A DNA stretch of 64,000 nucleotides, from the NCBI GenBank assembly GCA_946965045.2, contig OX337231.1, forward strand, positions 2,108,001 to 2,172,000, written 5' to 3'. Under the pieces are notes generated by a model. That model was given only the letters and a program-made list of their open reading frames with translations, did not search any database and was not told where the DNA came from. Shown one piece after another: positions 1-64,000 of this stretch. How positions within the stretch are numbered: position 1 is the first letter of the stretch; every line of letters starts with the position of its first letter. Source of the DNA: Epithemia pelagica. Taxonomy: Eukaryota; Protista; Bacillariophyta. The position numbers were made by a program, and so were the translations under genes.

Positions 1-2492
1 GGCGCTGCACTTGTGCTTGGACTACTGGACGGGGTGTCAGTCGGAGAATTGTCTGGGTCAGTTGGACTGTTCGATGGAGCATCGGTAGGATTGCTCGAAG
101 GTGCCGATGAAAGTGATGGAGCGGTACTTGGAGAGTCTGTTGCGCTAGAAGGTGTACTTGAAGGAGCACTTGAGGGCATTTCCGATGGAGAATCCGATGG
201 CCTTTCTGAAGGAGATGCACTTGGAAACCGAGAAGGCGATACACTTGGGGCTCTGGAAGGTGCATCGGAAGGAGATACGCTTGGGATTTGGGACGGGGGA
301 TCGGTTCGAATAGGTGTTGGAACATTCGTGGGAGAGCTGCTTGGAAGTCGACTTGGAGGTTCACTTGGCGTTGCGCTAGGAACGCGGGTCGGTGACACAC
401 TTGGAGTAAGAGAAGGAAACTCCGAAGGAGGTACACTCGGCGCTGTGGATGGGGCATCCGATGGTGACACCGATGGTGCAGGGGACCTTGTTGGAGCCAC
501 GGATGGCTGTGACGAAGTACTTGGTGCTGGGGAAACCGATGGTGCTGTCGAAGGAGCAGCAGACGGAGCTTCTGTCTTGAAATTCTTTCGCTTGTACACT
601 TTGATATGATTTCTTGCACCGACCGCAAGCTTCCCGCCACTTCTTGATAACGATAACTCCAGTTGACGGCAGGGCAATTTTGAAACTGGGACACCAGGTC
701 CAATGACGTAGTAGTGATTCTCGACAATCGAATACGTAGCCACTCGCGTAACTTGGTTCTTTGACACCTGGCCCACAGCCACTGTGAAGCCAGTTCCTGA
801 TAATGCCAGAGACGAGCCCAGCTTTGTCCCCCGTGTTTTCCCTGTAATATCAGGGATCCGTTTTTCCCATTGTGCTTCATCCTGTGAGACAGCGAGATCG
901 AATATTCGAACAACTCCGGCATGGGCTCCGACACCCACGACTGTTACTCCCGGACAGCCCGTTGCCAACCTTCGACCACTTTCGTCAAGCTCTACCGTTG
1001 TTCCACAACGATCGCCGTGAAAATGACCTTGTAAAATCTCTTCTCCCACTATTGGCAAGAAGTTGTTGGCGTCTTCCGAAAACCGAAATGTGTCGACTCC
1101 TCCAGCGTTGTTGTTCCGCGCCGGACACCCAATAGCTAGCACATTGCCATCTTCCGACATGGATGTACTTTTTCCGCAATGATCAAAATTGGTGTTATTG
1201 TGTGTAAAGAACGATGGTTCCCAAAGAAACTGGCTGTTCATATTGAACACAATACCACCGTCACCACCCGGTGCACCAACCAACACTTGGTACCCTTCCA
1301 ATCCAATATTCACCGATGTACCCGCACGGCCAAAGACGCCAAAATCAGAAAAGACACCTCCGTACTGGACCCATTTCGTCGAGTTGTTCAAAAAGTAGGT
1401 AAAGAATCCTCCGCGTCCACCATTGCATTGCGGACACCCCACAACAATGGAAGGGAACGGATAGGATCCCGTGATATCTACGTCAGCCCCAAACCTCCCG
1501 TAAATGTCGGGAGAGAAAATATCTTGTCCGAGTTGTTTCCATTGCCCCCAGGAAAATGACTCGTACACCCGCACAATGCTGTTGACGCGTGGATAGTGGG
1601 ACTTGGGATCCTGAGCCGACGGAATGCGCGCTGGAAGGCCCACCACCATGATTTGCCCATCGTCACTCAGAGCCACTGTTTTCCCTCGTACCGCAGGAGG
1701 ACATCGGATCCACTCCCGGTACGCTCGAGGCGCAACGGCCCGAAAGGCGTCCTTTTTGCCCTTACCTCCTCGTTTCTTGCCCTTTTTGGACTTTTTCCCC
1801 GACGAATAGCGTCGGCGGGGATTGAGGTATGCGTTGGCATACTGATTGTAGTAGTTGCCATATCCAACCGCTTGGCGAACAACTTGCTTTTGTTCTGGAC
1901 TGATTTGAGAACCGTCAAACGCGTCCAGGTCGGGTGGGAGCCCCTCTACATGGCTTTCCATTCCAGAAACGACTGTTGGCACTGCTGGTGCTGCACTCAT
2001 TCGATGACTTGTGGGTGCACGTCGATTCTTCTTGCCACGGTTTTGTCGTATCGAAAACAAGACACTGGAGTGTGATGATTTCGAGCTCTTGGTAGTACCA
2101 AAGAATGCTTTGTTCGTGTCCTCGACCCGTGATGGCGAGGACCGTTGTCTTGTGGATGATAGACTTTCGCTGTTTGTGTGACTTTTTGTGGCAGCGTCAC
2201 TGCCTTGCAGGTCATTCCTATAGTTGTTTTGGGTGACTGTTGGCGATGCAATCGGGTGGGAGCTTTTCGAAAAGACATGTCGTCGCGATCGCTCTCCTCC
2301 AGTCTTTTGTGGTGGTTGTGGATCGTCGTTGTCGAGTAGCAACTCCTGCTCCCGATTGGTGCGCGGCGATACATGTTGTTGCTCCTCCGTCGCCAAGACC
2401 AATACCGACAGGTAGAGTATCCATATAACAACTACAGACAACCTATACCAGCCGAGCCGACAACGAGGCCTTGTCGTTGCGTGGTGCCTCAT
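1..2492 (-). CDS. Secreted protein with FG-GAP-like beta-propeller repeats followed by a Pro-Ser/Pro-Thr repeat stalk (runs off the window end)
   Basis: My manual translation gives one open minus-strand frame from ATG 2492 (MRHHATTRPRCRLGWYRLSVVVIWILYLSVLVLA, hydrophobic leader) through blade-like motifs (VALSDDGQIMVVGLP, TSMSEDGNVLAIGCP, SLALSGTGFTVAVG) into APSAAPST..PTDAPSNSP repeats. The track ORF 13..609(+) is its antisense shadow. Confidence 0.85.
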   Translation of the reverse strand, partial: MRHHATTRPRCRLGWYRLSVVVIWILYLSVLVLATEEQQHVSPRTNREQELLLDNDDPQPPQKTGGERSRRHVFSKSSHPIASPTVTQNNYRNDLQGSDAATKSHTNSESLSSTRQRSSPSRVEDTNKAFFGTTKSSKSSHSSVLFSIRQNRGKKNRRAPTSHRMSAAPAVPTVVSGMESHVEGLPPDLDAFDGSQISPEQKQVVRQAVGYGNYYNQYANAYLNPRRRYSSGKKSKKGKKRGGKGKKDAFRAVAPRAYREWIRCPPAVRGKTVALSDDGQIMVVGLPARIPSAQDPKSHYPRVNSIVRVYESFSWGQWKQLGQDIFSPDIYGRFGADVDITGSYPFPSIVVGCPQCNGGRGGFFTYFLNNSTKWVQYGGVFSDFGVFGRAGTSVNIGLEGYQVLVGAPGGDGGIVFNMNSQFLWEPSFFTHNNTNFDHCGKSTSMSEDGNVLAIGCPARNNNAGGVDTFRFSEDANNFLPIVGEEILQGHFHGDRCGTTVELDESGRRLATGCPGVTVVGVGAHAGVVRIFDLAVSQDEAQWEKRIPDITGKTRGTKLGSSLALSGTGFTVAVGQVSKNQVTRVATYSIVENHYYVIGPGVPVSKLPCRQLELSLSRSGGKLAVGARNHIKVYKRKNFKTEAPSAAPSTAPSVSPAPSTSSQPSVAPTRSPAPSVSPSDAPSTAPSVPPSEFPSLTPSVSPTRVPSATPSEPPSRLPSSSPTNVPTPIRTDPPSQIPSVSPSDAPSRAPSVSPSRFPSASPSERPSDSPSEMPSSAPSSTPSSATDSPSTAPSLSSAPSSNPTDAPSNSPTDPDNSPTDTPSSSPSTSAA

Positions 2493-3480
2493 GGTTTGTT
2501 GTATTCTGGTTGTTGAATATTGGCTGATGGCGCTGTTGTTTCCTCCAGTGCCAGAATGGAGATGAATGCTCCTATCGCAGTCTTTTATCACTGGATCGTT
2601 CTTCGTTTCGTCGTTTCTTGTTTTCGTCTTGGTGGATCGTGATGAACAAGGCCGTGGTGCCCACAACAAGAATTGCCAAATGATGCGTTGGGAAAGAGGT
2701 TGCAACCACAAGTTTTGTGAGCGCAAAATAATGCGCCGTTCGACCGTTGATTCCCCCAACAAGACTTGCGCGCTCACACATACGAGCTACCGAGTCTGGT
2801 CACAAAACTAGCTATCCCACAACTTGGAAAACGACGACTCAAAACAAGAAACACACAACACTTCACACAACCTTACCTTACAAAGTCTGTATCAGGATGC
2901 ACCCCGGAGTATCCATTTGCCTTAGAAGTGTCGATCTTGGGAAGCTGCCAGCACCGTTTCCGTGAATGGACTTCTAGAGTTCAATGATACAATGACTGCT
3001 ATGATATGCTAAGGTTCGGTCTTTCTTGTGAACGACGCAATGTGCTCATCAACGAACGACGTATGATCTAAATCTGCCCTTCTGTAAGTTGATGAAGGAT
3101 GAAGATATTGACAAGGAACTGGTTGACCAACTTTGAAACCTACCGGGTCAGGGTTCAATGCACTTTGGTCGAGCTATAGGAGTAGTACCCATTCTCAACA
3201 CGGATAAAGAGGTGAACAGCCGGACCATGAAAAAGCAAAGTATCGTGGTATCGATAGACTTCCAAAGACAACATGTGAAAACAGAGACTTTCCACTGGCG
3301 ATGCGGCTACCTAGGTAGTACATGTTGCAACCAGGCCTCATCAAGTGTCACAAGTAACTTGTTCGTTTATTCATTGAATCTATAGTCCACATGCTCGTCA
3401 TACCAAGCGTTTGATAGTAAGGCCTTCTGGATTCAAAGTGGCCACAACGCGAGATTCCAAAAAACAAAGAGGATTCGACA

Positions 3481-5448
3481 TTAGGATCCTGGAGGATCAT
3501 CGCGAACTAGGTATTCCAAATTACGGTTTTCTCGAAGCCATGTCCCCAGAGCAAAGACCGAGTCTGACAAACAACGTTTCGAGAGAAAACAATAAAGGGT
3601 CATGGGTGAGAATGGTCCTGGTGAACAGCGCGGAATAGCAACGGGGTTTCGTGTCCAACGTACTGAAAAAGGATCCCCAAATACCAAAATAGGCATTGGA
3701 AAGGCCGTTAATCACACCATCAACACCCTGAGTTGGACATGATGGTTCCGAAATCAAACGACAGTACGAGTGAGGCCAAAGAAAAAGAAAGAGACACGAT
3801 AAATGTGCTCAAGTCCAAAACTCACCGTGTACTCCCAGATAACCCAAAATTTGGCCGCAATCCAGGCAATCATGACAAAGCCTTCCATTTGTCTCCATCC
3901 AAACACACAGCGATAGGTCCCCGATGCTCGTGTACAGGTGCAGGGAAGTTTCCGAGGTTCGGTCGAAAGGTCATTGAGAATAATGGCCACCATACAATTC
4001 AAGACTTCGAACCAAAAGACGGCCGTCACCCACAGCCACCGACCCGTTTGGAGGTAGCCAATCTCTCCTTCGAACCGTTCATCAATTTCGTTCCGGTTGT
4101 TGTATAGATCCGTGGCGGCACCGGCAAAGACAATGGAAAAAATCATGATCCAAAACCAATTGTAGGTTGTCTCACGCTTGTGCTGATTCATCATGTCCAT
4201 TAGAGTTGGTAAGCCAGCCGATTCTCTCCAAACACCATAGGTCAAACAAATGGAACCAAAGGCTTTATAATGAAAACACAAAAAAAAATCATCCATTAGC
4301 GTGAACAAGACGTCCCTTTTTCAATCCAAGAAGGCCACAAAAGAACGAAACGTACCGATCCAGCTCGTAAAATACACATTGGCTTGTACGGTACCCACCG
4401 AGAGGGAAGAGGTACAGATATGCAAGGCTCCCATCCACATGACAATGAGACAGAGTGTCAAATTCCGTTCTCCCGAACTCCCATCGCGAAAAATGGTCAC
4501 CCACAGTTTGGGCAAAAAGACAGTATCGTAATGGACCAACATGATGAGGAAACAAACACCAACCAAGCCGGCCGATGCATAAATGGCACCCCAGAGTTTC
4601 CATTGATAAATCAAGTCGCCTTCGTTGGTGGCAAAAAAACGATCACGAGCATCGTCCGGCAGTGTGGTGCTGGTGTTAAAGAACTCGTCCCGATCTTCTC
4701 CCGTTAGCACTTCCTTCTCAAAGAATCTAGAGCGAACAGGGAGAGCATTCATTCATATGGAAGCAATGTAAGAATCGCATTTAAATGCCACATGCAACCA
4801 AACAGATTCAAGTGCATTGTCAACTCACTGTAACGCCGACACCAGCAAGACAGATCCCGCAATGGCAGAAAACAAATATCCCAGAAAGCGTGGGGATGCT
4901 CGAATGTCGGCTCCTGACAAACTACGGTGTCGATCCGCAAACGAAGATGAAGGAGGAGGATCATTATTTTCTCCTCCTCCATTGTTGTTGTTGGTGGTGG
5001 CAGTGTCTCGCGCTGGTGATACGGCCGGAGAATCTTGTCGTACCGACAACTCCCGCAAAATCGAAGATCGAAAACCACTCGTTCGTCGCGACGGGGAAGT
5101 AAAGGGCGCCGAAGTGGTGGCTGTGGCCATGGTTTTGCTGCTGGGCATGCCGCCGTTTTGGTTGGAAGGACGCTTTCGAAAGAACATTCCTCCCCCACCA
5201 TTTGGACTGGGTCTCAACGCATTGTTTGATCGGTTTTGACCCTGTTGTTGTTGTTCGGAAGTCTCATTGTGGTTGGGATGCTGTTGTCCTGGTCGACTGC
5301 TCGTACTGCCACCATCATCGAAACTCCAGGGCATTCCTTCATTGGAATCTCTGGCTCGATTCAACTGCACATGAGGAAACTGATTGGGTCGCCGTGGCGA
5401 TAACTGCGAAGGGACCGGATTGGTATTCAAGACAATCCTTGTGGGCAT
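3481..5448 (-). CDS. Multipass membrane protein, 5 exons, two repeats ending in NxYFxxW
   Basis: ORFs 4825-5511, 4321-4752, 3754-4308, 3521-3757 and 3481-3696 join through GT-AG introns (e.g. 4727..4828). Motifs VGTVQANVYFTSW and VINGLSNAYFGIW. Confidence 0.75.
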
Positions 5449-6331
5449 GATGATGATAGTGGTTCGGATGAATTCTTGTTTGTTTGTTGCATTGAAAGTC
5501 GAAAGAACCACAGGTGCACCAGGAATAAAACGCGACTCAGTAGAAAGATGCGCGACTCATTCAGTTTGCTTATGTTGCGGGACCACGACTTGAGGTCGCT
5601 GTAAGCTTTGGCTATAATCGTGGAGAAACGCAACACAACAAACGGACCTAGGTAGCCCCAACCACCATATCTTTAACAACCAGGGAAACCAAGGCATTTC
5701 GGTCTTACATGTTTGCTTGATCCATCTCTTTACTTAGCTTCCCCAAGTTCTTCCAGTCGAATTCTCATGTCACTGCTCTGGAGAGTAGGAGCGCGCATGA
5801 CAAGGCCGCCAAGACTGCACTCAACAGAAACCGGAAGCATGGGTGTATCCGAACCACTCTTTCCTCAAATCAGAAAAGAAGTTGTCCATGTACAATAGCT
5901 TATACAAACATGCCGCTATATGACCAAACTCGGAAAGCTTGAGTGAGAGCAAGGGGGAGAGCAACTACGTCGAACACGGGGAAGCTAGCAGTCTTGCTTG
6001 GCATTTCAGCTTAGAGTCTCTTATTTATGTTCATGAGTCTCTTAGTTACGTTCATAAGCTGGCCACAGAAACAAGGAACATGAGTTCGAGGTTCGTTTTC
6101 ACTGCACGGTGGAATATAAAGGTTTCCTGAGAAGTCTAGTAAAGAACAACAGGCCAAAATGTACTCCTGTTCCCGCGGCATCACTCGTGCCACGAGAAAC
6201 CAGAAACAGTCCATTGCGAACTTTTGTGAAGGTTGCTTCGACAAGAATCCTGGGAACCGTGCTTCGACAAGAATCGATCGAACAGTCATTCCTGTCCTTC
6301 TCGATTCTAGTCCAGTCCCACTGGCTCGTCT

Positions 6332-7330
6332 TCACCAATACAAATACAAGACGTCGTACGGATCCAAGTCACCAGACGGTCGACCAAAGGGGTATCGGAA
6401 CCCAGACTGACGCTGTGCCGCCCGCCAATCAAAGCAGGCTCCACAGACGCACACGACTTGTTCGTCATCGTAACCACTCTCTTCTTTGGAAATGAGCATC
6501 TTGCACTCGGGACATTGAGCCCAATCACTCCCTTCCCCAGAATTTTCCATGGCTCGCACAATTTGGGCAAAGGGAGAAACCATAAAATTTCGTCGGCATT
6601 CTCGACAGGAAAAGACTCGATTGGTCACCTTCTTGTCGGGATGATCTCGTTTGTAAGCACGAGGATGATCGCAATGAGGACAGTGTACCGTGCACATGTC
6701 TGGTTTGTTTCCCTTGGCCAACTCGGAGAGACGAAAGTGTTGTGTCAGTTCTGCTTTGGAATGGATCAATCCACGTTTGATCAATTGCGATTCTCGAATC
6801 GGTCGTCGACATTGTGGATGAAAGCATTGCAACGGATAGTTTCGCGCACTCTTCTGTGCTTGGACCACGTAGACTTGGCGCATGCAATCGATGCAAGCAG
6901 CCTCATGCCAATAGCAGCTCTTCATGAGTCGGACTACGGGGCGGCATTCAAAACAAATGGGGCACTCTCGCATTGGTCCCTCCTCCTCTTTTTCAGTTGA
7001 TTCTCTAGAAGTGGACGTGGTACTGGGCAAATGTTTATTCCATTCATGAGAAGTATATTCTTTCGCGGCATCACATCCTTTGAGTTCGCTGATAGATTCA
7101 TCGCATTGATCATTGTACATTTCCATGATATCGTCATCCTCCCAATCCATTTCATGAAAGTACTCGGAAGTAGTGTTCCAGTTCTGTGGAACGTGAGAAG
7201 CACAGCTTGTAGCTCGTTTTCGATCGTGCGTTCGATGGACATGGGTGCGAGCCGAGGATCGATGGCTTCCTCCTCCGCGTGAGAGCTTTCGGCTCTGTCC
7301 TTGAGCGTGTTTCAGGTATCCTCTTGGCAT
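6332..7330 (-). CDS. RBR (RING-IBR-RING)-type E3 ubiquitin ligase-like protein
   Basis: CPICFEC..CYWHEAACIDC..CFHPQC (RING1), HCPHCDH..CREC (IBR), WAQCPECKMLISK..VCVCGACFDW (RING2). Confidence 0.85.
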   Translation of the reverse strand: MPRGYLKHAQGQSRKLSRGGGSHRSSARTHVHRTHDRKRATSCASHVPQNWNTTSEYFHEMDWEDDDIMEMYNDQCDESISELKGCDAAKEYTSHEWNKHLPSTTSTSRESTEKEEEGPMRECPICFECRPVVRLMKSCYWHEAACIDCMRQVYVVQAQKSARNYPLQCFHPQCRRPIRESQLIKRGLIHSKAELTQHFRLSELAKGNKPDMCTVHCPHCDHPRAYKRDHPDKKVTNRVFSCRECRRNFMVSPFAQIVRAMENSGEGSDWAQCPECKMLISKEESGYDDEQVVCVCGACFDWRAAQRQSGFRYPFGRPSGDLDPYDVLYLYW

Positions 7331-8644
7331 TCTGTCTGTTCTTTCAATGAAAAGTGCAAAAAGATATGATCAGATCTCTCGCGCAGTCGCATCCGCGTCC
7401 CTCCGTACACGTTTGGAGATTGACCCGCTCGCGACTCGCAGACGTGTTTGAAATTCCAAACGTACACTTATACTCGCAAGGGTAGCATAAGTAGCTAGCA
7501 TTTGACGAGGTTGCTTCAATGATGTGTCTTGTAGAAGAATTGATGGCCGCTCTGACCATCCAGTACTAGTCTACGTAGATATACGTATGTAGGGAAATGT
7601 ACCGGACAAGTATGTAGGGCATGGAATTTGGAATCTTGCTCATGAGGATTTCTGAAGAATAGGGAGACTATGGCTTAGTTGCGTGAAAACTACCCGTCTT
7701 CACAAAGGAGATTTCAAGTTTTTGAGTGAAGCAAAGCGCGTATCTAAATCGATGTTGGCTATAAAATCAACATGGCAAAGGTTGTGGATGCATTGGAAGG
7801 TCTTCTGTGGATCACGGCCCTTGCACCACTCTGGGTTCTGTACTTTCGAACCAAAATGTCTACAGTGGCTACTGTTCACCTTCTGGTGACCCAGTGGTGG
7901 AATCGTGGGATGGTCCTTATGTGTTTTTTGCATGAACAACTCTCTTAGTCTCTATAACACTAGGTAGAAGCATAGTATTCATCAATTTTGCCACCCACTT
8001 TGCCATTCAGTGGCGGCAATCGAAATTCTTTGAGTTCCGGGAGATCCTTGAACAAGACGGGAAACAAGAGTGTTTGTGGTAGCTGAAAGCATGAGAGGAG
8101 TAAACCTTCTCTGCCTACTCCCAGTGTCATGTATAGCTATAGTATAAGTCTTGTTCACGTATTGCTATTTCCGTTGCTTGGCAGTGGACAAATCTTGATC
8201 AATCAACATGGCTAGTTAACACCCAACTTGGAAGCATATAGTCGGGCTATCCGTAGAACAGTTTCAAATTGGACTGCACCATTGCATTATTGGATACTCA
8301 CTGCACCAACTCCATGGATGGTTGTTCTTGCACTGGTGCATGGGTGGTGCTGAAAAGGTATCATTGGGCTGGCCGGATGTCCCTTTTTCGCTTGCATCCT
8401 CGACTCCAACTCCATACATGATAAAAGCTCTGCTCCTCATCGTTTGTCCTCTTCTTTGTTGTACACACTGTAGTATTAATCCGAAGAGAGATCCCTATTA
8501 TTCATGGTCGTATCCACTTCTATTGCAAATTGCTACACTCAAGTAGGTACTCCTAGAGACTCTATGTATGATCTGTCGTAGCTACTCCTGACTACCATGA
8601 TTCCATTGCCGCATCTGGTCTGTACGTAGTCAACCTACCAGAAA

Positions 8645-8764
8645 TTCTGATGGCCATTCGGCCAACATAACTTTCAAGACGCTGATCATTGCCAATTACT
8701 ACAGAGCTACCCAGGTCGACTATTTCTAGTCATGGCAAAATTGTCGGTCAAATGGCCATCAGAA
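8645..8764. repeat. 120-bp fold-back element with a 14-bp perfect terminal inverted repeat
   Basis: TTCTGATGGCCATT (8645-8658) / AATGGCCATCAGAA (8751-8764), extending inward imperfectly to about 30 bp. Confidence 0.5.
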
Positions 8765-9346
8765 GGTGCGATTTTACCGCGACTTGGCTAACAAAACCGA
8801 GGTAATGATGGTTATATGAATGCCGGACGCTTTTTGTCTCGAAAACTTCATATTTCGAGTCGAGCTGGAGGACTTTGGAAATCCATAGACGAGACCCAAA
8901 CAAGTTCCTTCATTCTCCATGACCCTGATAGCTGGCACTGATAGCGAGGGTTTGTGTTTGTGCCGGCATCCGGCATGTAGGATAAAGGGAACAGATTGAT
9001 GAGGGTGATTTAAAGAAATTTAATCCGTTTCGGGAGAAGGGACACGACTCAAATCAGAACTGAACTGTGCGGTATTTATCCATTTTAGGACTTATTTAGA
9101 TTTCAACAGGGAGTAGTAGTACATGGGATGGTTCTCCGTCCGGTGAGAAGTCCCTTGGGAAGTCCCTTGGCAAGAGCAACGAAGAAGTCTGCCTTTGTAC
9201 CATCCCTCCATTCTTTCTTGTGAAGTGCATTGAAAGAGGACAGGAGAGACAAAATCAGAACACCCTGGATAGAAACAAGACTTTGATCATTGGTGCCTTT
9301 TCCAGGTCGTGATTGAAGAAAAGAGAGAGAGAGGTTTTATACTCAC

Positions 9347-10411
9347 TCATTCAATGTCCAGCTGCTCATCGTATAATTCCCACTTTTTTGTCGTATCTTC
9401 GTATTTCCAATTGACACACTCTTCAAATATCTCCTTGTTTCGCACATGAACTGTAACTTCCCAATTCTTGTTGTCAACTTGAATCCCTCCCTCTAAGCAT
9501 TGATAGTTTCGGGCTAAAGCTTCGTCCTTGAACTCAATTCCCAGTGTGACTGCATACCGGTTGTCATTGTCTGCTTGTCTGCGCGCTGAGGACGATTTGA
9601 AACTTAGTCGAAGCAAAGGGATTTTTTCATCGGTGTTGAGACCGTCCAACATTTGATGGAATGGCCAAGAAGCTGCGATCATGTTGTTTTCGTCGTTTTG
9701 GTACGCTTTGTTCTTTGCTTTGTCGTGAAGATGACATTTGTAGTGTTTCAAACCAAGTTGCCGGATGTCGACCGATTGATACATAACAAGAGGCGAGTTG
9801 TCCTCAACCGCCTCCGTGATTGGGACAGATACGCGATAAGATCTCAGCATGTTGAGATCACCACATGGAGACTCTGACGCGCTGGGGTCGTAGTCCAGCA
9901 GAGTGAACCGTTGAAAATCACGGGGCAAAACAACCTCTAGGGGCTCTTTTGGGGCAACGTTGACACCAGCAAGATTCACCAGCTCCTTGTGCATTTCCCA
10001 GGAGTTCAATTCGTTTTGAAAATCGCACGCCTTGTCGTAGTTTTTAAAATAGGCCTTGATTGTCAGATCGTTGTTCGAGTAAGTCACGCTTGCACCATGA
10101 CCCTCCGCTTCGGAGTAGCCTCCATGGTGACGCTCAAGCAACTTGTAAACGTTCCCTCTGGCACCCGCACAGGACAAGGCTCCAAAGACGGAGGCTCTGA
10201 CCTCGTATCCAACAGCCGCAACCTTCTTTTTAATGAACCTGTACCTGCCTTTAGGAATAACTTTATCCTGCGCAAAAACGACGGAATTGTCTTCTAAGTT
10301 TCGCAGATACCCAGGACCGTAGAATTGAATAATATCCGACAGCTTTTCGCCATGCTCGAAGTTCACGGCATCACCGTCTTCAAATTGAACACTGGCTTGA
10401 GTGTTTCCCAT
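9347..10411 (-). CDS. Crinkler (CRN)-like HNH endonuclease-domain protein
   Basis: KCHL..DENN..FHQMLDGLN (H-N-H/D) and C-terminal VHVRNKEIFEECVNWKYEDTTKKW, resembling stramenopile CRN HNH domains as I recall them. N-terminus MGNTQAS. Confidence 0.7.
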   Translation of the reverse strand: MGNTQASVQFEDGDAVNFEHGEKLSDIIQFYGPGYLRNLEDNSVVFAQDKVIPKGRYRFIKKKVAAVGYEVRASVFGALSCAGARGNVYKLLERHHGGYSEAEGHGASVTYSNNDLTIKAYFKNYDKACDFQNELNSWEMHKELVNLAGVNVAPKEPLEVVLPRDFQRFTLLDYDPSASESPCGDLNMLRSYRVSVPITEAVEDNSPLVMYQSVDIRQLGLKHYKCHLHDKAKNKAYQNDENNMIAASWPFHQMLDGLNTDEKIPLLRLSFKSSSARRQADNDNRYAVTLGIEFKDEALARNYQCLEGGIQVDNKNWEVTVHVRNKEIFEECVNWKYEDTTKKWELYDEQLDIE

Positions 10412-11602
10412 GCTGAACAGTATCGTTACTACTGCAGAGATTTCTATTCGAACAAGCTCGGTTATACTTGTACTCGCACGAGGTTGTCAACACCAAGAAG
10501 GAATCACAACGTTCGCGAAGTCGCGAAGTTGTTTCTCACCAGTCCGTCTGGCCGTCTCATAACGAGCGGTTCACCGCGAGACCGAAGAAGCCTGTCAATC
10601 TACAGTAGGACCTAGGCCCCTACATGAAATAATACGGCACACACGGATGCTAGTGCTCAATGCAACTGATTGCATCTTGTCCCTCTCCTGTCACAACAAC
10701 TTTAAGAATTCGCAATGTTTGTAGCCTTCGTGAATGGTGAAACCTGAAACCTCTCATCCATGTCAGTAAGCAGATGATGATTCTCGCAAAAATCTTATTC
10801 TTGTCCCCCAAGCATAACATAGATACAAAGTGGAAGACTAGAACACTAGAACGTTTCAGTGAGTTTCCAGTTTGATCTGTTTTTGTTCTCGTTGCTCTTC
10901 CTTCGTGGTCCTTGGGTCTTCTCTTTCCCCCAATCGAACCAGAATGAACATGAAGGTCCGAAAACTATCATGAACCGAGATAGATTACGAGTATTCACGC
11001 CCTACTCTATGTCTACTCCTTGGACCATCAAGTAAAGAGTAAAGATATAGAAAAAGACGTCTGCATTGATGTCCTCATTCATCATAAACTTTTATGCCCA
11101 CAACCAACGACGTACGACATGCTATATCTATATGAAGTTTCGTTGGAACACTTTCTTACTTCCGCATCATGATGAGACACGTAACGAAGAAGTTAGATGA
11201 ACGGCCACAGCGGAGAAACTAGGTACTCTAGGTAGGTAAGCTTGTCGCCATTTTATTTATCACTAGAGGCACTCCCAAGTTGTTTGCAAGAGTCTTGATA
11301 TCGATGAATCTAACCTCTCGAACCGTCTGTCGCTACTTTTAAGACAACATGATCGGGGCAAGATTTAGAATGTCGTCATGTTCCCCCATTCCCCAGATTG
11401 AACAACCTCAAGGCTGCATTGGAGCCGTCCGATGAACTTCGACACAAGCAAAAAGTTGAGACCTGCCACAAAATCTCCAGAGCAAAATTTCTTTTTGCCC
11501 TGCGATGAACACAAACGTGCTTTGCCACCGTAGCCACGAACCAGAACGACAAGAAATACCACCAAGAAGAGATCGAGACGATCCTATATCATCCCGCAAA
11601 AG

Positions 11603-12355
11603 ATGACTGTGCAAAATCATGAACTAGGTGAACTCGATATTCTGTGCAGCAAGGACAAGTCTCTTTCCACTCATCCTGGCAACCGTTTGTTTCGTGAACT
11701 AATCGAGGAAGCGAAGGCGCCCTATAAAAAGGCGATTGATAAGGCTACCAAGATGAAGATAACGAAAAACATTGTAGATCGGCTGCACAATGATTATGGG
11801 TGTCGATTTGTCAAGTTTGACACAGACTTGGCGTTCTGGGTGGAACTAAGTCGTATTGAATCAAGAGACAAGGTCGGCCATGCCCTACGCTTCGCCATCA
11901 AAGGAGCTCCGAAGAAGAGTCTTACACGACGACGACGATCTTCGGCCACAAAAATGGCCCACAGGAGTAAGTCAAGCGAGGATCAAAGAAGCAGCATCAC
12001 ACGCACTTCATGTTCCTCCACCATTGCTAGCATCCGTCCAAGCACCAAGGGAAATTCCAGTCTTCTCTCGTCTGGTCTAAGTATTGACAGAATCGAGACT
12101 GCACGAGGGAATCTCGATCTCATTTTCAAGCGACAGCAAGAGCTTCTTCTCGCGTTCAGCAACCACGTGGATGAGAGAACTACAGAAGAGCATTCAGCAT
12201 CTTGTCAAGAGGACCCTGGAATGAACCAATCAGAAAAGATGATGTCGCCGTCGTTGATGGAGCCTTTGGATCTAGATTCTGCTGAAGTTGCTGACATTCT
12301 TACAGCTGACGAGTTCAACTTTTTCGGTGGCTCTTCTGACCATGTTGAGCTGTAA
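11603..12355 (+). CDS. DUF6824-domain protein
   Basis: DILCSKDK..HPGNRLFRELI..KMKITKNIVDRL..RFVK..WVEL..RDKVGHALR matches the diatom DUF6824 pattern. Confidence 0.85.
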   Translation: MTVQNHELGELDILCSKDKSLSTHPGNRLFRELIEEAKAPYKKAIDKATKMKITKNIVDRLHNDYGCRFVKFDTDLAFWVELSRIESRDKVGHALRFAIKGAPKKSLTRRRRSSATKMAHRSKSSEDQRSSITRTSCSSTIASIRPSTKGNSSLLSSGLSIDRIETARGNLDLIFKRQQELLLAFSNHVDERTTEEHSASCQEDPGMNQSEKMMSPSLMEPLDLDSAEVADILTADEFNFFGGSSDHVEL

Positions 12356-13051
12356 GCCAGAGATTTTTGCTTCAACCTTCTGACTTGGGACCACATTGCT
12401 CCAGTTTCTTCTAAAGGCGGTTCGTGGAAACCGTTCTGTCCTTGGAGGATAGTATAATGTTGATAGCGATCCTTGAATCAATGCTTCACTTCTTGTGTAC
12501 ACGCGCTCCTGTTGTCGTGAATCCTGAAACTCGTCCAACGACCATAGCCAAACCATCCTCGAAAACTTTGCCATAAAGGAGTCAGCGTCTTATTTGGATT
12601 TCGTGAAACTCGGCCAGAGTCCTTCTTGGCGGCAAAAGACGCCGTGCGTCCTGTGTGTCGTTCTTGTCACAAGGACCACGCCCGGAAAGAGTCGAAATCC
12701 ATCATAGTTCATGGAGGGCCGTCTTTAGCGTCGACACTTGACATTGCCGCATTTCGACCGTGAGAAGATATATGTAATATGTCATGGTATCACCTATTAG
12801 ACCAAGCCATGCCTTGCTCTTTGTTTCATGCAAGAAAAGTCGCTTGTTCTTCGTTGTATGCAATCACAGTTCACTTTCACAGTTCACAGTCTTCTTCCGA
12901 ATCATCTGCACTCGGGTCGCTTATGGGTAGCTTTTGGTCGGTCGCCGATATCATGCTGGCTTCTTGCCGTCCATTTATTTTTCAGGTCTCCCACCAACAT
13001 CTATTTCGACAGACTTGACGACGACAACTATAGAGAAGAGGATGACAAAGA

Positions 13052-16000
13052 ATGGAGGATGCTACTCATCAACAAGACCATCACAAGCATAAGGAACGAA
13101 AGAGTGGCAGGGGTGCCAAGGAGAAGAAGAAGGACAAACGAGCCAAACAGCAGGGCACACGTGTTGAGCGTCATAATTCACGAGCCTTTGGCGTGTCCAA
13201 TGTAACACGGACCAAGCGCACGATCCAGAGGAATCTGGATCGATCCCAGAAAAAGGAATATGTCCCTCTGGTGGATAAGCGATCCACAGTTACCCATGAA
13301 ACTCCTCCTGCTGTGGTAGTTGTGATGGGACCAGCAGGAGTTGGGAAATCAACCTTGATCCGGTCTCTTGTCAAGCTCTATACCAATCACAATCTTACCA
13401 CAATAACTGGGCCCATCACAATCATTACAGGGAAGAACAAGCGAATCACACTGATTGAATGTCCCAACGATACGGCCTCCATGTTGGACTGTGCCAAGAT
13501 TGCCGACTTGGTTCTGCTGGTGGTGGATGCCAAGTTTGGATTTGAAATGGAAACGTTTGAATTTCTAAACATATTACAAACGCATGGGTTTCCCAAAGTG
13601 ATGGGGGTCTTTACTCATTTAGATCAGTTTCGTACGGCAAAGAACTTGAGAAAAACCAAGAAACTAATGAAACAACGATTTTGGACGGAAATCTATCAAG
13701 GAGCCAAAATGTTTTATTTTTCTGGTGTGATCAACGGCAAATATCTTCGAAATGAAGTCAAGCAACTCCAGCTTTATATATCTCGAGCAAAGGTAAGATT
13801 GTTTATGCAGAACATGTGATCCGATGAAGGTTGTGAGGACGTTTACGATTTTGGTGACTTCTGTCTGAGGTTTCTTGGAAACACTCTGAATGACAATGTC
13901 GTGTTCTTTTGGAGCAAGTCTGAATCTTTGTCGGTGGGACGACCTGATGCTTGGCTTCCACCTATGCAGCGATCTAACTTTATTTCGTATCTGTTTTTGT
14001 CACCCAGTTTCGTCCGTTGATATGGCGGAATACGCATCCATACATTTTGGTCGATCGTCACGAGGATTTGACCAATCCCAACGACATTGAAGAAAATGTC
14101 GATTGCACTCGAACGATTGCTTTTTATGGGTATGTTCGAGGAACATCACTAAAACCATCTGCCAAAGTACACCTGATTGGGGTCGGTGATTTCGATATTG
14201 CCGAAATGAGTCTTTTGCCAGATCCCTGTCCCATGCCCCAAAAAGAACAGGAACGCACGTCACTCGACAAGAAGGACTCCCTCATATTTGCCCCCCTTTC
14301 TAATGTTGGTATGGTGGCATTTGACAAGGATGCTGTGTATATTGATATTGGACGGGTCAACTATACCAAGAAGGAAAACCTGGCCTTGACGGCTCGTGCG
14401 GGTGAGCAACGCGAGAATGAGGGTGATGGAGAGGAGGGCAAAGTCCAGAATGACGAAGAAGAATCCGAGCCTGATCTCAACACCCCTTCAGGCCTCTTGA
14501 AGAGCCTACAAGATGTTAATGCGAGTGTTGATGAAATGATGGACAAATCTTCCTTGCGAATATTCAAAGGGAGTAAAGCTGTGAAGGGTAGCTTGCGAGA
14601 TGAAAGTGATAGTGATGACAGTGATGATGCTGATTCGGACGACGAATCTGTTGACTCAGCGGGGGATGAAAGTGCCTCCGAGGAGGAAGATGCAATCGAA
14701 AATGATAGAGCGCAGAATGCTCCCGGTCGTATCGGAAGGAAGATGGTTCTGGAACCAGACCAAAACAGGGAAGCATCTGAATCAGATTCAAGCAGCGACG
14801 ACGATGATGATGACGATGACGACGACAACGACAACGATGCAAATGATTCGTCCGATGATTCTGACTCACAGAGTAGCGAGGAAGGTGAAAACAATGACAA
14901 CGTCAATGCCCGAGAAACGGCGACGAGCTCTCATGGCAAGGGCAAAGACTCGGGACAAAATTGGAAACTTGGAATATCAGAGCGAGCTAGGGAATCTTTT
15001 CTTGAGCGACAATCAGCATCAGTGACATTACAGCAACTTGTTTATGGGAAACCAGGGGTAAATACTATCACTGAAGATGATGAGGGCGACGGCCAAGAAT
15101 CTTCTGGTACCGATGATGATGACGATGACGAATTCTTTAAATTGAAACAACCACAGCATAGGAGGGAAAGGTTGTCAGGATCGCAATCTTCGTCATCGCC
15201 CGGCCACTCCTTCAACTTGGACGAGAATGACTCTTCCAGAACCATCCACTCAAATGTCGTAAACGAGTTTGATGTCGCTCCGTGGCTCGAGGAAGGTGAG
15301 GACTGTTTGCTTGAATCAATCCGTGACAAGTTTGTGACAGGGAATTGGGACACAAACGATTCAGAGGAGGAAAATAATGGAGAGTTTGAAGATCTAGAAA
15401 CAGGCGAAAAGTTCGGTATGCCTGAAGAAGGAACAATGTTGAAAGACGATGCCGATAATGCAACTAGGGGGATGACGGACGAAGAACGCCGCATGTACAT
15501 CGCTGAACAGAAAGCAGGCAAGAAGGGAAACTTTGATGCGGAATATGACGAGACGAAGAAGCAATCTGGGGTGACGAAAAGCAACAAGCCAGACGCCGAA
15601 AACGAATACCTTGAGGCGTTGAAACGAGAGAAGGAAGCTAGGTTGGCCCGGAATCAGGCGGAGTTTGGAGAAGATGGGGATCGCTCGAGAATTCGACACG
15701 AAGGATATCGACAAGGAATGTATTGCCGCGTGGTGATTAACTCAGTTGCAGCATCATTCGTGTCGTCGTTTGATCCGAATAAGCCCCTCGTTCTGGGAGG
15801 ACTCACTCCACAGGAAACAAATCTTGGCCTCACACGGTGCCGATTAAAGAAACACAGATGGCACAAGAAGATCTTGAAGTGCAAGGATCCATTGGTGTTT
15901 TCAATTGGATGGAGAAGGTTTCAGTCAATACCAGTGTTCTCCACTGAGGATCAAAATGGTCGTTTGCGATACCTAAAATATACGCCTGAACATATGCATT

Positions 16001-16893
16001 GTTTGGCGACCTTCTACGGACCACAGACCCCTCCCAATACAGGTTTTGTCGCCATACAAAAGCTCTCTGGTAACTCTGCCGGTTTCCGCATTGCTGCAAC
16101 CGGAGTCGTCTTGGAGCTCGATGCGTCATTCCCAGTCGTGAAAAAGCTCAAGTTGGTCGGTACGCCCAGCAAAATCTTTAAGAATACTGCGTTTGTGACT
16201 GGTATGTTTAATTCAGAACTCGAGGTTAGCCGTTTCGAAGGTGCCAGCATTAAAACAGTGAGTGGAATACGAGGACAGGTGAAAAAGGCTATTCGGGAAG
16301 GTCAACCTGGCACGTTTCGGGCCACGTTTGAAGACAAGATCATGGTATCCGATATTGTGATATGTCGGACATGGATGCCAGTGGATATCCCCAGATATTT
16401 CAACCCTGTATCCAACCATCTTTGGAAAGAAGGAGTGGACGGATGGAAGGGCGTGAGGCCAAAAGCCCAGTTGCAACTGGAGACCAATACACCCATTGAA
16501 GTGAACCCTGACTCCATCTACAAACCAATTGAACGACCCGAGCGGCGTGTCAAGAAGCTCAAGATCCCGAAGAGATTGGAAGAGTCACTGCCATTTGCCT
16601 CAAAACCAAAGGTTGAAAAGAAACGACGAAAGGATGGATACTTGAAAAAGCGTGCCGTTGTTATGGAGAAAGATGAGCGTAAAAAGTTGACCTTTGTACA
16701 AGCACTCAACACAATTCGAAACGAAAAAGTGTCCAAACGTAAATCGAAGAAGGAAGAACGCGCTGAGGCCAAGGGCAAGGAACAAGCGAAGATCGATCAA
16801 GCGAAACTGGAGGTTCACATGATGAACAAGAAACGAAAGTACAGAGAAGCAGGGAAGCGTGAACAAGCCCGTCAGAAAAAGATGAAAACCTAG
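13052..16893 (+). CDS. BMS1: Ribosome biogenesis GTPase BMS1 (intron 13793..14007)
   Basis: [37 protein letters not shown]; splice restores [13 protein letters not shown]; C-terminal [32 protein letters not shown]. Confidence 0.97.
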
Positions 16894-17277
16894 TGCTTCA
16901 TGATGAGATCCCCTCTAAATCCGCGTCTCTTTAGAACCACTGTCTCCGACGAGGGCAGTCTTTGATCCATGAATAGGGTTGCTTGGTCATCGTGCTTTCT
17001 GAGTTTCTTCTTTCGTTCCCGTTACCCAGACTCCTCTCTAAAGTGACAGGCGACTGGGATGCTCCTCTAGTAGCTCTCTAGGGAGGAGTATTCAACACAG
17101 GAGTAGGTAGCTGCATTTAATACTCATCAGTTACGTACATCTCTTAGAAAGACTTTCTCAAACTTTTGATCTTGTCAGAAACGCGAAAGTTTCCCATTCC
17201 TCGGAACGAGATTTTCGAGCGACAGTTTCGGATGTTTTGATGCGACGCAATGAAATTTTCCGTGAACAGATCATGCA

Positions 17278-20200
17278 ATGGACCAAGAGAAAGAGTCTCC
17301 CGATGTGCAAGGACTTCCCGTGAATCGGAAACGTGATCGATCGTCTGCTGGTCACGATGGCGAATCCAATGACAACAGTGACAACCCGAAATCCGCGACC
17401 GCTTTCATGGATCCAACAGACAAAAGCGGCGGAGTGTCAAACGACGACATGAAAGAACAAGAGGATGATGAAGACGACGCAGAAGATTGGGAAGATCTGA
17501 AGGATACCAATGTCGTGGTGGATGAAGAATTGTCGGATTTTGAGAAAGAAGATGAGGCGCGCGATGAGCCCTCAGATCAGCAGCAACCAGGATCTGGAAC
17601 TGCTCCGGCAGAAACTGTGGAGCCTTCGTACAAAAAGTTTGGATCCATCCCGTTTGCCTTGTTGACGAAGCGTTTGGAGCAGCTGTGGCAAAGAAAAACG
17701 ATGAAGAAAGGGAACAAACGGAACAAAAAACCAATTACATTGCAAGATATGCTTCTGAACCTTTTACCCCCGAAAATGTTACATACGTATTCCCAGCATG
17801 CACCGGGGGAATTGCCCGAATCCATTTTCCCCTTACTTCGCTTGCTTTGTCCAGAAAAGGATGGTGCGCGTCGTACGTTTGTCAAAGAAATGACCCTCGC
17901 CAGGGCCTACATCAAAGCATTTGGTTGGTCCACTGACAAGAAGGAATCTAGGAAACTGCTCAACTACACAGACCCAGCATTCGTGGGGACTGTTGGTGCC
18001 GGAGATTTTTCAGTCGTTTTGCAACAGGTCTTGTCCGGAGACGATCCTAATCTTGCTCGTGTGTCGAATGAACCGTCCAAAGTCACGCTTACTCAGATCA
18101 ATCAAGCATTGGATGATTTGGGCAGTTTAGCAGATAAAACAAGCCGAAAGACAAACCATGATTGGAGACAGTCCCGTGACAAAGGAAAGAAATCCCAGGA
18201 TAAACCCCTGAAAATCGGTGATCTCCGTGCCAACTGGGTTCGGCGGTTCTTAAACGTCGGGGATTTGAGACTGTCGCCCTTGGAACATAAGTGGCTGGCG
18301 CGTATCCTTATGGAACGAATGCAGTTTGGAATCGGATTCGACAAGTTGCTAACATGGTACAATCCTTTGGGTCCTGCCATGTGGAGTGGGCACAACTCTC
18401 TCAAGGCTGTGTGTAACGCATTGTGCCAACCCGCGGTGGCGGAAAAGATCAAGGCGGCAGCCGAATCTGAGAAGAAAGAGGAGGACCGAGATCTCACTGT
18501 TGCTCCTTACTTGACAATGTCGGCTAGTGGCGTCCAACTGGGCAAGAACTTTACACCCATGTTCTCACAACGAACGAGCTTCCAAAGGTCTGTGAATGAC
18601 ATGAAATTTGTCTCGTGGAGATGCCTTTCTAATTAGTTCTTATCACCCGTTTGATTGTGCAGAGTTATGACCGACGTATCAGGCAGACACAATGAATACC
18701 TCAAGAACCCCGACTTTGGTCGGCTAGGTGCGAGAGGACAAAGCTCCCCTGCACTGAAGTCATTGGCAATGAAGCATCCTGTCTTCTCTATCGAGACAAA
18801 ACTAGATGGAGAAAGAATGTTGCTGCATTACCACCGAAACGGCACACTTGTCAAGTTCCACTCGAGACAAGGAATTTGGTTCAGGTAAGTAATGTTACAG
18901 CAGGGCTTCAACAGACAATAAACCAAGTCTTTCAATATGTCCTGACTTTACCCTTCATCATTCCAGCAACCTTTATAGCCCAGTTCTCGGGCCCGCAATT
19001 CGGCGCGCGATGGAGGAATGGGACATGGACATTATTCTAGATGGAGAAGTGTTGGCCTGGGATAATGCAAAGAAAGAAACAGTACCTTTCGGAAACAACC
19101 GGACAGTTGCTAAACTCAGGCGCCAGTGGATGGGATCACAAGGACTTCTCGATGAACGCGATCAAAATGTTCACCAGGGAGAAGTGGACATAAGGGAATA
19201 TCCAATGAAAATGGACTTTGCAAACAAAGATGCACTCTTTCCTGACCTTGCAGGACGTGATTGTTGGCTGCAGTTTATCGTATTCGATGTTCTTTATGTA
19301 GATGGACCGAGAGCTCAAGAGTTCCTCGCAACTACGGTTTCGCCTTTCCTGAAGGTGGCACCTGGATCAATTATTAGTCTAGATGGCTTGGAGCGGAAAA
19401 AGATTCTCTACCGACTCATCAAGAAACAAGTAAACGAAGTCGAAGTTGTGTTGACCACGATCGTGCGGCCAAACGGAAAGTCTGCCGATGGAGAATCTTA
19501 CTTCTCGTTTGAAAATCCTTTGAAGGAGTTGGGCCATCCAGCCCATGCTCTCGACTCAATCACAGGTGCCTTCCATCGGCACATTCCAAACCTTTCTGAG
19601 ATTGACGTTACGAGAAGGGGAGCATTGTCAGACGAAGAAATAAGTCAAGCCCGTGCTGATTTGATCAATGAACACTACTCGTACATTGTCGAAAATTTGT
19701 TCTTGGAAGGGCTACTGTTCAAAGATCTATCCACTCCTTACGTTTTGGACAACATATCAAGGTTGCTTTCTTACTGGCGGAAGTTCAAGCCTGATTATTT
19801 CAACGGCGCAGCAGCGTCAGACCTTGACCTTGTTGTCATTGGTGCATATTTTGCGGTAAGCTGAACCTAATCTTGTCTTTAGCCGTCAATTTGATCATTC
19901 TCGCCATCTAACTTCCGTACAAAGACTGGACTGAGGCATTCGGGTCGACCGTCATCTTTTCTCTGCGCTTGCATCGATTCAAACGACGATAATCTGTTTT
20001 ATCCGTTCTGCAAGGTGAACGGCGGCTCACTTGATTTCAACGATTTGAATGCTTTCCTTGAGAGGACTGAGTTCAAAGCTGCGACGTCGGACTCTGCCAT
20101 CGACTACGGGAAATGGTTTCGTATCGAAAGTATTGATGAGCTACCACCCTTTGTCACCACTCATAGCAATGTAGGAGAAGGGAAACCATGGCGACCTGGA

Positions 20201-21673
20201 AAGAAGGATACCCCGGACCTCTGGATAGACCCTCGTAACTCTGCTGTTGTTACACTGAACGCTGGAGAAATCGTTTTCAGTTCCGCGTTTCCCGTCGGAG
20301 TTACGCTTCGCTTTCCTCGAATAACACGCCTTCGATTCGACAAAGATCCTGATGAGATTGAAAGCGATACGAGTTTATGGGACCTCTACAACAAGGTCGA
20401 AGCAGAACGTGCTCAAGGAGCCAATTCGTTTGCTCCATTGAGCGGAGATACAGGTTCAAAAGCCAAGTTCAAGAGATTCCTTACTGAATCACAGTACTCC
20501 AAACACAAGAGGAGCAGTGCTACACGGGTCCACCAGAAAAAGAGCCTCTCCGTAGCAATCGCGGCGAATCCACAGCATCGGAAAAGCAATGCTTTTCTAG
20601 GATTGTCATTCTGTGTACTCAATGGAAACTTCTCTCTGGAATCTTCGATGAAAGCTTTGGTGTCTACGGAAGAGGGATGGATTAAATCTGCTTCTGCTGT
20701 CAGAAGCAAGGTAGATGTGGAAAGTTTCGTCAAGGAGCATGGTGGGAAAGTAAAGATTTCGCCCGATGAAGAGTGTTTCGTTCTTGGTGGGAGAAAGAAT
20801 GATGTCAGTGTTCGACTACACATTCGGGGTATTGAGTCGGCACGGGAACTAACAAAGCACAATGAGAAAGCAACAACACAGAAGGCACTGAAATACCGTA
20901 AGATGGCGAGTCATCGGGGAGTTCTGCGGTGGACTTTCCCTTTCTCGCTGCTGTCAAAGTGGAGTACTCTCTCAAGTGAAGGAACAATAAAGACGGTTGC
21001 TCCTCAGCTTCTCGTCACGAACACTCTGGACTATCTGTCACAGCCGTCTCCGCAGCATCAAGCCGACCTGCTTCTTAGTCTCGGAAGAATGGACAATGTT
21101 GTCATGATGGAACAAGCACTGGAATTCACCGGAGAGTTGTTGCCTGATGGCAAGCGAAATAAGAGCTTCCCCTGGTACACAGCAACTTTGTCCGCTATGG
21201 AACAAAAGGACATCTGGGTTTTATTTGCTGGACACGGTCATTCAAACAATCCACTCGTGGTGCGCTATCCCACGGATGATCCTTTGAACAGTGGACGGCT
21301 TGTGATCTACCCTGACATATTTCCTCTGCGTGCACAAGAAACAGAAAGCTCGACCGATGTATGGAAAACGGTCCTACCTAGATGTGAACAGATTCTCGCC
21401 ATTATTCCTCTTATCAGAGTTTACGGCGCAACTGTTGCTACGCAGCTCAGCTCCTCTGTAACACATCTTGTTTGTGACCTTCCAGGTCATGTACACTTCA
21501 TGTTCGATACTACAAATGACGACACGGACAGAAAAGAAGCTAAAAAATCAATTTTGGGACTCAAACGAGGCCCTTCATTGTTGCAACGACTCAACTTGCT
21601 ACATCCAATGAAGGTCTGGATTGTTTCTCCCTCATGGGTGAGGGAGCTCGGTCGGTTACGTTGGGGATGCTAG
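17278..21673 (+). CDS. LIG4: DNA ligase IV-like ATP-dependent ligase (introns 18588..18662, 18885..18966, 19856..19924)
   Basis: IETKLDGER adenylation motif, ILDGEVL, FIVFDVL, EGLLFKD, WRKFKPDY, DLDLVVIGAY, TLRFPR, plus two C-terminal BRCT-like segments. Confidence 0.92.
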
Positions 21674-21858
21674 TCTATTGATTGCATTTATCTAGTGTTT
21701 AAGAGGAGCAAGTCTGATAAAGTCAGTTCTTATTAACCAAACAACCGTGGATCTCATTAGGAATACTACAAATATTATTCAATGTCTGTATTGCAGACCT
21801 GGAGCAGTTAACAATTGATCGCCAGACATGATCCCAACACGAAATGACCAACACCGAA

Positions 21859-24800
21859 CTATACATCCAATGCCGTTGCGTTTAACGATTTACAGCGAAT
21901 TGAATTCAGTACGCTGCCGATTCCAGAACGCGGCTCTGTTGATGGACGCCTGGGAGAAAACTGGTTATGTGAAACTCTATGTCCGTTGTGGTTTCGATTC
22001 ATGCGTCGTCGGGCTGCACGATCTTGCGCTATTGATTGTTCGACGGATGTTTCCCATTGGTCGCAAAACGCGGACAAGATTCGGAATACGTCTGGAGCTT
22101 GTATTTCATCCTGTTGTTCTTCGCCAAAAAAGTTCAACAAAGTCGAATACGACTGCTTCAGCTCTTCCATTTCGCGATAAACTGACGCCATCTTCAAACA
22201 GGCATCCAACGCGAACCTCCCAATGGGTGAAGATTGCATTAGTTCTACTTCGACCTCTGTTGACGACGCATTGCCTCCAATCCGCAACGCCATTTGACGA
22301 ATATCAGTGATGCGTGCATCCATACTGGCCACATCCTCCTTCATCTGTTCCATATCAACTTTTTGGGCCCTTCGCAACGATGGGAGTTCGTCTCGAAGCT
22401 GCACCGAATCCGGCGAGTTGCGATGTAAGATCCGGGCCACATACTCGAGAAATGTAGTCTTCCGATCAAATGCCTTTCCTTGGCTCAATCGCGAAAGAGA
22501 CTGGAGCCGGATCGCAGAAGCTCTAGGCTTTGGAGACTGTCCTGCCGTGTTCAAACGATTGCCAAGTTCCAACAACAAGCCAAGCAACGCACGAAGACGA
22601 GTGGAGCTCATCAATTCCTCGCATGACTTTTGAACAAGCCGAGAATCTGAGGGAGTTTGTAGTGAGCTTACACCGGGAAAAACACTTAAGACAAACTTCA
22701 AAAGACTTACCATTTTTCAATCCATCAATCACCACGGTAAACTGCTTCATAAACAGCATTGCATCAAGCTTTTGCTTCGCTTGTCGCACTCCAAGCATAG
22801 CTGCCATGAACTTTTCGCATTCTGACTTCAACATATGCTTCCCTCCGGCTTTTGAAATGTTGTTCCTCAGCTTCTCCTCTTCCTCGGCAGTTGGAAGTAA
22901 AGGCAGTAAAGCTCGGATCTGGTCTGCTGTAAGCGCATCATAGTCAAACCCATCAATTGCCTTGGCAATATCATGGTGCGACAGCTTGATTCGGGCAAGG
23001 ACAATTCCTCCGTTGTTTGCTCTTTTGGCGTCGATTACTGTCGCTCCGAGCTTGCCCTCTTTCTTCACATGCCTCTTAAGCAATGGGTCCTTTGCTTCTT
23101 GAAACAGGCGATTGTATTCTTCAAGATCCAATTGCATGTTTCCGCTGGTCCAACGATTTTCACGCTGTACCATTGCCCAAACAGTGTTCGACCTGACATT
23201 GTCATGAGGTTCCCAATGAACGCGGAAACGGCGGTATGGATCAACCTCGGGTTTCGTGGCACCTGGAGAACTTGAAGGTCTCGATTTTATCGGAGGGCTT
23301 GACGATTTGTCCAGAGCACCAGGGTCAATTCCATCGCGGATCATGGCATTTAGGACTGCTCCTTCGGGGAGCCCCATTTTCAACATTTTGGTGTATTTTT
23401 CTGGAAGTGGACTTTCCATGTCTGTGGTAAGAGCGCTCACGGGCGTCGAGAGGGTATTCTTGACTGCAACTTTGGGTTTTGTAGGAGTGATTTCGCTTAG
23501 TATAGGCTTGCTCTGTTGCTGGTGTACCATTTGGTATCGACTTTGCAACAACGGTCCAAGCAATAAAGGCGCGTGTCGTTTGCTCTCCGCCGCCTCATGT
23601 CCACCTGGTTTTTCGATACTTGGTTTGTTGTTTCCTGACGACGAACTATCGCTCCCAATTTTCCGTTGTGTTTGGGTTTTTCGCTGTAGCGGTTTTGGTG
23701 CTTGAGTGTTCTTTCTGAACTCATTATTCCAGTCAAAAGGAGGTTGTGACTTTAGCTGAGGTGCCACTGACCCGGACACGTCCTCTCTGCTCTGTGCATT
23801 CCATTCAACACGAGAACCGTTTTCTTGGAAACTACCTTGAAACATGTCTTTACTTCGGGGTGCTTCCGACACAAACCCCGATGACCTAATCTTCGATGGT
23901 GCCAAGTGTCCAGTGAAGGGTTTGGTTGCCGACGGTCTCGCCACTAGATCCGGCTTGGTCGTCTTGAAGGGATCAGCGGTAAAATCAATCCATGAATCAC
24001 CATCGGACCAAGTGTCACCCGAAAAGGACGGTTCCAAGGCACTTGTCTGTGGACGGACTTCTGAAACGCGTCGTCGTTCCACATCAATGGGGGCTGGTAG
24101 GCGTGGATCCGCAACAGGGGGACGGACAAAGTCTTCTTCGGGACGCATGACAAACCCATGGACAGCAGATGCCCATGGGGTAGGGGCCATGGGTCGATCA
24201 CGCACTGTAGTAGTGCCAAACGAAGGAGCAGGATTGCCAACCACTGCATTATCCAACACCGACTTGTTCTCGATACGACCAGTGTTCATCTGGTGTTCGT
24301 CAAACCAATTCGAAGTGAGCGTCGATGAGGAACTCTTGGAAACGACACTGGCATGATCACCAAACAGATTGCCATGGTCGTGACCGAATTCCGGTGGTTC
24401 CAATTCATGTCCCAGGTTTTCCACGGCAGCTTCATCCGTCGATTTCACCAACTCCAGATCGAAATGAAACGACTCGGAGGAAACGCGACCATTCAACGCA
24501 TCCATTGTTTCACTGGTAGCTGTGGTGTTGGTTTCATTTTTGGACAATTGTGGACTGTGGAACGGGTGTTGCAACTGTCGGACTTGTTTGTGCGACAATT
24601 GGAATTTCTTCAAGGGACTTTGAAAGGTTCGCAACGAGATTCGATCTTGTAATCCAGGAGTGACTTGATCGTCACGCGCATCCTCATTGGAAGAATGGGC
24701 CGGGTCACATTCCACGGGTGTTTCCGGCATTCGACGAACCGAACTGTAGCGACTGTGATCTTCATTTTCCTCCAATAAGGCCGTGGCAGAGACCTCTGGC

Positions 24801-25450
24801 TGATGTTCCTTCTTTCCGCCGCCTTGAAATCGTTGCAAGAGTCGATGGCCTGGTGACGAACGAAACTGAATCTTTGCCAGACGAAGGGGACTTTGAAATG
24901 CCGAACTAAACTTCTTCTGAAGTGTTTTGACAGGTCGCGGTTCTTCTCCTTCTTGGATCTTGTCACGGCTGCCCTCGAAATCGTCGTGCTTCTTTTCTTC
25001 ACCTTCCCATGCGGGGTCGAGAACCTTTTTGGATTCTTGTCTTGCCGTTGGATTCAAAGCGCTGGATGGCTTTGGTACAGGATTGAGCGGTGTTTCGGAG
25101 GACGTGGACACTGTGCTACTGGTCTGTACGGGAACGACATCGGCCCCTTCCACCAGCATGGTGGTCTTGGCGGGTGGAGGCCAAATGGCATGTAGTTTTT
25201 GGACCCGTTTCGGGGAGCGTCGACGGGGGTTCTTCATCATGACAGATGCCGCCGTTCGCGTCTCGTTGTTTGGTTTGGTAGTATTGGATCGCAAACTGGC
25301 AAGGTTGGACGCCGCAGAATTCTGTTTCAACCTCCACGAAGTTGTGGGCTTGGTACAAGGAACGGGGTTTCGTTGATTGAAATGCTGGATACCACCACTA
25401 CTTCCATGGACTGTGGAGGCGGATGTTTTGTGGAGATTGTAGAGACGCAT
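21859..25450 (-). CDS. Formin (C-terminal FH2 domain), one intron near 22640-22710
   Basis: RVHWEP..TVW, VIDAKRANNGGIVLARIK, CEKFM, LGLLLELGNRLN..ASAIRLQSLSRL..DRKTTFLEYV; also a KYTKMLKMGLPEGAV motif. Confidence 0.92.
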
Positions 25451-26068
25451 CGTCCAAACACCTTGAGTTGGATGGCACGCTTGGAGAGAGCGACGTCCTC
25501 AAAAATTTGGTTGGATTCAGATACCAGAATCACAAGGAGTTGAATTCTGGATCAATGAGAGAGGGCCCTCCTAAACAATCACTCGGTTCTGGCTCTTGAT
25601 GGACGGATCCGAAACCAACGAGATGATCCACAACGACGTAAGGAAAAAGTAGAGCAAGGAGCAGCAATCAAGGACAACTCCCACCACTGCTGGTTTTCTC
25701 TCCAATGAGAAGCTTGTGAGATGAACACTCGTTGCTCCACAGGAGAGAGCTTTGGTGATCGACCCAACTACCTATATGTGTTCATGTGGATGTTGGAGTT
25801 GATCTCGCTGTGGGAAGCAGGCATGTTCGGAAGAGGTTCATATCTCGATCGACCACTCTATCCAAGTATCGGAGACGGAGACGGCGACTTCGCTCGCTGG
25901 TGCGTTCCATCGTGAAGGAGTCTCACGGTCCGTGCTGTTTTTTTTTTCTGCGGACCTCGTCGTCGGAGTGATCTATACTCCCATTAGCTCTCGCACCAAT
26001 GGCAATGGGGGGTCTCGGTGGCAGTTCCTTCGTTATCCCCCAACGAACTCCTCTTCTCTCGCGTCCGT
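25115..26068. repeat. Direct duplication copy 1 (formin 5' end plus promoter)
   Basis: Aligns by eye with 29013-29913, from GCTACTGGTCTGTAC to TCTCGCGTCCGT, with small indels. Confidence 0.9.
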
Positions 26069-26354
26069 CGTTAAGTGCGATCTAAATACCTCAAAACGAC
26101 CCCCGCTTGGGGGTACACGCGCGCCGTATACACGGTGTTGTAGGCGTGTAGTGGCAGAAAAATTCGTAGGAGTAACTCCATCTCCATCAAGATACCCTAT
26201 AATATGTCGAACACGTCGAGTATCGAGTGTTATTGTTCATTGTTCATCGAGAATCGAGACTCGAGACGCAGCAAATCTGACAGCGCGGCCAATCAAGTTG
26301 GTTTTGAGAGAGTAAGAAGAGCATTCGTTGTATGTGTACATCGTACACTTTGAT

Positions 26355-28842
26355 ATGGATCAGAAGAAACAAGAGAAGTGTGCTGATAGAAGTGACGAAA
26401 GTGGCAAGAAGAAGAGGAAAAGAACAATGGCGCTACCGACTTGTGCGACTAACGATGTCGCTTGGACTCTGCGTATTTCCGACGATGAAATCCGTGATCT
26501 ATTCACGAAACTGAACGAGGACATGACTGAAAATGACATCAAAACTACAATTGAAGAATTCGTTCGTAAGCATGATAAATATCGTTCTTCGTCAAAAGAT
26601 CCTGAGGAAGGTTTTGGCAATGCTTCCGATATTGCATCGGTCTCTACGAATCAAGACGAAGCCACTGAAGAATATCTATCTTGGGCTGACTTATGGAAAA
26701 ATGCTAAAAAAAATGGAAGAGGACGCCGTATCGGGTAGTTCCAGTATGGGGTCAGACATCGAGAACCTCGTTATTACTGCAACTGATTCAAATCGGGGCC
26801 GTAATAAAACCTACTATCGAAACAGATGCACTTCCGCCAACGGCAAATCGATTGCAGAAGTTTTCGAATTCGCAGAACATTGCGATACTGTACTTTACAA
26901 ATACAAAACAAAGAATGACCGAGATAGAAAGTACATAGGAATCGAGAGGGAAGCTTCTTACTGCTGGTCCTCTTTTCGTTGCAAGGTTGCGCCCTTGTAC
27001 GCAATGAATCAAGAAAGAGTTATTCAGACCCATTTGACCTCTCTGCGTAATACAAAAGAGCAACCAATCGAAGACTATGTTCCGGGATTGGTAGAGACAC
27101 AACCGGAGGATTTTCGCTTCAAGGATTCTCTTTTGGCGGACCAGGTGCCTGTATCCAAGAGCCAAACGTTGCTCATTTCGGGAGTTAGTGGCAGTGGCAA
27201 ATCTTGGCTTACTTATTATGGGCTACCCCTTGATAGTCCAGAGTCCTGCTTCTTGTATTGCTCTCTTCCAGACGACACAGAGGAGAACTTTAACTCGGTG
27301 ACACGAGATGTTCCCATCTGGGTGTCACGAGCCATGTCGTTCCTATTTGACGCGATTGGAACGCCTCCGCAGAATTCAGACGAGGGATCACTCTATGGAA
27401 GAGTCTCCACATCAGCAATGGAACTGAATAAGGACCGAAATCAGAGAGCGAAGACTATGTTCTATACGTTTTGTAAGGACGAAATCAAGAATAATGTAAA
27501 ATTGAATGAGTGGTGGAATGGGAGAGGGCCAACTGTAAAGAACTTAGTTGTCGTTCTGGACGAGTGTGGCAAGAGCCTCACTTTTTCTCGAGGTATCATC
27601 GATGTCTGCCGAACAATTCGCGGTGAATTGGCTGAAAAGAAAATAGCACACTCGACAAAACTTGTTCTGGCTGGTACTCGACTTGATTCTTGGGCGCAAA
27701 ATGTTGTTCAAAGGAAAGCCCATGGAACAGACCCAAGCAAATTTGAACTGGTGATAATGACCAAGCCTGATTTGAATAAGTTGCCAAATTCTATCTCGCC
27801 AGGAGATTTGAGTGGATGGTATTCCACAATCCTTGCCGAAAACACACGAATGTTGATGCGTGGAGTTATACCAACACTTTGCACGGCAGCACTCACAGAT
27901 TATTACTATAATCATGGGGACAAGACTGGCGAGGATTATCGACAAGAAGACAGAATTGCTGCTGGATCTTCGAATATTTTGATGAAGTATTCAGCTCGTT
28001 TATATTGTGTTCTCAATGGTGTTTCAGATCTACGCTCCGACCCTGGAGAACTGTACAATTTTTTCTCCTGTCTCTTTGCTGTATTTTGGCAGCGATCTTT
28101 GTCGAAATGGGCGATAAATGGCTTTTTCAAAAAGCAAAGCCAACTTGACAGTATGAAGCAGTTTTCCATTTCAATTCCCAGCGAAAAAATGACAAATATC
28201 TTGGCCTGGGGTCTAGCTTTGGAAGACCCTACTATGCCACCGAATCGAGCTATGGAATACCTTGCTTGCCATGGCGAGCACTTGCCCCTACATATTGGGG
28301 ATGGTATTGGTCTAGAAGATGCGCTCGAGCTACACTTGAAGAAATATTATTACTCCAGAGAGCAAGAAGAACAAGAAGTGATCTCTCTCTCCGCTGCTTG
28401 GGCCCCTGCTTCCACGGAAAAGTCACCCATATATTCTCTTGATGGCCATCAGGATCATCTTGAAGACATCCGTAAACTTGCCTCGCATATCGTGGAGAAG
28501 AAAAGAGAGAAAGGTTTTGTTCACTTAATTCTTCGCCAAAGCTGTGTCAATGCGGAGGGCCCAGATCTCATGGTTTTGACCGCAGAATTCTCTGAAGAAT
28601 GTATTTCGCGTCTCATTCTGGACCTGTACCAGTGCAAGAATTTCACCAATTTCAAAGACAACTTTCGCGATGATTGGTTCCATACCGTTGGTTGGTCAGA
28701 AAACAAAGATAGCAAAAAGGCAAACTATTGTCGTTCGTACGTCTTGCAATTGGTGCAAAGAGTTGCCGCTGACATTCGAAACAAAGGTATTGCGTCGGAA
28801 AATATGGATTCAAAAATTGGTGGTGCCACAGTCAGTAGATGA
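26355..28842 (+). CDS. Crinkler-like P-loop NTPase + restriction-endonuclease-fold protein (frameshift at A8 26706-26713; possible tail to 29008)
   Basis: Walker A SGVSGSGKS, Walker B LVVVLDE, sensor LVLAGT, C-terminal NAEGPDLMVL..LDLYQCKN (D..QxK). Removing one A joins ORFs 26328 and 26533. Confidence 0.7.
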
Positions 28843-29012
28843 AGTTGAGAAGGCCTGCTTGAACTCGGGGGGCTCGCAATCTGCAGCTGAACGGGTTTTG
28901 ATGGCTGTCGAGAATTGTAATGAAGATGTTACCCTGTGGACGGAGGAGTGCTTACGACCGACAATTCGTGTCGTCAAGGTTAAAGTCGGCATCGATGATG
29001 GTTCGTAGTCTA

Positions 29013-29913
29013 GCTACTGGTCTGTACAGGAACAACATCGGCCCCTTCCACCAGCATGGTCTTGGCGGGTGGAGGCCAAATGGCATGTAGTTTTTTGACC
29101 CGTTTGGGAGAACGTCGACGGGGTTCTTCATGACAGATGCCGTTCGCGTCTCGTCGTTGTTGTTTGGTTTGGTATTGGATCGAAGGTTGGTCGTGGACGC
29201 CGTGGTATTCTGTTTCAACCTCCACGACGTTGTAGGCTTGGTACTAGGAACTGGGTTTCTTTGATTGAAATGCTGGATACCACCACTACTTCCATGAACT
29301 GTGGAGGCGGATGTTTTGTGGAGATTGTAGAGACGCATTTTCTCAAGGCTCTGAGTCTGAGCTGGATGGCAAGCAAGGAGAGACCGACGTCCTCAAAAAT
29401 TTGGTTGGATTCAGATACCAGAATCACAAGGAGTTGAATTCTGGATCAATGAGAGAGGGCCCTCCTAAACAATCACTCGGTTCTGGCTCTTGATGGACGG
29501 ATCCGAAACCAACGAGATGATCCACAACGATGGAAGCAGTAGAGCAAGGAGCCGCAATCAAGGACAACTCCCGTCACTGCTTGTCTTTCCAATGAGAAGC
29601 TTGTGAGATGAATACTCGTTGCTCCACAAGAGAGCTTTGGTGATGGACCAAACTACCTATATGTGTTCATGTGGATGTTAGAGTTGTTCTCGCCCATGTG
29701 CGGAGGAGGTTCATATCTCGATCGACCACTCTATCCAAGTGTATCGGAGACGACGGCTTCGCTCGCTGGTGCGTTCCGTCGTGAAGGGAGTCTCAAGGTC
29801 CGTGCCTTTTTTCTTCGGACCTTTTGTCGTCGGAGTGATCTCCCTCTGACGGCACAGCCCGCACCAATGGCGTCTCGTTTCGTTGCCCCGAACGAAGGTC
29901 TTCTCGCGTCCGT
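29013..29913. repeat. Direct duplication copy 2, containing a truncated formin 5' pseudogene (29013-29338, minus strand)
   Basis: MRLYNLHKTSASTVHGSSGGIQHFNQRNPVP is repeated, then frameshifts and truncation. Confidence 0.9.
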
Positions 29914-30280
29914 TACGCACCTCCAGTCAAGGATGCATCTACGGGCGAAGCACTCTCGTTGAGACGATTGTCACAATGGGTTGGAAAGATTCGTTTCACT
30001 CCTCATCAGATACTTTCAAATCGCTTTTAGATCGCGTATTTACAATATATTGATTACGATTACTCCTTTGAGGTATGAGACATCTTGAACGCTCGAGAGG
30101 AGTCAGATGTTTTGGTTTCTCTATAGTGAATGTACCCTACCCCTCTCTAGCTACCCCGACAAAAGTTTCGGTGACCCAGATAGTTTCGTGTAAGGTTACA
30201 ACCATGCAACCACACATCATTGAACATCTCCTTTCTCCTTTCATCTCTCGTCAGCCCCGTTGGTTCGATCCCAGAGAACC

Positions 30281-31782
30281 ATGACGGAAGATGGCGATCG
30301 AGAATGGTATTTCAATTGGCGTTATGAAGAACCTTCCCTGGATACCTTGACGACGATGCTCTCAGACGTTGAGTCTCTGAAGTTTTTGGACATAAGGGGT
30401 GATATACGCGACAGTAGGCCTCGCGACGAGATGGATCGCTTGATGGAGACCATGCAAGTTCATCCGACCTTGAGGACAATCACTATCCCGTCTTCTTGGG
30501 TTCCAATTGAGTTTATGGGGAGAATTTTCACTCATTTTTCCCAGAGCCCTAAATGGATGACCCTGGACCTGGGTCTTGGATTTATAAATCCGAATATGCC
30601 ACATCCTCTCACCCCCCTGGAATCTTTCTGTTTATCAAAAAAGAAGATGACAATGACACTATTGCGACCAAGGTGGTGGAAAAGTTGATCGAAATGCCCA
30701 ATATCACATCCTTCGAGGGAGGGCGCCTTGCCATTCCCATATTCAACAAGTTCAAGGACAACCCAATATGCAATATTTCAAAACTAGATTTTTCAACATG
30801 CGATAGCAGCAGGCACCCTCCTACACGGCTGAACATGCAACATCTTGAGCAATTTCACAACTACACCAAATTGACGGAACTATACGTAGAGTTTATGTAT
30901 GCTGATGATTTGCATTCTTTGTTCCCATTAAGTCAGTTGGAGCACTTGGCAATTTGTCACATTTCTACCAAGGACACTGATCAAGGTGATACAGCACCCC
31001 AGATGTTGAACGGAGTGGCTGACTTGTTGATTGCACAACCAAAACTTAAAATCTTGCAGGTTTATCGGTATCACGCCAAGTCTCTCGACGATGAAGACCC
31101 TGACGCTGTATGGGACGATGAGGAGTTCGCCCGTCGAATGTACGCTGCCATGAACCCGGGCCCAGTCGGGTATGGTCCATTGGAATTCGACCCATCGACT
31201 CAATCGGCAATACGTCACCTGGCATATGCATTGCAAAACCATCCTTCTTTACATTCCCTTACATGGGGAAATGGATCCGAACGTGTGTCACAAGCGGTGG
31301 CATTGGCGCTGTCGGCCGCACTCCCTCACAATACAACGATCAAGGAACTGGACCTGAGTCATACTGCTAGAGGATTTCAGACCACACTGCCGGAACTGCT
31401 GGAGGGAGCACAGCACGTGGAAGAACTTTTGCTCCCTTTGGCCGACATGGATGACGCGAGAGTGAACATGTTCGCATTGTGGGTTCACAAAACTCTGAGT
31501 GTTACAGGAATCGGAAAGCGCCAAGTGAAATCTCTTTTGGAGCGAGATTCCCCCTTGTCTATGCAGTACTTTCTGATCCAAATGGTCCTGTTACGGAACA
31601 TGTATGTGAGAGTTGCCAAAAACACAACGTTTTTGCATGGCGATATACCCCTCGTTGTATGGCCACGAATGTTGGCTACTCTTGGATCAAATGTAAAAGA
31701 GGGTACTCCAGTCTTTTGGTTTCTAAAGAATCACGTGCTCTCCCTACCGTCGTTGAACAAGCAGACCGAATTGGAAGCTTAG
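30281..31782 (+). CDS. RNI-like leucine-rich-repeat protein with an apparent single-base frameshift near 30612-30642
   Basis: LKFLDI, LRTITI, LTELYV, LEHLAI, LKILQV, LHSLTW, IKELDLS, VEELLL; two overlapping ORFs join at a C6 or A6 run. Confidence 0.65.
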
Positions 31783-32324
31783 ACTGGCTAGACAGACATG
31801 TTGTATGGGCCGGTTCACGTGAGTCCTTCAGTCTCCGGTCAGGAAAAGTATCCCCTTAAAAGATAGGGAGCACGATAGACGTGATTCCTAGGCACTTCGC
31901 CTAAGAAGACCCTTTGTAGTTTATTCGTTCCAAGTTGTACAATCCACAAGCAACGTCTCTTGGAGCCATTTTAGACAAGAGAAACAAGTGAGCTGGTAGA
32001 GATTCCCTACGTCTTTTTGTGCTCCTTGACCTCTCCGGTACTGCAGGATAGAGATGCCGGACGAGAGATGCCTGGTCTTCAGCTCACATTGCTTGCCTTT
32101 GAAACCAAAGTTTGTCGACCTTTTCTTATTAATCGGGAAAACAAATTCAATCGCTTCGAGGCCACTGTCTTGGCCATAGACGACACCATTGTAGATCAGT
32201 GATCCTATCGCCCATGACTATTCTAGAGTAGAAGGACGACGACTAGGTAGATTGATTCACGGTTGAACGACGAGTGGTTGGAAGACGCGAGAGATTAGAT
32301 GTGTTACACTGGAAACTATTGCGG

Positions 32325-32392
32325 TCCACAAAGGTTGGATGGTATCAGGTATTCTTCATCCCAGAAGAACACCGTCATTCCCACACCTCAGT
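32325..32392 (-). promoter_or_regulatory. Candidate SECIS element in the SelU 3'UTR
   Basis: A-UGAC GGUGUUCUUC UGGGAU GAAGAAUACC UGAU: UGAN/NGAN quartet plus a 10-bp helix II. The apical loop lacks AA. Confidence 0.7.
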
Positions 32393-32493
32393 ATCCCAGG
32401 AACAGTTTTATGGCAACATTCAACCTCTCGAGTTTTCCTCCATTCGGATTCCCAAATGTCATTTGCGATCAATATGGTATCATTGTGTTGAAT

Positions 32494-33435
32494 TTACAAT
32501 TCACCCTGCGAGGAGGAAGAGCCACTTGCAACGTGATCCATGGCAGCTTGCAAATCGGCCATTTTCAAAGGACTCCCCGTTTCTTCTTCGTACGCATATC
32601 GCAAGACACCCTTGGCATCAAAGATAAAAACTCCTCCTTGTACAAGTCCCTCTCCGACCAGATTTCCCTCCAAATTCTTTTCCTTTAATCGTTGATTCAT
32701 ATCGTTGTATCCCTTCCACAATCTCCAGGGATTCCATGTGGTGAGACCAATTTTGCGATTGCCCAAGGCCTGATAGGCTACCCGTTCTTCGTCCCGGTAC
32801 AAGGGGAAGGTATAGTGATTATTGTAAAATTCGGCCAATCCTTCATCGTCGACACCTGTTTCCTTGACCATGCCCCAAAATCCAAACTTTCCCTGCCTTG
32901 CCGCAAGCACAGACAATTGTTGCTGGATCCGAGAAACAAGAAGGAAACAAAAAAGAAGAAAAAATATCATGTACATGAATGAGATCAAAAGATGTCTACA
33001 TGCCAAATCATTCGCTCCATAGATTCAAACTCTTACCCCATGCTCACGGCACAAGACTCATCCTGGACGACGCACGACAAAGGCTACAGTACCCGCCTTG
33101 CCGGCATGCTTTAACGCTGCTTCTTGGAGGGAGAGTTTGGCATTCACTCGTTCTTCGACGACCGTCGTACTGCCCTCGCCATCCTCGGACTCGACTGCCT
33201 TGGATTGAAAGTCCAAGGGAATCAAACTCGCCTTGTACAGCACGTTTTGCGACACGTAGGATTGTACCGATTCGGAAAGTTCCATCCGACTCGGAACGGA
33301 CCCGGTACTCATGGCGGTTGCCATTCCACTGTGCGAAGAAGAGAAGGATACCACCGCGGCTGTCAAGACCGATACACTCCACACACGTCGAGCGGTCCAC
33401 AAGGGTGAAGCAAAGGTCGGATGCAAGAGAACCAT
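32494..33435 (-). CDS. SELU: Selenoprotein U-like / PRXL2 (AhpC-TSA_2) redoxin with in-frame UGA at 33058-33060; intron 32923..33036
   Basis: Reads VVRRPG-UGA-VLCREHG, i.e. UxxC where PRXL2A has RRPGCxLCRE. Exons are 399 and 429 nt, both in frame; exon 2 has GNLVGEGLVQGGVFIF. Confidence 0.88.
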
Positions 33436-33489
33436 AATATTGTCCTCTTTTGCTGGCCTCTGACGAGAATCTTGTCTTGGGTGTTGGAT

Positions 33490-34270
33490 CTTTGATGTTC
33501 GCACCTCGATTACCCCCCAGCGGGGGTGTTTTTGAGGGAGTAATTTCGTTGAAACACCCCCTTCTCTTTTCGCTGGATCTTGACGGTAGGCACATCTCAT
33601 TTCCTCCACCACGATAACAACACGACAATCAAACTTTGTTGTTGCTGGTGACCTCCAATGGCCACCCCATCATGATCCGACCATCACATGCTTCATAATG
33701 GTACCATGGCAGTGCATTGTGAGGGACACAGTGGATACGGGCCACTCTAGGAAATGACCAATACAGTGACGCGTAATACGGGCACAATACGAGACAATGA
33801 TGGCATGAAAATACATGAGAGTTGATGTTTTGTTATCAATGCTGTGCGTAACTACTACTGCTATGTGTATTGTGTATCAATAGGTGCTCAAACAATGCAA
33901 GATAAGAGCCATAATATTGTCCCTTTGAGTTGCTTCGTTCGAAATTGTGAGACGTCGCTTCCGTGCCTGTGCCACGAGGCATGGCGCCTATGAGTCTGAC
34001 GCATAATAGCCTTAACCTTTAAATTTTGGTGATGCAGATGCATTCTACACTATTGGTTTGAGGTCTATGACTGGGAAGACAGGTTTCAAGAGTCCAAATA
34101 GGTGCACAACAACCTGTGCAACACCATGGCCCGTGTTGTTATCATGGTGGAGGAAATGAGATATGCCTACCGTCAAGAAATAGGTTATTATTTGCTCTTA
34201 GAGATGGGGGTGGCTACACGAAATTACACCCTCAAAGCCACCCCCGCTGGGGCGTAGCACCTCGATGGTG
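33490..34270. repeat. Inverted duplication of the SelU upstream region (33490-33625 vs 34131-34270)
   Basis: GTGTTGTTATC.TGGTGGAGGAAATGAGAT.TGCCTACCGTCAAGA and the following hairpin occur on opposite strands. Confidence 0.8.
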
Positions 34271-35078
34271 ATGTGGTGTCAGCGTGTCAGCACATACATT
34301 CTACCTCGAGCGGTTTGATCCCCCTAGTTTTTACCTCCAATAAAGCCTCTTATGGAAATGATCAAACTCCCGCTTAGAAGTACATATTGACAAATGTTCC
34401 AGAGACCCTATTAGGCTCCATCCACATTGCCACTTTAAGGTCTGCCGCACACATCTCATATAGACTCTATCTTAATCTTATCCATCAGCCTCTAACTGCA
34501 CTCACCATTCACCAAGATCTAACGTTTCAGGATATTCATTCTACGTCTGGCTTCTTGCAGATCAGCTGCTCTAGACTGTTCATCGTTCTTTCTCTGTATC
34601 TTTTTACTGCCACGTTCAAATTCCAACTAGTGCGGGACTCTACACACCTTTTCGTATCTGTAGTAGAATCTCAAGAAGCGGGCTCCCTCTCAACTGGATT
34701 GTAGTCGAACTATGTTTCCATGATACGTTGAATGTAGCAAATTGAAGTGATTCCCTTTGCTCTTTGCTTTGAGACGTTTCGATTTTTCGATGGGCACTTT
34801 GGAAATGTTGAAAGTTGGGAGCATTAACCGCGACTGGTCTATTTGTTTTTCTTTTCTTCCGCCTCCCTGCCCACACACACACATGATCGACATTGGCGAC
34901 AAGACCAGCAACGAACCAAGTGACAACCACAACCACAACAAGAATACACAGGAATCCCGACAGAGTCCAAGCCATTGCGTTGAAGAGCAACACAACGACG
35001 AGGGCGTAATCCCTCTCTTCTATTTTTGAGCGCACCTCTTTTTCCTCTTTGGGACTTGCACAAGAATCTATCATCATC

Positions 35079-37253
35079 ATGTCTCCAGTGAGCGTCAAGC
35101 TGGAGGTGGACAACGAAAGCAAGACAATCGAGAAAGGCAATGAGATCGTCCCGTCATTGTCTTCAAGTTCGTCGTGTCGTCAATCCTCGGAACCCACCGA
35201 TACTAGTACCAGTAGTACCGCACCAACAGAGACCACCGAATGGTATGTCATGTATCGCATCTTGAAGGGATATTTTGACAAACACGGTCACACACGAGTG
35301 AAACGAGGTCCCAAAGGGGAGCACCAACTACTGGAGAAATGGGTCCAGCAGCAACGGGATCAATGGAATACGGTAATGAATGGTGGAGGTGCGCTTAACT
35401 TGGAGAGCACTGCGGATCAAATGCTCAAGCTCGATGCCATTGGCTTTTTCGCCGAGGTCTCACCAGCGGAAGGTAACACGAGTAATCCTAGTGATCCTCA
35501 GACCAACCACAACCATGATCAGACAACACACGCTCCATCCACAACCGATAACGTTTCTTTGCTGCCTGTTTCTGCAACCAATAGATCTCACGCGAGTAAC
35601 ACTGCAACTGCTCTTGTTTCCCCACCACAAGGGCGGGAATCGAATCTAGATCCGTCTCAGCTTCATCCTCCACCACCTTCTGTACTGGTCAAGGAAGAAG
35701 AGGACGATGACAATAATGATGTCGTTTTCCTATTCACAAACAAAGCCCCGGCTCATGTTTCTTGCCCACGGACAATCCATGCACCCTCTTCCACTGGTAC
35801 GCCAAAGAAGGTGGTTCCTTCCCTTGTTCCATGGAGTCCTCATCAAGATGATGATACAATGAGCGCGCAAAATAATCCTCTTCCTACTGCTGGATAAGGA
35901 GATCGATCCACAGCCAACCCATCGCCGACAACGCCAGCCTTGGAATCTCCACCGAGGAGTTCCCGACTCTGCTTTGAGCCAGCTCCTGCTATGGCAGACC
36001 AGTACCAGGACATGATTCGAACGAAACAACTCCTTCAAATTGCTCCACTGGAAGCTCCTCGAAAGATCCCATCCCCCAACAACAGCAACCATACAGAGGC
36101 ATCTTCCTTTTCTTCCGCGTCTGGCTTATCGGAATCAAGTCCTACGACAAACAATCCAAACAATGATCAAGACGAAAGAATGCGATTTTCCTCCAAACTC
36201 AAAGAATGGCTCTTTTTGCGTTCGTCCAACGATTTCACCATAGACCAGCCATCCGTTGTTCGAAGATGTCGAAACATGAAACGCACCCTTCATGGAGCAG
36301 GGGACAAGTTAGAGCAACTCATGAGCAAAGACGACTTTTTAAATGACACATTTGTCTCTGTGTTGACCGCACGAGACAGATATCGTAAGAAATGGTGTAC
36401 GGCTGGATACATAATCGAAAATCGATACTACTACTACGCTGTGGGTGGAGACCAAGGAGTTTATCATGATGAAAGTGACCTGTGGTGGTACTCGAATGTT
36501 CAGATGGCCAAAGAAGCCCTTTGGGACTCACTGGTGAGTTGGGTTACGGAGGATGACGACTTGTTGGCAGTGCTCAAGCAAAAGACCCACCACAACGGTC
36601 AACCTCACAAGCGGAGAGCCGACCAGAACCCTGAGCCTTCCACAGAACGTCCTTGGAAACGAAGGGCTTCCATGACTCCTTCGACCCAATCGACACAAAC
36701 ACGAGCGCAAGAGACATCTCAAAGGGTCGTCGAAGTATCACCCGTATTTCCTCTCAATATAAAACCGGATTGGCTTCTTTGGACCCATGCTTCACGACAA
36801 CTTCGAGGTGAGGACACGGCGAAAGCGTCGTCCAGCGGCACGAATGAATCAAAGCAGCGTTGTTTCCAAAAGTGCCGTCGATTTCAAAAAACAGGTGAAT
36901 GTTCCTATGGCTTTGAATGTATCCATGCGCATGTGTACAAACATGGGAGGTTTGGTGTTCCCGAACATGTGACCAAGGACTTGGACCGTTCGGAAATTCA
37001 AGTATGGTGTCACCAGACCGACAATCTTTCCGGCGACAAGACGTCATTGTCGCCACGACGTCCAACTCATTGCTATACGAGTGGCTACGTCGATGGCAAT
37101 GGTTATTTCTTTGTGTGGGGTGTGGGACAGGACCGACAAGGGACGGGCATGAAATGTCCTCAAACGGGGCTTTGGTGGTATAAAACCAAGGAAAAGGCCA
37201 TTGGGGCTTTGATTCGAAACCTACGGTCGTCGGGACGACGGCAGCAATCGTAA
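35079..37253 (+). pseudogene. HA-CCCH-WWY family copy A (in-frame TAA at 35895-35897)
   Basis: HA domain WYVMYRILKGYFDKHGHTRV..WVQQQR..KLDAIGF; CRRFQKTGECSYGFECIHAH; ORFs 35049 and 35940 share a frame across one stop. Confidence 0.8.
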
Positions 37254-38650
37254 GGGCGAACCAAGGAATGCCTTGACACTATAAATAAGAATGTGGGTGG
37301 AAACATGGTGTGTGGCCCATAGCTTGTTAGTCTCAGGAAGCAGGACCACCCTGTAGGAAGAACAACCCGAACGAAGCCTTTCAAGACTCCTGTTTGTTCT
37401 GTTCTCCAGTTTGAAAGCACGAGAGGTCATCAAAGCAAGGAGAATAAAGGATGTGGCTACATCTACCTGGGATGGTGTGTGGGCGCCACATTCGCCCTAA
37501 AGCGGTTCGATCCCCATAGTTATCAATTAAACCTCTAGTTGATTTATCGAATTCCCGCTTAGAAGTACATCAGAATGACTTCCGGAGACCCTTTTAGGCT
37601 CCATCCACATTGCCACCCTAAGATTTACCGCACACACGCACACCACAATATATGGTAGTCTAGTCTATCTTATCCACGATATTGGGGCGAAGCCCCCAAC
37701 TGCACTCACCATGGCAAAGACTAAACGTTTCTGGAGATTCATTTCTTCGTCTGGGCTCTTGCAGTTGAGCACTAATAGGTAGATTGTTAGATCGATTTCC
37801 TGTATCTTTGTACTGCCACGTGAACATTCCAACTATTGCGGGACTACACCGTAAGAGACGAAAATTCAAACGGTTTCGTATCTCGAATCTCGAGTAGCGT
37901 GCTCCCGCTCTTGCAGTCGGATGATGTCCTCGTGATACATTGGATGTGGCAAGTTGTAGTGATTCCCTTTGCTTTGCTTTTCCGTTTCGAGGAAAGATAC
38001 TTTGTGGACTATGGAAAGCTATGCGGTGTAGAAAGTTGTTCGTCTGAGTTCAGTATGAACGGGACGGGTGGGCCGGAAGGCTTGGGGTCTGGGGTGGGAA
38101 TTTCCAGAAAGACCAGCTGTTCCGAAAACGGACGGACACTAGAGTAAAAAGTACAATTGAGCAAACATGGCGGTTGATGAAACGGTTAAATATATATGGC
38201 AATGATATAGCAATGAATATTTTAATGGTCAGTCATGGTATGATTTGGAGGTGCACCTCCAACCGCGTAAAATGTGAGTGGGGACTTACCCTTGACGAAT
38301 TTCTAGTAGTAATGTAAGACGCCCAACCGTTCTGGAATGACTGAAACAAGACTTTTTGTTTGAAAGCTCGTAGGAACAGGTAGCAAGACGTTAGAGAGAA
38401 TTGCTGTGTTCGATAACGGGCATGAATCGCTACAACGGCAGAGTTAAATTCATATTATCATCATACAGCAACAAGGAATTATAAATTGACTAGGAAAGCA
38501 TGTATTATGAATTTTGTTTTTCTTCGTTCGTTCTGCTGACCAGGATGCATGTGGTATTGATAATAACATATTGGTATACGATAAAAGCAGAAGCCCTTAT
38601 ATCTCTCGATTGGCACTCATATTGTATTTCAGTACACATATCACAATCGC

Positions 38651-38989
38651 TCAATTCTCAAAGGTCGTTTCTTCGGACTCCTTCTCGTCGACTTTGTTGT
38701 CTTGGAGCCTACCAGTCGGGTATTTCCAGCGATTCACTGCACTTCTGGAGTACATGCCGTATTCATCACGCGAAAAAGCCTGGTCTGCCACACCATCGTC
38801 TTCGCCACCAAGATAGGTGAACAGATCATTGTCATCACCGAGTTCGAAGTAGTTTTGAACAAGAGCATTGACTTCTTCATCTTGAAACAGATTATCCAAA
38901 GGGCGAGGAATATTGCCGGTGTGATCCAAGTCAGGAGTGTTGTAGCTGTAAGTGCAATTGTATCCGTGTTCTTTGTCATTCTTCTGCAT
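38651..38989 (-). other. Uncharacterised 112-aa ORF inside the Helitron
   Basis: Open frame with protein-like composition; no motif recognised. Confidence 0.35.
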
Positions 38990-39693
38990 GGGAGTATAAA
39001 TTTCCTCTATTACGGGATGTTTGGCCTTGGAAGCAGCACTCGACAGACCAATACTCTCACTGGTTTGCCTCTTGTGTATGGAAATCAGAGAAGTCCATCT
39101 TGTTGGCGGGCTCTCTACATGCTAAGATTCAAATGGATATAGGAGTAGAAATTTCCTCTATTAAGGGAACTTCCGCTTTCGAACTAGGACTCAACAGACC
39201 GATACTACTCTTACTTGTTTTCCCTCTTGTCTATGGTCTCAAAGTACTCTTTCTTGTTGGCGGGCTCTCTACATTCTAAGATTCAGATGCACATAGGAGT
39301 ATCACTTTCCCGCCAATGAAAGCAGGCTCCGCAGACGCACACGATCGTAACTACTCTCGTCGATGGATATGAGCATCTGTTTGCCTCTTGTGTATGGAAA
39401 TCAGAGAAGTCCATCTTGTTGGCTGGCTCTCTACATGCTAAGATTCAAATGGATATAGGAGTAGAAATTTCCTCTATTAAGGGAACTTCCGCTTTCGAAC
39501 TAGGACTCAACAGACCGATACTACTCTTACTTGTTTTGGCTCTTGTCTATGGTCTCAGAGTACTCTTTCTTGTTGGCGGGCTCTCTACATTCTAAGATTC
39601 AGATGCACATAGGAGTATCACTTTCCCGCCAATGAAAGCAGGCTCTGTAGACGCACACGATCGTAACTACTCTCGTCGATGGATATGAGCATC
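38990..39693. repeat. ~152-bp minisatellite with a 316-bp higher-order duplication
   Basis: TTTGCCTCTTGTGTATGG at 39064 and 39380; subunit CTTGTTGGC.GGCTCTCTACAT.CTAAGATTCA occurs four times. Confidence 0.9.
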
Positions 39694-39963
39694 TTGCACT
39701 CTGGTAATGAGCCCAATCACGCCCTTCCCCAGAATTTACCATGGCTCGCACAATGAGGGCAAAGGGAGAAGGAATAAAATTTCGACGGCTTCTGGACAAG
39801 AAAATACTCCATTGGTCACCTTTTTGTCGGGATGATCTCGTTTGTAAGCACGAGGATGATCACAATGAGGAAAGTGCACCGTGCACATGTCTGGTTTGTT
39901 TCCCTTGGCCAACTCGGAGAAACGAAATTTGTTGTGTCAGTTCTGCTTTGGAATGGATCAATC
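39625..39963 (-). pseudogene. Captured fragment of the RBR gene (matches 6421-6771)
   Basis: Co-linear match from CCCGCCAAT to GGAATGGATCAATC with substitutions and indels. Confidence 0.9.
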
Positions 39964-39981
39964 ATCGGTCGAGTTTTGTGC

Positions 39982-40263
39982 AGCAAAAAGGCCTTGAACA
40001 TGATGGTGATGATAATAGTGGGATCTTCGAAGATAAAGATTTATGGCAAGAGAGGCGGTTCGACGTTTGACAACAACTTTGACACCGCCGGTGCAGGAAA
40101 AGCGTGAACAAGGACAGACAAGGATCTTGTGTGATGGCTGTTGGCTGTTGGACTTTGCACACAAACACGAGAGACGTCAATAGCTCAGTCAGAGGTTGGT
40201 TGACTTCTGTTCGACCAAGAGATCGAGAGAGCGACTGCACAGCAACACAGAGATACCAATCGT
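39982..40263 (-). pseudogene. Captured LHC promoter/5'UTR and first codons (matches 63512-63813)
   Basis: AGCAAAAAGGCCTTGAACATGATG..AGATACCAATCGT; encodes MFKAFLL as in the LHC gene. Confidence 0.9.
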
Positions 40264-41171
40264 TGGAAATCAGAGCACTCCATCTTGTTGGAGGAATTGT
40301 GAACGAAACGAGGGCCCATCAACCGACAACAACAATGATTATGCTCCTCCTCCCACGAGCAATCCAGATGACGTCCACGACAATTTCATGCAACGACTGG
40401 ATGATTCGGCCGCCTTGTATGCGGCATCACATCCAGAACCACATCCAGATGTGGGTGGTTGGTTATACACCGCAACAGGTTGGAGAAAACTGCTGGTCAG
40501 CACTATGGAATAGTATCATTAGGGTTAAGGTTTCAATTGGTGCACGCAGGTAGTGCCTCTATGTTAGGCACAATAGAGCTCCTAATAGCAAGAACTAGGT
40601 AGGAGTACGATTTTAGTGCACTTTGGATCTTAATATTACAAAAAAACCCAGCGTGTAGTGCACCTTGGGTGAGATAGTGGTTCGGGTCTTAAATCCACAC
40701 TTGATCGAACAGATCAGGGGTTCGATTCCCCCCACTTCAGCACAAAGTTAAGATTCGCCATGTTTGGGGTTCATGGCCATAGACGTATCCCCGCTGGTAG
40801 AGTGGAAGTCCTTGCTGTGAGCTCTGCTGATGTTTGATTCCACTGGGCCGGCCGGTGACACGGTTTTGTCTTTTTGATTCATACTCTACCCTACTTTTCT
40901 CTTCTATTTAGCAAGTGCCCAATCACGTAGCCAACGATCACACCCAACACCCAACGACGACCAACATCATGGGCGCGCAAAAAGTGCTCCCATGGCGAAC
41001 GTTCGTTGCATTTCTTTTGTTCGTGTAAGGAGGCGCTTCTCTTTATCGTAAATTTGGTGAGCACGACAGAGGCGGAACTTTAGTTCGGAAGTATCCACTC
41101 CTACCGAACAACCGTGAAGGAACGGCCGTGAAGCATTCTACGATTCATGAGTTTGTACGGAATCCAACCGC

Positions 41172-42110
41172 ATGGACGCATTTTGGCTCATTTGGATTGG
41201 CATTTTGGTACAAGCCTATCCTAACGCCAACGAGGAGGACGAGTAGTAGCACCAGCCCAATTCACCAAGACGACAACACGAGAAGGATACGAAACGAGTG
41301 GCAAAGCAGAATCCGTCCAAGAAATTTCTTCGTCAATCTTTCACAGGAACCACAACCAGTCGTTTGGAACTACTCTTGAAAGAAACTAGAACAAAACAAG
41401 CAAGTTTGGATGCACCTCCCAAGCAACGAATGGACTTGGACCAGAAACTGATGGCTTGAGATGAATTGGACTTTGATTAAATGGATGGCAATGAGGATGA
41501 ATCCGTCTTTGGTCGTCCGTCGTCACGAGGCACACTGGTTCAACAACGATTACCACAGTGGTTGCCTCGTCCCAAGGATGCTCGCAATCGTCCACAGTCT
41601 TGCCATTATCAACATCAACAGTATTGTCGGTGGGGCAACGCAAAAACGGAGTAGGGTTCCTCTGATACGAAAGAGGAAAGCTCCCCTCGACCCGGCAGCC
41701 GGGGCCATTGCAAACCAACCGCCACCACGAATATTGGCTGTAATCACACGACAATACCCACTCCACCATGATCCTCCAAGCCAAAACCAACACCGCCCCA
41801 ATTCACCAAGACGACAACACGAGAAAGACACGAAACGAGTGGCCAAGCAGAAATTGTCCAAGAAATGTCTTCCTTGGTTTGGCACCACTCTTTAAAAAAA
41901 CCAGAGTCTTGTCATTGTCAATATCATCAGTATTGTCGGTGGGGCAACGCAAAAACGGAGTAGGGAATTCCTCTGGTACGTAAGAGGAAAGCTCCTCTCG
42001 ATCCAGGAGCCGAGGCCATCGCAAACTAACCGCCACCACAAACCCCGCCAAACAGACTGTGGATGCTATTCGCTAGTAGTCACACGACAATACCCACTCC
42101 GCCATGATCC
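41172..42110 (+). pseudogene. Degenerate, partly duplicated gene fragment with a signal-peptide-like start
   Basis: One frame reads MDAFWLIWIGILVQAYPNANEEDE**HQ.. with six in-frame stops; 41601-41727 is repeated at 41912-42038 and 41256-41330 at 41797-41870. Confidence 0.5.
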
Positions 42111-42325
42111 GTTACTAGCTTTAAATCATGGATGAGACAAGAACGTATGGTTCTCGTTTGGTTCATCGATTCCACAACACTAGCAACTATACTAAGACTG
42201 CGCGTCCATGCGTCTGCCATTATAACATGAGTCCAAACCGTATGTGTGCTTGCGCTAGACAATCAATAGACTATTAGTTTTACTCTCTTGGTATTACAAA
42301 TAACCAAGATACTTACATATCTCGT

Positions 42326-43168
42326 TCATAACATATATTCCACATCATCCTCCTCGTCTTGCTCGTCGCTCCCTTCGTCGCTCTCTTCATTAACCTTGTA
42401 TTCATGTTCCTCTTCTTCTGAATCATCATTCTCATCTGAATCATCATTCTCATCTGAATCACCATTCCAATTGCCATAACAGCCATCCTCTTCATCTTGT
42501 CCGTCTGAATCGTCTTCCTCAGTGTCATCCTCTTCCTCTTGCCAGTCGTCGCCTCCATCGCTTTCCTCTTGATTGACCTCCAACTCACTGAATTCCTCAT
42601 CTTCCTCTTCTTCTGAGTCGTCGTTCTCATAGGAATCGCTTTCCTCTTGATTGACCTCCAACTCACTGAATTCCTCATGTTCCTCTTCTTCTGAGTCGTC
42701 GTTCTCATAAGAATTCTCATCGTCTTCCCAGTCGTCACCATTGTCACTCTCTTGTTTGCAATTTTCAGTTGACGAAGAAAGCACATAATTCTCAGGAAGA
42801 TCAGGTTTGCTAAATTCGTGACGTTCCTCCACCAAACTTAATTTAACAACCCCGTCAATGAGATCATCATCGTTGTCATAGACGTAAGCCTTCATAGCAA
42901 TACGTTTCCCATTTTCCTGACAAAGTCGAATATCACAGAGTCGTGATCGAAGCCTTTCTGCGATACATCGCAACACATCAATTGCCTTCGAATACTTTTG
43001 GATGACACACAGACGGATGTAAAAATCATGCTCACTGAAATAAACGATACAATCAACAGGTTTAAACGCACAGCCTGCCTCGATGATAGTCCGTACCGGA
43101 TAACCAGGCATGCCTGGATGAGGGAAAAACCCGGCACGATAACGGAGACCTACACGACGACGGGGCAT
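42326..43168 (-). CDS. Uncharacterised Helitron-internal ORF with a long acidic repeat tail, divergent from RepHel
   Basis: 280-aa ORF; SYENDDSEEEE(H/D)EEFSELEVNQEES occurs twice. Confidence 0.55.
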   Translation of the reverse strand: MPRRRVGLRYRAGFFPHPGMPGYPVRTIIEAGCAFKPVDCIVYFSEHDFYIRLCVIQKYSKAIDVLRCIAERLRSRLCDIRLCQENGKRIAMKAYVYDNDDDLIDGVVKLSLVEERHEFSKPDLPENYVLSSSTENCKQESDNGDDWEDDENSYENDDSEEEEHEEFSELEVNQEESDSYENDDSEEEEDEEFSELEVNQEESDGGDDWQEEEDDTEEDDSDGQDEEDGCYGNWNGDSDENDDSDENDDSEEEEHEYKVNEESDEGSDEQDEEDDVEYML

Positions 43169-43390
43169 TATGCTTTCTTCGCAAAGGTTTCGACAAAACT
43201 ATAACAGAAGTCGAACAAACACAGCAACTTCCTACATCATTTCGTTCTTTTCTGCAGCACATTCAAATTAACCTAATGCTATGGTGGTGGTGCCACAAAG
43301 TTCAGATTCCATGCAATCGAATGAATTGAGCGCAAATGATAAGTAAGGAAATATTGCGATCATTCAAAAGTGATCCAATGAAACTAATTC

Positions 43391-43643
43391 CTTGGAATCT
43401 CGGATCAACAGTTTGGTCGCAGAACAATTTCACAGCCTAATACACAAACCACATGTCACAGAGAGTATGCATAGCTCCGTTAGCACAGAACCCATATGCA
43501 GGTCAGTTGGTAGACATTCCTCTGAATCTCGTATCGCCAGTTAGGTCGCAGAAAATTTTGGAGCTTGTTAATATACGAACCACATGTTCCAAAGAGTATG
43601 CATAGCTGCCTTAGCACAGAAACCACATGTAGTTGTCAGTTGG
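43391..43643. repeat. Two diverged ~130-bp tandem repeats upstream of RepHel
   Basis: GAATCTCG..GGTCGCAGAA..ACCACATGT..GAGTATGCATAGCT..TTAGCACAGAA..GTCAGTTGGT occurs twice. Confidence 0.8.
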
Positions 43644-43769
43644 TTCGTGACAGTTAGGTAGAAGACCTATCTACTGACTGTGTCACTTACCTTTGACTTC
43701 TCTTCTCACAATACTCATTTGGCCTAAGTTGTCACCAGTTGTAACCAGCAAGATCTGCATTACCAAGAA

Positions 43770-46700
43770 ATGTTAGCTAGAGACACCTCGATCCAAAAAG
43801 GAATAGCCAGAGCAGTGGCAAGTCGGGATTCTCTATTGACTAAGAAAGGAGACTTGTTTTTCCCAAAAGTATGTTGTGTCTGTGATCAATTCATCAAGGT
43901 TGGGTCAGAGAAATGCTTGAAGATTGATGATATTCTTCATGAGAAAATAAAACCAAAATTCATGAAGTCTAATCTTGACTTTTCACACTATGGTACCGGA
44001 CTAGAGAGCCAGAAACAGATCAAGAAACATTACACACAAACGTGTTACGATTCCTCTCATTCCAACAGAGAGTATCGTCCGCTGCAAAGCTTGGTTCTTT
44101 CACCGTCCTCTTATGCAATCAAAAAGGGACAATCTGAAGGATTTGGATGTTGCTCAGAATGTTACCATTGCATCATTTACATGAAAAAAGGAATAGTGAA
44201 CCTGATAAAATTCCCAAAAATGCTATCATCAATGGCTATATGATTGGTCCTACACCTCTTTGCTTGCAAACTCTGAATGAGGTCGAACTCGCACTCATTT
44301 CGCCGGCGAGGACAAACAAACACGTTTTTTCATTCACGGCAGGATCACATAAATCAATTAAGGGTTGGCACTCCTTGTATTACAATGACCTCAAAGCTGT
44401 CAATGGGGTTATAAATTGGTGTCTGTCAGCAACAGGACAAGCTGACAGTGCACTTCCTAATCATGGCGAACAACAAAGTGAAGATACTGGCCAAAACATT
44501 GCTGCTCGATGGACAGAACTTTTTGATCACGACATGGATGATAGTGATGATGACAATGTCAGTGATGTTGTAAATGACATTCAAGACAATAATAGTGGCA
44601 TCAGCGACAATATGAATGAAAATGATGACACAGATCAACCGCCACTTAATAGCAATGAATCGCCTCTTCTGCCTCAAATTGCTGTTGTTTTAACAGGTCC
44701 TTTCACACCTACACAGAAAGCTTTGACTCGTCAGCGCACAAACGTTCGATGGAATTTGGTCAAAAAAGCGCTACAATGGTTGAAACAACACAATCATTTG
44801 TACCATGACTTTGATTTGCCACCAGAACATCTTGTAAAACCAATTGTCATTGACAAAAGTGATGACGCACCTGCCTCAACGTCCAATGTTGAGCAAGTTT
44901 TTGAAATCACGGCGGTCTTTCCTGATTCTGATGAACCTCAGCAGAAAAATGGAGGGTTCTCCTCCCAGGATGATTTGAAGCAAATGACGCTTGATCGTCT
45001 TTTGGCAGACCATGACAATAAAGATGCAACATCGATTTCATGACCTTCGAAAACCTTGTTGAAAGACTATCAAGGTTCTAATCTCCTGAAGGCATTTCCT
45101 TTACAGTTTCCTTATGGGATTGGTGCCTATGATAAAGATGGAAATCCCCATGTCGGAATGAGTTACTTTGGGCATCTGATGCGACACTCAAGCAAGTTTT
45201 TTCACCATGCTGATTTTGTATGTGTCGTACACAATATGTTTGAGCTTCAAAGAATGGTCTCAAATTCATATTTGCGAACCAGTGATACACAAGCAGAATC
45301 ATTTGCTACAATCACTGACGAACAGATTCAAGATGCCATCAAGCGCCATCTTGAAAATGCCCAGGGATCAGGTCCTAGTGACCAGTTTTTGAGAAAGATG
45401 AAAGCTGTCGCATCTTCTATGGGACACACTGCAGGAGCTGCCAGAAAAGCACGACAAAATATGCTAGCAATGATTGCAAAATTTGGTTTGCCAAGTGTGA
45501 TGTTTACAATTACACCAGAAGATGCCGTAAATTTCAGACTGCGTGTAATGGTGAACAAAAAGGTTGGTGAAGCAATTCCACCTAACCCAGCTACAACTTC
45601 AACTTTGGATCAACAAGAATTCATCCTTGACTGTGCTCGCATTAGACAGATTCACCCGGGAATGTGTGGTATTGACTTTGAAAATGTGATTGCAATAACG
45701 ATTGAGCATCTCCTTGGCTGGGATATGAAAAAGAGAATGAACAAAATTGATGAAGGTTTATTTGGTGATTTGCTTGCGTGGTGTGATGCAGTTGAGGAGC
45801 AAAGAAGAAAAACACTTCATGATCATTTTCTCTTATGGTTGTTAAAGTGGTCAAAGTTATTGAAAGGACTTGCCAATCAGGCAACAAGAGAACACTTTTC
45901 GAAGCTCTTAGTTGACTATGCATCAAAGGTCATGAGCACACATATGCATGGCGAGACTATTCCGCCTTGTGTAAATGATGCTTGTGTCTCACGTGCCTTC
46001 CACCCATGTTCCAAACAAGACATTCGGAATTTGCGAACAAAGATTTGTGTAACATCCCTTGGTGGGAAATCAATTGTCAGATGCGCAAACTGCAACACAG
46101 CAATGACAAGTGAAGCTCTTGTTCTTTCCAGATTGAAAAACATTCTCCCAGCCATGGCTTTTCAAGAACAACAACCACAGAATGACCCAATGGCACAAGC
46201 TTCATCCTTCAATGTTCCACTCACAAATTCAATGGAATTGTTCCTGATGCGTCAGCAGATCTTACATCCCAAGAGAATGACAACTGATGGCACCTTTGTT
46301 CTGACAGTATTACGCAATTTGCATCGCTCAAAACATGCTATTTCTTGTTTCAAGAAAGGAGACGAGTGTCGTATGCATATTCCGTGTGCAGAGTGTGAAA
46401 AAACAGAGTTGAAGTTTTCAGAAAATTCAACAAAGTGGTTTGATTGGAAAGGCAATGATCAATCCAGACACTTGTTCACACTGGAAGCAAATCAAAAACA
46501 CCATGATGCATTTGTCAATATTCACAATTGTCATGCAAGCCAGTTTTTTGGTTGCAATACTAATGTTGTGACAGCTGTTGACGGAGGAAGTGTCATGTAT
46601 ATGACATGTTACATTTCTAAGAATACTCAAGAAGAAGACAGTTCACTGTTTACAAATGCAGCTAAACAAATGATACGAAAAATGCGGGAAAGATTGCTTG

Positions 46701-49579
46701 AACTTGAGCAGACTACCAATTCGACAGAAATTGAGACAGTTGAGCAAGACCGTGAAACTTCTGGAATGAGGGCATTAATTGGGGCAATGTTGCTGTCCAC
46801 TTCTGCACATATATGCAGTGCACCGATGGCTTCTTACTTGGTGCAAAATAATGGCTCAAGGTTTCGTTATTCACATGATTTTGCTTATGTGAATCTCAAA
46901 AATTTTGAAAAAGCAACCTTGCAAGATTTGTCCCTTGATTCGATTGATGGAAACACCTTTCTGACGTCAGATGTTGCAAATTACTTGTTCCGCCCAGAAG
47001 AACTTGAAGATGTTTGTTTGTATGATTTTCTGTCCAACTTCACAGTGACCAGGAAAACATCAAAAAGCTTGGAATGGATCAAGGAACACCCTTCAAAAGA
47101 CCATCTTGGTGTAACAGCCGCAAAACATACAAAGATACCACTTGTGACTTACAAAGATTTTGTTGACACCAAATATTTTGGGAATCGAAACATTGAAACA
47201 GAAGAAATGCCGGATGATATCTTGCACGAGGAACATCATTACATGGAACTTTATGGAAAAAAAGCAAACATCTTGTTCCATTCATTCAGATCCTTTCCAG
47301 GAGATTTGACAAAGGATGGTTCATTTGTTAAATGTTTCCAAGCAGCACTTCGGAGTGGAATGATCACAGCTGAGCATCGGCAAATTCTTGCTAACATTCA
47401 AGATTGTCGGAACAGTCTAAATTCTGGAAGACCAGTGGATCCTCTGGAAAAAGAAACACAAAAGCCAACTGACAACTGTTGTGTCCATGATGAATATGAT
47501 AATGAAAATGATGAGGATAGTGCTCTTCACAAAGATTTTGACAGTGCCTTTGAGGAGCTTATTGAGACGGTCAATGACATGAATGAGACAGGACTTGACT
47601 TGAGGTCGCCAACCAACATTTATCAGATTCCATCATGTATCATTTGCAAATGTGGAACGTCAAACTGTGGCATTCAAAACATTGTTACACCTGTTATAGA
47701 TGAAGACAACGGCTTTACAGGAAATGCTCTACAGCTCCTGGAAGACACCTCAGCTTCAAATGTGGGTCTTGAGTCCACCCCTGAAACGTCCTTTTCTCAT
47801 CATGTAACCAAAGCAGCTCTTCATGAATTGGCAATTTCACGGACAGAGAGAATTACAGCTGGTGATGGACAGCAAGATATCAAAGCGATTGGGACATTGA
47901 AAAATATACGCGAATATGCAGCCCACCACTTCAGAGACGATATGGATCAGCGCTATGCATTCGAAGCAATCATTTCTGCTTTTATATTGCGTTTGTATGA
48001 TGAGGCAAACCGAAATTCAAATACAAATCCTGAAGCAATGCCTACACGGAAACGACGGAAACTTGACAACATTCAAAAGACATTGCAAAAAGTCAACAGG
48101 GGAAACCAATTCATTGCATTTCTATCAGGAGCAGGGGGGTCTGGGAAAAGCCACGTTATCAAAACAATTGTACAATACGCCAAAAATTTGTGCTACAACC
48201 TCCACATCAGGTATGACAAGAGAACTATTGTCGTTACTGCTCTTACAGGTGCTGCAGCAGTTGGGATAAACGGAGAAACAACTGCTATGGCTTGTGCACT
48301 AAACAGAGCAATTACCGAGGAACCAGAGCAATGGAAAAATGCTTATCTGTTGATCGTTGATGAAATTTCATTTGCCTCAAAAGAAGTCGTTGATACTCTT
48401 GATCACAAATTGCGACAAATATTGCAGCCGGATGCAGCCTTTGGTGGAATTGCTCTTGTCTTTGCAGGTGATTTCACACAACTGAAACCAGTCAAAGCCC
48501 AACCATTATTCCTTTTTAAGGACTTCGTGAAATGGTATGACTGGGTACACACATTCCTTGAACTTAAGACAAATCACAGGTTTCGCCTTGATCCACCATG
48601 GGGGACAATTCTTGAGACATTTCGAGATGAGGGACCAAGCAATGGTGATGTGGCGACAATCAATACTCGTGTTGTTGGATCTAAACATGGACCAACAGAG
48701 AAAGACATTCCTCCAAATGTGGTTTATGCAACAAAAACTAATCTTGATCGAGCAGCAATCAATGATGCCATTTTTGCTAAACATCTGGAAAATACCCATT
48801 CAAAAGATCCTAATGTTGACCCTCCCATGCACACAATCTGTATCAAAGCGTCCAACTTGAAGTGGAAAAAAGCGGGAACAAGAAATGACTATGTTGATTT
48901 CAACAAGGCAAGTGAAGATATCCTATATGCCACCTGTGGTGAGGGTCACTTGCAAGGACGAGACAACAAGAGATATGATCCACTTTTGAAACTGTATTAT
49001 GGAAGACCATTGTGTATCAATGAAAACAAAGACGTTGAGTCATGTATTGCTAATGGAGCCATGTGTGAATTCAATGGCGTTCTCCTTAAGCAAGGGGTGA
49101 CATTAACTGATTTGGAGAAAATATTGATTGATGGATATTATGTTTGGAGTCTTAAGGTCACTCAAATTGAGGGAATCAAGGTGAAAATTGTTGATGGAAA
49201 TTAGAACCATGTTGTTCTTTTGAAGCCTCAGACTGTTACTCAACAAGTGCAGTTCCCACTCCCCATGTTTGGCATGAAACGAGTGAGGAAAACGATGAAA
49301 ATGACGCAGCTTCCTCTCAATGTGTCCAATGCAAGGACTGTTCATAAGCTACAAGGGAGATCAATCGAATTTCTTTACATATTGAACTGGGACTACACGG
49401 GCAATTGGAACTATGTTTGTTTGTCGAGAGTTTGCCAGCTCAAAGGCCTTTTCCTTGCAAAACCACTTATAGCCGACAAATGTCGTGGAATGTCTGATGA
49501 ATGTAAAGAGTTTCATGTACATTTCCGGACAACTAAACGTCCGCCACCCGCGGTTCAGCTCGATGAAAGACATAATTAA
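43770..49579 (+). pseudogene. Helitron RepHel (DUF6570-like N-terminus, HUH Rep, PIF1 helicase), disrupted
   Basis: CCVCDQ..CSEC..PKNAIING..LNEVELALIS; AFPLQFPYG; FGLPSVMFTITP; EEQRRKTLHDHFLLW; YMTCYISK; GAGGSGKS; IVDEIS; AGDFTQLKPV; TVHKLQG; YVCLSRV. Frameshift near 44184, in-frame TGA at 45041 and TAG at 49202. Confidence 0.95.
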
Positions 49580-49943
49580 CTTTCATTTCTAGGAAGTGCT
49601 GCCAATGATAAATAGAATAGTCCTGTCCACTGTACTACTGATACTGAACTCAGCCGTCCTTTACCGCCTTGGCGGTTTCAATTGGAAGCATTAACCGCGA
49701 CTGACCGCTCCTTCCGCCCTCATTTGACCCACAGATATGTTAGAAACATTGGCGACAAGACCTGAAACTCCAGAGACATCTAAGAAAGAAGCAACCGACA
49801 ACGACAGCAGAACCAGAATAAGCCATCCCGCAGTCACGTGATTGCAACACGACAGCGACGGTGAAGGCGTAATCGCTCTACTGTCGAGCGTAACTCTTTT
49901 TCTCTTCTTCCCTCCTGGCTTGGACTACCCAGCATACATCATC

Positions 49944-52090
49944 ATGTCACCTGTCAACATCAAGCGCGAGGTGGACAACGAAGACAAGACAATGGAGCAA
50001 GGCAACGAGGCGGTCTCATCATTGTCGTCTTCAACTTTGTCTTGTCGTCGTCGATCGTCGGAACCCAACCTTGCCGGTACTAATAGAACAAGCAGCACCG
50101 CACCAGACAAGGACAACAAGGCAGCAGGAAAAAGTGGGACCACGGGATGGGATGTCATGTATCGCATCTTGAAGGCGTACTTTGACAAACACGGTCATAC
50201 TCAAGTGCAACAAGGTCCCAATGGGCAGCACAAATTATTGGAAACATGGGTCAAGCAACAACGGCATCAATGGAACGAGTGGATGGGTAGTGGAGGTACG
50301 ATAGACCTTGGTTGGTTGCGGCCGATCGCATGGACAAATTAGATGCGATTGGCTTCTACTCCGAGTCCCTGCCCTTGGATATCGACAACCACCAAGAGAA
50401 TGGCCTCACAAAACCATGTTCTCCATCGTCGGTTGACCATCCCCCAAACGACATCGGACAAACGTTCTTGTCTGTACCATCGACTAGAACTGATGCTTCC
50501 TCGCTTCCAGCTCAAGGGAAAAGTAGTCATACCCATGTCCCCGCAACTGCGACTGTCTCTCCACCACAACAATGGGGTTCAAAGCTAGATCAAGCTGTCA
50601 AGCAAGAAGATGATGACGACAATGACGATGTCGTGTTCCTTTTCACCAACAAAGTCCCGTCTCACGTTTCTAGTCCACTGAAAACTCATGCGCCCTCTTC
50701 CAGTTTGGCATCAACGATGGTTCCGTCCCACTACTCACCGCTGCAACATGGTCAAGATACAACCAGCTCATCACCAAAGAGCCCACGACTTTGCTTCGAA
50801 CCAAAGCCTGCCATGGCAGACCAGCTGGATATGGTTCGAACGTAAAAACTTCTTCAAACCGCGCCACTTCAAGCTCCTCGCAAGGTCACGTCTCCCGTCA
50901 CTACGACCGAAGCGTCTTCTTTTTCTTCTGGCTTTTCGGAATCAACTCTTTCCACCAACCCCACACAACGACGTTCTTCTATTCGTGGCAACAGTAGTAC
51001 GGATGATGAACAACAGAAACAAATGAAACTTTCCATCAAGTTTAAAGACTGGCTCCTGTCGCGTTCGCCCAACGAAAAAGACGCGGACCATCCATGTATC
51101 ATCCGTCGAGGTCAAAACTTGAAACACACCCGTCAAGGCAAACCCAAATGCGCAGAGAAGCAGGATGATCTGGAGCAAATCATGACCAAACAAGAATTCT
51201 TTAGTAACGAACAGATTCTGTTCAGTGGTGGCCAAGATAGCGTGAGAAACAAATGGATTACAGCGGGCTACAGTGTTGGAAATCGTTACTATTACTATGC
51301 AGCCGGGGGAAAACAAGGAGTTTACCATGTCAACAGTGACCTTTGGTGGTATCCGTCGCGGCAGCTTGCCAAGGAAGCTCTTTGGTATGTACTGGCGAGC
51401 TGGACGGCTGAGGATGACGGTCTTTTGGAATTGCTCAAACAAAATCATGGCAAACGAAGTGCTGATCATCTGCCAGATCCCTCCACAGAACGTCCTAGCA
51501 AACGGAGGGCCTCCATGAGTCCGTCGGTCCAATCCATAACACAAAGTGAGGAACCCACCACAGTGGTCGCAGAAGGACCACCCGTATTTCCGCTCAATAT
51601 AAAACCAGACTGGATTCTTTGGACCCATACTTCACGACGACTCCGAGACGAGGACACGACGAAACCGTCTTCCAGTGGCACGAATGAATCAAAACCGCGT
51701 TGTTTCCAAAAGTGCCGTCGATTTGAAACAACAGGTGAATGCCCCTATGGATTTAAATGTATCCATGCGCACGTGCACAAACATGGGAGATTTGGTGTCC
51801 CCGAACATGTTACCAAGGCCTTGGACCGTTCGGAAATTCAAGTATGGTGTCACCAGACCGAGAATCTTTCCAGCGACAAGTCTTCATCGTCGCCACGTCC
51901 AACTCATTGCTATACGAGTGGCTACGTAGATGGCAATGGCTATTTCTTTGTGTGGGGTGTGGGACAGGACCGACAGGGGACGGGCATGAAATGTCCTCAA
52001 ACGGGGCTGTGGTGGTACAAAACCAAGGAAAAGGCCATTGGGGCTTTGATTCGAAACCTACGGTCGTCGGGACGACGGCAGCAATCGTAA
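49944..52090 (+). pseudogene. HA-CCCH-WWY family copy B
   Basis: Short frameshifting deletion near 50312 relative to copies C and D; TAA at 50843-50845 where copy C has AAA. Confidence 0.85.
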
Positions 52091-53022
52091 GGGCGAACCA
52101 AGGAACGCCTTGACACTGTAAATAAAAGTGTGAATGGACGGGCAGCCCAACATACAATAGTATGTGATGTAGTCTCAGGAAGCAGGACCACCCCTGTAGG
52201 ACGGACGGCCGGAACGAAACCTTTCAAGATTCCTGTTGTTCTGTTTTCCTGTTTGAAAGAAAGGAAGGTTAAAGCAAGTATCATGAGTGGGTATGTATGG
52301 GCTGAAGACTCCTCTAGCTTGCCAGAACCCATAACATTAATTGTGAGTAATCCTCTTGGAGAAAGAGAAAAAGAATGAGTTTTGTCCTTCTTCTCAACTC
52401 ACGGTCATCTTCTTACCTCTCTTTTCTATGACCACTTGTCATCATGACCAGACCATGATCGCTCCCAATTGACCCTACCAAATCTCCAATTTATCCCTTT
52501 CTTACGTCATTTTCATGTTTCTCCAACAGTTGCGCTCGATTGGAACAAAATGTCAATCGCAACTGTTATAGTCGACTTTATTGAAGAAGGTCCAACGCGA
52601 CCTCGAATGATTGATGCTCGATGCTGCAGCCCTTGCACTCCCCTCTCAAATCATGCGATCAAGTTGCAAATCCAGCACACCAGGATGCAAGAGTTCATTC
52701 AGCAAAATCTTGGAAAGGTTGATGATTGCAGACTCTGGAACAATTTCTGAGAAGTGGAATATCTGTTTGCTTGTTTTTGCACAACTACACTCCATGTTTT
52801 TTTCCAGAACAAGTGTTACTGTACGTTTTGATAGCTCCCAGGCCCAATGTCTCAGGAGTAGAATGGACTCAAGATCAAAGATTCGTCTATGAGAGGTAGG
52901 TCGACTGTGTGCCTAAACCATTTGAGATGATTGATCATGAATATAATAATGAATCTGTGCTATGTGGTTTTATGCTTTATCTCTTACTCGTTTCCGTCGT
53001 CAGAGAGTCAGAAGCTCTCTAT

Positions 53023-53688
53023 CTATAAAAACTTCCCTTCATCAGAAATTCTGACTTCTCCCCATTTGCAGACGGCACCACACAGCCTTTGTCTTGATTG
53101 ATTTCCCTTGATCAACAAGCGAGAATTCCTCGGCTCTCCAGAACTAGCGATAATGGTTGAACGTAGAAAATCGTCAAGATTCTTGGGTGGACTGTGCGTT
53201 TCTGGGTTCCTCACATAGCCACATGGATGGTCATCACGACAGAATGGACATTGATTGGAGATCACGTTGGACATGCAAGTCTCACACATGGTGTGACCAC
53301 AGAAGAGTTATTTCAGCTTGGTTCGGGTGTGACATGTCGGGCATTCGGGTAAGTCTAATTGCACGCAATGACTGTGCCGAGCTAAATGTCCAACTGTCTT
53401 TTCCAGCACCGTGATTCGGTCGTTCTGTGCCGTGATTCGGTCGTTCTGTGCCGTGATTCGGTCGTTCTGTGCCGTGATTCGGTTGTTTTGTTCCGTCAGT
53501 TGATTTTGCATGTTTTCAATCATCGAAATAACATCCACATTTCTGTACCTGCTCTCATAGGCGCCCGCATGGCCGTTTTGCAATTGAACAACGGCAGGAG
53601 TCGACTGGTCTCCCAATGCAGATGAACGGACGGGGCTGAAAGCTGGATATACTAACTTCTCTGCGACGGCTTCTGGCAAAGACTCCAT
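53023..53688 (-). pseudogene. Coiled-coil + C3HC4 RING gene with an in-frame TAA (copy 1)
   Basis: Reading through the stop gives CPTCHTRTKLK*LFCGHTMCETC..CPFC; heptad AQNDRIT is encoded by a 21-bp tandem repeat. Confidence 0.8.
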
Positions 53689-54168
53689 AATTAGATCGCG
53701 TACCTTCTTCTGAGAGGAAGATTTGGAGATGGAACGTCCGAAAAACGAGTTTTGGAGTTGGTGTCGTTTTGTTGTTTGTGTGATTCATTCGCTTGACACC
53801 GGTTTCAAGTTTTCATGCGAAGAGCAAGACCAAACCCGGATGTGGAATGGGCGAGAACTCTGAACTCTGGGTATTGCATATTGCAATCCATTAACCGCGA
53901 CTGCGACGCTCACCTCCTGCCTGTGGCGCGTTCACTTGTTTCAAAAAAAAAAACAGAAAAGAGAAAGAAGTTGATTGAGCAAGAAGATCACTGAAGGGAA
54001 TAACCGAACAAACTAGCTACCACAACAACACATCCAGCATAAAAGCAATCCACACGCAGCCGGTCGGCCTGAGACAGGGACGGCGGCGTGATTTTCTTTT
54101 GCTCGTTGCTCATTTTGCAGTTCTCAACTGCTGACGTGTCTAGTGAACAAGAGAAGCTGCGTATCATC

Positions 54169-55795
54169 ATGCCTCCGGGGGTGAGCGTCAAGCTCGAACC
54201 GGATGGCGAACCACCGACAAAGGAGATACTGGGACCACGGGATGGGATGTCATGTATCGCATCTTGAAGGCATACTTTGAAAAACACGGTCATACGCAAG
54301 TGCAACAAGGTCCCAACGGGCAACACAAATTATTGGAAACATGGGTCAAGCAACAGCGGAATTAATGGAACCAATGGATGAACAGTGGAGGTACGATAGA
54401 CCTTGGCTGTTCTGTAGAGGTTGCGGCCGATCGAATGGACAAATTAGATGCGATTGGCTTCTACTCCGAGTCCCTGCCCTTGGATATCGACAAGCACCAA
54501 GAGAATGGCCTTAGGGTTATGGTTCGAACGAAAAAACTTCTTCAAACCGCGCCACTTCAAGCTCCTCCCAAGGTCACGTCTCCCGTCACTACGACAGAAG
54601 CGTCTTCTTTTTCTTCTGGCTTTTCGGAATCAACTCTTACCACCAACCCCACACAACGACGTTCTTCTATTCGTGGCAACAGTAGTACGGATGATGAACA
54701 ACAGAAACAAATGAAATTTTCCATCAAGTTTAAGGACTGGCTCCTGTCGCGTTCGCCCAACGAAAAAGACGCGGACCATCCATGTATCATCCGTCGAGGT
54801 CAAAACTTGAAACACATCAGTCAAGGCAAGCCCAAATGCGCAGAGAAGCAGGATGATCTGGAGCAAATCATGACCAAACAAGAATTTTTTAGTAACAAAC
54901 AGATTCTGTTCAGTGGTGGCCAAGATAGCGTGAGAAACAAATGGATTACAGCGGGCTACAGTGTTGGAAATCGTTACTATTACTATGCAGCCGGGGGAAA
55001 ACAAGGAGTGTACCATGTAGACAGTGACCTTTGGTGGTATCCGTCGCGGCAGCTTGCCAAGGAAGCTCTTTGGCATGTACTGGCGAGCTGGACGGCTGAG
55101 GATGACGGTCTTTTGGAATTGCTCAAACAAAATCATGGCAAACGAAGTGCTGATCATCTGCCAGATCCCTCCACAGAACGTCCTCGCAAACGAAGGGCCT
55201 CCATGAGTCCGTCGGTCCAATCCATAACACAAAGTGAGGAACCCACCACAGTGGTCGCAGAAGGACCACCCGTATTTCCGCTCAATATAAAACCAGACTG
55301 GCTTCTTTGGACCCATACTTCACGACGACTCCGAGACGAGGACACGGCGAAACCGTCTTCCAGTGGCACGAATAAATCAAAACCGCGTTGTTTCCAAAAG
55401 TGCCGTCGATTTGAAACAACAGGTGAATGCCCCTATGGATTTAAATGTATCCATGCGCACGTGTACAAACATGGGAGATTTGGTGTCCCCGAACATGTTA
55501 CCAAGGCCTTGGACCGTTCGGAAATTCAAGTATGGTGTCACCAGACCGAGAATCTTTCCAGCGACAAGTCTTCATCGTCGCCACGTCTTCATCGTCGCCA
55601 CGTCCAACTCATTGCTATACGAGTGGCTACGTAGATGGCAATGGCTATTTCTTTGTGTGGGGTGTGGGACAGGACCGACAGGGGACGGGCATGAAATGTC
55701 CTCAAACGGGGCTGTGGTGGTACAAAACCAAGGAAAAGGCCATTGGCGCTTTGATTCGAAACCTACGGTCGCCGGGACGACGCCGGCAATCGTAA
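54169..55795 (+). pseudogene. HA-CCCH-WWY family copy C (chimera of D 5' and B 3')
   Basis: 5' end matches D and 3' end matches B; frameshift deletion near 54220, TAA at 54363, ~425-bp internal deletion, 17-bp duplication near 55568-55601. Confidence 0.85.
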
Positions 55796-56726
55796 CAGCG
55801 AACCTAGGAATGCCATGACACTGTAAATAAAAGTGTGAGTGGACGGGCAGCCCAACATACAATAGTATGTGATGTAGTCTCAGGAAGCAGGACCACCCCT
55901 GTAGGACGGACGGCCCGAACGAAACCTTTCAAGATTCCTGTTGTTCTGTTCTCCTGTTTGAAAGAAAGGAAGGTTAAAGCAAGTATCATGAGTGGGTATG
56001 TATGGGCTGAAGACTCCTCTAGCTCGCCAGAACCCATAACATTAATTGTGAGTAATCCTCTTGGAGGAAGAGAAAAAGAATGAGTTTTGTCCTTCTTCTC
56101 AACTCACGGTCATCTTCTTACCTCTCTTTTCTATGACCACTTGTCATCATGACCAGACCATGACCGCTCCCAATTGACCCTACCAAATCTCCAATTTATC
56201 CCTTTCTTACGTCATTTTCATGTTTCTCCAACAGTTGCGCTCGATTGGAACAAAATGTCAATCGCAACTGTTATAGTCGACTTTATTGAAGAAGGTCCAA
56301 CGCGACCTCGAATGATTGATGCTCGATGCTGCAGCCCTTGCACTCCCCTCTCAAATCATGCGATCAAGTTGCAAATCCAGCACACCAGGATGCATGAGTT
56401 CATTCAGCAAAATCTTGGAAAGGTTGATGATTGCAGACTCTGGAACAATTTCTGAGAAGTGGAATATCTGTTTGCTTGTTTTTGCACAACTACACTCCAT
56501 GTTTTTTCCAGAACAAGTGTTACTGTACGTTTTGATAGCTCCCAGGCCCAATGTCTCAGGATTAGAATGGACACAAGATCAAAGATTCGTCTATGAGAGG
56601 TAGGTCGACTGTGTGCCTAAACCATTTGAGATGATTGATCATGAATATAATAATGAATCTGTGCTATGTGGTTTTATGCTTTATCTCTGACTCGTTTCCG
56701 TCGTCAGAAAGTCAGAAGCTCTCTAT

Positions 56727-57356
56727 CTATAAAAAAACTTCCCTTGATCAGAAATTCTGACTTCTCTCCATTTGCAGACGGCACCACACAGCCTCTGTCT
56801 TGATTGATTTCCCTTGATCAACAAGCGAGAATTCCTCGGCTCTCCAGAACTAGCGATAGGACATGGTTGAACGTAGAAAATCGTCAAGATTCTTGGGTGG
56901 ACTGAGCGTTTCTGGGTTCCTCACAAAGCCACATGGATGGCCATCACGACAGAATGGACATTGATTGGAGCTCACGTTGGACATGCAAGTCTCACACATG
57001 GTGTGACCACAGAAGAGTTATTTCAGCCTGGTTCGGGTTTGACATATCGGGCATTCGGTTAAGTCTGATCGCACGCAATGACTGTGCCGAGCTAAATGTC
57101 CAACTGTCTTTTCCAGCACCGTGATTCGGTCGTTCTGTGCCGTGATTCGGTTGTTTTGTTCCGTCAGTTGATTTTGCATGTTTTCAATCATCGAAATAAC
57201 ATCCACATTTCTGTACCTGCTCTCATAGGCGCCCGCATGGCCGTTTTGCAATTGAACAACGGCAGGAGTCGACTGGTCTCCCAATGCAGATGAACGGACG
57301 GGGCTGAAAACTGGATATACTAACTTCTCTGCGACGGCTTCTGGCAAAGAATCCAT
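56727..57356 (-). pseudogene. Coiled-coil + RING pseudogene (copy 2)
   Basis: Same TAA as copy 1, with two fewer 21-bp units. Confidence 0.8.
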
Positions 57357-57844
57357 TATTAGGTCGCGTACCGTCTTCTGAGAGGAAGATTGGAGATGGA
57401 ACGTCCAACAACGACGTGTGAAAAACGAGTTTTGGAATTGGTGTCGTTTTGTTGTTTGTGTGATTCGCTTGACGCCGGTTTCAAGTTTTCATGCGAAGAA
57501 GAGCAAGACCAAACCCGGATGTGGAATGGGCGAGAACTCTGAACTCTGGGTATTGCATATTGCAATCCATTAACCGCGACTGCGACGCTCTGTGGCGCGT
57601 TCGCTTGTTTCAAAAAAAAAACAGATAAGAGAGAAAGAAGTTGATTGAGCAAGAAGATCACTGAAGGCAATAACCGAACAAACTAGCTACCACAACAACA
57701 CATCCAGCATATAAGCAATCCACACGCAGTCGGTCGGCCTGAGACAGGGACGGCGGCGTGATTTTCTTCCTTTTGCTCGTTCCTCATTTTGCAGTTCTCA
57801 AGGGCTGACGTGTATAGAGTGAACAAGACAAGCTGCGTATCATC

Positions 57845-60800
57845 ATGCCTCCGGGGGTGAGCGTCAAGCTCGAACCGGATGGCGAACCACCGACAACGGA
57901 GGAAAAGAAGGAATCGGAGAATACTGGGACCACGGGATGGGATGTCATGTATCGCATCTTGAAGGCATACTTTGAAAAACACGGTCATACGCAAGTGCAA
58001 CAAGGTCCCAACGGGCAACACAAATTATTGGAAACATGGGTCAAGCAACAGCGGAATCAATGGAACCAATGGATGAACAGTGGAGGTACGATAGACCTTG
58101 GCTGTTCTGTAGAGGTTGCGGCCGATCGAATGGACAAATTAGATGCGATTGGCTTCTACTCCGAGTCCTCGCTGTTGGATCAGAACACCAACAACAGCGC
58201 AAAGAATCATAAGAATAACAACAACAACATCAATAATATCAGCAACCAACAAGCCCAAGCCGGGCAACAAGCCCAAGCCAACCAACAAGTAAAAACTAAC
58301 AAACCCGCAAATAATACAACACCAGCTCAATCAGTGAACAAAACGTCCACACTGAAAAGACCAACTCAATCGCTGCCTCCAGCGAAAGCTCCCCCATCTT
58401 CACGACCCCCTCCAGTCACAGACACCAACGCCTCTATCATTCTTTCGCCGCCGGAAAGATGGTATTCCAACCTAGCTTCTTTACCCCAACCCAAACGACC
58501 AACTCCTATCAAACAGGAAGACGATGTTACGGACTTTCCCAGTCCAGCAAAGCCCCAAACTCCCTCTGCCTCACCACCTACTCAGTCTCACGATCTGAGA
58601 ACGACCAATCAAATAGACACGAAAGGAAGCATCCCTCTTCAGCCCCCTCCACCAAGCCAACACAAAGACCAGAAGTCAAATCAAGCAAACAATCACCAGA
58701 CCGGTAAGGACTCTCATCCTACCCTTCGATCAACCCAGCACAACCAAAATGCTCCATCAACCCAACGCCAAGACCAGAAGTCTAGTCAATCAAATACCCT
58801 TACATCAACCCAACTCTACCAAGCCCCTCCTCCAACCCAACGACAAGATCACCAAGCGGCCTCTATCATTCTTTCGCTACCCGAAAGATGGTATTCCAAC
58901 CTAGCTTCTCTACCCCAACCCAAACGACCAACTCCTATCAAACAAGAAGACGATGCTATGGACGTTCCTAGTCCAGCAACACTCCAACCCCCCTCTGCCT
59001 CTCCATCTATCCTGCCTCACGATCTGAGAATGACCAATCAAATAGACAGGAAAGGAAACTTCCCTCTTCTGTCTCCTCCACCAAGCCAACACCAAGACCA
59101 GAAGTCGAATTACCAGACCGGTAAGGACTCTCATCCTAACATTCCAGCAGTTCAGCAAAAACAACATGCTCCATCAACCCAACGCCAAGACCAGAAGTCT
59201 AGCCAATCAAACACCCTTACATCAACCCAACTCTACCAAGCTCTTCCTCCAACCCAACGACAAGACCACCAATTGAATCAAACGAACAATCGCCAGAACC
59301 GCAACGATCCTTCTTCTTCTCAAACGACCCAACTTCGTAAAAATCCACCATTAGCCCAAGACCAAGAGAATCACACCGATTCTCCCTCCGTATCGACCCA
59401 ACATAATCTCGAAAACAGCAACTTTCCTCTCTGTCACCCTCGCCCTACCCAACATCAAGGTCTATTATCTGCAAATGCTCGCAAGAACCACGCTACTCAC
59501 ACGGGAAATAGCGATCCCTCAAGCACAAACGAATCCAACACATCGCAGCCATTGCTGTTTACCGCACTCCCCTCCCCACGAAGGAGCGCCCCCGCCAAGA
59601 CCAAGACGGCATTCGTCCAAAAAACTCAAACCCCCAACTCCATGGACCCCCAACGTTCGGCCGTGGCAGAAAAAAACGAAGAGATGCAACCAGAAAGACA
59701 ACTCATCCGAAATGCCCCCCTACAAGCTCCTCGCAACCTGACGTCACCTACGACGACGACCGAAGAGTCCTCCTCCTCCTCCTCATCTTCTTCTTCTTCT
59801 TCTTCGTCATCTTCATCTTCATCCTCCTCTTCATCATCTTCATCGTCGTCTTCATCATCTTCTGAATCAAGTCCTCCCACAAGTCCTGCATCACGGCGAC
59901 GTTCCTCCCTAGGCAGCAGCACCCATAGGAATGAGGAAGATCCCATGCACTTTTCCACGAAATACAAAAACTGGCTCTTTTCTCATTCGCCCGTGGACTG
60001 CCATGGTCGTCCATCAATTTCCCGACGATGTCTGCATTTTGACCGCACCGGCACGTGTAGGCGGGGAAAGCATTGTCATTTTGGACACGTGTGTAAACAT
60101 GCCGGAAACTACAAGCGTGACAAACGATCCGTGGAGAATCTAGAAGACTTGGTTGACCAAAAAGATCTGGAGAATGCACAAGTTATTCAAAAAGCCCAAG
60201 TGCATGTGGTGGGTGCCCGTGATACCAAGAAAAGAAATTGGTGTACAGCTGGATGCATTGTTCGCAATCGATTTTATTATGCAGCAGGTGGAGATGAGGG
60301 AGTCTATCACGTGGAAAGTGATCTGTGGTGGTACCCGACCAGTCACCTGGCCAAAGAAGCTCTGTGGGGTGTTTTGGCAAGCTGGACGACGGACGATGGT
60401 CTGCTGCAACTGATCCAACAGAGTGACCACCGAAACGACCCACATCCCAAACGCCATGCCGATCACAGTCCCGATCCCTCCATGGAACGTCCCCGTAAAA
60501 GAAACTCTTTAGCCCACAACGTTCCATTCACCACAACCAAACGAGAGGACATGGGGGCGAGAAGATCGTTGCCCGCACTTCCCGACATTGATCCTGATTG
60601 GCTTCTGTGGACTGCATTTTCACGTCGAATGAGGGACAAGGGCCGCAGAGGTGCTCAATCGTCTCGTGAAGCGCAGCCTCGTCGGTTCGAAAAGTGTCGT
60701 CGCTTTACTGGAACTGCCGAATGCAGCTCCAATGGAATTCCATGTCGTTATGGTCATGTGTACAAGAACGGTACCTTTGGTGTTCCAGAAGAGGTGACTC

Positions 60801-61045
60801 GAGAGTTTGAGTTTGACAAAATCCAATATTGTCATTGTCCCAGCAAGGACGGTACCGAGTGGTACACCAGTGGTTATGTGCACGGCAATGGATATTACTT
60901 TGTCTGGGGCTGGAGTGGCAAACAAGTAACAGGTGTCCAATGTCCCCAAACGGGTATCTGGTGGTACGAAAGCAAAGGAGATGCGCAAAAAGCATTGATG
61001 CGAAACCTATTGTCACCCAACAAAGTCGCTTCGATTAGTCGATGA
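57845..61045 (+). CDS. HA domain + low-complexity linker + two [CCCH zinc finger + WWY domain] modules (copy D, intact, 1066 aa)
   Basis: WDVMYRILKAYFEKHGHTQV..WVKQQR..KLDAIGF; CLHFDRTGTCRRGKHCHFGH; CRRFTGTAECSSNGIPCRYGH; WCTAG..DLWWYPTSHLAKEAL; WYTSG..GIWWYESKGDAQKAL. Confidence 0.9.
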   Translation: MPPGVSVKLEPDGEPPTTEEKKESENTGTTGWDVMYRILKAYFEKHGHTQVQQGPNGQHKLLETWVKQQRNQWNQWMNSGGTIDLGCSVEVAADRMDKLDAIGFYSESSLLDQNTNNSAKNHKNNNNNINNISNQQAQAGQQAQANQQVKTNKPANNTTPAQSVNKTSTLKRPTQSLPPAKAPPSSRPPPVTDTNASIILSPPERWYSNLASLPQPKRPTPIKQEDDVTDFPSPAKPQTPSASPPTQSHDLRTTNQIDTKGSIPLQPPPPSQHKDQKSNQANNHQTGKDSHPTLRSTQHNQNAPSTQRQDQKSSQSNTLTSTQLYQAPPPTQRQDHQAASIILSLPERWYSNLASLPQPKRPTPIKQEDDAMDVPSPATLQPPSASPSILPHDLRMTNQIDRKGNFPLLSPPPSQHQDQKSNYQTGKDSHPNIPAVQQKQHAPSTQRQDQKSSQSNTLTSTQLYQALPPTQRQDHQLNQTNNRQNRNDPSSSQTTQLRKNPPLAQDQENHTDSPSVSTQHNLENSNFPLCHPRPTQHQGLLSANARKNHATHTGNSDPSSTNESNTSQPLLFTALPSPRRSAPAKTKTAFVQKTQTPNSMDPQRSAVAEKNEEMQPERQLIRNAPLQAPRNLTSPTTTTEESSSSSSSSSSSSSSSSSSSSSSSSSSSSSSSSESSPPTSPASRRRSSLGSSTHRNEEDPMHFSTKYKNWLFSHSPVDCHGRPSISRRCLHFDRTGTCRRGKHCHFGHVCKHAGNYKRDKRSVENLEDLVDQKDLENAQVIQKAQVHVVGARDTKKRNWCTAGCIVRNRFYYAAGGDEGVYHVESDLWWYPTSHLAKEALWGVLASWTTDDGLLQLIQQSDHRNDPHPKRHADHSPDPSMERPRKRNSLAHNVPFTTTKREDMGARRSLPALPDIDPDWLLWTAFSRRMRDKGRRGAQSSREAQPRRFEKCRRFTGTAECSSNGIPCRYGHVYKNGTFGVPEEVTREFEFDKIQYCHCPSKDGTEWYTSGYVHGNGYYFVWGWSGKQVTGVQCPQTGIWWYESKGDAQKALMRNLLSPNKVASISR

Positions 61046-61506
61046 GAACATTCCCAAGTACGAAAACAACTTTGAAGGAGGACATGATCCATTGCCTCAG
61101 GACCATTGGAAAAAGCAAGTACGCTATTACCGATAGCGATTTCCAATCGCAATTGCACTTCACTACATCCTTGGAATAAAAGTACGTGTAATTCATCGTC
61201 TACCTTACTCCCATGTCTTTCTCTTCTAGGTAGAGTAGGTGCTGATCGAAGTTACCTACTCCTACTTCAAAAGAGACTATTGGCCGGAGTTAGCATTTTG
61301 TGTCTACTAATTGATGCGACACAAATACGACTTATATGCGACTCATTATATCTGACGGCGTGTTCCGCGCCAAAAATCCAAAATCCCATTGCAATTCTCG
61401 TTTCATATTCGATCCATCCTTCGAGTGGTGTTGTCATCGATCCCTTCTCGAAAAGCTCAATAGCTTCGGATTCATCTTGACATTGGTTGTCTTTGTTGCC
61501 GTCGTC

Positions 61507-62568
61507 ATGGCCCCTGGATTGATTACCTCCTTTTTCAAGACCAAAAAGAAGCGTTCGCAAACCGCAGAGAACGGACCAGGCGAAGAAGAACCAGCCTCTG
61601 CAGAGCAAACATCCAGTACCATGCCGGAGCAACCAACAGGCAGTACAGACCGCGTGAAACGTAGGAGAACCATGGAACCAGAAGATCCAAACGAAGAAGA
61701 AGAAGAAGAAGAATCCACGGAGGTTGTGATTGACAATCCGTACGCTCCCGAAGCTGTCCAAGAATTGTTGTCCTCCTTGAACGATACCGGTGGATGGAAG
61801 TCGGCCTTGCGTTCCACTTGGGAATCGCGAGACTTTGCCAAGTTGGCCGAATTTGTCGCTCGCGAACGAGCCTCGCAAACCATTTACCCACCCGCGGCCG
61901 ACTTGTGGACCTCCTTGAATTCCTGTCCCCTGGATCAAGTCAAGGTCGTCATTGTGGGTCAAGATCCCTATCATGGTCCCGGTCAAGCGCATGGATTGTG
62001 CTTTTCCGTCCGTCCTCAGGTCCGACCCCTTCCACCCTCTCTCAAGAATATTTATTTGGAATTGGCCACGGACCCCAATGTTCACTTTGATCCGGCCAAG
62101 GGCGAAACGCCTCCCCAAACCTATTCCAATAATGCCATTCCGCCTCATGGCCATTTGATTCGTTGGGCACAACAAGGAGTCTTGCTGATCAATACTGTCT
62201 GGTCGGTTCGACGAGGAAAGCCTCAGTCTCACCAAAAGCAGGGATGGGAACAAGTGACTTCGGCTATTTTACGAACCGTCTTGGCCTCCCGTCGCAAGGG
62301 CAAGAAGGACGACAAGGTGGTCTTTTTGTTGTGGGGCAAACCGGCGTTGGAACGTGTGCAAAAGTTACAGGCCGATCTTTCCCGTGCCGTCATTTTGTCC
62401 AGTTCGCATCCCAGTCCTCTGGGAGCGCGCAAAACCTCTACGCCCTTTATTGGCAGCCAATGTTTTGGCATGTGCAATTTCGCCCTGCAACGCATGTGCC
62501 AGACGCCCATTGATTGGAATGTCGATGGACCTCTCCCTACAAACGACGGGACATTGGCCAGGGATTGA
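61507..62568 (+). CDS. UNG: Uracil-DNA glycosylase, family 1
   Basis: VVIVGQDPYHGPGQAHGLCFSV, WAQQGVLLIN, VFLLWG, SHPSPL; likely start MAPGLITSFF (PIP-box-like). Confidence 0.95.
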   Translation: MAPGLITSFFKTKKKRSQTAENGPGEEEPASAEQTSSTMPEQPTGSTDRVKRRRTMEPEDPNEEEEEEESTEVVIDNPYAPEAVQELLSSLNDTGGWKSALRSTWESRDFAKLAEFVARERASQTIYPPAADLWTSLNSCPLDQVKVVIVGQDPYHGPGQAHGLCFSVRPQVRPLPPSLKNIYLELATDPNVHFDPAKGETPPQTYSNNAIPPHGHLIRWAQQGVLLINTVWSVRRGKPQSHQKQGWEQVTSAILRTVLASRRKGKKDDKVVFLLWGKPALERVQKLQADLSRAVILSSSHPSPLGARKTSTPFIGSQCFGMCNFALQRMCQTPIDWNVDGPLPTNDGTLARD

Positions 62569-62729
62569 CGAGTCTATCTCATCCAAATACATCTTTTCGT
62601 TGGAGTCTTCAATTGCAGTTTGTCTAGGAAAATTATCTACAGAGTTACTTATAACCAGTTCGAGAGAATGTCCGAATTGTGTGTCTCCTCTACTAGCCGC
62701 TCACCGTCGTTTCCTTGCCTCATTTTCGT

Positions 62730-63531
62730 TTAGAAGAGGGGCTTGAAAAAGTAGGGAGTTTCGGCCACGACGGGAGATCGGTAGAGGGCTTCTTGGACGA
62801 CAAAGCCCAAAATGGCCATCATGGCCAAACGACCATGTTTGATTTCCTTGGTCCTCATGGCCATTTGACCAGCCGAATCTCGAGGGAAAAAGCCAAGGGG
62901 ATCAAAGCCACAATCACCGGCCGTGTAATCCTTACCCTTGCTTTCTCGGACCTTGTCATTTTCAATTTCGACAATGCCAGCCAAGAGAATGACCAAGACC
63001 CAGTACAAGGTGTCAACCTTGCCCAATCCACCATTCAACAAGGAAGGACTGGCACCGGTCTTGGTCAACAAGGTGGACATGCCCATGGCATCGGCCAAGG
63101 GCTTGTCAAACAATTCGGCCAAGGGCCAGCCCACAACAGCCAACATGGCCAAACGAGAATGTTTCAATTCCGCCTCGCGCATGTACATGAGACTGGCCTT
63201 GTCGGCACCCGCAAAGTTAAAGGGACTTTGGTGATGAAACAAGAAACAATGCCTCGCATTAGAAGGGAGACAACACAACAGAAATGTCGGTATGTGCGAT
63301 CCAGACAACTTACTCAAAGCCAACATCTCCGGCCATGGTACCATCCAACAACTTTGGTCTGGGCAAAAAGGGAAGGGAGGGAGACATGGATTTTTGCGAG
63401 GACGAGCCTTGTTCGTCTTCGTCAAAGAGAGCATAGCGTTGGACCGCGCTCGATGTAGAAGTCGATCGGCTGGAAGGGACAAAGGCTGTCACAGAGACCG
63501 TCGAGAGGAGAAGCAAAAAGGCCTTGAACAT
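62730..63531 (-). CDS. LHC: Light-harvesting fucoxanthin-chlorophyll protein (intron 63226..63313)
   Basis: Signal peptide + AFVP cleavage motif; splice restores GDVGFDP; REAELKHSRLAMLA and KEIKHGRLAMMA helices. Confidence 0.97.
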
Positions 63532-64000
63532 GATGATGGTGATGATGATATTAAGGATGGTTGTGTATGATAAAGATTTATGGCAACAGAGCGGGGGTTA
63601 GACGTTTGACAACAACTTTCACACCGCCAGCGCAGGAAAAGCGTGAGAGGAATGGAAATACAAGTATCTTGTGTGATGGCTGTTGGACCTTGCACACGAG
63701 CACGAGACACGTCGATAGCTCAGTCAGTCGTTGGTTGACTTCTGGGTTGACGGCGGCGTCGATCAAGAGAGATCGAGAAAGCGACTGCACATCAACACCG
63801 AGATACCAATCGTCGAACTTTTCTGATCTCATTGTTGTGTTGGAATGATGCGCTGTATGCGACTGACTCATCTTGCGACTGACTCACGCGCGCGCAAGCA
63901 CAGGCGGTCAGAGGGGCAACGGACAGACGCGTCGTGACGTATTAGACCCGAAGAACGATCCATCGGGTTTGCCACTCTGTTGTCATCGCATATCGCATAT

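Follow-up and report, generated by a model that had tools for sequence, protein, structure and literature searches.

An 11.6-kb insertion interrupts one of two tandem paralogous regions in the window (the whole 64,000-nt stretch of DNA analysed here), and raises the question of what kind of mobile element it is, where exactly it begins and ends, and whether it could move by itself. The initial annotation proposed a complete Helitron2-type element. The reading reached here, with a probability of about 0.9, is that positions 38040-49682 hold one copy of a rolling-circle transposon of the Helitron2 type (HLE2, lacking an endonuclease), inserted recently and without target duplication.

Extent, Empty Allele and Insertion Site

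There are seven further copies of the element in the same assembly (with the window copy, family 1), 98–99% identical (0–1.2% divergence) and with the same ends; the eight lie on seven different contigs, in unrelated flanks. The genome also contains sister families with a layout in common, represented by L009 and L010 (family 3) and by L011 (family 2). The extent and its borders are:

38040 to 49682, plus strand: whole element, 11,643 nt, 5′-TCGTCTGAG...GGCGGTTTCAAT-3′, delimited by the block common to eight copies and by the empty allele
49677 to 49682, plus strand: 3′ tail TTCAAT, inside the element and the same in 8/8 copies (the family 2 terminus is CCAAT)
38037 to 38039, plus strand: 5′ flank TGT, reflecting a target preference: 10 of 11 copies from the three families have TRT before the element

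All eight copies run on identically past 49678, through CAAT to 49682. CAAT belongs to the element, because the seven further copies, at unrelated sites, all end ...GGCGGTTTCAAT. An uninterrupted allele is found in contigs from the same organism (runs X3, X4, and X5: assembled contigs of three public runs, from two samples in one study, possibly of the source strain), where it reads GAAAGTTGTT|GGAAGCATTAACC, with GGAAGC on the right side. The record from X5 spans 1,283 nt, 802 nt of it 5′ flank and 481 nt continuing into the 3′ flank; over those 802 positions the empty contigs have 0–2 differences from the window flank. Since the empty allele reads GAAAGTTGTT|GGAAGC, the inserted DNA is 11,643 nt, not 11,638. 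A target-site duplication (TSD) is absent (empty allele GTTGT^TGG), as expected from the initial annotation. There is a T at both junctions, so that 38041-49683 or 38039-49681 would be equally valid extents; because of this single T, the exact cleavage positions are undecidable from sequence alone. The shared block TGTT...CAAT (38037-49682), whose removal gives a gap-free match to the paralogue, was also considered as the element, but is ruled out by the empty allele. An empty haplotig was sought via the protein of the upstream flanking gene; the window's own contig was the sole return.

The insertion is at ...GTTGT^TGG..., upstream of the second of the two tandem paralogous genes and ~270 nt from its start codon. 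Family 1 target sites comprise five T^T and three T^C, and the rule over the copies is TRT^Y. Compared with the window site, the upstream paralogue has 84% identity in ungapped columns, with 254 of 1,325 columns gapped and indels precisely at the site.

An element of 38041-49678, ending in Ts after the 3′ hairpin and inserted in a T-run, with the paralogue as its empty site, had been the original proposal. The Ts are there, and the paralogue is unbroken at the homologous place, so the insertion relative to it stands. That extent is nevertheless scarcely credible, given the CAAT common to 8/8 copies past 49678, flanks that are TGT and T/C with no T-run, and a real empty allele with no CAATT where GAAAGTTGTT|CAATTGGAAGC had been predicted; the paralogue, at 84% identity and with its indels right at the site, does not fix the ends. 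A different doubt concerns the empty form itself, which might be the product of a precise excision and not the ancestral allele. Both outcomes have the same sequence, GTTGTTGG, but characterised Helitrons copy and paste, with the donor staying in place (summarised in PMC5148889), and the flank of the empty contigs is as close to that of the window as alleles would be, making excision improbable.

Terminal Structures

The two ends carry a pair of inverted repeats (ATIRs) and two hairpins:

38041 to 38056, plus strand: 5′ ATIR CGTCTGAGTTCAGTAT, 1 nt from the 5′ end
49641 to 49656, plus strand: 3′ ATIR ATACTGAACTCAGCCG, its final base 26 nt from the 3′ end
38041 to 38066, plus strand: 5′ hairpin, with outer stem 38041-38045/38062-38066 and inner stem GTTCA/TGAAC at 38048-38052/38056-38060
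49663 to 49676, plus strand: 3′ sub-terminal GC hairpin ACCGCC-TT-GGCGGT, following the 3′ ATIR, found as a palindrome and by energy folding
38041 to 38371, plus strand: left terminal region, 76% identical to family 2 over 333 nt and 82.5% identical to family 3 over its first 60 nt

The repeat pair is as first annotated (16 nt, 15 of them matching). Its 13-nt core occurs in just these two places in the window, with 0.10 expected by chance, and the end pair is present in 8 + 3 elements. The 5′ hairpin uses the 5′ ATIR; GTTCA-GTA-TGAAC folds as had been suggested, with an extra outer stem (CGTC/GACG), at the modest energy of −6.3 kcal/mol (z −2.2). The GC hairpin proposed for the 3′ side is also present. 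In the public runs, the first ~200 nt of the element have a word depth ~50–110x that of the flank.

Between families, the ATIR pair shows a compensatory G>A/C>T change; a T>A/A>T change, likewise compensatory, separates the 5′ outer stem of family 1 (CGTC/GACG) from that of family 3 (CGAC/GTCG). The 3′ hairpins are in the same place but differ in sequence in each family; the family 3 stem is very short, and was missed by the energy fold.

Rep-Helicase Gene

The 3′ half is occupied by a single gene with the following features:

43770 to 49579, plus strand: Rep-helicase gene, ~1,936 codons, intronless, colinear with homologues of 1,880–1,950 aa, broken in this copy
45815 to 45838, plus strand: HUH motif of the Rep domain, LHDHFLLW, conserved against 13 homologues
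46598 to 46621, plus strand: two-tyrosine catalytic motif YMTCYISK (YxxxY), conserved against 13 homologues
48128 to 48151, plus strand: Walker A of the PIF1-type helicase, GAGGSGKS, conserved against 13 homologues
44184 to 44189, plus strand: A6 run, −1 frameshift; A7, reading through, in copies L001, L004, and L005
45041 to 45043, plus strand: in-frame TGA, private to the window copy
49202 to 49204, plus strand: in-frame TAG, private to the window copy, so that the conserved helicase motifs of the C-terminus (49205-49576) are lost

Three Pfam domains lie in one frame: DUF6570 (1.4e-20), Helitron_like_N (3e-16), and PIF1 (9e-21). A Pfam search found no Exo_endo_phos (AP-endonuclease) domain in any of the four gene pieces, bearing out the annotation on this point, nor do the precomputed domains of 65 listed homologues include one. 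The coding sequence stops 103 nt short of the element's end.

The description of the element as complete therefore holds for its ends and fails for its coding capacity: with one frameshift and two in-frame stops, the window copy does not have the uninterrupted Rep-helicase frame of an autonomous element, which the description had implied. The other four long copies each have at least two Rep-helicase lesions, no intact family 1 Rep-helicase was found in any copy of the assembly, and the 90% protein cluster contains nothing beyond fragments of the eight copies. Several copies have lesions grouped around 45041-45070 and 49187-49252, and introns were considered as the source of the in-frame stops; they were rejected because the alignment to homologues crosses both in a single tblastn segment. 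A programmed −1 frameshift at the A-run was also considered and is judged less likely: the zero frame is G_AAA_AAA, with no canonical slippery heptamer, and other copies have A7. The A6 run is treated as a putative homopolymer deletion.

Contents of the 5′ Half

The 5′ half includes ~620 nt of captured host DNA:

38651 to 38989, minus strand: 112-aa ORF, no Pfam family, with a 39%-identical counterpart in the family 2 element L011
38987 to 39695, plus strand: internal tandem repeats, with a 154-nt unit and a 316-nt unit present twice at 98%
39625 to 39963, plus strand: fragment A, captured from the host, with 87.5% identity to window 6421-6771, within a minus-strand ORF of 332 aa; in 5/5 long copies
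39982 to 40263, plus strand: fragment B, captured from the host, with 79% identity to window 63512-63813; in 5/5 long copies
42326 to 43168, minus strand: accessory ORF, 280 aa, with a conserved N-terminal ~135 aa and then an acidic repetitive tail

The source of fragment B is directly upstream of a chlorophyll a/c-binding protein gene, which gave the only match in a Pfam search of ten further cargo and flank ORFs; an Rfam search of 37500-50200 gave none. The accessory ORF has a counterpart in family 3 elements (58–59% identity, orientation reversed). Its N-terminal domain is predicted with a mean pLDDT of 41.6; an atlas feature search gave a single weak lead (0.85), to a Rad60 SUMO-like (SUMO/ubiquitin-like) cluster, and a word search returned the same-genome copy and nothing else. 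The 5′ half, with its repeats, its pair of small conserved ORFs, and fragments A and B, is dispensable for coding.

Classification

All of the structural features tested (ATIRs, both hairpins, a 5′ T, lack of a TSD, insertion at T^T/C, and lack of an endonuclease) agree with the Helitron2/HLE2 type. The layout matches the definition of Helitron2 (PMC3627910), in which ATIRs of 8–16 nt lie 0–2 nt (5′) and ~20–30 nt (3′) from the respective ends. DUF6570 is an HLE2 marker according to HELIANO, and is reported to be HLE2-specific (PMC11417382). Copies ending elsewhere, or a repeat pair that did not recur, had been named in advance as grounds for abandoning the type; the same ends were found in eight copies and two sister families, with the compensatory changes described above. 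From these features, the Helitron2/HLE2 assignment is supported.

Two other placements were weighed. Written from 38040, the element starts with TC; a sub-terminal 3′ hairpin and the lack of a TSD are likewise what a canonical Helitron (HLE1/Helitron1) with unusual ends might show. It also resembles Helraiser, a canonical Helitron1 (PDB 7LCC), in its fusion of a two-tyrosine HUH Rep to a Pif1-type helicase and in gene-fragment capture. Canonical elements, Helraiser included, have 5′-TC...CTRR-3′ ends and insert at A^T, however, whereas here TTCAAT is terminal in 8/8 copies, with flanking T and T/C (target T^Y); Helraiser has no ATIRs or 5′ hairpin, both of which are present here together with DUF6570, and the match to it is confined to the helicase core (E 1.6e-7), with none in Rep. 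An HLE1 origin can be given very little weight. Somewhat less remote, although still unlikely, is a member of the Helentron lineage (an HLE2 subgroup that usually has an AP-endonuclease) that has lost the domain, and so would not be a Helitron2 in the narrow sense. The two variants have similar ends, and Helitron2 is not monophyletic inside HLE2 according to HELIANO (PMC11417382). One argument against this is that the C-terminal AP-endonuclease defining a Helentron in the narrow sense is in no gene piece, the gene stopping so close to the element's end, and in 0/65 of the homologues listed; another is that ATIR distances of 1 and 26 nt fit Helitron2 (0–2 and 20–30) and not mite Helentrons (2–4 and 38–60; PMC3627910, PMC4067079).

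Mobility and Proposed Mechanism

For the Helitron2-type element preferred here, the most direct sign of movement is a pair of internally deleted family 1 copies, L007 and L008, each 5,805 nt long, which have 0 mismatches and lie at different sites, their flanks ~25% identical (chance level); movement must therefore have been very recent. Identical copies, together with the filled/empty polymorphism, suggest that family 1 may be active.

By analogy with characterised Helitrons, a Rep-helicase would nick the top strand at the 5′ T beside the 5′ ATIR and hairpin, and unwind 5′ to 3′ until the strand was ended at the right end, marked by the 3′ ATIR, GC hairpin, and TTCAAT tail. The ends might then be joined into a single-stranded circle, with the predicted joint ...GGTTTCAAT-TCGTCTGAG..., which would be pasted at a TRT^Y site. 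The window copy is unable to make the enzyme; since no family 1 copy in the assembly has an intact Rep-helicase, it would have to be supplied in trans, and would drive the whole family.

One candidate is the Rep-helicase of a sister family, which is intact (1,886–1,901 aa) and 50% identical as a protein; this family shares the 5′ cleavage context and ATIR core of family 1, but differs in its 3′ hairpin and tail. The nearest relatives of fragments A and B lie 57 kb apart around the window copy, in the same order and orientation as in the element; this would suggest that an entire chromosomal stretch was captured, from the left end to a distant right end. It is conceivable, if doubtful, that family 1 is moving now with no working enzyme of its own, driven by the sister-family Rep-helicase or by a copy hidden on the other haplotype, and that capture took in a whole stretch, later trimmed, instead of proceeding by the usual 3′ end-bypass.

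Comparison with Known Elements

A close parallel is Helitron2 as described in PMC3627910. It too begins with T and carries short ATIRs, the 5′ one terminal and taking part in a 5′ hairpin, the 3′ one 20–30 nt from the end with a hairpin after it; it lacks a TSD and an endonuclease, inserts ahead of T or C, and keeps its pairing between related families through compensatory changes. It differs in its target, TTTT^T/C there and TRT^Y here, and in the TTCAAT tail found here; the Fanzor/TnpB cargo and one-ended TSD copies known there were not seen here, and the host here is a diatom-like alga.

FoHeli1 and FoHeli2 of Fusarium oxysporum (Chellapan et al., 2016, PMC5148889) resemble it in having HLE2-type ends with hairpins at both termini, a 5′ junction ambiguous by one T, a short, specific target preceding the insertion (TNAT, against TRT here), and identical copies as a sign of recent activity. 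Their 3′ ATIR and hairpin lie 30–40 nt from the end (26 nt here) and their ends are TCAG.../...ATTTT; for FoHeli1 the circular junction was shown by PCR. Helentrons and the non-autonomous HINE/DINE-1 elements (Thomas et al., 2014, PMC4067079) have in common with it sub-terminal inverted repeats, a 3′ stem-loop, T^T insertion, internal tandem repeats, and deletion derivatives more numerous than coding partners, to which the high word depth of the first ~200 nt points in the present case; here, in contrast to Helentrons, there is no AP-endonuclease, the ATIRs are nearer both ends, and the number of terminal Ts is constant in eight copies.

The element belongs to a known transposon class and is unexceptional within it; it leaves the understanding of how Helitrons work unchanged. 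In the literature searched, mentions of diatom Helitrons are confined to entries in repeat tables. The present copies supply ends exact to the nucleotide, a TRT^Y target rule, a site found naturally both filled and empty, and two identical non-autonomous copies, all for one HLE2 family of a diatom-like alga; these are of use in annotating transposons in diatom genomes and as the starting point for a transposition assay.

Insertion within an array of paralogues

The 11.6-kb block has a G+C content of 0.43, against 0.48 in the rest of the window, and splits one of two paralogous regions in tandem:

About 34.3-35.5 kb: paralogous region copy A
37.5-38.04 kb and 49.68-50.6 kb: paralogous region copy B, split by the element

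The two are 84% identical over ungapped columns, but 254 of the 1,325 columns are gapped and there are indels right at the insertion site; the comparison demonstrates an insertion, but cannot place its end. The flanks are part of a tandem array of diverged paralogues (34.3-37.3 kb, 49.7-52.1 kb, ~54.2 kb, ~57.9 kb), and pieces of copy B match two more downstream places at 87-90% identity. The first gene of copy A has an HA (helicase-associated) domain; that of copy B is present as two overlapping ORFs (49842-50342 and 50312-50845), without a gene call in the public annotation.

Element ends and target

The inverted repeats proposed in the initial annotation (38041-38056 and 49641-49656) match at 15 of 16 positions, and their 13-nt core occurs at just two places in 64 kb, the two ends, with 0.10 expected. 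Folding recovers the 5′ hairpin described there, which incorporates the repeat (inner stem GTTCA/TGAAC, outer stem CGTC/GACG), and the GC hairpin at the 3′ side is a palindrome, ACCGCC-TT-GGCGGT, starting 6 nt past the 3′ repeat.

The 3′ end, originally placed at 49678, needs correction. All eight copies of the element's own family (family 1) share one common block, from ...TT CGTCTGAG... through ...GGCGGTTTCAAT, amid unrelated flanks; the CAAT beyond 49678 is present in every one and so belongs to the element, making the earlier end 4 nt short. Contigs from public sequencing runs of the same organism (three runs, two samples, one study) follow the 5′ flank to 38040, where they pass directly into GGAAGCATTAACCGCG..., the window sequence from 49684 on; one such empty-site record has 802 nt and 481 nt on the two sides of the joint. 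The uninterrupted allele is thus GAAAGTTGTT|GGAAGC, rather than the exact empty site first reconstructed, and the inserted DNA is 11,643 nt. Comparison of the filled and empty alleles finds no target duplication at the insertion site, as had been reported.

The empty allele, combined with the block common to the eight copies, sets the boundaries at 38040-49682; from these sequences, the sole consistent reading is an element T-CGTC...TTCAAT between T and T. Shifting by the same T gives an equivalent reading, TT-CGTC...TTCAA between G and T, which leaves empty sites and circle junctions unchanged; the same one-T ambiguity was noted for FoHeli (PMC5148889). The insertion is polymorphic; the assembly shows only one haplotype at this locus.

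Target positions were tallied for the eight family-1 copies and three elements of two sister families in the same assembly (family 2, L011; family 3, L009 and L010), each written as starting at T. Position -1 is T in 11/11, position -2 is G in eight and A in three, and position -3 is T in 10 of 11; position +1, in family 1, is T in five copies and C in three. The target rule is TRT^Y (^ marking the insertion point) instead of the T-run first suggested, and is close to the TTTT^T/C of Chlamydomonas Helitron2 (PMC3627910).

Rep-helicase gene and classification

The 3′ half of the element contains a Rep-helicase gene, broken in the window copy at three points:

43770-49579: Rep-helicase gene, about 1,936 codons
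44184-44189: -1 frameshift in an A6 run (A7 in three other copies)
45041: in-frame TGA stop
49202: in-frame TAG stop, taking off conserved C-terminal helicase motifs

Homologues of 1,880-1,950 aa cover the full gene length and align without intron gaps, and the HUH, two-tyrosine and Walker A motifs are kept. The A-run lies between the N-terminal ORF and the remaining gene; the window copy and L003 have A6, and the other three (L001, L004 and L005) have A7, which keeps the frame, a pattern at odds with overall similarity, in which L003 is nearest L005.

A Pfam search of the gene found DUF6570, Helitron_like_N and PIF1/AAA_30 but no endonuclease (EN) domain, in agreement with the initial annotation. 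Every Helitron2/HLE2 structural feature that could be tested is present. The element lacks the Helentron EN domain as well as the CTRR end and A^T target of canonical HLE1, and Helraiser matches the window protein in the helicase core only. The original assignment to the Helitron2/HLE2 type is supported, with DUF6570, HLE2-specific according to HELIANO (PMC11417382), as a proxy for a transposase phylogeny. Among named organisms, the diatoms Nitzschia inconspicua and Seminavis robusta have the closest protein relatives, which fits the attribution to a diatom. Diatom papers in the searchable literature include Helitrons in repeat tallies only, and the main texts of HELIANO and of Heringer & Kuhn do not mention diatoms.

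The 5′ half

The 5′ half, about 5.7 kb, comprises:

Left terminal region, conserved with family 2 (76% over 333 nt)
Minus strand: 112-aa ORF, with a 39% counterpart in family 2
Tandem repeats, units 154/316 nt and 131 nt
39625-39963: captured host fragment A, 87.5% to window 6421-6771
39982-40263: captured host fragment B, 79% to window 63512-63813
Minus strand: 280-aa ORF, N-terminal 135 aa 58-59% identical to a family-3 ORF, there in opposite orientation

The 280-aa ORF had no match in a Pfam search; an atlas search gave a weak SUMO/ubiquitin-like lead. At least two ORFs look like accessory genes borne by the family. Fragments A and B are adjacent and present in all five long copies. The earlier estimate that half of the element is cargo is correct proportionally, but captured host DNA can be demonstrated for no more than about 620 nt.

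Both fragments have their nearest relatives within this 64-kb window, one 31 kb upstream of the element and the other 14 kb downstream. The relatives keep the order and orientation that the fragments have in the element, where the fragments are only 18 nt apart. About 260 kb of other loci contained no further copy of either source. Divergence from the sources (12.5% and 21%) is far above the roughly 1% between element copies. The fragment B source lies immediately upstream of a chlorophyll a/c-binding gene encoded on the minus strand at window 62730-63482.

Sister families

Two more Rep-helicase clusters in the assembly have the same layout as family 1. Family 2 is 65% identical in protein sequence across the Rep half (about 71% in DNA); family 3 has 50% protein identity, with intact genes of 1,886 and 1,901 aa. 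Each has TT, then CG(T/A)CT(G/A)AGTTCAG, and a 3′ partner followed by a hairpin and short tail. In family 2, G>A within the 5′ repeat is compensated by C>T within its 3′ partner, and T>A in the outer 5′ stem of family 3 by A>T; the 3′ hairpin stems differ among the three families (ACCGCC/GGCGGT, ACCGC/GCGGT, CCC/GGG). Bao and Jurka's Helitron2 show the same compensatory patterns, from which they argued for the importance of the structures (PMC3627910).

The family-2 element (L011 5659-23804) is apparently 18.1 kb: its broken Rep-helicase is separated from the right end by about 8.6 kb, against a gene-to-end distance of about 100-450 nt in families 1 and 3. Mobile-element genes near sister copies include a DDE_Tnp_4 transposase fragment and a 1,061-aa reverse-transcriptase gene (L009 594-1163; L010 22015-25200).

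Family copies and recent movement

A protein word search led to a relative at 98% identity and a nine-member cluster, all from one ENA assembly. The contigs examined carry the window's own locus (L002) and seven more copies, at other positions of its contig or on different ones; the 90% protein cluster consists of fragments of these eight and nothing else. Five are long (11.6-13.3 kb; 12,570-12,597 nt for L001, L004 and L005) with 5′ halves that differ by indels, while three (6.0, 5.8 and 5.8 kb) are internally deleted, with much of the Rep-helicase missing. Across the 3.3 kb common to all eight, divergence is 0-1.2%. Two of the deleted copies (L007 and L008), on separate contigs with unrelated flanks, are 5,805 nt each with 0 mismatches; the pair shows that a non-autonomous derivative transposed very recently.

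Word depth in public runs is about 112 in the flank, about 710 in the inner 5′ half and about 6,400-12,400 over the first 200 nt, a jump which suggests that many further elements share the left end alone. Relative to the flank, in three public runs, the first ~200 nt (38041-38240) is at about 50-110x and the remaining 5′ half at about 6x. A 184-nt biofilm-metagenome contig (X1) matches 38044-38227 without mismatch. One long copy, L005, lies upstream of a chlorophyll a/c-binding protein gene different from that next to the fragment B source, at a distance of about 480 nt (region L005 1527-2718).

For an element with the ends, target, copies and polymorphism observed here, we infer the chemistry, the circle and the enzyme source by analogy with characterised Helitrons (PMC5148889, PMC11417382). 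The Rep-helicase would nick at the 5′ T and unwind the strand; the right end would be recognised through pairing of the asymmetric terminal inverted repeats together with the hairpin; and the strand would be cleaved after TTCAAT, circularised, and the circle pasted at TRT^Y. None of the five long copies has an intact Rep-helicase (each has at least two lesions, private or shared), so the enzyme must have another source. It may be the intact sister family, which has the 5′ context in common with family 1 but differs in the 3′ hairpin and tail, or an unsampled haplotype. The window element itself is real and well delimited but defective in coding; it belongs to a Helitron2-type family that has been active recently.

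Follow-up and report, generated by a model that had tools for sequence, protein, structure and literature searches.

The donors of the gene fragments carried by Helitrons are usually scattered; in Brassica napus, the donor was close by for a single capturing element only, and 5% lay on the same chromosome but far from the donor (PMC11986588). Capture of internal gene fragments by Helitrons is still argued indirectly because donors and elements are usually far apart once they are seen. Capture by gap filling, with a bias toward templates in cis, has been documented for TIR transposons, and among Pack-TIRs the cis-located captures are single copy while multicopy ones are always distal (PMC8277862). 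Within the HLE2 (Helitron2) group, DUF6570 has been reported as a marker (PMC11417382). Here we describe an HLE2 family of the diatom Epithemia pelagica that carries a chimera of two host gene fragments, one member of which lies between the two genes from which the fragments derive. The window, i.e., the whole stretch of DNA that was analyzed, is a 64,000-nucleotide portion of contig OX337231.1 (positions 2,108,001 to 2,172,000), and coordinates without a contig name refer to it. The element had the following features.

38040 to 49682, plus strand: Helitron2-type (HLE2) element of ~11.6 kb, apparently between T and T, recognized by its RepHel domains and by the same ends in seven other copies with unrelated flanks
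38044 to 38056, plus strand: 5' short terminal inverted repeat of 13 nt, the perfect reverse complement of 49641 to 49653
38987 to 39695, plus strand: internal tandem array in which the cargo is set, built of 154-bp units and including a duplication (98%) of a 316-bp unit
44147 to 49204, plus strand: RepHel gene, recognized by its DUF6570, Helitron_like_N and PIF1 helicase domains and broken by a private TGA at 45041 to 45043
49641 to 49653, plus strand: 3' subterminal inverted repeat, the perfect reverse complement and partner of 38044 to 38056
49664 to 49675, plus strand: 3' stem-loop with a 5-bp GC stem and a TT loop, located after the right repeat and 6 to 7 nt before the element end

The 13-nt inverted repeat and the 3' hairpin were conserved in all copies. 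A T preceded the first shared bases in all seven copies for which the 5' junction was examined (C5b falls outside this count), and T was the last shared base in 8/8. Pfam searches detected DUF6570 (PF20209, E = 1.4e-20) in ORF 44147-45043 and Helitron_like_N (E = 3e-16) and PIF1 (E = 9e-21) in ORF 45056-49204, and the two frames are continuous apart from the private stop. The element thus combines a Rep (HUH) domain and a PIF1-type helicase with DUF6570, short inverted repeats, a 3' hairpin and insertion between T and T, all of which characterize HLE2. No Exo_endo_phos match, indicative of the AP endonuclease of Helentrons, was detected at E <= 0.01 in the RepHel ORFs. The short TIRs, the stem-loop after the right repeat, the T-T target and the DUF6570, Rep and PIF1-type helicase combination with no endonuclease are those described for HLE2/Helitron2 (PMC11417382). 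Nothing structural set the diatom family apart from that description; it has, in addition, the internal 154/316-bp tandem array.

The element occupies the spacer between two tandem paralogous genes (35049 to 37253 and 49842 to 52090), each encoding a helicase-associated HA domain followed by a CCCH-like region, and the peptide motif RLCFEP.PAMADQ was present in both, at ~35.9 kb and ~50.8 kb. The insertion could not be dated through a disrupted host gene, as it lies in intergenic sequence. A 21-bp tandem repeat unit was common to 53409-53496 and 57119-57164, which are 3.6 kb apart.

A 639-bp chimera is carried within the element, 1.6 kb from its 5' end and 9.4 kb from its 3' end, in antisense orientation to RepHel. 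The pieces of the chimera, its surroundings and the donor regions were as follows.

39309 to 39378, minus strand: second copy of the initial 70 nt of the RBR piece (the 316-bp units are 98% identical; 70-nt matches at 96 to 97% in six copies)
39625 to 39963, minus strand: RBR-derived cargo piece with frameshifts and lost cysteines, from self-BLAST, alignment and codon comparison
39964 to 39981, no strand: 18-nt filler, sharing 8 nt with 6798-6805 and GTCGAG with 63500-63505
39982 to 40263, minus strand: LHC-derived cargo piece, comprising ~282 nt upstream of the ATG and 20 nt of coding sequence, from self-BLAST and alignment
40264 to 40294, plus strand: right flank of the cargo, where the array unit resumes (90 to 93% identity to 39079-39109 and 39395-39422)
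6421 to 6771, minus strand: donor region in the RBR-like ORF 6332-7330, 31.3 kb from the 5' end of the element
63512 to 63813, minus strand: LHC donor region, comprising upstream sequence and the first codons (ATG at 63531; the coding sequence, which has one intron, reaches 62730), 13.8 kb from the 3' end of the element

In a self-BLAST of the window, 39625-39963 matched 6421-6771 at 87.5% over 352 columns (E = 9e-123, +/+), and 39982-40263 matched 63512-63813 at 79% over 309 columns (E = 1e-70, +/+). The minus strand encodes the two donor genes, and the orientation and order of the cargo pieces are those of the donors on the chromosome. The alignment placed the LHC piece at ~-282 to +20 relative to the ATG at 63531, with a coding part of MFKAFL and two bases of the following codon. 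The RBR piece corresponds to codons 188 to 303 of the 332-codon ORF 6332-7330, the final 29 codons and the stop being absent. Frameshifts, an 11-nt deletion and loss of cysteines were observed in the RBR cargo relative to the donor, and a comparison by codon gave 17 nonsynonymous, 8 synonymous and 6 gapped codons. Translation from the cargo ATG (40001, minus strand) yielded MFKAFLL, then the filler-encoded HKTRPM and then out-of-frame RBR sequence, with a stop after 61 codons.

The junctions were then considered. The 8 nt that the filler shares with 6798-6805 are its first 8 nt and lie 27 nt past the RBR breakpoint in the donor, and its GTCGAG lies 7 to 12 nt before the LHC breakpoint. This match to the donors was of marginal significance (P ~ 0.04 with shuffled filler). 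A search of the filler against the window detected no other source, with a single 3-mismatch chance match. Microhomology at the outer junctions between element and cargo was limited to 0 to 2 nt. Within 39571-39630, an 8-nt string of the array unit, TTGGCGGG, recurs inverted at the RBR breakpoint as CCCGCCAA at 39625, 42 nt away; the coding strand of the intact RBR donor reads TTGGCGGGC at the same breakpoint. This inverted string may be a trace of the priming of a first template switch. Array-unit sequence was present on both sides of the cargo, and since 40264-40294 takes up the array unit again, the cargo interrupts the array. The duplicate at 39309-39378 was made by the 316-bp tandem duplication after capture; this duplication takes in the first 70 nt of the RBR piece, indicating that the array was still rearranging after the capture. 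Copies C17 and C11 lacked one unit.

The donor at 62730-63531 is an LHC/FCP gene, with a chlorophyll a/b-binding domain (Chloroa_b-bind, PF00504) detected by Pfam at E = 1.4e-32. The other donor is a cysteine-rich ORF of 332 codons, in which no IBR or RING match was detected in Pfam and none by a PDB sequence search. In a protein atlas queried by language-model similarity, this ORF was nearest to RBR/IBR clusters (score 0.92), with ten of the ten best matches belonging to one family. Its identification as an RBR/IBR E3 ligase is plausible from this similarity and from the cysteine pattern, and has no profile support. Searches of both donors with unspliced queries at E <= 10 against the 60.5-Mb assembly, in which a single haplotype is represented, detected only the donors themselves, the eight cargo copies and one RBR paralogue. 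This paralogue, on contig 11, has 67% identity and continues past the cargo edge; apart from it, no closer donor paralogue was detected for either gene. As the host ORF is intact, the cargo is frameshifted with its cysteines lost and the paralogue extends beyond the cargo edge, the direction of copying was from gene to element. The element therefore has the attributes of a gene-capturing Helitron, namely, an internal segment from host genes and intact, unique parents outside the element. A preliminary description of this DNA had named both source regions, the 18-nt filler, the native minus orientation and an out-of-frame fusion, with all of which the self-BLAST and the translation from 40001 agreed, and it had called for confirmation that these two loci are the best donors, which they proved to be, being the only ones in the assembly, with the 67% RBR paralogue as the nearest other sequence.

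A whole-genome search detected the full 639-bp chimera, with identical junctions and filler, in seven further places at 98 to 99% identity: contig 4 (0.65 Mb), contig 5 (1.72 and 2.13 Mb) and contigs 9, 11, 16 and 17. The cargo thus moves with the element, in eight copies of 98 to 100% identity with distinct flanks. The flanks are unrelated and homology starts and stops at the same termini, which indicated that the copies arose by transposition. The joint of RBR, filler and LHC was not detected outside Helitron copies in the whole-genome search, and a metagenome scan gave no match to it. Three of the cargo-bearing copies are internal-deletion derivatives. The 5' 612 bp was also present, at 98 to 99%, in at least eight other members of the family that have no cargo. 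Among these cargo-free sequences, C3, C13, C5c, C2a-c and C9b were considered as pre-capture forms and rejected, as they are deletion or composite derivatives with breakpoints unrelated to the cargo edges. In a coordinate-only search, the tandem array was detected only in the eight cargo copies.

The preliminary description had asked whether other copies carry the same cargo or different local cargo. The same chimera was found in the seven others. Different local cargo was not found: the extra segments of other copies were nested repeats (a 1-kb repeat, a 600-bp repeat, a 2-kb foldback and a 1.1-kb repeat), and none were host fragments from the fetched flanks, which were 10-kb stretches reaching only a few kb past the element on each side. 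A single window can thus mislead, in that a seemingly local and private cargo is old and family-wide.

Several of the nested repeats were characterized further. The 1-kb repeat (L019:2435-3440 and L032) has many genomic copies at 93 to 94% and, within the family, is present only in C17 and C11, which marks these as sisters. The 2-kb insertion (L021:1368-3415 and L030, in C16 and C5b) is foldback-like, with inverted arms of ~690 bp at 93%, and its site corresponds to window position 38749. The 600-bp repeat (L028:907-1508 and L024, in C4b and C9) has at least 40 genomic copies at 78 to 98%, and its site corresponds to window position 43506. Three composites (L036, L037-L038 and L039-L040) were located on contig 2 at 6.25, 5.37 and 1.22 Mb, in which a second 5' end, with 95% identity to 38039-38328 and belonging to a related ~14-kb subfamily, comes immediately after the 5' 612 bp of the family (99%); this arrangement looks like head-to-head-end stacking of left termini. 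A sister Helitron2 family, with 72 to 76% identity at both ends and in a 705-bp segment, was present on contig 2 (~2.512-2.522 and 6.087-6.098 Mb), contig 17 (~0.438-0.445 Mb), contig 10 (~2.077-2.084 Mb) and contig 6 (~2.754-2.759 Mb). This sister family matched neither the cargo nor the tandem array.

The age of the capture was examined by comparing the donors with the majority state of the copies. Counting substitutions only, the RBR piece was 91.1% identical and the LHC piece 87.3% identical to the donor, with indels in addition. Three lineages were resolved among the five full-length copies, namely, C17 with C11, C9 with C4b, and the window copy by itself. Every lineage stands 51 to 59 substitutions per 10.5 kb, or ~0.5%, from a single node, and a tree of all eight copies over 2.06 kb was likewise star-like. 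Set against a common ancestor of the copies only ~0.5% back per lineage, the substitution divergence of 9 to 13% between cargo and donor indicated that the capture is ~10 times older than the current burst. Mutagenic synthesis was considered as a source of the high divergence between cargo and donor; clustering of substitutions was weak (6 adjacent pairs in the RBR piece against 2.6 expected, P = 0.03; not significant in the LHC piece), and this explanation was not relied on.

The window copy had the longest terminal branch, with 54 private substitutions per 10.5 kb against 22 to 36 for the others, and with 15 private substitutions per 2.06 kb among all eight copies. Its RepHel gene is split into ORFs 44147-45043 and 45056-49204 by the private TGA at 45041-45043, a codon that is AAG in the four remaining full-length copies; in C17, the only difference in the RepHel frame is a 7-bp deletion that seems to lie near the 3' end of the frame. 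A private 705-bp deletion was also present, the segment being retained in 7/7 other copies and, at 72%, in the sister family. Three of the variable sites in the cargo show a derived base in the window copy (shared with C5a at one of them) and the donor base in the other copies. The full-length copies carry only lesions of their own, which indicated that the 1,685-codon RepHel frame was open at the burst node. With the observed spectrum as weighting, 3.4% of substitutions in the RepHel ORF create a stop, and a copy resting at one locus for an extra 3 to 6% of neutral divergence would be expected to acquire 5 to 10 nonsense mutations. The probability of no nonsense mutation was ~8e-3 to 3e-5, and 0.13 only at the lowest age bound, with indels ignored. 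This low probability indicated that the lineage was kept alive by repeated transposition.

The location of the window copy was assessed statistically. The two donors lie 56.7 kb apart on one contig with the window copy between them; two random loci would be as near as this with P = 0.0019. With 8 (or 15) copies placed at random, at least one would lie between the donors with P = 0.0075 (or 0.014), and the joint chance of a copy between the donors and of donors so close was 1.4e-5. Elsewhere, the family showed some clustering: two pairs of copies lay no more than 50 kb apart, 0.2 such pairs being expected (P = 0.017). The rest of the window yielded no remnant of an older copy of the family, and no cargo-bearing copy of intermediate age was detected in the genome. 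As both donors are unique and are 57 kb apart on the same contig, the capture probably took place in this neighborhood.

These data bear on several explanations for the origin of the cargo and for the position of the window copy. The preliminary description suggested capture after insertion here, in which case this copy alone would have gained both pieces. Proximity of the donors is all that speaks for such a private capture, whereas the identical chimera is present in seven other copies and, at the three variable cargo sites described above, it is the other copies that retain the donor state, and private capture was rejected. Of that proposal, templated repair from nearby DNA stands as the best mechanistic reading, but capture after this insertion does not, in view of the seven other copies. 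The view that the cargo had not been carried from elsewhere was likewise unsupported, as the cargo was made once, is ~10 times older than the ancestor of the copies and has been carried round the genome. Identical cargo in copies on other chromosomes that predate this insertion had been named as evidence against the proposal; such cargo is present, but that these copies predate the window copy is not clear, the longest terminal branch being that of the window copy. Alternatively, RBR 6771 could have been joined to LHC 63512 without a transposon, by a deletion, in a small circular DNA or through a templated insertion, and the resulting chimera taken up by a Helitron later. The joint is indeed shaped like the junction of a 56.7-kb deletion, with a filler that would have been copied in part from immediately within the deleted side. 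Nevertheless, no such junction exists outside Helitron copies, the cargo borders at its two outer edges on array units of the element, and an extra, separate capture step is needed; we regard this origin as improbable.

If the cargo was captured by the family in this neighborhood, the window copy could be the physical founder, which captured the cargo in place, stayed and acted as master of the later burst. A copy between two unique donors with cargo co-linear with the chromosome, a longest terminal branch belonging to that same copy, a three-way star of equal depth that fits daughters leaving one master, and the lack of older cargo-bearing copies elsewhere are all in keeping with a founder. 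The open RepHel frame at the burst node is at odds with it, given the low probability of escaping nonsense mutations at one locus, as are the lack in the window copy of the 705-bp segment that all seven other copies and the sister family have and the even spread of its private changes, with no mosaic of old and converted parts. This even spread also left a mosaic founder, partly overwritten by gene conversion, unsupported. An untouched founder is unlikely, and the window copy reads as a decayed member of the burst. A further explanation is that the capture took place here long ago, that the lineage left and that a later insertion fell between the donors by coincidence. The ~10-fold-greater age of the capture, the scattering of the other copies over six contigs and the lack of local relics agree with this, and a chance of 0.0075 to 0.014 is not negligible given the windows and transposon families scanned; with very many windows scanned, a coincidence of 1% will sometimes be picked up. 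Yet ~1% is still small, co-linear orientation and order add a further factor of roughly 2 to 8 against coincidence, and the family shows some positional clustering. We consider coincidence doubtful but a serious possibility.

The explanation that we prefer, and to which we would give about an even chance, is that the chimera is an old, nonfunctional cargo of a Helitron2 family, made once by templated repair in this neighborhood, and that the lineage lingered here by short-range reinsertion. A break within the internal tandem array of the element would have been repaired by copying, in succession, ~350 nt of the RBR-like gene, a few nucleotides close to the breakpoints and ~300 nt of the LHC 5' region, before the array was rejoined, i.e., by a capture of the filler-DNA or template-switch type. 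The cargo-bearing lineage would have gone on transposing to give the eight cargo-bearing copies of today, and the position of the window copy between the donors would reflect a lineage kept near its birthplace by short-range reinsertion. That the cargo is placed inside a repeat array, that its donors are nearby and co-linear with it and that the filler matches them favored repair-templated capture over terminal read-through. In end-bypass (read-through) transduction by Helitrons, a rolling-circle element likewise mobilizes host DNA (PMC4778049), but here the cargo is away from both termini and does not continue into the flanks, and the donors are 31 kb upstream and 14 kb downstream. End-bypass transduction does not fit a cargo that is internal with element sequence on both sides.

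A chain of local reinsertions has left no trace, there being no relic in the window and no intermediate-age cargo copy, which counts against it, and the clustering of the family could stem from a preference for certain insertion regions rather than from local hopping. As a stronger and rather speculative form of the preferred explanation, the birthplace would be here, the lineage would have stayed within a few tens of kb for ~10 times the age of the burst, and the LHC upstream sequence may drive RNA through the RBR piece. The birthplace reading, if true, would be evidence from nature that a rolling-circle transposon can capture DNA by cis templating (filler DNA) and can reinsert at short range.

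Nothing pointed to a function of the chimera. Among the five full-length copies, the cargo varied at 2.8% of sites (18/639) compared to 2.2% for the whole element, and as the cargo is at least as variable as the rest of the element, there was no sign of constraint. The longest perfect runs between cargo and donor were 43, 38 and 34 nt for RBR, and a single run of 24 nt was present for LHC. The preliminary description had raised the idea that RNA driven by an LHC promoter might silence the donor genes. Judged from these sequence matches, small-RNA cross-talk of the cargo with the RBR-like gene would be possible in principle.

The kind of event described here, a chimeric gene-fragment cargo in a Helitron, is known; the host group is unusual and the location unusually informative. 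As in the gene-fragment captures of maize, bats and Brassica (PMC2575219, PMC4778049, PMC11986588), two unrelated gene fragments are fused, noncoding and decaying, and the cargo lies inside a RepHel element and was amplified along with it. Unlike in those systems, the carrier is an autonomous-type Helitron2 of a diatom, and the single-copy parents are on the same contig and flank one member of the family. With filler-DNA or gap-filling capture, as in P element gap repair and Pack-TIRs (PMC8277862), the locus shares an internal, repetitive and probably fragile site, nearby templates on the same chromosome, several proposed template switches and a short filler. It differs from Pack-TIRs (PMC8277862) in that a multicopy family has one member beside the donors, in its minimal microhomology and in being a rolling-circle rather than a TIR element. 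Two unique donors bracketing a family member, together with an apparently partly templated filler, make this a concrete, testable case of repair-templated capture from nearby DNA.
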